Part shown: positions 1 to 32,000 of the stretch, in pieces
Position numbering within the stretch: position 1 is the first letter of the stretch
How the letters are laid out: each line of letters opens with the position of its first letter
Assembly (NCBI RefSeq): GCF_000022265.1
Contig: NC_011979.1
Span: forward strand, 3,240,001 to 3,272,000
Source: Geotalea daltonii FRC-32
GTDB lineage: Bacteria > Desulfobacterota > Desulfuromonadia > Geobacterales > Geobacteraceae
Length of the DNA: 32,000 nt
Direction of reading: 5' to 3'
The notes under the pieces: model-generated
Seen by the model: only the letters and a program-made list of their open reading frames with translations
Told to the model about the DNA's origin: nothing
The model's database searches: none
Position numbers and translations under genes: made by a program

Positions 1-86
1 TTTGTTTCCGGGCGCATGTTACGAACAAGAGTGCCTGCAGCAACAAAAACAATCAGTGTTAAAAAGGCTATGATGGTCAATTTCAT
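1..86 (-). CDS. 5' end of a further minus-strand gene with a hydrophobic N-terminus; it runs off the window
   Basis: ATG at 86..84 overlaps the TGA of the upstream glycosyltransferase (ATGA at 83..86). My hand translation is MKLTIIAFLTLIVFVAAGTLVRNMRPET, open to position 1. The fragment is too short to name. Confidence 0.35.
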   Translation of the reverse strand, partial: MKLTIIAFLTLIVFVAAGTLVRNMRPET

Positions 87-1348
87 AGGGCATTCTTACC
101 CAATATCGAATTGAAGACATCTGATAGCATTCCCGTCAATGTGCGTCCGTTGAATTTTGCAATAAATTCCGGGTTTACTTTTGGTTTAAGGCTGTTTGAC
201 TGCCATTTGCCGTATAGGTCTCGTAAAGCAAGATATACTTTCTCGGGATCCTTATCAGTGATGACATATGAATTGGAGGAGTAACTTCTGAACAATTCCG
301 CGTTGTCACCTTCAGGCAGGTCAGCAATGACAGGTTTGCCTGTCTCCAGATATTCGAATGATTTATTGGCAATCGATACGGAAAAATACCGGTCCACATG
401 GGGCAATTGAGAAAGAAACAATACATCAGATTGGTAAATGTGAGCTAAAGCCTGTTCGTGTGGCAAATTGCCGATGATCTCAACCTTGTCCTCAATGCCA
501 AAAAATTTGGCCTTTTGCATAATGCCTTTGTATGTGTCCCCTATGGATCTGAATAGTATTTTACATCCCTGCATTTTTGCCATAGCTGCAAACAGTCTGT
601 CCGGGTCTCTTTTCATTCCGTATAAATGGCCCGCATGAGATATTATCATTTTATCATTTTTCAGTTCAGGACAGTTTGATCTGAAGTCAAACCCATTGTT
701 GATTACTGATATATTCAGTTCTTTATAACGATCTTTGTATAATTGTTCTCCGCCTTTTGTATTTGTTATGAGATAGTCTGTGTATTTCAATACAAGTTTT
801 TCCATATACTTTCTCATGACTGAATAGTATGAAGGTACTTTTTCATGATAGTCCAGGGCATAGGGGTCCCTGAAATCCAATACTAGCGGGAGTTTCAGCT
901 TTTTCTTCAATAAAACCCCGGCAAGGGCTGTGGAAAAAGGTTTGCAGGTTACATAAATAAGGTCGTACCCGTGGTTTTTATAAACTTCAAGACTCTTTGA
1001 AACTGCGGAGGGGACAAATCCAACAGCGTTGTCAGGAAAAAGCAACAACCGCTCAAAAAGCCTGAAATTGCTGTCAAACCCGCACTTGTCCCAGAGTTTT
1101 CTGACCAGAACATCGGGCAGTGCCACAGCATCAAAGGTAAACTGGCTGGCTCGAAAAACATTACTATCATCGGCGGTAATGACATTGTCTTTGCTTTTTA
1201 CCGTGACAACCAAAGGCTCATAACCATAGAACGGCAGATTGTCCACAAACCTCTTGATTCTCATGCATCCTGAGGCAATGGCAGGCGGATAGTGATAAGA
1301 GAGCATCAGCACTTTTTTTTTCGGCAGTTGATCCAAGCTTTTCACCAT
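83..1348 (-). CDS. Glycosyltransferase, GT4/GT1-like (EPS locus)
   Basis: 421-aa ORF. The N-terminus KKVLMLSYHYPPAIASGCMRIKRF is typical of the GT-B GT4 family. The C-terminal half has the E-x7-E-like region (FEYLETGKPVIA). Its start overlaps the DegT stop by 7 nt. The gene is visibly AT-rich relative to its neighbours. Confidence 0.75.
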   Translation of the reverse strand: MVKSLDQLPKKKVLMLSYHYPPAIASGCMRIKRFVDNLPFYGYEPLVVTVKSKDNVITADDSNVFRASQFTFDAVALPDVLVRKLWDKCGFDSNFRLFERLLLFPDNAVGFVPSAVSKSLEVYKNHGYDLIYVTCKPFSTALAGVLLKKKLKLPLVLDFRDPYALDYHEKVPSYYSVMRKYMEKLVLKYTDYLITNTKGGEQLYKDRYKELNISVINNGFDFRSNCPELKNDKMIISHAGHLYGMKRDPDRLFAAMAKMQGCKILFRSIGDTYKGIMQKAKFFGIEDKVEIIGNLPHEQALAHIYQSDVLFLSQLPHVDRYFSVSIANKSFEYLETGKPVIADLPEGDNAELFRSYSSNSYVITDKDPEKVYLALRDLYGKWQSNSLKPKVNPEFIAKFNGRTLTGMLSDVFNSILGKNAL

Positions 1349-2541
1349 TTTTTCAAGAATTTTGTTACTCGCCGGACATCTTTGACCGTTACCAGAGGGT
1401 GAACAGGAAAGGTTATCAGTTCGCGCGCCATTTTTTCAGCGACTGGATATTCCTGGTTGAGAAACAGCTTCCTGGTCTGTTCAATGTGATTGACCGGACC
1501 AGGGTAACCCGGCATTATTCCCAAACCTGATCGTTCTGCATCATCAAGGATTTCCGTCCTGAGCCTTGAATCAGCGATCCCGATCGGGAAACGAATCAGG
1601 TCAGGTACATTTCCAGGGTTATGAAATATTCTTCCGGCCCTGGTTTTTCCCGCAAAATCTTGCCAGCACATCACTATTTCCTTGCGGGCACGTTTAAATT
1701 CGTTGATTTTGCCCAGCCACCTTCTGGCCAGTCCAGCCTGAAAGGAAGACATGTATTTCAAGGTAAAGGTGCTTGGGTAAAGGGTCTTACCAAGCCCAAG
1801 GAACGGTATGGACTTGGGTAACCAGAAAAGAGACGGCCGCATAAACAGCCACAATATAAGTCCCTGAATAACCAGCACCAGGTTTTCAATGAAAGTACAG
1901 TGGGGCAGCATCTGCAACCGTGTTTGCAGATGCTTTGCAATGTCGTCCCTGTTTGTGACGATTATTCCCCCCTCGACCGTTGATAGCGCCTTTCCCCGGC
2001 CAAGGCTGAAAAAACCAACATCGCCAAGGCATCCCAGTTTCTGCCCCCCATATTCACCCCCCATGGCCTGGGCGGCATCTTCGACGAGAATTGTCCCGGC
2101 TTCCGCCATCTGCCTGATCCTGCCGATTTCGCAGGGGATGCCGAAGAGGTGGGTGGGGATCACGCAGAGAATTCTGCCCTCCCCTTTAAGGAGCGAGGAA
2201 AGCATCTTCCGGTCGAAACCGAGGGTCCTGGAATCCATATCGCAAAGCCTGATCTTCAATCCGGCCCGGATCACCGCTGCCGGCACCGAATAGCAGGTGT
2301 AGGCAGGAATCACCACCTCTTCCCTGCCGGGCGAAAGCTCTTTCAGGGCTTGAAGGATCACCGTCAGAGCCGCCTTACCCGATGAGACGAGAAAGCAGTG
2401 CTTTACCCCGAAGTATTGCTTCAACTCATCTCTGAACCGTTCAATTTCCCGTTGGCCATTGAACAATCCGCGGATGCCGTTCAAGATATCGACAAGGGAG
2501 ATGGGCGCTGCTGCCGGCGGTATCGATCTGCCGATTCTCAT
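1342..2541 (-). CDS. DegT/DnrJ/EryC1/StrS-family PLP-dependent sugar aminotransferase
   Basis: 399-aa ORF with LVSSGKAALTVILQAL, VVIPAYTCYSVPAAV, EDAAQAMGG and a putative PLP-lysine region FFSLGRGKAL. Its ATG overlaps the FemAB-like stop (ATGA at 2538..2541). Confidence 0.8.
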   Translation of the reverse strand: MRIGRSIPPAAAPISLVDILNGIRGLFNGQREIERFRDELKQYFGVKHCFLVSSGKAALTVILQALKELSPGREEVVIPAYTCYSVPAAVIRAGLKIRLCDMDSRTLGFDRKMLSSLLKGEGRILCVIPTHLFGIPCEIGRIRQMAEAGTILVEDAAQAMGGEYGGQKLGCLGDVGFFSLGRGKALSTVEGGIIVTNRDDIAKHLQTRLQMLPHCTFIENLVLVIQGLILWLFMRPSLFWLPKSIPFLGLGKTLYPSTFTLKYMSSFQAGLARRWLGKINEFKRARKEIVMCWQDFAGKTRAGRIFHNPGNVPDLIRFPIGIADSRLRTEILDDAERSGLGIMPGYPGPVNHIEQTRKLFLNQEYPVAEKMARELITFPVHPLVTVKDVRRVTKFLKKW

Positions 2542-3575
2542 GGTATGCCGCGCACGATTTTAGGCCCCACATAATTGGCAACAGCCAGGGGCAGGCGCTG
2601 CCAGACCTTGATCATGGTCCTGTATTTGGGGTTCGACGGATTAAGTTGCGGCAGACGGGTCCCTTCCTCGATCAGATACTGCCAGTACAGGGGTACCGCC
2701 TCAGCTCCCCACTGTTTCTTGAAACGGTAGGTGCCCTCTCCCGGCGTCGAGCGGCCGAAGTCGAACCTGCGCGCCCTCATCTTCAAGGCACACCTTATGG
2801 CTTCCCAATACAGGAGGTTGTTGGGACAAAGGTTTCGATATTCCTTGATGGACGAAGCCCAGGGCACCTCCACCGTATCCCTGAACCACATCATGATGCC
2901 TGATGCTACCGTGGTGCCATCCAGCAGTACCGAGACAATTTTCGTTGTCCGGGGAAAGGTTTCCATGATGTTCCTGAAAAATTCCTTGCCGTAAACCGGC
3001 GTCCCCAGGTCCCGCATATTTCTGCAAAAGACCCTGTAGAACGGATCGAGCAGTTCCACATGCCCTGTGATCACCTTCAGGCGGCTTTTTTCGGCCTTGC
3101 GGATCTGGTTTCGCACTTTTGTATCCAGGATCTTCCATTGCGCCGCTTCGTTCTCCTGCAGCGTAAGGATCATGGTCACCTTATGGCTCCTGGTCGCCAT
3201 TCCCTTCAGGCACTTGTCCAGATGGCGCAACTCCACATGGGTTACCTCCAGCTCCTCCCTCATTGCCTTCGCCCTGTTGATAAGCAGCCTCTCCACTGTC
3301 GTGTCGTCACAGAGCACGCCACCATAATTGCAGAATGGCACTGATACCAGGTATCTGCCAAAGAGGGCGCTCTGCATCTTCACCAGCGGCAATACGCCGC
3401 ACACCTTTCCCGAGTCGCCCCTGGCCGCCAGAAAATACGCCTCATGGCCAAAGCTTTTCTCGATGACCTCTTTCCATCCATACTGGTGATAGCAGGTCCC
3501 TTCATCGTGACCGAGGACATAGGCATCCCAGGCTGAATCGCTGTTTGTGATCAAATCTACGCTGATTGGCATCAA
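2538..3575 (-). CDS. FemAB-family (GNAT-fold) protein of the type associated with PEP-CTERM/exosortase EPS loci
   Basis: 345-aa ORF. Size, position directly after the deacetylase, and motifs (CYHQYGWKEVIE..., NLLYWEAI, RFDFGRSTPGEGTYRFKKQWGA) match my recollection of FemAB-related proteins in XrtA loci. Confidence 0.75.
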   Translation of the reverse strand: MMPISVDLITNSDSAWDAYVLGHDEGTCYHQYGWKEVIEKSFGHEAYFLAARGDSGKVCGVLPLVKMQSALFGRYLVSVPFCNYGGVLCDDTTVERLLINRAKAMREELEVTHVELRHLDKCLKGMATRSHKVTMILTLQENEAAQWKILDTKVRNQIRKAEKSRLKVITGHVELLDPFYRVFCRNMRDLGTPVYGKEFFRNIMETFPRTTKIVSVLLDGTTVASGIMMWFRDTVEVPWASSIKEYRNLCPNNLLYWEAIRCALKMRARRFDFGRSTPGEGTYRFKKQWGAEAVPLYWQYLIEEGTRLPQLNPSNPKYRTMIKVWQRLPLAVANYVGPKIVRGIP

Positions 3576-3590
3576 TGGAATCCTTGGTTT

Positions 3591-4487
3591 CTAATTGGCA
3601 GCAACCTGCCCTGCGTTGATATGGGCATCGCTCCCGGAGCCGATTATTTCCTGCTTCAGGACTTCTCCCATGCTGGTGAATTTCAGATGGTCCAGCAGGT
3701 ACCTCACCTTGCCTTCCATTTGCTCAAGGTTCAGGTAATGGCGGAAGGAGGACTTCAATCCGGCTTTTATGCGCGGCTGTCCCGGGTCTATTTCCCATGG
3801 ATGAAAATAGACTACCGCCGGCTGCAGCTCTTTCTCGTTCACCCGCCTTATGGCCCACGCCACCAATTGGGCGGGTAAAAGCCTGAGATATCCCCCCCCG
3901 GCCACCGGCAACGTCCATTTCCGTCCCCCAAACTGCAGCGGCAATGTGGTGATAGGAAATTCCCTGAGCCTGCCGGATTTGGTCTCGATGTCATGGATAA
4001 ACCTGTTGCCCCCGGGGATGCCGTAAATATCATGGACTATGGGAAAGATGCTCGAATCGAAGGTAAATCCCTCTTCCACCAGGATCTCCTGGGCCCAGAG
4101 GGATCTGCCGGTTATCGAATAACTGGGCGCCCTGTAACCGCAGACAGCCATACCGGTGATATCTTCAAGGAGTGCTTTCGACCGGCGGATATCCTGGCGA
4201 AACCGTTCACGGCCTATTTCATAAACCAGCTGATGACTGTAGCCATGGCAGGCGATCTCGTGGCCACGGGATCGTATTTCCCGCACCAGGTCAGGGAGGC
4301 GGTTGGCCAGCCAGCCGAGAATGAAGAAGGTGGCCCTGATCGATCGGATTTCCAGGAGTTCCAGAATTCTCAGGGTGTTTTCCCTTGCCCGTATGGGGAA
4401 ATTGTCCCAGTCGGCCATCTTTACGCGACCGGCAAATGCCGTCACCTGGAAGTAGTCCTCCACATCGATGGTAAGTGCATTATCCAT
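3591..4487 (-). CDS. Polysaccharide deacetylase (NodB-like), XrtA/PEP-CTERM-locus subfamily
   Basis: The ORF track gives 3591..4532. I prefer the ATG at 4487 (MDNALTIDVEDYFQV...), which is the usual N-terminus of this subfamily. It follows GGAG and removes the 29-nt overlap with the upstream gene. A histidine motif (EIACHGYSH) is present. Confidence 0.85.
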   Translation of the reverse strand: MDNALTIDVEDYFQVTAFAGRVKMADWDNFPIRARENTLRILELLEIRSIRATFFILGWLANRLPDLVREIRSRGHEIACHGYSHQLVYEIGRERFRQDIRRSKALLEDITGMAVCGYRAPSYSITGRSLWAQEILVEEGFTFDSSIFPIVHDIYGIPGGNRFIHDIETKSGRLREFPITTLPLQFGGRKWTLPVAGGGYLRLLPAQLVAWAIRRVNEKELQPAVVYFHPWEIDPGQPRIKAGLKSSFRHYLNLEQMEGKVRYLLDHLKFTSMGEVLKQEIIGSGSDAHINAGQVAAN

Positions 4488-4503
4488 GGGGCTCCGTAGC
4501 GGC

Positions 4504-5802
4504 TCAGAAAACCTTTCTGAATTCAAGGGCAATCCTGTTCACTTGCCCCTGGTAGCCGGAAAAATAGTTGGCGTACCGATAGAGGGCGGAAGCTGACATA
4601 CCCTCGCCGAAAGTATAAGTGATGCCGGTTGCGACCAGCAACCTGTGGGTATCGTTGTTGCTGGTAGAGAGATTATTGCTGGAAATCAGGCTGTTGTTCT
4701 CATAGCGGGAACCTTCCACGGTCATGTCGGCAGCCAAGCGGTTCAACAGTTCATACCGCCCTCTTATGGCGGCTGTAGCTCGTTGGGTTACCAGTCGGTC
4801 AAGTTCCGTGTCTACGAACCTGGAATAGGAAATCATGCCGCCCACCAGTCCCTTGGAAAGTAGCAGATCTATCGCTCCAGAATAGCTGGTCTCCTTGGTG
4901 ACCGCTCTCAGGGGGTCCTCGTCGTAAAATACCCTGGTGTTCAAGGTAGTTAACACGTTGCCCATCTGATGCTTTATCTCTGCGACCCAGAACGGAGCGT
5001 TGTACCGTCGCCCCTGCCGGTAGCGAATGGTTGTCCAGCCCCCTTTGAGGGAAATGAGCGATGTGCCATCAGGCCCGTATTTCTTTTCCAGCCCAAGGTA
5101 CGAGTCCTGCTTGTTGGAACTTCCCGAGGACCGGTCAGTACGGGTAAAGGAATATCCGGCGCTGGCCCTGGCGTTCCTGGCGAACTCGTAGGCAACCTCG
5201 CCGAAGCCGGTATGCGCCCTTCTTGAAATGCTGTCGACCTGGCGCAGGGCCACAATTTGAGCTTCATCAGGTCTCTGATACCAGATGTTGGTATACCGGT
5301 AACCCAAACGGGTTGTGGTTCTCGGCGAAAGATTGAAGGAGAAGTATGGCGTGGCGGTGAGGTCGTTCTGGTCGGTCTGGCCGACGAACAGGCTTTCCTG
5401 GGTCACATCCCGCGACACATCCAGGGAAACTCTCTGGTAGTTGTCCCCCGCATCCAGGAACAGCAATTGGTCAATCAGTGCCAAATGTGCATTGACATTG
5501 GCATAATGGGTATCATCGTCCTTCCTTGACTGGCGCAGGTAATAGCGGTAGTCATACCGATACTCCCCGTCAACCGTACCTATGGGGGCCTCATACCTGA
5601 GCTGGATGCCGGGCATGGCCCGCGTTATGTAATCGCTCTTTTTGTTGTTCTTGTTTTCGTAGACGTTGTCCGTAAACTCCTCGCTTACTGTAATGCCGGG
5701 ATGCATCTCGAAATCGGCAAGGGCATCCCCCTCGGCAAAAACAGACAAAAAGAGGCAGAAGAACAGTAAACGGCAAATGTAAAGAAAGCCTTTGTTTTTC
5801 AT
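4504..5802 (-). CDS. Outer-membrane beta-barrel protein of the PEP-CTERM-locus type
   Basis: The track ORF extends to 5994, but that extension overlaps the ATPase gene. The internal ATG at 5802 gives a signal peptide (MKNKGFLYICRLLFFCLFLSVFAEG). The protein is rich in Y/R/T/G alternating strands and ends in ...ALEFRKVF, a terminal aromatic typical of OM barrels. Confidence 0.7.
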   Translation of the reverse strand: MKNKGFLYICRLLFFCLFLSVFAEGDALADFEMHPGITVSEEFTDNVYENKNNKKSDYITRAMPGIQLRYEAPIGTVDGEYRYDYRYYLRQSRKDDDTHYANVNAHLALIDQLLFLDAGDNYQRVSLDVSRDVTQESLFVGQTDQNDLTATPYFSFNLSPRTTTRLGYRYTNIWYQRPDEAQIVALRQVDSISRRAHTGFGEVAYEFARNARASAGYSFTRTDRSSGSSNKQDSYLGLEKKYGPDGTSLISLKGGWTTIRYRQGRRYNAPFWVAEIKHQMGNVLTTLNTRVFYDEDPLRAVTKETSYSGAIDLLLSKGLVGGMISYSRFVDTELDRLVTQRATAAIRGRYELLNRLAADMTVEGSRYENNSLISSNNLSTSNNDTHRLLVATGITYTFGEGMSASALYRYANYFSGYQGQVNRIALEFRKVF

Positions 5803-5803
5803 T

Positions 5804-6967
5804 TCAGTTTCCAAAAATGCGGCGGATAAAGTTGGTTTTCTCTTCTTTCTGCATCGCCGGCTGACTTGCAGCATGGCTGGACTTTTCCATGTAGCTGTCC
5901 ATCTTGCGCCTGATCTCGCTGATGGAATGATCGGTCTCGCCACGATAGGTTGTGACCAGGTTCTGCACGGATTTGATCCTGTTGCCGATATCATTCACCA
6001 TGTTGGTATTGAACCTGGTGGATTCCTTTTCAAGGGATTCCAGCCTCGACCTGATATCAACCAGCACTGAAGCCAATTGACTCTCTTTCTCACTGTTTCC
6101 GGCACCCGCACCATCAACTGAGCCTTTATCGGTTTCGGCAATGGTTGTCTTCCAATACTGGTTTTCAAAGTCCAGGTCGCCGATGATCTCGTGGACCATT
6201 TGGCCGTCAAGCTTCTTTAGGCCTTCGGCAGCGGCCGAGAGCATGAGGAAGTCGCAGATGATGTTGATCAGCCTGGGGATCCCCCTGCTGTATGTGAAGA
6301 TGTTATCCAGGGCCTCCGTTTCGAAGATCACGGCTGCACGGTCCCCGGCCACATCCAGCCGGTGATGGATGTACTCCTCGACCTCCTGACGGGACAATGG
6401 CTGCAGGTGGCAGTTGATGCTGATTCTCTGCCTGAGCTGCAGCAATTCCGTACGCGCCAGGGTCTTGCGTAACTCCGGCTGGCCCACCAGTATGATCTGC
6501 ATCAGCTTGGCGTGATCGGTTTCAAGGTTGGACAGCAGGCGCACCTCTTCCAGGAGCGAGGCACTGAGATTCTGGGCCTCGTCTATGACCAGGGTCGGCT
6601 GGTTTCCCTTGGCATATTGCTCTATGAGAAAAACGTTCAGGTCCCTGAGCAGCTCTATCTTGTCCTTGCCGTGCACCGGCAGGCCGAAGTCGTCATTGAT
6701 CATGGAAATCAGCTGCTCGGAATTCACCCTGGTATTGAAAATTTTGCCCAACAACACCCTTTCGTGGTTTTTCTTTATCAGGTCCCGGATGATGGTCGTC
6801 TTGCCTGAACCCACTTCACCGGTGAGCAGGATAAAGCCAGAGCGCTCCTTGATGCCGTAGTTCAGATAGGTCAGTGCCCTTTTGTGAGATTTGCTCAGGT
6901 ACATGAAATCCGGATTGGGCAACAGGTCGAACGGCTTTTTGGTCAACTTGAAATATGATTCGTACAT
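5804..6967 (-). CDS. ExeA/GspA-like AAA ATPase, XrtA/PEP-CTERM system-associated
   Basis: Walker A is LLTGEVGSGKTT and Walker B is LVIDEAQNL. The preferred start is the ATG at 6967 (MYESYFKLTKKPF...), preceded by AAGGGGAGAAGG. The track start at 7015 would overlap the upstream gene. The C-terminal ~100 aa look coiled-coil. Confidence 0.85.
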   Translation of the reverse strand: MYESYFKLTKKPFDLLPNPDFMYLSKSHKRALTYLNYGIKERSGFILLTGEVGSGKTTIIRDLIKKNHERVLLGKIFNTRVNSEQLISMINDDFGLPVHGKDKIELLRDLNVFLIEQYAKGNQPTLVIDEAQNLSASLLEEVRLLSNLETDHAKLMQIILVGQPELRKTLARTELLQLRQRISINCHLQPLSRQEVEEYIHHRLDVAGDRAAVIFETEALDNIFTYSRGIPRLINIICDFLMLSAAAEGLKKLDGQMVHEIIGDLDFENQYWKTTIAETDKGSVDGAGAGNSEKESQLASVLVDIRSRLESLEKESTRFNTNMVNDIGNRIKSVQNLVTTYRGETDHSISEIRRKMDSYMEKSSHAASQPAMQKEEKTNFIRRIFGN

Positions 6968-7011
6968 GCCTTCTCCCCTTATGGGACGTCTCCGTTGCTG
7001 ATCCGGTTCCT

Positions 7012-7857
7012 TCACCAGGCATACTGCTTATGCTGATAATAATCGTGATAATGCCCGTTGAGGTTCTCATTCACCGTTTCGTTGTAAACGATCCCCAACA
7101 GATTGCTCTTATCCAAGGCGGTCAGCGCATCGTTGACTTCCTTGACGCTGGCAGCCCCTTCCTTGACCACAAACACGATCCCGTCGACAATGGTGCTGAT
7201 GGTGCGGGTTTCGGCAAAAAGCAGCACCGGCGGCGTATCGATGATTATATAACGGTCAGGGTAACGGCTTTTGATCTCGGCTATCAGGCTCTTCATCTTC
7301 GACGAGGAGAACAGCTCACCCGGATTCTCCACCTTTTTCCCGTAGGGCAGGATCGACAGTTTTCCTATGCCGGTCTTGATCAGCGTCTCCCCCACATCGA
7401 TTCCCCTGGTGAGACAATCGGTAAGACCCAGTTTCGGCTCGAAACCGAAATATTTATGAATTGAAGGTTTTCTCAGGTCTGCATCCACCAGGAGCACCGT
7501 ATGGTCGAATTCCTGGGCCAGACTCACGGCCAGATTTATTGCCGTTATGCTCTTCCCCTCGCTGGCAAAGGCACTGGTAACCATGAGGGTATTCCTGAAC
7601 CGGTCGCCGTTGGTGAGCTTGACCAGAAGGGACTTCAGCTTTCGGTATTCTTCAGCCACGGACGTCTGCGGTGCGGTAACGCTTACCACCAGCGGATTTT
7701 TCACCTTCAGCCTTTCATTGGGCATCGGCTGCTGATAAGCATGCACAGATCCATGGGCAACGGCCAATGGCGAGCCGGGCACTTTGCCCAGGGCTGCTTT
7801 GCCATCCGTACCCCGCATTTTCGCCGCTTTCTCCAGTGCTTCTTCTATTCTGCTCAT
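7012..7857 (-). CDS. Bacterial tyrosine (BY) autokinase, EpsG/Wzc C-terminal-domain type
   Basis: P-loop VTSAFASEGKS, Walker A' LLVDADLRKP and Walker B IIIDTPPV. The C-terminal tail is Tyr-rich (GHYHDYYQHKQYAW). Confidence 0.8.
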   Translation of the reverse strand: MSRIEEALEKAAKMRGTDGKAALGKVPGSPLAVAHGSVHAYQQPMPNERLKVKNPLVVSVTAPQTSVAEEYRKLKSLLVKLTNGDRFRNTLMVTSAFASEGKSITAINLAVSLAQEFDHTVLLVDADLRKPSIHKYFGFEPKLGLTDCLTRGIDVGETLIKTGIGKLSILPYGKKVENPGELFSSSKMKSLIAEIKSRYPDRYIIIDTPPVLLFAETRTISTIVDGIVFVVKEGAASVKEVNDALTALDKSNLLGIVYNETVNENLNGHYHDYYQHKQYAW

Positions 7858-7894
7858 AAAATTTCCTCTCCTGTTTGGCTTTCTCCGTAACCTT

Positions 7895-9397
7895 TCATTT
7901 AAATTGCCCCACGGCTTGGGACAAGTACTGCTTCAGCTGGAGGGAATTCAGGGATGAGGAGAAGAGGGGTATTTGCAAGAGCTCCAGCAACAGGACAATA
8001 AGTATGAGCGAAAAATAACAGGCCGAAATGGCGTAGAGCCTGACATCGTGAGCCTTTTGCAATTTGATCTCTGCCGGGATCTGCATCTTGGGAATGACCG
8101 CCAGTACCGGCAATCCCAGTGCCTTGAGCCCATCCAGGCTCTTCACCGATTCATCATAATAATCCAGGAGCAGCACCAGACCGAATGCAACCGCAAGGCC
8201 CCCGGCAATCCCCCCGAGAATGATGGCGATCCTGTTGGGACTTATGGGCTTGACCGGCAACACTGCAGGGTCGACTATTCTGAAAGTGGTCCCCTTGTCC
8301 TCCACCTCCATCTGTTTTGAGAACTCCGACTGCCCATGGCGTGTGACAAGCTGGTCGTAGACCTGTTTCTGATTGGCCTTGTCACGTTCCAGCTGTTCCA
8401 GTTCTGCCCTTGCTGCGGGAATGTTGCGAAGCATAGCCCGTGACGAGGCAATATTGGCGTACTGCTTGGACTCGGCCGATCTGAGGACCCTGAGTTCGGC
8501 GTCGATCCTCTCCAGTTCCTGCATTTCCGCTCCACCCAGTCTCGCTTGGCCGGAGGAAGCAAGAGCCTGTTCCCGCACCGATTCTATTTCTGACTTCAAC
8601 CGCATGACTTCAGGATAGCGATCAGTGTATTCAACCCGCATCTCCTCCAGCTTTTTCTCCAGTGTCTGTAATCGCATCTGGGCTGGATTGTGCTTTTTCA
8701 GCTGATTGCGTGAAGCTTCAAGCTGTGCTTTTCGAAACGCTATCTCGTCAATTCTCTGCTGCGCCCCCGATATTTCCCTTTCCAATGCAGCCGGGTCAGC
8801 CGTTGCGACCGAACCCTTCTCCATTCTGAACCTGCTGACTTCTGCCTCCGCCTTGTCCATTTTCTCTTTCAATACGGTGATCTGCTCCGAAAGAAACTTG
8901 CTGGCGCCATAGGATTCGGCCCGTATCGAAGAAGAGTTTTCTTCGATGTATCGCCTTACCAGGGTGTTCACGTAATCCCTGGCCCGCTTCGGGTTTTCCC
9001 CCGTATATGAAATGGTGAAGAGATTTTCCTTGTCTCTGAGCTCGACTTTAGTGTCCTTCTGAAACTGGCTTATCAATGTATCAGTATCGCCGTTCTTGCC
9101 AAGATTCAGGTCAAGATCGCTGACGACTTTCTGCAATAAGGGGCGGCTTGCCATGGCATAATTCAGGCCCTTGATTTTGTCCTCCATGGATGGAGTCACT
9201 GCGAAGCCTCTGACCAGCTCATTTATCAGTGCTTTTTCGATAAACACCGTGCACTTTGCCTCATATTTTTCAGGCAGAACATAACTGACGATAACAGTAA
9301 TGGTCATGACTGCCAGTGCCGTCACCAGAAAGAGTGTTTTGCGCTGCTTGACCAGATTCAGATATCGCTTGTAATCGAAATCATTCGTTGTCGGCAT
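7895..9397 (-). CDS. Polysaccharide chain-length determinant (Wzz/PCP-type, EpsF-like)
   Basis: 500 aa. There is an N-terminal TM (LFLVTALAVMTITVIVSYVL), a long coiled-coil periplasmic region, and the proline motif PVKPISPNR followed by a second TM (IAIILGGIAGGLAVAFGLVLLL). Confidence 0.85.
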   Translation of the reverse strand: MPTTNDFDYKRYLNLVKQRKTLFLVTALAVMTITVIVSYVLPEKYEAKCTVFIEKALINELVRGFAVTPSMEDKIKGLNYAMASRPLLQKVVSDLDLNLGKNGDTDTLISQFQKDTKVELRDKENLFTISYTGENPKRARDYVNTLVRRYIEENSSSIRAESYGASKFLSEQITVLKEKMDKAEAEVSRFRMEKGSVATADPAALEREISGAQQRIDEIAFRKAQLEASRNQLKKHNPAQMRLQTLEKKLEEMRVEYTDRYPEVMRLKSEIESVREQALASSGQARLGGAEMQELERIDAELRVLRSAESKQYANIASSRAMLRNIPAARAELEQLERDKANQKQVYDQLVTRHGQSEFSKQMEVEDKGTTFRIVDPAVLPVKPISPNRIAIILGGIAGGLAVAFGLVLLLDYYDESVKSLDGLKALGLPVLAVIPKMQIPAEIKLQKAHDVRLYAISACYFSLILIVLLLELLQIPLFSSSLNSLQLKQYLSQAVGQFK

Positions 9398-9486
9398 AAC
9401 AACTCCATATGACTTATTTTATTTACCTACCCCTCTCAATCCACCCTGTTCCATAGGGAGGAAGCGAACGTAAGTGGCAGGGGTAA

Positions 9487-10368
9487 TCAAAACATGCCTT
9501 CTTTGACTATTATATAATCGCCAGGTTTCAGTTTTATGTTTTGTGCCAGATCTCCATCCATTATCAAATCCTTTGCTTTGATGGATATGGTTACATCTTT
9601 CTTGCCGTTCTTTCTCAGTATCGATGTATCATTCAGTTTGGCAAACCGGGTAAAACCGCCCGATTCAAGAACAGCTTCCATGACTGTCATTCCCTCCCGG
9701 TACTCGATGACGCGCGGAGCATTGACTGCCCCAAGCACATAGATGTTCTTATCCAGAAGCTGCGGAATAAATACGGCGTCGTTACTCTCTATGATCATAT
9801 CTTCGCCCACATCCCCGTCCACGAATAGTTTATGAAAATCCTGCTTTATCTTTGCCCCGTTCCGCAACACGTACGCGTTCTTGTAGTCGGCAACCCTTGA
9901 GTTGGCAGCAACTCCTCCACCCCCTTGGCCCCTGGCTACCGGGCCGGGCGCAGCGCCAGGACCTGAATTGCCGATGGCGCAGAGCAACTGCAGCAGGGTC
10001 GTCCGCCGGTTCAGATCGAAAACGCCGGAACTTACCCCACCGCCAAATACATAGACCTTGCTGTTGGTGATTTCCCGCACCGCCACCGAGACGATCGGGT
10101 TTTTCACCAGGGACTTGAATTTGACCGCCAGGGTTGACTGTAACTCCTTGGGGGTCACACCGGATGCGGTGACGTCGCCAAGACCGGGAATAGTAATTTT
10201 CCCGTCGGGCCTTACCCGCACCGATACGTTAAGGTCCCTCACCCCCCATACGGAAATGTCCAGGCCATCCCCCTCCCCTATGACATAATCTCCGGCAAAC
10301 ACGCACAGGGGCAGTAACATCAGAACTGTCAGTACAAAAGCCGTCAATCCCATACATCGTTTTGTCAT
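9487..10368 (-). CDS. Periplasmic polysaccharide export protein (Wza/EpsE-like: Poly_export + SLBB)
   Basis: Signal peptide, then the DYVIGEGDGLDISVWG Poly_export signature, then an SLBB-like C-terminal half (IYVLGAVNAPRVIEY...). Its ATG overlaps the sugar transferase stop (ATGA at 10365..10368). It contains a Gly/Pro-rich insert (see findings). Confidence 0.85.
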   Translation of the reverse strand: MTKRCMGLTAFVLTVLMLLPLCVFAGDYVIGEGDGLDISVWGVRDLNVSVRVRPDGKITIPGLGDVTASGVTPKELQSTLAVKFKSLVKNPIVSVAVREITNSKVYVFGGGVSSGVFDLNRRTTLLQLLCAIGNSGPGAAPGPVARGQGGGGVAANSRVADYKNAYVLRNGAKIKQDFHKLFVDGDVGEDMIIESNDAVFIPQLLDKNIYVLGAVNAPRVIEYREGMTVMEAVLESGGFTRFAKLNDTSILRKNGKKDVTISIKAKDLIMDGDLAQNIKLKPGDYIIVKEGMF

Positions 10369-11726
10369 CTTCCACCTCGCCTGAAAAGAACCACCTTTAT
10401 TGTCTCCAGGATGATCATCAGATCGAAAATAAGGGTCAGGTTCTTGATATAGTAAAGGTCGTACCTGAGCTTTTCTATGGCATCATCAACTGACGCACCG
10501 TAGGGATAGCTGACCTGCGCCCATCCTGTGACCCCCGGTTTGACAAAATGCCTGCTGGAATAGTAGGGAATGATCTCCTTCAGTTTCTCCACGAATTCCG
10601 GGCGCTCGGGTCTGGGGCCCACCAGGCTCATGGAACCTCCCAGCACGTTGAAAAGCTGGGGGATCTCATCGATCCTGCTTTTGCGGAGAAATTCACCTGT
10701 TCTCGTCACCCTCGGGTCGTCCTTGCTGGCCCAGACCGCACCGGTCCCTTTCTCCGCATCGGCCTTCATGGTCCTGAACTTGTAGATGGTAAACGGCTTT
10801 TCCCTGGCCCCCACCCGCTGCTGCCTGAACAGGACCGGCCCTGGAGAATCAAGCTTGATCAGGAGCACGATGATTGGCAAAAAAGGGAGGAACGCCAGCA
10901 GAATGAGCGCTGCGCAGACTATATCCACTACCCTTTTCAGGATACGCAGAAGTATGGTGACCCTGAATCCCTGGGAGAATATGAACCAGCTGGGAGTGAT
11001 ATTCTCCAGAAGCAGCTTTCCCGTCATCTGCTCGTAGAAAGAGGGAGCATCCACCACCTCTATGCCGCTGAATTTGCAGGTCAGGACTTCCTGCAGGGGA
11101 AATATGCCTCTCCGTTCGGACAGGGAAATGACGATCTTGTGTGCCCGTGAATTCTTCACCCTTTCGTAAAGTTGGACAGACAGGGCAGGAATCTCTGCCG
11201 ATGTTTGATCGAATATCTCACTGGTGCAGTCCACATAGCCGGAAAGAACATAGTTCTGATTACCAGCGGTGATGAGCCCGCCGATCTGCCTTGCCAGAGG
11301 GCCGGTCCCGAGCACCAGCACCCTTCTGGCAAAGGCTGAGAACCTGGAGCTCAGATAACAGAGATAATGCCAGGCCAGCTGCAAAGACCCGAACAGCACC
11401 AGCGCCAGCACCAGCATCCACCCTCCATACATATGGAGTGGCTGAAAATGGTAGATCACCGACAACACGAAAAATGAAAAAATGACCGATGTGCCTATAC
11501 GGACGGCACTTTCCTTGCCACCGAGAAACCTGTTCAGGTAGTAAATCTCCACCAGGAAAGAAGAAAACAGGGAGGTAAAAATAAAGATAATTACCCTTAC
11601 CAGGTGGATCTCGCCCAGCTCCTCACTTGCCGGCAGAAACCCGTAAAGGGCGTAATGGGCCAGGATCAGAGCAAGACATGCCGCTACCGCATCCCCGGTT
11701 ATCAAGATTAGGACCCTTTTGACCAT
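10365..11726 (-). CDS. Polyprenyl-phosphate glycosyl-1-phosphate (priming) sugar transferase, EpsB/WbaP-like
   Basis: 453 aa with N-terminal TM helices. The C-terminal bacterial sugar-transferase domain shows KRVVDIVCAALILL..., DSPGPVLFRQQRVG, FTIYKFRTM, DEIPQLFNVLGGSMSLVGPRP. Confidence 0.9.
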   Translation of the reverse strand: MVKRVLILITGDAVAACLALILAHYALYGFLPASEELGEIHLVRVIIFIFTSLFSSFLVEIYYLNRFLGGKESAVRIGTSVIFSFFVLSVIYHFQPLHMYGGWMLVLALVLFGSLQLAWHYLCYLSSRFSAFARRVLVLGTGPLARQIGGLITAGNQNYVLSGYVDCTSEIFDQTSAEIPALSVQLYERVKNSRAHKIVISLSERRGIFPLQEVLTCKFSGIEVVDAPSFYEQMTGKLLLENITPSWFIFSQGFRVTILLRILKRVVDIVCAALILLAFLPFLPIIVLLIKLDSPGPVLFRQQRVGAREKPFTIYKFRTMKADAEKGTGAVWASKDDPRVTRTGEFLRKSRIDEIPQLFNVLGGSMSLVGPRPERPEFVEKLKEIIPYYSSRHFVKPGVTGWAQVSYPYGASVDDAIEKLRYDLYYIKNLTLIFDLMIILETIKVVLFRRGGR

Positions 11727-11729
11727 GAG

Positions 11730-13529
11730 CTAATTCCTTTTTTCAGACCTGCGCAACTGGGCAAGTATGTTTTTTGCCTGGTCCTGTTCGGGGAATTTTC
11801 CCAGCTGAAGGGCCTTCTTCAGCTTCAATCCGGCCTGGACTTCATTTCCGGTTTCCATGAGGGCTAAAGCCAGATGATACTGGGCATAGCCATTATTCGG
11901 CAGTCTCTCGGCCGCCTTTTGCAATAGTTCGAGGGCATGGGGCTTTTGCCCGTTTTTGAGCAGAACGTAACCAAGGGTTTCCATCACGGCAGGATTGGAG
12001 GGTTGAAGCTTGTATGCCCTCATGGCCAGACGTTCGGCCTCACTGAGGCTGCCATAACCGTCGGCATAGAGACAGGCCAGATTATTCAGCGCCTGGACAT
12101 AGTTTTCCGACTTTTCCAGGGCTGCCCGGTATTTTGCCGCCGCCTCTTTCTTTTGTCCCGACTGGTCCAGCAATACCCCCTGTGCGTACAATGCAGGAGC
12201 ATAGTCGGGTTTGTTCCGCGCCGCTTCGGTAAATGCTGCCATGGCTGCCTTGTTGTCCTTGTTTCCTGCATTCAGATCACCCAGTATCATCAGGGTTTCA
12301 ATATTCCATTGATCCCCTTCGCCCCCTCTTTTCAACATATCGCCGGTGGCTGTCGGACCCAGGCCGGTCGCTGCCTTGAGTTCCCTCACTCCCTCTTCAT
12401 TCATCCCCTTCGCCAGATATCCCCTGCCGAGGACGTTATGGGCAAAGGCATGGCCTGGGTCAATCTGCAAGACCTTCCGGATTTCACCGATAGCATCATC
12501 GGCCCGCCCCTGCCTGAGAAGTATCAAGCTGTTGAGGACGCGAGCCTGGACAAATGACGGGTTATAATCGATTATTCTTCTGAACTGGCTGAGGGCATTC
12601 TCCAGTTCACCATGGCAATAGAGGCTAAGCCCGAGAAAGTAATACCCTTCCATGGATGGTTGTTTTTTCAGGGATTCCTGCAAAAGTGCGATAGCTTCCG
12701 TGTAATTCTTCGTATAGTACTGGACAAGCCCCTGCAACCGGCTCCCCTCACCCTTGTCCGGAAAGGTTTTCACCAGGTAAGCTGCCAGTTTCCGGGCCTT
12801 TTCCACATCATGCTTGTCCAGATAGACAAGGCCCATTTTGTAAGGTGCAACCGGGTCGGCCTTATCGAAACCGGCAATCTGCTGATACAGCTCAAGGGCT
12901 CTGTCGCTGTTGCCCATGGTATTCTCAAGTGCTGCCATAAGGTAGCAGGCCTTGCTGTTTTTCGGCTCCATGGCCAGTGTTTCCTCAAGCTGCCGCCTTG
13001 CTTCCGGGTGCTTCCGCCAGGCCATGTAGATACCTGCAAGGGCAAGTTTTACGCCGGTGTTTTTTGTGTCCCCCTGCATGGATTGCAGCAGGTAGCGTTC
13101 GGCCTGTTCAAGGTTTTTCTGCAGGGCATAGCTTTCTCCGATCAAGCCCAGCGCCTCTGCGGTACGGCCATTGCTTTTCAGGTATTCTTCAACTTCGGCA
13201 CGGGCCTGTTCAGGCTTTCCCATGGTGTTGTAAAGCCTTGCCAGGTCCAGATGTACCGTACTTTTTGCAGGATTTTGCTCCAGTACCTGCAGGAACTCCT
13301 TTTCCGCCTGTTCGTGCTTGTTGGCCTTCACATAAGCCAAAGCCAGCTGATATCGCGCACTCAGATACTCGGGATCCTTTTCCAGGGCATTCTTCAACAA
13401 CACTATCGCGCCGCCGGCGTTGCCTTTGCCGATCTGACTGATTCCCTCGGCATATAGCTCTTCCTTTGCCTTGCTGCTGCAACCGGGCAAGATGAAGATT
13501 AAGACGAGCAACACGAGAAACTTTAGCAA
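11730..13529 (-). CDS. TPR-repeat lipoprotein (PrsT-like, PEP-CTERM system-associated)
   Basis: TPR repeats run throughout. The track start at 13586 is a TTG with no SD. The in-frame TTG at 13529 is preceded by GGAGGA (13542..13537, 7-nt spacer). It yields an ideal lipoprotein signal peptide, MLKFLVLLVLIFILPG|CSS. Confidence 0.75.
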   Translation of the reverse strand: MLKFLVLLVLIFILPGCSSKAKEELYAEGISQIGKGNAGGAIVLLKNALEKDPEYLSARYQLALAYVKANKHEQAEKEFLQVLEQNPAKSTVHLDLARLYNTMGKPEQARAEVEEYLKSNGRTAEALGLIGESYALQKNLEQAERYLLQSMQGDTKNTGVKLALAGIYMAWRKHPEARRQLEETLAMEPKNSKACYLMAALENTMGNSDRALELYQQIAGFDKADPVAPYKMGLVYLDKHDVEKARKLAAYLVKTFPDKGEGSRLQGLVQYYTKNYTEAIALLQESLKKQPSMEGYYFLGLSLYCHGELENALSQFRRIIDYNPSFVQARVLNSLILLRQGRADDAIGEIRKVLQIDPGHAFAHNVLGRGYLAKGMNEEGVRELKAATGLGPTATGDMLKRGGEGDQWNIETLMILGDLNAGNKDNKAAMAAFTEAARNKPDYAPALYAQGVLLDQSGQKKEAAAKYRAALEKSENYVQALNNLACLYADGYGSLSEAERLAMRAYKLQPSNPAVMETLGYVLLKNGQKPHALELLQKAAERLPNNGYAQYHLALALMETGNEVQAGLKLKKALQLGKFPEQDQAKNILAQLRRSEKRN

Positions 13530-13684
13530 AACCGAATCCTCCAGCCATGGATTGTGAACAGTATTTCGCCTTACCGGAAAGTCCAATGTGATCTGGGCGG
13601 TTTACTCGAGGACTCCTCAGGGACCAAACCCGTGCGGGGGACCAGCAAGTTAATTATTTTTCTATTATTTAAATAGCTTAATTT

Positions 13685-13712
13685 AATTTACCGCAGCACG
13701 GTGCGATGTCAA
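13685..13712 (-). promoter_or_regulatory. Candidate sigma70 promoter for the EPS operon
   Basis: Minus strand reads TTGACA (13712..13707), N16, TAAATT (13690..13685), inside an AT-rich stretch about 155 nt upstream of the TPR lipoprotein start. Confidence 0.3.
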
Positions 13713-13910
13713 GGCAGATCAAAGGAAAAGAATAAGGATGACAGAGGGTGTTTTGATAAGGATTTGAGAGAGGAAAATGGCTATGGCAGCCCACAGGCCA
13801 ATTTTAATAATGGGGGGTTACACGAGTAAGGAGAAGATTGCGGCACAATGGGGAGATTTTCCCCTCACTATTCGTAGGGGGAATTTCCTGGAGAGATGCA
13901 AGGTTGCAGT

Positions 13911-14408
13911 TCAACGGGTAGTGTCTTTTATTTCCTGTCCCGAGCTTACAAAGGAGATGCCTTGTCCGGACTTCATGCCGATCATCACGCTTTCTATGAC
14001 AGGAACATTTACTTCTTTCTGCGAAGTCCATCTGACGATAAAATTGGCGCCAGTACCGCCCGTTGTATCCTCCTCAGGAATAAAAATATCCGTTGACTCC
14101 AAAGGTCCGAGGGTTACTGGTTGTTGGTAGTATTTTCTCACCAACCTACCCTTTGTATCATAGTAATCCGCAGCAACAATTTTGATAGGATTCCACATAT
14201 CCGTATTCCTGATACTTAAAATAGTTGCCAGATTGAATGGAATCTTTTTTGGGGCGCTGAAGATATTGGAATAGACGGGCACATATAAGATTTGTCCTTT
14301 TGAAGCCCTGTATTCTGTTCCTGCAAACGCGATTTGGCCAATAGACAAAAGCATGACAAGTAATATACAGATGGTAAGTAATTTGTTGCACTGACATCGG
14401 TATGTCAT
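13911..14408 (-). CDS. Secreted DUF3124-like protein
   Basis: The preferred ATG at 14408 is preceded by AGGAG with a 6-nt spacer and gives the signal peptide MTYRCQCNKLLTICILLVMLLSIGQIAFAG. Motifs GQILYVPVYSNIF, LATILSIRNTD, YYDTKGRL, GGTGANFIVRW and VIESVMIG...GQGISFVSSG match my memory of the DUF3124 family. Confidence 0.65.
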   Translation of the reverse strand: MTYRCQCNKLLTICILLVMLLSIGQIAFAGTEYRASKGQILYVPVYSNIFSAPKKIPFNLATILSIRNTDMWNPIKIVAADYYDTKGRLVRKYYQQPVTLGPLESTDIFIPEEDTTGGTGANFIVRWTSQKEVNVPVIESVMIGMKSGQGISFVSSGQEIKDTTR

Positions 14409-14457
14409 AAGAGTCTCCTGATATCTCATTTTATGGATACAGAGCCGGATCAATTTG

Positions 14458-14889
14458 TCAGTTTCTACTTTCAAAAAGATAGTCAAAATCATCGATATAT
14501 TGAATGCCGTTGATTTTCCATGTATTCAAGGGTTTATAGAAGGTGAAACGCCAAAGCAGCGAGTGGTTCTCGAATTTATGCAGATAATAATAGCGAACGA
14601 AGGATTTTCCTATACTCTCTTCTCTCACAAATTCTTTGCCGGTAGCCTTTCCGAAACGTTGTTGAACCACCGGCCATTGGGTTGCTATTTGATTTGCAAG
14701 CCCGTCTATTTCCACTTCCGGCAGAGGCCAGAATGGTTTGGCCAGCTCCAGCCCCTTTTTGAAGTCAGCCTTGATAAAGTAACCGACGATATTTTCAGAC
14801 AGTTCCTTAGCTTCCTTTGTCGTTTGCAGCTCGCCTGCCAGAGAAAACTGCGGGATCAGCCACAATAAAACGAAAATAATTTTTCTCAT
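14458..14889 (-). CDS. Small secreted protein of unknown function
   Basis: The track start at 14892 is a GTG. The ATG at 14889 follows GGAGAG. The signal peptide is MRKIIFVLLWLIPQFSLA|GE. I recognise no family. It is AT-rich and lies 49 nt upstream of the DUF3124-like gene on the same strand. Confidence 0.55.
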   Translation of the reverse strand: MRKIIFVLLWLIPQFSLAGELQTTKEAKELSENIVGYFIKADFKKGLELAKPFWPLPEVEIDGLANQIATQWPVVQQRFGKATGKEFVREESIGKSFVRYYYLHKFENHSLLWRFTFYKPLNTWKINGIQYIDDFDYLFESRN

Positions 14890-14945
14890 CACACTCTCCA
14901 GGTCTCTTTAACGAGATGTGAATACAACTTTTCCAACACGGGCGC

Positions 14946-14974
14946 ACTATATAACTACCGTCCATTCTTGTCAA
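14946..14974 (-). promoter_or_regulatory. Candidate sigma70 promoter for the two small secreted-protein genes
   Basis: Minus strand reads TTGACA (14974..14969), N17, TATAGT (14951..14946), about 55 nt upstream of the ATG at 14889. Confidence 0.4.
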
Positions 14975-15295
14975 AGGTGAAACACCAGATATTGGATGCA
15001 GGTCCGCCAAACACGGGCATTGCTGGACATCGTCCGTGTTGCTTTTTTACAGATTCAATTTCGCGGAACCTGTGGGTAGAGGGTAGAAAAAATTAGAGCA
15101 TTGCTGGTTATCTTCCTGTTGTTCAAAGCGAATGTGAGGTTTTCTACGATTCAATCATGTCAGCCTTCGGGCGGCAAGGTACGTCATGGGGGGTCCGGAG
15201 ACATTGCCCTTTGCCCCGCCCCCCCCAATTATCGGGACTTGACGGCCCATAAGCCGGATTTGTGCGCGTAATTATCCAGCACCACAAATTGATGC

Positions 15296-15325
15296 TTGAC
15301 AATTTATAATTACGACAATTATATT
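15296..15325 (+). promoter_or_regulatory. Candidate sigma70 promoter for the S8 protease gene
   Basis: TTGACA (15296..15301), N18, TATATT (15320..15325). The alternative is N17 with TTATAT. The region is AT-rich and about 165 nt upstream of the ATG at 15492. Confidence 0.35.
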
Positions 15326-15491
15326 AACCATTCTTAAATACCTCCCGTTATTCTTCATACCATCCCCTTATTTTTGATTGTTCCACCTAAACCGTTACTG
15401 CCGGCTGCATCAAATTACCCAAAAGATTCATAGTTCGTTGTGTTGACGCTTGTTATTTTCTGCAGCAGCAAAAAAAACAGAGGAGGATGCA

Positions 15492-18400
15492 ATGTACAGG
15501 TACAGGCTAAGCAGGATGCTGGGATTGTTGTTGCCGGTATTGATCATTCTTGGCGGGGTGGGAATCTCACACGCCCAGAACCGAGTGCAGATCAACGGTT
15601 ACAACTTCGACCTGAAAGAAGGAGAACCTTCCGTTCCGGCAGTACTCGATACTGCGGACGAGCAGGAGCCTGACAAGGGACCGCCAGAGAACGGACGGCA
15701 GAAAAAAAGAAGCGACAGAAAGTGGATCGTTCAGTTCGACGGCCCAGTGCATGAGGCAGACAAGAAGCAATTGGCCGAACTTGGAGCCCGAATCGGAGAT
15801 TATGTCCCCGATTTCGCATTTATCGTCAGCATGGACAATAAGACGACAAATGAGGTGAAAAAGCTACCCTTCGTAAGCGGTGTCGTGCGGTACAAGCCCG
15901 CTTACAAGATTCACCAGAATCTCAAGGACGAGAGCGGTGAGCTGAGAGTACAAAAAGGAAAGAAGGTAAAGCTTCATATCAAGCTGGACAGCAAGGAAAA
16001 TCAATCACAGGTATTGTCCATTGTTCATGGGAAGAAAGGAAAAGTCCTCGATGTAAGCGGCGATTTGCTCCGGGTGGAGGTAAACCAGGAGGATATTGCC
16101 CAGTTGGCCCAGATCGAAGAAGTGCTTTCCGTCGAAGAAGCAACTGATCTTCAGCTCCTTAATGACACCTCCAAATGGGTCATACAGACCTACACTTCGA
16201 ATAATACCAAGATATGGGACCATGGGCTCCACGGAGAAGGCCAGATCGTGGGCATCGGCGACAGTGGGATCGACTACGACATGCCCTGGTTCCGTGATCC
16301 GGCAGGGACAACCATCGGGCCTATGCACCGGAAGGTCGTCGGTTACGATCCGACCTACGGCGATGATTACGATTCCAACTCCGGTCATGGAACCCATGTG
16401 GCCGGCTCTGTGGGTGGCGACCGTACCCCCGTCGACGGCCTTGCAAACGCTAACGGCATGGCCCCCAAATCCAGGTTCTTTCTCCAGGATATCAGCCCCG
16501 GTGAAACAAGGTATGTCTACCCACCTTCAGACTTGGGTCTCATGTTCATAACTGCGTATAACGCAGGCGCCAGGCTTCATACCAACAGTTGGGGGGGCGG
16601 CGGCAGTTCCTATAATGCAGCTGCAATGAGCGTCGACCGCTTCATGTGGGAACATAAAGACTTCCTGGCCCTTTTCGCCAATGGTAACGCCGGTCCCGGA
16701 GTCGGCAGTGTGGGATACCCGGCTTCAGCCAAGAGCGTTGTCAGCGTCGGGGCCACGGAAAATGGAACAGGTGCAGAAAATATCGCCTCCTTCAGCTCAA
16801 ATGGCCCCACTGCAGACGGCCGCATCAAGCCAACAATAACAGCGCCGGGAGTCAATATCATCTCGGCTGACTCCGACGGAATCAAAAACAGCAACAACAG
16901 CGGCACCCTCTCCTATAGCGGTACTTCCATGGCCACTCCCACGGTGGCTGGAGCAGCGGCATTGGTCAGGCAGTATTACACCGAAGGTTTCTACCCAGGG
17001 GGAGCGGCCAATTCTGCTAATGCCTTCACACCCTCAGCCGCCCTCATCAAGGCAACCCTGGTGAACAGCGGCCAGAACATGAGCGGCAGTAACACCGACG
17101 ACGTGATCCCTTCCAGCGGTCAAGGGTGGGGAAGGATCAATATTTCAAAAACCCTCAGCTTCAGCGGTGACGCGAATACGCTTGAAGTCCTGGACAATAA
17201 CACCGGATTGGCCACCGGCGAAAGCTGGAGTCAGCCCTACTTTGTCACCGGCGACCATGCCCTGAAGGCGACCCTTGTCTGGACAGACTATCCCGGTGCA
17301 GTAGGCGCCGCAAAGGCGCTCGTCAACGATCTGGACCTGACAATTACGGCACCAGACGGGACCACATATACCGGGAACGTCTTCTCCAACGGCGAATCAG
17401 CGGCCGGCGGCAATGCCGACAGGCTGAACGTGGAAGAGCAGATCCTCATCAAAGCGCCGAATAAAGGCACCTATACCATCACCATCAGCGGGTATAACAT
17501 TCCGAACGGGCCACAACCGTTCGCCCTTGTCCTTACCGGCGCTTCCGGGGTAACCTCCAAAGGGATGATCAGTCTCAACAAGAACAGGTACAACGCAGCC
17601 GGCACCGTAGAGATAAAGGTGGCCGACCTCGACCTCAATAGCGACAGCACAACACTTCAGGAAGTATATGTAAACATAAAGAGCGACACGGAGCAGGCAG
17701 GCGAGCGTGTGAGACTTGTTGAAACCACCCCCGACTCGTCAGTCTTTACCGGCACGGTCGGCCTCAGGCTCGGTGCTCCGGCCTCAAACAACGGTTATCT
17801 TGAGGTAATCGGGGGCAACACCGTTACCGGTACCTATGAGGACGCCAACGACGGTACTGGGTCTCCGGCCACGGCAACCGCTACGGCCCTGATCGATATC
17901 ACCCCCCCGGTCATATCGTCGGTAACCGTTGATTCCATATCCGATATCGGTGCAACAGCCGCATGGCTGACAGACGAACCGGCCGATTCTACCATTAACT
18001 ACGGTGAAACAGGCGCCCTCGGCTCCTATAAATCCGACTTCAAACTGTCAACCCAGCATGGTATCGGCCTTGGAAACCTCAAAGAAGCCAAGACCTACTA
18101 CTATGAGCTTTATTCGACCGACGAGGCCGGAAACCTTGTAAAAAGCGACAACGGCGGAAGACTATACAGCTTCACCACGGCAAACGTTCCACCGGAACTG
18201 ACCGCCAACTCCTCGAACGGCTATGACACGTATCTCCCCGAGTCGAACATATACGGGACTGCGACCGACCATTCCGGAATCGCCTCGATTACGGTCAACG
18301 GGACGGAAGCCACTTACCGTTCAAGCGACGGATATTATGAACTGGCGGTTCCACTGACACTGGGAATGAATAACTTCACCGTCATTGCCACCGATACTCT

Positions 18401-21400
18401 CGGTAATGCGCAAACGACGGGTGTGAGTATTAATCGTCTCCAGCCCCCCGACCTGGTGATGCAGACAATCGCTGGTCCTCCGACAGCGGGAACAGGAGCC
18501 TCGGCTGCCATAACCGATACCGTGTGCAATATCGGGGTGGGAAACTCAAATGCCTTTTCGTTAGGATTATACCTTTCATCCGACAACAGTATTGCCACAA
18601 GCGATACACGCGTTGGCAGCCGGTCAGTAGCTTCTCTTGCAGCAGGACAATGTTCTTCGGGGACGACCACCGTAACTCTTAACGGCAGCATGGGGAGTTA
18701 CTATGTCGGCGCGATAGCAGATTACGCCAATGTACAGTACGAGGCCGATGAGACCAACAACAGCCTGGCAGGAAACCTGCTTGAACTGCGAGGTCCCGAC
18801 TTGGTGGTAACCTCAGTATCCGGTCCGACCGTCATCGACACCGATACCGACAGCACGCCACCGGCAACCGTCGTGGTCAAAGTAAAAAATATCGGGGAAG
18901 GCAGGGCGTCCAACACCTTCCTGGTCCGTCCCTACCTCTCGACTGACAACGCGATCACCACGGCCGATACTTCCCTGGGTGCCCAGTACATCTACGGTCT
19001 GGCCGCAGGGGAAGAGGTAACACTGACCTTCACCACCACCATTCCCCGTGGAGCCGGGGGTGCCACACCCTATTACTTCGGAGCCATAACCGACACCGGC
19101 AACGCCAATACCGAGATTGACGAAGCCAACAATGCTCTTGCCGGAAACCTGGTTACGGTCAACCGCACCCAGGTGACTCCCGATCTCGTCGTCACTTCCG
19201 TTGCCGGTCCGACCGTCATCGATACCGATACCGACAGCACGCCACCGGCAACCGTCACCGTCAAAGTCAAGAACAGCGGTAACGGCAGGGCATGGAACAC
19301 CTTCCTGGTCCGTCCCTACCTCTCGGCTGACAACGCGATCACCACGGCCGATACTTCCCTGGGTGCCCAGTACATCTACGGTCTGGCCGCAGGGGAAGAG
19401 GTAACACTGACCTTCACCACCACCATTCCCCGTGGAGCCGGGGGTGCCACACCCTATTACTTCGGAGCCATAACCGACACCGGCAACGCCAATACCGAGA
19501 TTGACGAAGCCAACAATGCTCTTGCCGGAAACCTGGTTACGGTCAACCGCACCCAGGTGACTCCCGATCTCGTCGTCACTTCCGTTGCCGGTCCGACCGT
19601 CATCGATACTGATACCGACAGCACGCCACCGGCAACCGTCACCGTCAAAGTCAAGAACAGCGGTAACGGCAGGGCATGGAACACCTTCCTGGTCCGTCCC
19701 TACCTCTCGGCTGACAACGCGATCACCACGGCCGACACTTCCCTGGGTGCCCAGTACATCTACGGTCTGGCCGCAGGGGAAGAGGTAACACTGACCTTCA
19801 CCACCACCATTCCCCGTGGAGCCGGGGGTGCCACACCCTATTACTTCGGAGCCATAACCGACACCGGCAACGCCAATACCGAGATTGACGAAGCCAACAA
19901 TGCTCTTGCCGGAAACCTGGTTACGGTCAACCGCACCCAGATGACTCCCGATCTCGTCGTCACTTCCGTTGCCGGTCCGACCGTCATCGATACCGATACC
20001 GACAGCACGCCACCGGCAACCGTCACCGTCAAAGTCAAGAACAGCGGTAACGGCAGGGCATGGAACACCTTCCTGGTCCGTCCCTACCTCTCGACTGACA
20101 ACGCGATCACCACGGCCGATACTTCCCTGGGTGCCCAGTACATCTACGGTCTGGCCGCAGGGGAAGAGGTAACACTGACCTTCACCACCACCATTCCCCG
20201 TGGAGCCGGGGGTGCCACACCCTATTACTTCGGAGCCATAACCGACACCGGCAACGCCAATACCGAGATTGACGAAGCCAACAATGCTCTTGCCGGAAAC
20301 CTGGTTACGGTCAACCGCACCCAGGTGACTCCCGATCTCGTCGTCACTTCCGTTGCCGGTCCGACCGTCATCGATACTGATACCGACAGCACGCCACCGG
20401 CAACCGTCACCGTCAAAGTCAAGAACAGCGGTAACGGCAGGGCATGGAACACCTTCCTGGTCCGTCCCTACCTCTCGACTGACAACGCGATCACCACGGC
20501 CGATACTTCCCTGGGTGCCCAGTACATCTACGGTCTGGCCGCAGGGGAAGAGGTAACACTGACCTTCACCACCACCATTCCCCGTGGAGCCGGGGGTGCC
20601 ACACCCTATTACTTCGGAGCCATAACCGACACCGGCAACGCCAATACCGAGATTGACGAAGCCAACAATGCTCTTGCCGGAAACCTGGTTACGGTCAACC
20701 GCACCCAGGTGACTCCCGATCTCGTCGTCACTTCCGTTGCCGGTCCGACCGTCATCGATACCGATACCGACAGCACGCCACCGGCAACCGTCACCGTCAA
20801 AGTCAAGAACAGCGGTAACGGCAGGGCATGGAACACCTTCCTGGTCCGTCCCTACCTCTCGGCTGACAACGCGATCACCACGGCCGATACTTCCCTGGGT
20901 GCCCAGTACATCTACGGTCTGGCCGCAGGGGAAGAGGTAACCCTGACCTTCACCACCACCATTCCCCGTGGAGCCGGGGGTGCCACACCCTATTACTTCG
21001 GAGCCATAACCGACACCGGCAACGCCAATACCGAGATTGACGAAGCCAACAATGCTCTTGCCGGAAACCTGGTTACGGTCAACCGCACCCAGGTGACTCC
21101 CGATCTCGTCGTCACTTCCGTTGCCGGTCCTTTGAGCGCAAACACAGGTCAGATGGTACCTGTGACCCTGAAAGTCAAGAACGCCGGTAACGGCAGGGCA
21201 TGGAACACCTTCCTGGTCCGTTCCTACATCTCGGCTGACAATGAAATCACCACGGCCGATACTTCCCTGGGTGCCCAGTACATCTATGGTCTGGCCGCAG
21301 GGGAAGAGACAACCATAACCATTAACGGAACTGTCCCTTCAACCTTTGTATCCGGCACCTACTATTTCGGTGGGATAGCCGACACAGGCAACGCCAACGC

Positions 21401-21461
21401 AGAGCTCAACGAAACTAATAACGCTCTTGCAGGCAATGAAATTGTCATTACCAAACTCTAG
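15492..21461 (+). CDS. Giant secreted subtilisin-like serine protease (peptidase S8) with I9-like propeptide, P-domain-like beta-sandwich, Fn3/Ig-like modules and a C-terminal array of eight CARDB-type domains
   Basis: The start at 15492 follows GGAGG with a 5-nt spacer and gives the signal peptide MYRYRLSRMLGLLLPVLIILGGVGISHA|Q. The catalytic triad motifs are GIGDSGID (Asp codon 16260..16262), SGHGTHVAG (His 16386..16388) and SGTSMATP (Ser 16926..16928), with oxyanion region ANGNAG. The CARDB signature PDLVVTSV...VKVKN.G...LAAGE...E.DE.NN is repeated. Confidence 0.9.
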   Translation: MYRYRLSRMLGLLLPVLIILGGVGISHAQNRVQINGYNFDLKEGEPSVPAVLDTADEQEPDKGPPENGRQKKRSDRKWIVQFDGPVHEADKKQLAELGARIGDYVPDFAFIVSMDNKTTNEVKKLPFVSGVVRYKPAYKIHQNLKDESGELRVQKGKKVKLHIKLDSKENQSQVLSIVHGKKGKVLDVSGDLLRVEVNQEDIAQLAQIEEVLSVEEATDLQLLNDTSKWVIQTYTSNNTKIWDHGLHGEGQIVGIGDSGIDYDMPWFRDPAGTTIGPMHRKVVGYDPTYGDDYDSNSGHGTHVAGSVGGDRTPVDGLANANGMAPKSRFFLQDISPGETRYVYPPSDLGLMFITAYNAGARLHTNSWGGGGSSYNAAAMSVDRFMWEHKDFLALFANGNAGPGVGSVGYPASAKSVVSVGATENGTGAENIASFSSNGPTADGRIKPTITAPGVNIISADSDGIKNSNNSGTLSYSGTSMATPTVAGAAALVRQYYTEGFYPGGAANSANAFTPSAALIKATLVNSGQNMSGSNTDDVIPSSGQGWGRINISKTLSFSGDANTLEVLDNNTGLATGESWSQPYFVTGDHALKATLVWTDYPGAVGAAKALVNDLDLTITAPDGTTYTGNVFSNGESAAGGNADRLNVEEQILIKAPNKGTYTITISGYNIPNGPQPFALVLTGASGVTSKGMISLNKNRYNAAGTVEIKVADLDLNSDSTTLQEVYVNIKSDTEQAGERVRLVETTPDSSVFTGTVGLRLGAPASNNGYLEVIGGNTVTGTYEDANDGTGSPATATATALIDITPPVISSVTVDSISDIGATAAWLTDEPADSTINYGETGALGSYKSDFKLSTQHGIGLGNLKEAKTYYYELYSTDEAGNLVKSDNGGRLYSFTTANVPPELTANSSNGYDTYLPESNIYGTATDHSGIASITVNGTEATYRSSDGYYELAVPLTLGMNNFTVIATDTLGNAQTTGVSINRLQPPDLVMQTIAGPPTAGTGASAAITDTVCNIGVGNSNAFSLGLYLSSDNSIATSDTRVGSRSVASLAAGQCSSGTTTVTLNGSMGSYYVGAIADYANVQYEADETNNSLAGNLLELRGPDLVVTSVSGPTVIDTDTDSTPPATVVVKVKNIGEGRASNTFLVRPYLSTDNAITTADTSLGAQYIYGLAAGEEVTLTFTTTIPRGAGGATPYYFGAITDTGNANTEIDEANNALAGNLVTVNRTQVTPDLVVTSVAGPTVIDTDTDSTPPATVTVKVKNSGNGRAWNTFLVRPYLSADNAITTADTSLGAQYIYGLAAGEEVTLTFTTTIPRGAGGATPYYFGAITDTGNANTEIDEANNALAGNLVTVNRTQVTPDLVVTSVAGPTVIDTDTDSTPPATVTVKVKNSGNGRAWNTFLVRPYLSADNAITTADTSLGAQYIYGLAAGEEVTLTFTTTIPRGAGGATPYYFGAITDTGNANTEIDEANNALAGNLVTVNRTQMTPDLVVTSVAGPTVIDTDTDSTPPATVTVKVKNSGNGRAWNTFLVRPYLSTDNAITTADTSLGAQYIYGLAAGEEVTLTFTTTIPRGAGGATPYYFGAITDTGNANTEIDEANNALAGNLVTVNRTQVTPDLVVTSVAGPTVIDTDTDSTPPATVTVKVKNSGNGRAWNTFLVRPYLSTDNAITTADTSLGAQYIYGLAAGEEVTLTFTTTIPRGAGGATPYYFGAITDTGNANTEIDEANNALAGNLVTVNRTQVTPDLVVTSVAGPTVIDTDTDSTPPATVTVKVKNSGNGRAWNTFLVRPYLSADNAITTADTSLGAQYIYGLAAGEEVTLTFTTTIPRGAGGATPYYFGAITDTGNANTEIDEANNALAGNLVTVNRTQVTPDLVVTSVAGPLSANTGQMVPVTLKVKNAGNGRAWNTFLVRSYISADNEITTADTSLGAQYIYGLAAGEETTITINGTVPSTFVSGTYYFGGIADTGNANAELNETNNALAGNEIVITKL
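18447..21458 (+). repeat. Array of eight CARDB-encoding modules (divergent copy 0, six 384-bp tandem copies, divergent terminal copy 7)
   Basis: Each module begins with a P-D-L-V motif. The starts are at 18447, 18795, 19179, 19563, 19947, 20331, 20715 and 21099. Confidence 0.9.
18795..21098 (+). repeat. Six in-frame tandem repeats of 384 bp (128 aa); copies 2-6 are nearly identical
   Basis: The spurious ORFs in the track recur at exactly 384-nt spacing (19073, 19457, 19841, 20225, 20609). By eye I find only five variable positions among copies 2-6: 19226-type C/T, 19326-type G/A, 19736, 19941 and 20942. The near-perfect tract runs about 18912..21130. Confidence 0.95.
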
Positions 21462-21479
21462 GACCTCCTGAAACAGGGA

Positions 21480-21505
21480 AGCAGGCTGACAAACGTCAGC
21501 CTGCT
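21480..21505 (+). terminator. Hairpin downstream of the protease gene (possible intrinsic terminator)
   Basis: AGCAGGCTGAC-AAAC-GTCAGCCTGCT forms a perfect 11-bp stem 19 nt after the TAG. It is followed by CCTTCGTCTTCC rather than a clean T-run, so confidence is only moderate. Confidence 0.45.
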
Positions 21506-21727
21506 CCTTCGTCTTCCTATCTTACCCTCTTATCTCTCCTAATGCCGATGCAATGGCTAATGCGCCCACCCGATTCCCCGTTGACCTGCCTGAAAGAAAA
21601 TTCCTTGACAAATTTAAATTATTTTCAAGTTTCCTGAATTACTGACGAAAAGAGAAAGTACACCTAGACCTGCCTGTCACAACAATATGTTGCACTTTCC
21701 ATAAAAGCAGCAACAGAGGGGGAAGGA

Positions 21728-21901
21728 ATGGACAAAAGAGGGTTTCTCTCCGGTGGAGCGATCAGCAGGGTTATAGAAAGATTATTTCATTCCATGTGGG
21801 GAAAGAAAAGCTGTCCGTCAACAGATCAGACGGCCAGAAATGAAGAATTGCAAAGGATTGCAAAGCTAATCGAAAGAGGGTCGTTTACCAGGTGCAAGTG
21901 A
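21728..21901 (+). CDS. Possible 57-codon small ORF in the convergent intergenic gap
   Basis: My hand translation is MDKRGFLSGGAISRVIERLFHSMWGKKSCPSTDQTARNEELQRIAKLIERGSFTRCK. It is preceded by GAGGGGGAAGGA. I see no clear promoter and recognise no family. Confidence 0.15.
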   Translation: MDKRGFLSGGAISRVIERLFHSMWGKKSCPSTDQTARNEELQRIAKLIERGSFTRCK

Positions 21902-22014
21902 AACCACCATAGGGTAGCAGTACTGCCTGCATCCCACCGATTACTGCCAGTCAGTTCCTCCTTGCACCGCGCAGGAGTCGTTAATCAAGCTGATTTCGCC
22001 AGCTTATACCAAAG

Positions 22015-23832
22015 CTACATCTCTACCCGCGTCACAACCCCCTGAAGTTTACTCGGTGGAAGTTTGTAGAATTTTACGAAGTTGGGGGTCAGCTTCTTGA
22101 TTGTGCTGAAAATGCGCCAGGCGAAGTTGGTCGTGTCGATATCCTCGATACCATAGAAAATGACCTTCTCCCTGATGCCGATCTCTTTCAGGATTTTCTC
22201 GAGATCTATTATTTCCATGTACCCTGCCATAACCTCCAGGGCATCCAGTCCGGAACCCAATCCTTCGGTCATCTGCTGCTTAACTCCAAAGGGCTCGTCA
22301 GTGCGCACTATTGAAACGAAAACATTGCGAGAATAGATGATGTTGCTTGAAATGACGCAGTGCACAACATACGGGGGGACAACACGCGCCTCTCGCGTGA
22401 AAAAGAGGGCCGTACCGGGAATGTTGCTCCCTTTCGAAAATATCTGCTCGTAGGCAATGAGAAAAGTATCCAGATCCAGGGGACGCAACGCCCTGTAAAG
22501 TGCGCGCTGGCCCCGGGTCCAAATGAGGATCGTAACGAACGGGATGGACGCGAGCACAATCGACCAGTAGCCGCCGTGGGGAATTTTGTTGAGACAAGCA
22601 ATTAAAAACACCACGTCCACCAATGTCACGAGCACGGCGAAGGGTACTTTCCATTTCTTAGTGGTTCGGCTGTAAATCATAATTATCATAATGCCGGTGA
22701 GAGTCATGGTGCCTGTTACCGCTAGACCGTAAGCGGCAGCCAGGTTCTCCGACTTCCGGAAGATGAGCATTATGCAAATCACGGAGCCGAGGAGCATCCA
22801 GTTTACCGAGCCGATGTATATCTGTGACTTGAGATGGGTCGAGGTGTAGTCCACCTTCAGGAGAGGCATGATCCTGGTGGTTATCCCTTGGTACACGACG
22901 GAGAATACACCGCTGATCATTGCCTGGGATGCGATGATCGTCGCCATGATAGTGAGGATGAGGAACGGTATGTAAAACATGGGCGCCATCTCCTGAATCA
23001 TGCCGAAAAGGAGGTTCTTTGCTGTTCCGTGGGAAAGCACATAAGCCCCCTGCCCCAGGTAGTTGATGATGAGAGCGAAAAAAACGATTGACCATGCCCT
23101 GATGATGGGCTTGCGTCCCAGATGGCCCATATCGGCGTAAAGCGCTTCTCCGCCGGTGGCGCAGAGGATGACCTCGGACAGGACAAAAAATCCGGCAAAT
23201 CCGTTGTCGGCCAGGAATTTCACCGCGTAGAACGGGCTGACGGCAGCCACGACTTCCGGATGGCTTGTGATAGAGATGACACCGGAAACGCTTAAAGCTA
23301 GAAACCATACCACCATGATCGGCCCAAAGGCACTGGCCATTCGGTCTGTCCCCCAATACTGAAAGAAAAACAGCATTACGGCGATAACCGCAGCAATAAG
23401 AATCAGGCTCCCCTGGTGGAGATCTTCCAAGCCGGGAATCAGAACCATACCTTCCACTGCCGAAAGGATGCTGATAGCCGGAGTGATGACCCCGTCCCCC
23501 AAAAGGAGCGAGACTCCCAGGTAGGAGAGGAAACTGATGACGGCAATCTGCCTCCCCGGCTTCAGCATGCGGATGAGAATTTCCCTGAGGACGATGGTGC
23601 CCCCTTCCCCCTTCCTGCCTAGAGCCATGGCCAGCCAGGCATACTCGGCAGTGACTAGAATTGTCATGGTCCAGAACACAAGGGAGAGGATACCCATGAC
23701 ATTGTCCGGCGTCGGTTTGGTCAGGGCGAAAATCACGGTGAGCGTATAAATGGGACTGGTACCGATGTCGCCGAATACCAAGCCGAAGGACCTTACAATC
23801 CCCTTCCAGGCGGGTTCTTGAACTGATTTCAT
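22015..23832 (-). CDS. kup: KUP/HAK/KT-family potassium uptake transporter
   Basis: 605 aa. The N-terminal signature is LVFGDIGTSPIYTL, followed by about 12 TM segments and a cytoplasmic C-terminal domain. Confidence 0.9.
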   Translation of the reverse strand: MKSVQEPAWKGIVRSFGLVFGDIGTSPIYTLTVIFALTKPTPDNVMGILSLVFWTMTILVTAEYAWLAMALGRKGEGGTIVLREILIRMLKPGRQIAVISFLSYLGVSLLLGDGVITPAISILSAVEGMVLIPGLEDLHQGSLILIAAVIAVMLFFFQYWGTDRMASAFGPIMVVWFLALSVSGVISITSHPEVVAAVSPFYAVKFLADNGFAGFFVLSEVILCATGGEALYADMGHLGRKPIIRAWSIVFFALIINYLGQGAYVLSHGTAKNLLFGMIQEMAPMFYIPFLILTIMATIIASQAMISGVFSVVYQGITTRIMPLLKVDYTSTHLKSQIYIGSVNWMLLGSVICIMLIFRKSENLAAAYGLAVTGTMTLTGIMIIMIYSRTTKKWKVPFAVLVTLVDVVFLIACLNKIPHGGYWSIVLASIPFVTILIWTRGQRALYRALRPLDLDTFLIAYEQIFSKGSNIPGTALFFTREARVVPPYVVHCVISSNIIYSRNVFVSIVRTDEPFGVKQQMTEGLGSGLDALEVMAGYMEIIDLEKILKEIGIREKVIFYGIEDIDTTNFAWRIFSTIKKLTPNFVKFYKLPPSKLQGVVTRVEM

Positions 23833-23933
23833 GTGTTCTCCCGATGCTTGAACAAAAAGACGATGTAATTGGCTGCTGACTCAGAAAATACCCCGATTCG
23901 CATAAAGATAGACTCAAAACTGACCGCATCCCC

Positions 23934-23953
23934 ATCAAGAAAATATCAAGAAA
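23934..23953. promoter_or_regulatory. Tandem direct repeat ATCAAGAAA-AT-ATCAAGAAA (11-bp phasing); candidate OmpR-family (KdpE-like) binding site
   Basis: Exact 9-mers lie at 23934..23942 and 23945..23953 in the 169-bp divergent kup/kdpD intergenic region. Repeats phased at one helical turn are the usual architecture for OmpR/PhoB-type regulators. Confidence 0.3.
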
Positions 23954-24001
23954 CCTTCCAGCGCTCAAAAAACAGCATCGTTGAAATGAATTTCATGTAA
24001 A

Positions 24002-25987
24002 ATGGTCGCCATGACTGAATGCATCGCCAAAGATGATATACAGGAAACCGAATTTCCCGTCAGCTACGGGCCGATACCATTTGGGGAACGGCTCATGGTT
24101 TGCGTGAGCGGCAGCCCCTTCAGCGATAAGTTGATCCGCACCACGCACCACCTTGCCAAGGGCATGAATTCTCCCTGGATGGTCGTATATATTGAAACGA
24201 CAGCAGGGGGCAGACACCTGCAGGAAAACAGGGAACGGGTCTGGAACAATCTCCGTCTGGCGGAAACCCTTGGTGCACAGATAGAGACCGTGACGGCAGC
24301 ATCGGTGGCCGAGGCGATAGTCGACTTTGCCGTCAGCCACAAGGTCACCAAGATCGTAGTGGGAAAACCGAAAAAGCCGCGCTGGCTTGAATTCCTGCGC
24401 CCTCCCCTGGTGGATCGCATCATCTACTTAAGCGGCTACATTGACGTTTACGTGGTCAGCATCGACCAGGTGGAAACAAAACGGGAACGCAACTTCTTCA
24501 GGAAAACGCCTCCATGGGCAGGTTATGCGACAGGCGTTGCACTCGTTACGGCTGCTACACTCATCAGCAAGCTCGTTCACAATCACATCGCGCCGACCAA
24601 CCTGGTAATGATCTACCTGCTCGTTGTGGTTCTCGCTGCCGTTCGCCTGGGGCGAAGAGCGGCCATCCTGACCGCTACTTTCAGCGTTCTGGCCTTTGAT
24701 TTCTTCATCGTCCCCCCCCACCTGACCCTTGCCGTCTCCGACAGCGAATACCTCATCACATTCCTGGCGCTTTTCATGGTGGGAGTTGTCATCAGCTCGC
24801 TGGTGGCCACGGCCAACGAACGCGCCGATGCCGTGCGACAACGGGAGGTGCAGACTTCGGCACTCTACCGCCTTAGCCGGAGCTTGGCCGCTGCTGTCGA
24901 TGTGGATTCAATCGTAGAAGCGGTCGTCAATAACGTAGGCGAATCGCTCAAGGCGGAGGTGGCGGTATTTCTACCCGATGAGAACCGGCTGAAGCTCCAT
25001 GGGGTAAGTCACGATAGCAGGTGGGGTGACAAGGAACAGATAGCTGCAGAATCGGCCTTTTACAGTACCCGGACAGAAGAGGGAGAAGTCATGATTCCCG
25101 ATGGATCCAACCACTTGTACCTGCCTCTCCAGACCAAGGGGGCGGTCCGGGGAATTCTTGGGATCAAGCTGAACGTGGAGGAGGAGCATCAAAATCAGCA
25201 AGTGCGCCGACTATTGGACGCTTTTGCCGCACAGACGGCAATGGCACTGGAGCGAGCACATCTGGCTCGACAGGCAGAGCATGCCCAGATACTCCAGGCA
25301 AGGGAGAAACTGGAGCGGGCCCTTCTCAATTCTGTCTCACACGATTTGCGCACTCCGCTGGTTTCCATTACCGGAGCTTTGAGCACACTCAGGAACGAAG
25401 GGTGCGCTCCCCATGAGAAGGGTCGGCTGGAGCTGGTGGATGCCGCTTGGGAGGAAGCGGAGCGGCTCAATCGTTTTGTCGGCAATTTGCTGGACATGAC
25501 CCGGGTGGAGGCAGGCGAACTGAAACTGAAAAAAGAGCCCTGCGATATACAGGATCTGGTCGGATGTGCCTTGGCGCCTTTGGATGCACGTCTGCAAGAC
25601 AGGGAGGTTCTTATTGACCTGTCCGATGACCTGCCACTGGTTCAAATGGATATGGTGTTCATGACCCAGGTCCTTGTCAATCTTCTGGAAAACGGCATGA
25701 AGTATTCAACTCCACGGACACCTCTGGCAATTTGGGCCAAAACGGATGACGATCTCATTATTCTTGCCGTTGAAGACCGGGGGCCAGGTGTTCCTGAGAA
25801 GGAGCTGGTAAAGATCTTCGATAAATTCTACCGAGTACCTGTTCCGGAAGGCGCGGGAGGAACGGGCCTGGGGCTCTCTATTTGCAAAGGCATCGTAGAA
25901 GCACACGGCGGAACAATCCGGGCAGAAAATATAGAAGGTGGCGGATTGAGAGTCCTTGTAGCCATTCCACTGAATAAGGAAGCTTGA
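24002..25987 (+). CDS. kdpD: KdpD-like sensor histidine kinase lacking the N-terminal KdpD (P-loop) domain: Usp-like domain, TM/DUF4118-like, GAF-like, HisKA, HATPase
   Basis: The Usp-like start is ERLMVCVSGSPFSDKLIRTTHHLAKGMNSPWMVVYIET. There are four TM helices. The H-box is SHDLRTPL, the N-box NLLENGMKYS, and the G-boxes EDRGPGV and GTGLGLSI. The exact start is uncertain (ATG at 24002 or 24011, neither with a good SD). The stop abuts the kdpE ATG (TGAATG). Confidence 0.8.
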   Translation: MVAMTECIAKDDIQETEFPVSYGPIPFGERLMVCVSGSPFSDKLIRTTHHLAKGMNSPWMVVYIETTAGGRHLQENRERVWNNLRLAETLGAQIETVTAASVAEAIVDFAVSHKVTKIVVGKPKKPRWLEFLRPPLVDRIIYLSGYIDVYVVSIDQVETKRERNFFRKTPPWAGYATGVALVTAATLISKLVHNHIAPTNLVMIYLLVVVLAAVRLGRRAAILTATFSVLAFDFFIVPPHLTLAVSDSEYLITFLALFMVGVVISSLVATANERADAVRQREVQTSALYRLSRSLAAAVDVDSIVEAVVNNVGESLKAEVAVFLPDENRLKLHGVSHDSRWGDKEQIAAESAFYSTRTEEGEVMIPDGSNHLYLPLQTKGAVRGILGIKLNVEEEHQNQQVRRLLDAFAAQTAMALERAHLARQAEHAQILQAREKLERALLNSVSHDLRTPLVSITGALSTLRNEGCAPHEKGRLELVDAAWEEAERLNRFVGNLLDMTRVEAGELKLKKEPCDIQDLVGCALAPLDARLQDREVLIDLSDDLPLVQMDMVFMTQVLVNLLENGMKYSTPRTPLAIWAKTDDDLIILAVEDRGPGVPEKELVKIFDKFYRVPVPEGAGGTGLGLSICKGIVEAHGGTIRAENIEGGGLRVLVAIPLNKEA

Positions 25988-26686
25988 ATGACGAACCAGA
26001 AAAACGGCTTGCCGCGAATACTTATTGTTGACGATGAACCTGCAATCCAGCGATTTCTTCAGACCGCGCTCGATACGGGTGAATTCAGCCTCCACAAAGC
26101 TGACGACGGCCACTCGGCACTGGCTGCGGCAGTGGCGACGCGGCCTGACATTATCCTTCTCGACCTGGGGCTTCCGGATATGGACGGGGTCGAGGTGATC
26201 CGGCGGGTGAGGGAATGGTCTCAGGTACCTATTATCGTATTGTCGGTGCGGGAGCGGGAAGATGACAAGGTAAAGGCGCTGGATGCAGGGGCGGATGATT
26301 ATGTGACCAAACCCTTCGGTATCCCTGAACTCCTGGCACGCATGCGTGTAGCTCTGCGGCGTTCTTTGCAGGAGGTGGTGGAACCGGTATTCAGGAGCGG
26401 CGGCCTGGAAGTGGATTTACATCTACGGAAGGTGAAGGTGCAGGAAGAGGATGTACAGGTAACTCCGACGGAATATGATCTCCTGCGTCTGCTGGTCACA
26501 CACGCGGGCAGAGTTCTTACCCATGCCCACCTCCTGAAACAGATCTGGGGCGTAGGTTATGTGGAACAGCCGCATGTCCTGCGCGTAAACATAAGCAATC
26601 TGAGGCATAAGATAGAGAAGGACCCCTCACGCCCACGGTATATCATCACAGAACCGGGTGTCGGCTACCGGTTGAAGATTCAATGA
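25988..26686 (+). CDS. kdpE: OmpR-family response regulator, KdpE-like
   Basis: The receiver domain shows RILIVDDEP, IILLDLGLPDMDG and DDYVTKPF. The winged-helix output shows LTPTEYDLLRLL and PRYIITEPGVGYRL. Confidence 0.85.
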   Translation: MTNQKNGLPRILIVDDEPAIQRFLQTALDTGEFSLHKADDGHSALAAAVATRPDIILLDLGLPDMDGVEVIRRVREWSQVPIIVLSVREREDDKVKALDAGADDYVTKPFGIPELLARMRVALRRSLQEVVEPVFRSGGLEVDLHLRKVKVQEEDVQVTPTEYDLLRLLVTHAGRVLTHAHLLKQIWGVGYVEQPHVLRVNISNLRHKIEKDPSRPRYIITEPGVGYRLKIQ

Positions 26687-26752
26687 GTTTTACGCAGGTC
26701 GACCGGGGGCATGTTCAGCCCTGTCGCCCCTTCCGAAAGCTCTGCTTAGGAT

Positions 26753-29026
26753 CTACTGTGCCAGAGTGGCTTCAAGGGTGCGGCCGGTGGATATGTCCGT
26801 ATCCAGGACCTGAATGACCTGCTTCCTGCCGTTGCTGGCAATCTGGGGCGGCTCTATGGCCCCGGTTGTACCGGGGTCGTTCTTTCGGGGATATAACAGC
26901 CTGAATGTGGCCATGCCGTGTCGGTCAAAATATTTTTCGTTATTATAGACAAAGACACGTCCCTGATTGGTCTCAATGGGTTGCGAAAGGTTTACCATTG
27001 CGCCAGGAACCCCTCTTACGTTGACTCTGGCACCTTCTACCTTTTCAAATATCTTCAGGCGCTTGATTTCCCAGGGGAAGCCGCCAACCGATGCTGGTGA
27101 ATCGGATTCGTAAACCAGCCTGACCCCTTCGACCGGCTGGAATTGTATGCCGGCTGCCTCGGCAAGGCTCCCGTCAGCAAAGAAAAGACGAGAAGAAATC
27201 AGGGAAAATGTTTCAGGTGCCGGTAGATACTCTGTCTTTTTAACCTGGGGATTCCACCTTTCCACAAAGAATTGCGAATTGTTACCGATCAGCTTCGCAT
27301 ACATGGGAAGATCACCAAGAATTTTATCAATAATGATATATCGAACCCTGTTTCGTTCCAGAACCTTGTGCAGCTCATCTTCATCCTTAGTCAAAAGGAA
27401 TCTGGCCACTTCCTCCATGCCATAGGTTTCCGTGCCGTAATTGGTTGCAATGGAAGGACGTAGGGCAATGGATTCCACCCACCCCCCATAATCCCAGCGA
27501 GCCATTACACCGTAAGCCGGCTTTGTAGACGGACGGTAAGGATCGCCAGGTGAAGGCGTATTGTCTCTCAGCCAGAGCATGGTATCTTCAATATCCCCTT
27601 TTATATTGAAGACACCGCCGGTTCTATACAGGTTGCTGAAATATGCGAAGGTAGGAATCTGCAGACAGAGCAGAACTGCCACAGCACCGGAACTTCTCAT
27701 GACGGCACGTCGGCTGTCTCCGATGGAGTGGCAATAGTAGATGATCATGCCGGCCAATATGGAGACATTTAAAGTCAGATATTCAGCATACCTGTTCCGG
27801 CCGATAGTTGAGACCACCATAACCAGCGTCCAAAGGATCAAGAAGCGTTTCCACTTCATCCCATTGAAAGAGGTGCTCGGCAAAAGGAAAAGGGCAAACG
27901 GAGCCAGAAGGGAAAGAATACCGAAAGATTTTAACCATTTTGAGATGTGGCTTGAGCGCTGGTATTGGGAGATGCTGTCAATCCATGCATTGCCGCCACC
28001 TATCACTTTCAGTCCTTCACCGATGTGTGTACCGAATAAAACAAGCATCAATCCAAAGAAAACCGCTGCGACACATACGTATTTTATAATCTTTTGCCTG
28101 TCCAGCTTGTTGCTCCCCGCACATTGGTAAAGCAGAAAGAACGGGACTCCGGCACAGACAAAAAGCGCCACATGGAACCAGGAAACAATATTCCAGCTGA
28201 ACATTCCCCCTGTTCCCCACATATCAGTAATGCAGATCAAACCCAGGATGGCTGCCGCTGTTAAATACATCAATCCGGCACCCTTCCCCAAATCCTTTAG
28301 CCTGTCCACATCACCGCGGTGAAGAAATACCTGCAGGACCAGATCCACACCTATGATAGACAAGGGAAAGAGAGCACCACGCCAAGCCATCAGATAAACT
28401 GCGCTCAAGACACCCAAGCCTGACCAGTAACGAAGGTTTTTCCGGTTGTTGCAGGAGACGATGTAGAGCCAGAACGTCACCATCAGAAGTAAAGGTTCAA
28501 TCATTTCGTTGTCGAAACGACCCAGAATGGTTGCTTCAACATGTTTGGGATGAAGAGCCAGGACCAAGCCGGAACATAAAGCGGCTGCCCTACCCCACCA
28601 ACCTTTAACGAAAAAGTACATTACAACGGCAGTTACGGCACCGATAAGGGAAGGAGCCAGGGCAACGGCTCTCCCCAGCTGAGTAATGAAACCGGAAAAG
28701 TTGTGAAAGGGATAGCTGAAAACAGCAATGAGATACTCCATGGCCGGGGAGGAAATGACACCTGTCCCTTTGGGAAATCCCTGAAAATAGTCGTAAACAT
28801 GAGTTTGAGGAAAGGAATGAATATAAATGAGGATTTTTCTCAAGCGGATATAACAATCCGGGTCGAAGAGGTAAACCTTCCCCGAAAAAAACACATGGTG
28901 CCAGGGGAGTATTCTGGCAACCAATGCCACCAAGAATACAATGAAGGTAAAGACAATGTCGGTACCAGTAAAGGTACCTGAGAAAATCCGTCTTCTCTGT
29001 GCATTAAATTCATTAAACATTTTCAT
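26753..29026 (-). CDS. STT3/AglB/PglB-family oligosaccharyltransferase homologue (GT-C membrane protein with C-terminal periplasmic domain)
   Basis: 757 aa with about 13 TM segments. Motifs fall in the canonical order and spacing. EL1 is LFDPDCYIRLR (D55/D57). The second acidic motif is GRFDNEMIEP (D172/E174). The EL5 SVSE/TIXE-like motif is DSISQYQ (aa 351-354). The WWDYG-like motif is ARWDYGGW (aa 510-514, W codon 27494..27496). VRYIIIDK follows about 56 aa later. Confidence 0.65.
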   Translation of the reverse strand: MKMFNEFNAQRRRIFSGTFTGTDIVFTFIVFLVALVARILPWHHVFFSGKVYLFDPDCYIRLRKILIYIHSFPQTHVYDYFQGFPKGTGVISSPAMEYLIAVFSYPFHNFSGFITQLGRAVALAPSLIGAVTAVVMYFFVKGWWGRAAALCSGLVLALHPKHVEATILGRFDNEMIEPLLLMVTFWLYIVSCNNRKNLRYWSGLGVLSAVYLMAWRGALFPLSIIGVDLVLQVFLHRGDVDRLKDLGKGAGLMYLTAAAILGLICITDMWGTGGMFSWNIVSWFHVALFVCAGVPFFLLYQCAGSNKLDRQKIIKYVCVAAVFFGLMLVLFGTHIGEGLKVIGGGNAWIDSISQYQRSSHISKWLKSFGILSLLAPFALFLLPSTSFNGMKWKRFLILWTLVMVVSTIGRNRYAEYLTLNVSILAGMIIYYCHSIGDSRRAVMRSSGAVAVLLCLQIPTFAYFSNLYRTGGVFNIKGDIEDTMLWLRDNTPSPGDPYRPSTKPAYGVMARWDYGGWVESIALRPSIATNYGTETYGMEEVARFLLTKDEDELHKVLERNRVRYIIIDKILGDLPMYAKLIGNNSQFFVERWNPQVKKTEYLPAPETFSLISSRLFFADGSLAEAAGIQFQPVEGVRLVYESDSPASVGGFPWEIKRLKIFEKVEGARVNVRGVPGAMVNLSQPIETNQGRVFVYNNEKYFDRHGMATFRLLYPRKNDPGTTGAIEPPQIASNGRKQVIQVLDTDISTGRTLEATLAQ

Positions 29027-29044
29027 ATTCTTACCGCCAGACGC

Positions 29045-29096
29045 AAAAAACCCCTGAGTTCTTGACCTCCAGTGAGAGGTTTTTGAAAGTCAGGGG
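29045..29096 (-). terminator. Intrinsic terminator-like hairpin downstream of tRNA-Gly
   Basis: Minus strand reads CCCCTGA(29096..29090)...ACCTC-tcactg-GAGGT...TCAGGGG(29057..29051), followed by TTTTTT (29050..29045). Confidence 0.45.
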
Positions 29097-29136
29097 CCGT
29101 ATGCGGACACTATATATTAGTTGAAATAGTTTTTAA

Positions 29137-29211
<75 letters not shown>

Positions 29212-29225
29212 TCAACGAGTTCCAA

Positions 29226-29254
29226 CTTATAGCAAATGCCCCATCGCGAGTCAA
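29226..29254 (-). promoter_or_regulatory. Candidate sigma70 promoter of tRNA-Gly with upstream A-tract (UP-like) region
   Basis: Minus strand reads TTGACT (29254..29249), N17, TATAAG (29231..29226), ending about 14 nt before the tRNA 5' end. Upstream on that strand lie A-runs (complement of the T-runs at about 29257..29290). Confidence 0.5.
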
Positions 29255-29359
29255 TACTTTTTTTCTGGTCTTTCGATTTTTTTCCAGGCTGATACTTGAA
29301 TGGCATTATTATACCCTTGACGATAACTGCTAATCTAGGCGAAAGCTCTTTCTATAACA

Positions 29360-30301
29360 TCATGCTGGTGCAAAAGGAGAAGAAATGCGGGGGATATTCT
29401 CGGGTTTGAAATTCAATACCGCCCAATGGAGAATTTCCTGTTGTGGCGCTCCATTTAAAAACAATGGTGGTGCCTGGCCAAGAAAGCAAAGTGCCGCCAG
29501 GAGGAGAGCTCCACCATCTTTACGCAGATCGACATTTGCGGCAAGGGAAACGGCATTGTCCCGCTTGCTCAGCTTCGCTCCGTCCGGGCCGGTTACAAGC
29601 GGCAGATGGGCGTATGATGGGGTCGAGTAACCAAGAAGCCGTTGGAGATAGATCTGTCTCGGTGTGGAACTCAAAAGATCCGAGCCACGCACTACTTGAT
29701 TGATGCCAGTTGCCGCATCGTCCACAACAACAGCCAGGTGATAGGCGAAAGGTCCATCGGCACGCCGAATGACAAAATCGCCGCAAGAAGCGGTCAACAC
29801 CTGGCTGTAACGTCCCATGACCCCGTCTATAAAAGAAAGCACCTCATCATAGACCTTCACCCGGTAAGCACGCTCCACCTTGCCGGGTGCTATTCCTTCT
29901 CGGCAGAGGCCGGGATAGACAATGTCATCGGAACCTGGAGCAGGGGCTGACGAAATATTGGCAATTTCCGATCTTGTGCAGCCACACAGGTAGGCAACCC
30001 CTTTTTTGATCAAATCTTGCAGCGCAGCATCGTAAATCTCCGTCCTTTTGCTCTGGTAAAGCACTTCTCCATCCCACTGAAAACCGAGAATTTCCAGCGT
30101 AGCCAGCATATCATCTGCAATGCCCGGTACGACACGCGGCAGATCGATATCTTCCATACGCAGCAGCCATCGGCCTCCGGCGTGCCTGGCAAAGAGGTAG
30201 CTTCCCAATGCGGCAACAAGAGAACCCAGGTGCAACGGCCCCGTGGGCGATGGTGCAAAACGCCCGACAACAGAATCAGAGTTTGATCCGGCTGAGTCCA
30301 T
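29360..30301 (-). CDS. gluQ: Glutamyl-Q tRNA(Asp) synthetase (GluQRS/YadB)
   Basis: GRFAPSPTGPLHLGS is the HIGH-type motif and KLSKR the KMSKS-type motif. The size, about 310 aa, fits a truncated GluRS paralogue. I prefer the ATG at 30301 (MDSAGS...). The track start at 30325 is a TTG that overlaps ppnP. Confidence 0.85.
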   Translation of the reverse strand: MDSAGSNSDSVVGRFAPSPTGPLHLGSLVAALGSYLFARHAGGRWLLRMEDIDLPRVVPGIADDMLATLEILGFQWDGEVLYQSKRTEIYDAALQDLIKKGVAYLCGCTRSEIANISSAPAPGSDDIVYPGLCREGIAPGKVERAYRVKVYDEVLSFIDGVMGRYSQVLTASCGDFVIRRADGPFAYHLAVVVDDAATGINQVVRGSDLLSSTPRQIYLQRLLGYSTPSYAHLPLVTGPDGAKLSKRDNAVSLAANVDLRKDGGALLLAALCFLGQAPPLFLNGAPQQEILHWAVLNFKPENIPRISSPFAPA

Positions 30302-30317
30302 GGTGGATGACCTTTGT

Positions 30318-30632
30318 TCAGGCAAGAAACGAACAGCAATAATCGGTAACGGTTTTTACCTTCATCCTGAAACTGGAGCTGGCAGGAACTTCAAAGGATT
30401 CCCCGCCTTTTACGGGCTTCCACGAGTCGATACCCGCAATCTGCACTTCCAGGTCACCTGAAAGAATTTCCATTAACTCGGCGCCGGCTGTATTGAATAC
30501 ATATTCTCCCGGCATCATGATGCCCAGGGTTTTTTTGCTGCCCGAAGAAAAGATGATGGTGCGGCTTGTTACACCGCCATCGAAGAATATATTTGCCTCT
30601 TTTACAACGGTTACATTACTGAATTCTGACAT
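30318..30632 (-). CDS. ppnP: Pyrimidine/purine nucleoside phosphorylase PpnP (DUF1255/YaiE family)
   Basis: 104 aa with ANIFFDGGVTSRTI, GIMMPGEYVFNTAGAELMEILSGDLEV and DYCCSFL, as in the YaiE family. Confidence 0.85.
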   Translation of the reverse strand: MSEFSNVTVVKEANIFFDGGVTSRTIIFSSGSKKTLGIMMPGEYVFNTAGAELMEILSGDLEVQIAGIDSWKPVKGGESFEVPASSSFRMKVKTVTDYCCSFLA

Positions 30633-30705
30633 GCAATACTCCTGTTTATGGGGGATTTCTACCGCGTTTGATACTTAAACGCATAGCACCGGGACTGTCA
30701 AGAAA

Positions 30706-30738
30706 TTAAAAAAGGGCGGGAGAAATCCCCCGCCCTTG
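30706..30738 (-). terminator. Rho-independent terminator of glnA
   Basis: Minus strand reads AAGGGCGGG-ggatttct-CCCGCCCTT followed by a T-run (complement of the A6 at 30708..30713). It starts about 22 nt after the glnA TAA. Confidence 0.75.
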
Positions 30739-30759
30739 TCGTTCATCGGTGCAGTATGC

Positions 30760-32000
30760 TTAAATGTCGAAGTAAAGAGCGAATTCAAGGGGAACAGGAC
30801 GCATGCGGACAGGGGTAACCTCTGCCTCAGTCTTGTACTCGATCCATTTCTCGATAACGTCAGGTGTGAAGACGTCACCTTTGAGGAGGAACTCGTGATC
30901 TTCCTTGAGTGCATTGAGAGCTTCTTCCAGGCTGCCCGGAGCTGAAGGTATATCAGCAAGTTCTTCCGGAGAAAGTCCGTAGATGTCCTTGTCCAGCGGC
31001 TGGCCCGGATCGATCTTGTTTTCGATACCGTCGAGACCGGCCATGAGCATGGCGGCGAAGGCAAGGTAGCCATTGCAGGAGGGGTCCGGTGTCCGATATT
31101 CGATACGCTTTGCTTTCGGATTGGAAGACAGCATCGGAATCCTGATGGAAGCGGAACGGTTACGGCTGGAGTATGCCATATTAACAGGGGCTTCATAACC
31201 GGGGACCAGGCGCTTGTAGGAGTTGGTGGTCGGGTTGGTGAAGGCGCAGAGGGCTTTCGCATGCTTGATGATGCCGCCGATGTAGTAAAGGGCCATTTTG
31301 GAGAGCCCACCATAGCCGTCGCCGGCAAACAGGTTTTGGCCGTCTTTCCAGATTGATTGGTGGCAGTGCATCCCGGAACCATTGTCGCCATAGAGCGGCT
31401 TCGGCATGAAGGTTACAGTTTTGCCATTTCTGTTGGCTACGTTCTTGATGACGTATTTGAACCACTGGAGCTGATCGGCCATGTCCACCAGCGAAGAGAA
31501 ACGCATATCAATTTCGGCCTGGCCACCAGTGGCAACCTCGTGGTGCTGGCACTCAACCCTGATGCCGACCTTCTGCAGTTCTATGACCATTTCATTACGG
31601 AGGTCGTTCTGGGAATCGTTAGGAGAAACCGGGAAGTAGCCACCCTTGAAGCCGGGCTTGTAGCCGAGATTTGGAAACTCTTCACGGCCAGTATTCCAGG
31701 CGCCTTCGACGGAGTCAACAACATAGAAGGACTGGTTAGAGCTTGAATCATAGCGCACATCGTCAAAGATGAAGAATTCAGCTTCAGGTCCGAAAAAGGC
31801 AGTATCGCCGATGGCGGTGGACTTCAGATACGCTTCAGCCTTCCGTGCGATGTTACGAGGATCACGGGTGTAGTCTTCCTTGGTGATAGGATCGAAGACG
31901 TTGCAGATGAGCGAAAGAGTCGGAATCGCGACAAAGGGGTCCATTTTGGCGGTGGAAGGATCAGGGAGCAGGATCATGTCGGAAGCATGGATCGGTTGCC
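30760..32000 (-). CDS. glnA: Glutamine synthetase type I (partial; the N-terminus lies beyond the window)
   Basis: [44 protein letters not shown] and the adenylylation-loop-like [11 protein letters not shown] are present. The frame stays open upstream of the track's ATG (...[14 protein letters not shown]) to position 32000. Confidence 0.9.

Follow-up and report, generated by a model that had tools for sequence, protein, structure and literature searches.

Near-identical CARDB repeats in a secreted protease gene of Geotalea daltonii: a tandem array probably kept homogeneous by recombination

In Geotalea daltonii FRC-32 the gene for a secreted subtilisin-like protease carries a tandem array of 384-bp units, each encoding one CARDB module, in which the five complete copies 2-6 differ from each other at exactly five positions. 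The gene was studied within a stretch of 32,000 nucleotides (contig NC_011979.1, positions 3,240,001 to 3,272,000), here called the window, to which all coordinates refer. We consider it likely that the array originated by a recent amplification, and that the homogeneity of its copies was thereafter kept by unequal crossing-over together with short-tract gene conversion. The strongest support for this reading is provided by the patchwork of identity and divergence in the flanking copies 1 and 7, by the position at which a contig of Geotalea toluenoxydans ends, and by the difference of 0.63% within the array compared with about 2.2% between the two genomes, and not by the four-gamete pattern at two variable sites on which an earlier note on this DNA had relied. 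We infer the recombination mechanism indirectly, from the patterns found in the array.

The elements of the gene that are relevant to the following are:

15296..15325, plus strand: candidate sigma-70-like promoter of the protease gene (TTGACA, 18-nt spacer, TATATT; 11/12 matches, a consensus match only)
15492..21461, plus strand: gene of a secreted S8 subtilase of 1989 amino acids with eight C-terminal CARDB domains (open reading frame list, Pfam)
18447..18794, plus strand: CARDB module 0 (copy 0), an old diverged paralogue outside the homogenised array, with 42-43% amino-acid identity to the other modules
18795..18911, plus strand: diverged 5' part of copy 1, patchy, with 23 differences from copy 2
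18912..21130, plus strand: continuous homogenised tract of 2219 bp, corresponding to 5.78 units
21131..21458, plus strand: remainder of copy 7, the last CARDB module, mosaic in a codon alignment with copy 6
21480..21505, plus strand: terminator-like hairpin 3' of the stop codon (11-bp stem, 7 G-C pairs; a consensus match only)

The open reading frame opens at a TTG at position 15450 (15450-21461). However, the ATG at 15492 is the likely start codon, since a GGAGG motif is located 5 nt before it and the resulting N-terminus, MYRYRLSRMLGLLLPVLIILGGVGISHAQ, reads as signal-peptide-like. A search with Rfam did not indicate a riboswitch or other RNA 5' of the gene, even at E<=1. The Pfam model Peptidase_S8 (PF00082) is covered in full at residues 248-547 (E=1e-42, 146.9 bits against a cut-off of 21.8), and the motifs of the triad and the oxyanion hole are present (GDSG at 256, HGTHV at 299, NSWG at 365 and GTSMA at 477), so that the catalytic triad is, as judged from these motifs, apparently intact. 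In addition, residues 243-681 match the KP-43 protease (PDB 1wmd, E=9e-67). The protease head at the N-terminal side is followed by a Glucodextran_B-like domain (Pfam Glucodextran_B, residues 918-981) and by eight stretches matching CARDB (PF07705; E=5.5e-86, 283.8 bits against a cut-off of 22.7). An AlphaFold model of one repeat unit, based on 45 aligned modules of homologous proteins, is all-beta with 8 strands (pLDDT 94), and its best matches in the PDB are 3idu/2kl6, the CARDB domain of PF1109 (TM 0.68-0.80, rmsd 2.3 A). The unit is thus predicted to fold as a CARDB domain, that is, an Ig-like beta-sandwich. A sequence search of the PDB with one unit yielded no match, and the kinship was seen through the fold search. 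The globular repeats are joined by a linker of about 6 residues, NRTQVT.

Tandem Repeats Finder reported one single array at 18820-21308 with a period of 384, 6.5 copies, 97% matches, 0 indels and a score of 4572. In line with the earlier note, which had been made by eye, this analysis and a column alignment of the units phased at 18795+384k returned the same coordinates and bases: six 384-bp units starting at 18795, all in frame, and exactly five variable columns among copies 2-6, as follows.

Offset 47, site a: C/T, reading C,T,C,T,C at 19226, 19610, 19994, 20378 and 20762; synonymous, ACC/ACT
Offset 147, site b: G/A, reading G,G,A,A,G at 19326, 19710, 20094, 20478 and 20862; Ala/Thr
Offset 173: T/C, confined to copy 3
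Offset 227: A/C, confined to copy 6
Offset 378: G/A, confined to copy 3; Val/Met

The full copies 2-6 therefore represent five distinct haplotypes (CGTAG, TGCAA, CATAG, TATAG and CGTCG), with a mean pairwise difference of 2.4 per 384 nt, or 0.63%, and a range of 1-4. At the protein level, the 128-residue units of copies 1-6 are 95-100% identical. Sites a and b occur over copies 2-5 in all four combinations (C-G, T-G, C-A and T-A), exactly as they had been read before.

Within the homogenised tract, the last 267 nt of copy 1 are followed by the full copies 2-6 and by 32 nt from the 5' end of copy 7. Its edges at 18912 and 21130 lie where the note had placed them, including the match of copy 7 over its initial 32 nt. 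Likewise, the observation that the tract is out of register with the CARDB domains holds: the phase of the units agrees with the domain, whereas the edges of the tract do not. The Pfam CARDB model of the last domain starts at residue 1869, corresponding to nucleotide 21096, and strand 1 of the AlphaFold model of the unit begins at residue 3, both in agreement with the unit phase. In contrast, the identity edges of the tract lie within a beta-strand, away from the domain borders.

The modules next to the tract differ from it in an uneven manner. As a background for old copies we compared copy 0 with copy 2, and 36 of 51 codons with an identical amino acid showed a synonymous change. Synonymous sites have reached saturation in the old modules of the protease gene, namely copy 0 and the 5' part of copy 1. 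In copy 1, the 23 sites that differ from copy 2 are all located within offsets 5-116; apart from these and site b, the remainder of the unit is identical. The differences in the diverged part affect 13 codons synonymously and 5 non-synonymously. Moreover, they are not evenly spread: at 18798-18818 there is a synonymous change in 7 of 7 codons, the following 53-nt patch at 18820-18872 contains one difference from copy 2 (offset 44), and the sequence at 18873-18911 is again diverged.

A comparable alternation was observed at the other end of the array. The codon alignment of copy 7 with copy 6 contains 63 identical, 19 synonymous and 38 non-synonymous codons. The identical codons include runs of 10, 12, 13 and 7 (21099-21128, 21186-21221, 21246-21284 and 21288-21308), between which lie stretches containing two indels and numerous replacements; the 3' third of the module is diverged. 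At the nucleotide level, exact runs of 37, 41 and 21 were found, and a permutation test on run length gave p=0.03 only. Thus, the identity does not end abruptly at the edges of the tract: one further patch lies to its left in copy 1 (18820-18872), and three lie to its right in copy 7 (21186-21221, 21246-21284 and 21288-21308). The outermost patches agree with the limits of the array reported by Tandem Repeats Finder. An alternation of identity and divergence such as that seen in copies 1 and 7 is the expected outcome when gene conversion acts in short tracts between diverged repeats.

Arrays of this kind are also present in homologous proteases. Among the 120 homologues listed, 11 contain tandem modules at about 94-99% amino-acid identity, and all 11 are within the 46 best matches. 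Four arrays, including that of the window, were confirmed at the DNA level:

Window: period 384 bp, 6.5 copies, 97% matches, CARDB
JGI contig (L018), orthologue at 69% identity: period 354 bp, 5.7 copies, 99% matches, CARDB
G. uraniireducens Rf4 (L044): period 273 bp, 6.8 copies, 96% matches, Fn3-like module
Geomonas nitrogeniifigens (L045): period 321 bp, 3.0 copies, 98% matches, other module

Hence, homologous proteases carry independent near-identical arrays of differing period. In the array of strain Rf4, 6 of the 10 informative site pairs are incompatible, which indicates that mosaicism is not peculiar to the window.

The closest genome found by a genome scan is that of Geotalea toluenoxydans JCM 15764, whose contig NZ_BBCJ01000010.1 shows 96.3-97.6% nucleotide identity over window positions 5264-18914. 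This draft contig stops at window position 18914, 3 nt into the identity tract. Its last 120 nt, the orthologue of the 5' part of copy 1, differ from the window at 6 positions and from copy 2 at 26, and the left junction seems to be common to both genomes. The break indicates only that a repeat begins there in G. toluenoxydans, and it says nothing on the copy number or the sequence of the repeat in that strain. Over the first 3.4 kb of the protease gene, window and G. toluenoxydans differ by 2.2%. Divergence alone since the formation of the junction would be expected to leave about 8 differences per copy pair. Since 1-4 are seen, it seems that homogenisation or turnover went on once the two strains had separated.

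The same contig bears on the question whether the array has been assembled correctly. In line with the claim that such arrays are easily collapsed in assemblies, the contig of G. toluenoxydans and the partial homologues P0012 and P0039 end at or inside repeats; the latter two derive from drafts and stop within a repeated unit. One has to consider that the copy number or the order of the variants in the window is wrong, the reads having been unable to span 2.2 kb of near-identical sequence. The short-read drafts of relatives do break at such arrays, and the phase of variants that lie more than one read length apart is uncheckable from the sequence alone. Furthermore, a second assembly spanning the array was not found by an exact-protein look-up, by metagenome scans or by the genome scan: the look-up returned no record of the exact protease sequence, a metagenome scan with the repeat unit gave 435 pattern matches, of which 0 were confirmed, and a scan with the N-terminal part retrieved one 99%-identical contig (L019) that ends inside the protease domain. 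However, the window crosses the array and reaches unique sequence at either end, and the complete genome records of two relatives (CP000698 and CP077684) contain arrays of similar size. Moreover, the five full copies constitute five haplotypes and hence require at least five unit types in the data, so that an artificial over-expansion from fewer units is unlikely. It is possible that units have been under-counted. On balance, we regard an assembly artefact as improbable. It is plausible that the copy number differs between strains.

A further explanation dispenses with recombination. A recent burst of in-register duplications followed by point mutation only could have generated the array, with the mosaic at sites a and b arising from a recurrent C-to-T change at site a. 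Such a recurrence is conceivable, as site a is the C of a CpG and lies inside a GATACC-GATACC mini-repeat, and there are just two informative sites. Among simulated histories restricted to 5 copies and 5 variable sites, however, a four-gamete pair appeared in 0.3% of the runs when tree-like in-register duplication was combined with finite-sites mutation without chimeric units, as compared to 10% of the runs with unequal crossing-over at random junctions. In addition, duplication and mutation leave unexplained the out-of-register hybrid junctions and the identity patches in copies 1 and 7, and the incompatible site pairs of the homologous Rf4 array likewise speak against them. We therefore judge this explanation to be slightly less probable still than a faulty assembly.

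The earlier note had taken the four combinations of sites a and b as the signature of repeated unequal crossing-over or gene conversion, as opposed to simple divergence after duplication. The preference for recombination is supported by the patchwork in the flanks, by the simulations and by the Rf4 array. The two sites alone, however, need not mean repeated events, because their pattern can be explained by one event with a breakpoint in the 100-nt interval or by one parallel C-to-T change. It is the array as a whole that implies repeated events. Attempts by hand to derive a unique stepwise history of the six copies were abandoned, as several equally short scenarios fit, among them conversion of site a alone and a crossover in the interval from a to b that formed a chimeric unit.

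A most unlikely alternative is that the identity stems from selection acting on the protein or nucleotide sequence, for example through codon or mRNA constraints, in place of recent common origin or conversion. The modules are indeed under purifying protein selection, as illustrated by the ratio of 13 synonymous to 5 non-synonymous codons where copy 1 is diverged. However, the synonymous saturation of the old modules indicates that protein selection leaves third positions free, and the identity edges are positioned inside a beta-strand and not at domain borders.

According to the favoured reading, amplification followed by recombination, the ancestral tail of the secreted subtilisin-like protease would have been a string of old, diverged CARDB modules. 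One module type would then have been amplified recently, and recombination driven by DNA homology would have held the copies near-identical. Unequal crossing-over between misaligned units would change the copy number and create chimeric units, and short-tract gene conversion would copy patches among the units and into the older flanking modules. This sequence of events would result in the hybrid junctions at 18911/18912, where the old 5' part of copy 1 passes into the array type, and at 21130/21131. It would likewise produce the patches of identity outside the tract in copies 1 and 7 and, over copies 2-5, the mosaic of C/T and G/A. As the unit comprises 3 x 128 nt, or 128 codons, gain or loss of units would keep the reading frame and alter only the number of CARDB modules.

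Two other mechanisms of variation were considered for this gene and rejected. Phase variation by frameshift is incompatible with a unit that is a multiple of three. A diversity-generating retroelement does not fit the variants, which are C/T, G/A, T/C, A/C and G/A and thus not adenine-specific; no reverse transcriptase was present among the genes scanned in the window.

Upstream of the protease gene, the window contains a cluster for exopolysaccharide synthesis, which lies outside the repeat:

2538..13586, minus strand: XrtA/PEP-CTERM exopolysaccharide cluster, divergently oriented neighbour of the protease gene (NCBIfam matches above curated cut-offs)

By NCBIfam, its members include PrsT, a TIGR03013 glycosyltransferase, an export protein, a chain-length determinant and a tyrosine autokinase, as well as an ATPase, an outer-membrane protein, a deacetylase and a FemAB-family protein. 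The designation of the protease as a surface or matrix protein, as proposed in the note, can be upheld in part: the protein has a putative signal peptide and its gene adjoins the exopolysaccharide locus, but it lacks a recognised C-terminal anchor and ends with ITKL directly after the last CARDB domain. In G. sulfurreducens, the subtilase OzpA processes OmcZ. A link of the protease to OzpA was considered and is not claimed here; an omcZ-like neighbour is absent from the window.

The modules amplified in the protease family are CARDB domains of 128 or 118 residues, an Fn3-like module of 91 residues and a module of 107 residues. The occurrence of several independent amplifications hints at selection for tail length or avidity. 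The number of modules might tune the reach of the protease or its hold in the exopolysaccharide matrix. The more far-reaching idea that the tail of this family is a selected device for length variation, for which different lineages amplified different Ig-like modules and which, by losing and gaining modules rapidly, sets reach or hold of the protease in the XrtA/PEP-CTERM exopolysaccharide of the biofilm, is speculative and, in our estimate, rather doubtful, albeit less so than any of the alternatives weighed above. The homogenisation of tandem repeats by unequal exchange or conversion is already textbook knowledge, and the array, although well documented and from a less studied setting, exemplifies a known phenomenon and changes no principle. 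Its practical value lies in assembly and annotation: short reads fail on the protease gene, and its annotated length may vary between strains.

The array can be set beside several known systems. In concerted evolution, tandem arrays of genes or domains are homogenised by unequal crossing-over and gene conversion. The array corresponds to this in that the difference within it (0.63%) is smaller than that between strains (2.2%), in that its flanks are chimeric and in that its variants are mosaic; there is no difference in principle, this being a small intragenic case with few informative sites. With KP-43 (1wmd) and SubHal (5fax) the protease shares the catalytic domain and the beta-domain that follows it (residues 243-681), whereas these two enzymes consist of about 434 residues without a CARDB tail. 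The arrangement of an S8 domain followed by a string of CARDB modules is likewise known from a genome of the Geobacteraceae and is common to many homologues; the G. sulfurreducens protein NP_954260.1 was listed in 2008 as 'Subt-(CARDB)9' (PMC2605481). That survey concerns the domain order only, and does not extend to near-identical DNA repeats, hybrid junctions or conversion patches (PMC2605481).

The closest parallel at the level of the repeats is offered by the Periscope Proteins, in which long near-identical domain repeats allow intragenic recombination to vary the length of the protein (PMC8201768). Whelan et al. 2021 describe SasG/Aap, Rib/alpha C, Sgo_0707, Esp and CdrA, and CARDB is not mentioned in the main text (PMC8201768). 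The sequence criterion used there is repeats over 50 amino acids with at least 80% identity (PMC8201768); the array, with units of 128 residues and 95-100% identity among copies 1-6, falls within these limits. As in the Periscope Proteins, the repeats are long, form a globular and mostly Ig-like domain, show a very high DNA identity and follow in frame upon a functional domain at the N-terminal end, and short-read assembly fails on them. In contrast, the head is a protease instead of a ligand-binding domain, the host belongs to the Geobacteraceae and is environmental, and no wall or membrane anchor follows the array. The protease head at the N-terminal side and the globular repeats with their short linker would fit a stalk that holds a functional domain away from the cell surface. 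As the array itself forms the C-terminus, an interpretation in terms of stalk length is weaker than for wall-anchored proteins. If the tail did act as a length device, the Periscope principle would extend to an enzyme in environmental, metal-reducing bacteria. At the DNA level, the array appears to be of the Periscope type, and it would add an environmental, enzyme-bearing case to those proteins in which near-identical domain repeats determine the length.

The copies that border the continuous identity tract of the 384-bp array, at 18795-18911 and 21131-21458, are mosaic in structure, with identical patches alternating with strongly diverged ones. The limits given by Tandem Repeats Finder (18820 and 21308) correspond to the outermost of these identical patches and differ from the positions at which the continuous tract begins and ends.

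The contig L001, from the draft genome of G. toluenoxydans JCM 15764, terminates at the position equivalent to 18914 of the window, and draft assemblies of relatives stop at the edge of such repeat arrays or within them. Likewise, the C-termini of the partial homologous proteins P0012 and P0039, both derived from drafts, are cut off within a repeated unit. As the assemblies end at these sites, the protein lengths annotated for the protease family from draft genomes are therefore unreliable.

Upstream of the promoter-like site of the protease gene lies an intergenic segment of approximately 270 nt (14986-15255) containing a C-rich run (ccccgccccccccaa), in place of which G. toluenoxydans JCM 15764 has approximately 45 unrelated nucleotides. 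An XrtA/PEP-CTERM exopolysaccharide cluster, nearly complete in its genes, occupies 2538-13586 on the minus strand and is transcribed divergently from the protease gene. Between the two is located:

13911-14492, minus strand, DUF3124 protein gene

Among the ORFs scanned in the window, none was identified as the exosortase gene itself, and ORF 83-1348 yielded no NCBIfam match at E<=1e-10. In two relatives a multihaem cytochrome gene follows or adjoins the protease gene (L018, JGI 3300039222, 9654-10376; L045, Geomonas nitrogeniifigens, 12354-16247), as indicated by Paired_CXXCH or MtrC-like matches, some of them faint; in the window the protease gene has no such neighbour.

Each repeat unit closes with a TVNRT sequon positioned in the inter-domain linker (protease residues 1224, 1352, 1480, 1608, 1736, and 1864), and 5 kb downstream of the protease gene we observed:

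26753-29026, minus strand, STT3/AglB-like oligosaccharyltransferase gene (Pfam STT3, AglB_core, and AglB_L1 matches; NCBIfam archaeo_STT3 match below cut-off)

Possible N-glycosylation of the protease array is a lead.

Near-identical arrays are likewise present in homologous S8 proteases:

L044 9275-11143, G. uraniireducens Rf4 (CP000698)
L045 10016-10968, Geomonas nitrogeniifigens (CP077684)
L018 7198-9202, JGI 3300039222

In the Rf4 array, six of ten informative site pairs are four-gamete pairs. The arrays of these homologues are independent and are built of other modules with other periods (273, 321, and 354 bp).

Follow-up and report, generated by a model that had tools for sequence, protein, structure and literature searches.

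An AglB-like oligosaccharyltransferase homologue of Geotalea daltonii with an apparently remodelled catalytic and acceptor site

The activation of the unreactive asparagine amide by oligosaccharyltransferases (OSTs) is explained in the 'twisted-amide' model by two carboxylates, one of which is contributed by a glutamate in the external loop EL5 that is taken to be universal in all three domains of life. In the 32,000-nucleotide stretch of DNA analyzed here (the window), Geotalea daltonii FRC-32 encodes a membrane protein that carries the motifs of these enzymes, with a glutamine at the EL5 position and an arginine replacing the first tryptophan of the WWDYG motif (Table 1). This raises the question whether the protein is a divergent N-OST, an OST-fold enzyme with a different acceptor or a degenerate catalyst, the three options named in a preliminary description of the locus. 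Here, the 'degenerate catalyst' is disfavoured, whereas the other two options are inseparable by computation. The reading preferred here, to which we give about an even chance, is that of a functional GT-C glycosyltransferase of the AglB-L-like type, acting as a single subunit in the bacterial inner membrane and using a remodelled catalytic and acceptor site.

Table 1. Features of the OST gene, its product and its surroundings in the window.
Feature	Position	Strand	Remarks
AglB/STT3-family GT-C glycosyltransferase gene	26753..29026	-	757 aa, ATG start, Geotalea daltonii FRC-32
EL1 first acidic motif D55-P-D57	28856..28864	-	D57 corresponds to AfAglB D47
Second acidic motif D172-N173-E174	28505..28513	-	eukaryote-like D-N-E replacing archaeal D-H-H
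EL5 motif W348-I-D350-S-I-S-Q354-Y-Q356	27959..27985	-	codons read directly
R410-N-R412	27791..27799	-	both Arg invariant; GRNRY aligned with AfAglB GQNRF
R510-W-D-Y-G514, variant of the WWDYG Ser/Thr(+2) pocket	27485..27499	-	aligned to the AfAglB WWDYG motif
D572-L-P-M575-Y-A-K-L579, conserved DK/MI (kinked-helix) element	27290..27313	-	column counts
C-terminal AglB_L1 peripheral beta domain, aa 665-750	26777..27034	-	PF18079, AF2 beta strands
kdpE	25988..26686	+	
tRNA-Gly(GCC)	29137..29211	-	directly upstream of the OST gene, same strand; ARAGORN, Rfam 71.9 bits
Hairpin followed by a U6 run	29044..29098	-	between tRNA-Gly and the OST start codon; read by eye
XrtA/PEP-CTERM exopolysaccharide locus, complete	83..13586		includes a polyprenyl glycosylphosphotransferase

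The open reading frame lies between kdpE on one side and tRNA-Gly on the other, exactly as described before, and this was borne out by the ORF list, ARAGORN and Rfam. Its assignment to the STT3/AglB family (GT66) held in the sequence and fold comparisons. The product matches the Pfam models STT3 (PF02516; 59.9 bits, cutoff 24.5, E 4.2e-16), AglB_core-like (PF22627; 48.2 bits, cutoff 27, E 1.6e-12) and AglB_L1 (PF18079; 39.6 bits, cutoff 23.6, E 5.7e-10), whereas PMT_2 reaches only 23.6 bits and stays below its Pfam cutoff of 26.1. The archaeosortase A-associated OST model TIGR04154 scores 273.1 bits, which is under the curated cutoff of 450, and members bearing this name, P0081 and P0111 for instance, come from Halobacteriota and share only ~24% identity. 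The best sequence match is the Archaeoglobus fulgidus AglB-L (AfAglB-L; profile E 2.9e-44), which is also the best match of the AF2 model (pLDDT 88) in Foldseek with a TMq of 0.80 and an E of 4e-30, followed by eukaryotic STT3 (TMq ~0.6), PglB (0.47-0.51) and DPY19 (0.5-0.58). A best match to GT-C enzymes of the ArnT/PMT type (GT39/GT83), which would speak against the family call, was not obtained, as Pmt4 appears with a TMq of 0.25 (E 3e-3) and ArnT is not listed. No PglB chain was retrieved by sequence at E<0.01, in agreement with the view that the protein is more similar to STT3/AglB than to PglB. All five motif strings reported before were recovered at their positions, i.e., FDPDCYIRLR (54-63), FDNEMIEP (171-178), (WI)DSISQYQ (348-356), ARWDYGGW (509-516) and VRYIIIDK (561-568), and the series is far beyond chance because the profile and fold searches identify the family independently. 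The protein has the AglB-L fold and domain order with a transmembrane domain, a central core and a peripheral L1 domain, the latter aligning to residues 770-868 of AfAglB-L.

AfAglB-L (PDB 3WAJ/3WAK/5GMY/7E9S) and the Halobacteriota AglB proteins (TIGR04154) have the same full-length architecture with ~13 transmembrane helices, and AglB-L shares with the window protein the central core with the WWDYG region, the AglB_L1 domain and the organization as single-subunit enzyme. However, the sequence identity to AfAglB-L is ~19%, D-H-H is replaced by D-N-E, the TIXE glutamate by glutamine with an aspartate at -4 and WWDYG by RWDYG, and the AfAglB-L variant of the DK motif, E<ins>KxxxM, is represented by DLPMYAxL with neither insertion nor lysine. 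Moreover, the host is a bacterium with undecaprenol rather than dolichol and it lacks an archaeosortase. Eukaryotic STT3 (yeast Stt3, human STT3A/B) resembles the window protein in the D-N-E of the second acidic motif (yeast SYDNE) and in the EL5 frame S-[IV]-S-x-[HY]-Q (SVSEHQ compared to SISQYQ), including the glutamine two residues past the catalytic position, but it keeps the glutamate, WWDYG and DxxK, acts in a multi-subunit complex and is devoid of the AglB_L1 domain. PglB from Campylobacter and Desulfovibrio belongs to the same superfamily and is likewise a bacterial OST that works as a single subunit; it differs in that the EL5 glutamate is kept in all PglBs and in that its genes are located in pgl clusters, which was never the case for the family studied here.

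The predicted metal and lipid-phosphate site, composed of D57, D172, E174, W215 and R412, is invariant in 33 members of the family at 32-95% identity, with D161, W215 and R426 of AfAglB as the equivalents of D172, W215 and R412. D57 (present in 30/30 members, D55 in 29/30) is aligned with AfAglB D47, a metal ligand and partner of the asparagine amide, and with an invariant archaeal aspartate. R426 of AfAglB is the conserved arginine binding the lipid-phosphate donor. In the second acidic motif R170, D172, N173, E174, M175 and E177 are invariant (33/33), and D172-N173-E174 is aligned with AfAglB D161-H-H163, the DHH form predominating in distant relatives. Of the AfAglB residues, D47, D161 and H163 were shown to be direct Mn ligands, whereas E360 reaches the metal only via waters, and the sequon pairs with the backbone of TIXE (PMC8342417).

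The codon of Q354 is CAA (27967..27965 on the minus strand), as reported before, and the residue occupies the canonical position of the EL5 glutamate. In an alignment of 171 sequences, practically every distant relative carries glutamate in column 354 (DHH&E 80, DQH&E 11, DNN&E 10), and hhalign places SISQ on the archaeal TItE. The family variants SVSEYQPL and SVMEYQPLF resemble the eukaryotic SVSEHQP and the AfAglB TIAEVYP, and a conserved glutamate elsewhere in EL5, which would relocate the catalytic position, was looked for and is absent. The HMMER pairwise/profile alignment placing AfAglB E360 opposite S351 was rejected as a slip of three residues, since column 354 receives the glutamate in the 171-sequence alignment as well as in hhalign. 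A survey of the family found glutamine at position 354 in 28/33 and arginine at position 510 in 23/32 members; repeating the word-index search for homologues with alignment A1 brought up no proteins beyond these 33. Judged from these alignments, Q354 and R510 are true family-typical states and not sequencing noise.

The glutamine is nearly confined to a D-N/S-E background (45 of the 46 Q-bearing sequences), as opposed to the archaeal D-H-H, and co-occurs with an acidic residue one helical turn away. An acid at 350 combined with a non-acidic residue at 354 is present in 27 members and the reverse in four, with both positions being acidic in none. Within the core family Q354 is paired with D350, E354 or E353 goes along with N/Q350, and the N350/E354 or N350/E353 combinations occur at three separate places nested inside the D/Q clade. 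A subgroup of 31-33% identity (L005-L007, P0051, P0062) carries K/R350 with Q354, and as the acid is absent from that turn this swap rule is not universal. All these covariation statistics, including those for R510 and D572 below, ignore phylogeny, and by mutual information position 350 ranks third and position 572 fourth rather than first among ~756 partner columns. The acid at D350 apparently compensates for Q354. The TIXE/SVSE glutamate is regarded as essential, and the L356-F365 segment was critical in an alanine scan of AfAglB (PMC8342417); a published E319Q mutant of PglB was not found in the literature searched.

The exchange of the first tryptophan of WWDYG for arginine is equally real. 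The position is otherwise occupied by proline, histidine or serine, and the remainder of the motif, W511 (32/32), D512 (28/32), Y513 and G514, is kept. Natural active OST variants devoid of this first tryptophan were not found, although WWDWG variants do exist; active Desulfovibrio PglBs tolerate WWDWG as well as NL replacing DK/MI, and they remain active with a eukaryote-like SVIE (PMC12229607). The string VRYIIIDK does lie in the region of the DK (DxxKxxx[MI]) or MI (MxxIxxx[IVW]) motif, as proposed, but its D567-K568 is no DK signature, K568 being present in 15/32 members. The conserved element is D572-L-P-M575-Y-A-x-L579, in which a conserved lysine is absent, and the archaeal DK lysine aligns with D572 in hhalign, with P574 in HMMER and with M575 in MAFFT; D572 probably takes the lysine slot of the DK motif. 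R510 and D572 are coupled (R&D in 21 members, non-R&D in 0, non-R&non-D in 9), and the H510 subclade has K572.

Purifying selection acts on the gene, with a dN/dS of 0.175 at a dS of 0.14 compared to the syntenic G. toluenoxydans orthologue, similar to the values for kdpD-like (0.185) and gluQRS (0.17). Together with the Q354/D350 pairing and the R510/D572 covariation, this makes the enzyme look remodelled and not dead. In the preferred reading, the enzyme would most likely work by the OST mechanism, taking a glycan from a donor linked to polyprenyl phosphate and attaching it to proteins of the periplasm or the surface. D350 would supply the carboxylate of the TIXE glutamate, Q354 would still hydrogen-bond to the acceptor amide, and the active site would also have gained a carboxylate by the H-to-E exchange at the last position of the second acidic motif (D-H-H to D-N-E). 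The +2 pocket would be rebuilt by R510 pairing with D572, and owing to this rebuild the sequon preference may differ from N-X-S/T. The donor is probably borrowed from another undecaprenyl-linked pathway, e.g., the XrtA/PEP-CTERM locus or O-antigen synthesis, since no family member has dedicated glycan-assembly genes.

The same altered residues might also be read differently. An OST-fold GT-C enzyme that no longer modifies the asparagine of N-X-S/T and passes a polyprenyl-phosphate-linked sugar on to something else, for example a different side chain, a site outside sequons, a lipid, a polysaccharide or another acceptor of the cell envelope, is possible if rather unlikely. In its favour, the two elements facing the acceptor have changed, with glutamine for the TIXE glutamate, arginine for the first WWD tryptophan and no signature of the DK lysine or the MI isoleucine, and in the wider radiation of ~750-aa proteins the +2 pocket is not conserved (W510 in 12/171, D512 in 92/171). 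Moreover, the C-mannosyltransferase DPY19 is a significant fold neighbour, and the GT2 and PMT_2 genes next to a G. pelophilus paralogue, described below, are a set typical of monosaccharide transfer to diverse acceptors. However, the family keeps W511-G514 and the sequon-pairing backbone frame S-I-x-[Q/E], and the whole C-terminal AglB core and the L1 domain, which serve peptide-acceptor binding, are conserved. To our knowledge, no member of the OST family has a non-asparagine acceptor. It appears quite improbable that the protein is a catalytically inactive pseudo-enzyme kept for a non-catalytic role, e.g., as a binder of glycans, lipids or peptides or as a partner of the paralogue, even though it lacks the glutamate regarded as essential for activating the amide, a catalytically more canonical paralogue with D-H-H and the EL5 glutamate is encoded in the same genome, and a Geobacter OST candidate of unstated identity in a panel of 24 enzymes was never named among the active ones (Ollis et al., 2015). 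The invariance of the predicted metal and donor site in all 33 members speaks against such inactivity, the compensatory pattern at positions 350, 353 and 354 is difficult to account for unless the site requires a carboxylate, and the dN/dS value indicates constraint, though constraint alone is no proof of catalysis.

A further reading regards the gene as a recent horizontal passenger at a tRNA site without an integrated host role, and this is very improbable. It is suggested by the adjoining tRNA-Gly, by the Geobacter sp. AOG1 orthologue being located beside tRNA-Thr and a phage-type integrase, and by a very patchy distribution with 9 loci among 185,579 species genomes, at a different location in each lineage. 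Furthermore, bacterial Stt3/AglB homologues have been attributed to euryarchaeal transfers (PMC4973528). The gene was described as more AT-rich than its neighbours, and a dip is indeed present; it is modest, with a GC of 0.484 and a GC3 of 0.537 compared to 0.52-0.56 and 0.60-0.70 in most neighbours, and a similar GC3 is found in gluQRS and ppnP. The amino acid composition of a membrane protein lowers the GC content in any case. A genomic island is weakly supported, as neither an integrase nor direct repeats flank the gene within the window and as the locus is syntenic and intact in the two Geotalea species under the purifying selection described above. Moreover, the adjacency of leuB and the OST gene is common to lineages only 32-45% identical, implying a long vertical residence.

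A donor pathway might be sought near the gene. The preliminary description had found no glycan-assembly genes in the neighbourhood, which holds for the immediate flanks but not for the window, as the XrtA exopolysaccharide locus is located 13 kb away and contains the nearest glycan genes. Neighbours of the pgl type, i.e., glycosyltransferases and a flippase, were absent from all 10 distinct homologue contexts examined, and at no other homologue context examined was an XrtA locus present within 10 kb. A link of the OST to exosortase/PEP-CTERM by analogy to the archaeosortase A-associated AglB was therefore kept only as a remark; a TPR protein near the G. pelophilus paralogue reaches 110 bits, below the PrsT cutoff of 312.

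The G. daltonii genome encodes a second AglB-like protein (ACM19784.2/WP_195892564.1), whose family also includes G. toluenoxydans WP_459815639.1 and G. pelophilus KI809_03845. It has the same length, Pfam architecture and host genomes as the window protein, is 27% identical over the full length and is likewise uncharacterised and encoded among housekeeping genes. Unlike the window protein, it keeps D-H-H and the EL5 glutamate, its WWDYG motif is more degenerate (e.g., EWGLG), and its gene occupies a conserved purD-purE site beside cytochrome-c biogenesis genes. The G. pelophilus gene forms a cluster with a GT2 gene similar to polyprenyl-phosphate-sugar synthases and a PMT_2 GT-C gene. A protein N-glycosylation system of Geobacter was not described in the literature searched. 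It is conceivable, if unlikely, that Geobacteraceae and related lineages possess a hitherto unrecognised system for glycosylating proteins or the envelope, which would be of archaeal origin, would be formed by the window gene and the purD-purE paralogue and would be based on an OST fold without the TIXE/SVSE glutamate or the canonical Ser/Thr(+2) pocket. If true, its acceptor rule or even its nucleophile would differ from N-X-S/T and its donors would come from undecaprenyl-linked envelope pathways. In Geobacter, proteins of the surface and the periplasm have a central part in extracellular electron transfer.

The family constitutes a naturally evolved and maintained OST lineage with glutamine at the position of the EL5 glutamate, in which the substitution pattern (D350, H-to-E) looks compensatory. 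The natural N350/E354 homologues are ready-made variants for asking how far the mechanism depends on the EL5 carboxylate, and with its +2 pocket rebuilt by R510/D572 the protein could be a single-subunit OST with new sequon preferences, a type of enzyme actively sought for bacterial glycoengineering. Upstream of the gene, the hairpin behind tRNA-Gly folds with a dG of -31.8 kcal/mol (z -3.2) and might act either as terminator of the tRNA or as a leader attenuator.

The open reading frame lies between kdpE and tRNA-Gly(GCC) as stated in the preliminary description and encodes a protein of 757 aa with an ATG start; the five oligosaccharyltransferase (OST) motif strings reported for it were found at residues 54–63, 171–178, 348–356, 509–516 and 561–568, and the codon of Q354 is CAA. 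Three Pfam models score above cutoff, i.e., STT3 (59.9 bits), AglB_core-like (48.2 bits) and AglB_L1 (39.6 bits), PMT_2 stays under the Pfam cutoff, and the sole NCBIfam match, TIGR04154 (archaeosortase A-associated OST), scores 273 bits where the cutoff is 450. A family-derived profile retrieves Archaeoglobus fulgidus AglB-L (AfAglB-L) with an E-value of 2.9e-44, mammalian STT3A with ~1e-12, yeast Stt3 with 1.4e-9 and no PglB chain at E<0.01. The AlphaFold2 model, computed from the 33-sequence alignment, is confident (pLDDT 88.1, pTM 0.86) and matches AfAglB-L best (TMq 0.80, E 4e-30), followed by STT3 (~0.6), PglB (~0.5), DPY19 (0.5–0.58) and Pmt4 (0.25). Because AglB-L leads both the sequence and the structure comparisons and PMT_2 is below cutoff, the ArnT/PMT-type assignment that had been named as an argument against an OST does not apply; the protein is homologous to OSTs of the AglB-L type. 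The original finding is real and its class correct. Public databases already label it "STT3 domain-containing protein".

Features of the window and, where a locus handle (L0xx) is given, of homologous loci
Feature	Position	Strand	Remark
XrtA/PEP-CTERM exopolysaccharide locus	83..13586	-	complete
Terminal GT4 gene of this locus	83..1348		GC 0.41, remainder ~0.52
Low-GC patch	13500..15500		GC 0.41–0.45
DUF3124 protein	13911..14492	-	in low-GC patch
Unannotated ORF	14458..14892	-	144 aa, in low-GC patch
S8 subtilase, secreted type	15450..21461	+	2003 aa, eight CARDB domains
KdpD-like sensor kinase and KdpE	22015..26686		adjoin Kup potassium transporter
kdpE	25988..26686	+	flank of OST
OST	26753..29026	-	AglB/STT3 family
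Q354 codon	27967..27965		
tRNA-Gly/OST-start spacer	29027..29136	-	110 nt
Promoter-like site	29136..29109		TTAAAA-16-TATAGT, weak
tRNA-Gly(GCC)	29137..29211	-	flank of OST
G. toluenoxydans JCM 15764 orthologue (L001)	9938..12269		older draft, frameshifted
Geobacter sp. AOG1 orthologue region (L010)	10001..13938		
Second-paralogue locus (L015)	10001..12172		
Second-paralogue locus (L016)	5356..12196		

Homologues are rare: 33 clusters turned up among 5.8 billion proteins, and the 185,579 species genomes searched hold nine loci, which belong to G. toluenoxydans, to two other Geobacter, to one Myxococcota MAG and to "Deltaproteobacteria" MAGs. In an exhaustive profile search 1387 representatives reach E<=1e-30 and their scores fall smoothly from 1128 to 280 bits, placing the 33-sequence core family at the tip of a continuum of ~750-aa full-length proteins. 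Within this core family (32–95% identical) D57 is conserved in 30/30, R170, D172, N173, E174, M175 and E177 in 33/33 each, W511 in 32/32 and D512 in 28/32 sequences, and W215, R410 and R412 are invariant. The two deviations from the OST motifs that had been noted for the window protein recur in the family, Q354 in 28/33 (E in four) and R510 in 23/32 (P in five, H in three, S in one); both are family states and not accidents.

The position of the glutamate in EL5, the loop with the TIXE/SVSE motif, depends on the alignment. HMMER places E360, the TIXE glutamate of AfAglB, opposite S351. This placement is contradicted by a MAFFT alignment of 171 representatives, in which virtually all distant relatives carry Glu in column 354 ([ST][IV]xE[FYL]xP[LI][FL]), by hhalign against 12 canonical archaeal sequences (one named Halobacteriota archaeosortase A-associated OST), which sets S351-I-S-Q354 on T-I-T-E, and by the Glu-retaining family members. 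The latter carry SVSEYQPL or SVMEYQPLF, closely resembling TIAEVYPFF of AfAglB and the eukaryotic SVSEHQP, with which they share a Gln two residues downstream of the Glu; this Gln was noted in eukaryotic and Desulfovibrio enzymes (PMC12229607). Q354 thus occupies the canonical glutamate position, as had been proposed, and Gln is the derived state.

The loss appears to be accompanied by compensation. In the 171-sequence alignment 45 of 46 Q354-bearing sequences have D-N/S-E as second acidic motif and not D-H-H, and Glu at 354 occurs in D-H-H, D-Q-H and D-N-N backgrounds. In AfAglB, Mn2+ is bound directly by D47, D161 and H163 and by E360 only via two waters (PMC8342417); the H-to-E exchange at position 174 would add an extra carboxylate to the active site. 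Moreover, positions 350/354 in the core family are acidic/non-acidic in 27 members, non-acidic/acidic in four and both acidic in none; two members are acidic at neither, P0015 having E353 and P0026 being garbled there. N350/E354 and N350/E353 sit at three separate nested positions of an NJ tree. Residues 347–355 form nearly one helix in the AlphaFold2 model, which would put 350 and 354 on one face.

A putatively active, remodelled AglB-type glycosyltransferase is the best explanation, to which we give about an even chance; a changed acceptor is rather unlikely in our judgement and a pseudo-enzyme improbable. A second residue pair likewise speaks for compensation: R510 occurs with D572 in 21 sequences and without it in two, non-R with non-D in nine and non-R with D in none, and the H510 clade has K572. 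The archaeal DK-motif Lys falls on D572 with hhalign, on P574 with HMMER and on M575 with MAFFT; in solved OSTs this Lys and WWD jointly form the Ser/Thr(+2) pocket (PMC3703281). Fisher tests for 350/354 and 510/572, which ignore phylogeny, give 4e-4 and 2e-6, and by mutual information the partner columns 350 and 572 rank third and fourth among ~756, not first. The subgroup L005–L007 (VWTKTIAQYRPLLTDD; 31–33% identity) combines K350 with Q354, leaving the EL5 turn without a carboxylate and breaking the core-family rule. The gene is maintained. Its locus is syntenic with that of G. toluenoxydans across 10.5 kb (94.7% nucleotide identity), and its dN/dS of 0.175 (dS 0.14) falls among the values of the neighbouring genes (0.009–0.185). 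In the older JCM 15764 draft a frameshift splits the orthologue, annotated as 545-, 241- and 221-aa fragments, and it is intact (757 aa) in the newer assembly; the split more probably reflects a sequencing error than a pseudogene.

We consider a horizontal passenger gene improbable. Lombard (2016) found the few bacterial Stt3/AglB homologues nested in the euryarchaeal clade and inferred at least two archaea-to-bacteria transfers (PMC4973528). The gene (GC 0.484, GC3 0.537) is AT-richer than most neighbours (GC 0.52–0.56, GC3 0.60–0.70), as had been stated; gluQRS and ppnP have a GC3 like its own. Its contexts vary: kdpE-OST-tRNA-Gly in the window, thiC-OST-tRNA-Thr-integrase in Geobacter sp. 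AOG1, RACo-OST-purH in a Geobacter MAG, B12-radical-SAM-OST-multihaem cytochromes, ExbBD-OST, and leuB-OST-asd and leuCD-leuB-OST in lineages only 32–45% identical to the window protein. In none of the contexts inspected do pgl-like genes neighbour a homologue, and thus the gene is stand-alone family-wide. Downstream of the AOG1 orthologue lie tRNA-Thr(CGT) and a phage-type integrase with a stretch of small unannotated ORFs; G. toluenoxydans has this tRNA-Thr beside thiC and no OST there, which suggests that window-type genes have relocated among tRNA-adjacent sites.

The reported lack of neighbouring glycan-assembly genes holds for the direct flanks, but not for the window as a whole, which contains the XrtA locus (nine NCBIfam models above cutoff, including TIGR03013 and PrsT). 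It encodes PrsT, the TIGR03013 polyprenyl glycosylphosphotransferase, an export protein, a chain-length determinant, a tyrosine autokinase, an ATPase, the TIGR03016 outer-membrane protein, a deacetylase, a FemAB-like protein, a DegT-type aminotransferase and the GT4, and could supply undecaprenyl-linked glycans. The S8 subtilase between this locus and kup could be a surface protein or glycoprotein candidate.

Searches seeded with mid-distance representatives revealed a distinct AglB-like family in Geobacteraceae (G. toluenoxydans, G. daltonii ACM19784.2/WP_195892564.1, G. pelophilus and MAGs), 27% identical to the window protein, with D-H-H, the EL5 Glu and a degenerate WWDYG (e.g., EWGLG). 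In Geotalea it occupies a conserved purD-purE site and adjoins a PpcA-like cytochrome and ResB/CcsA. The order in G. pelophilus is [AglB-like]-[GT2]-[PMT_2]-[AglB-like], the GT2 resembling AglJ/PpgS/dolichyl-phosphate hexose transferases with scores under cutoff.

Literature searches returned no characterised Geobacter OST or Geobacter protein N-glycosylation. The 24 candidates of Ollis et al. (2015) include one "Geobacter" OST, its gene not identified, that does not appear by name among the 16 enzymes given as active. In Desulfovibrio, PglBs with WWDWG, NL for DK/MI and SVIE are active, but they keep the EL5 Glu (PMC12229607). A conserved loss of the TIXE/SVSE Glu together with apparent compensation would be of interest to OST enzymologists and glycoengineers.

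Folding of the spacer gives a strong compound hairpin with U6 directly behind it (dG -31.8, z -3.2), either the tRNA terminator or a leader attenuator; the U-run stops ~17 nt upstream of the ATG and the promoter-like site lies upstream of the hairpin. The KdpD-like kinase (661 aa) has Usp, DUF4118, GAF, HisKA and HATPase domains; the window holds no kdpFABC, and its kinase and KdpE genes stand beside kup.
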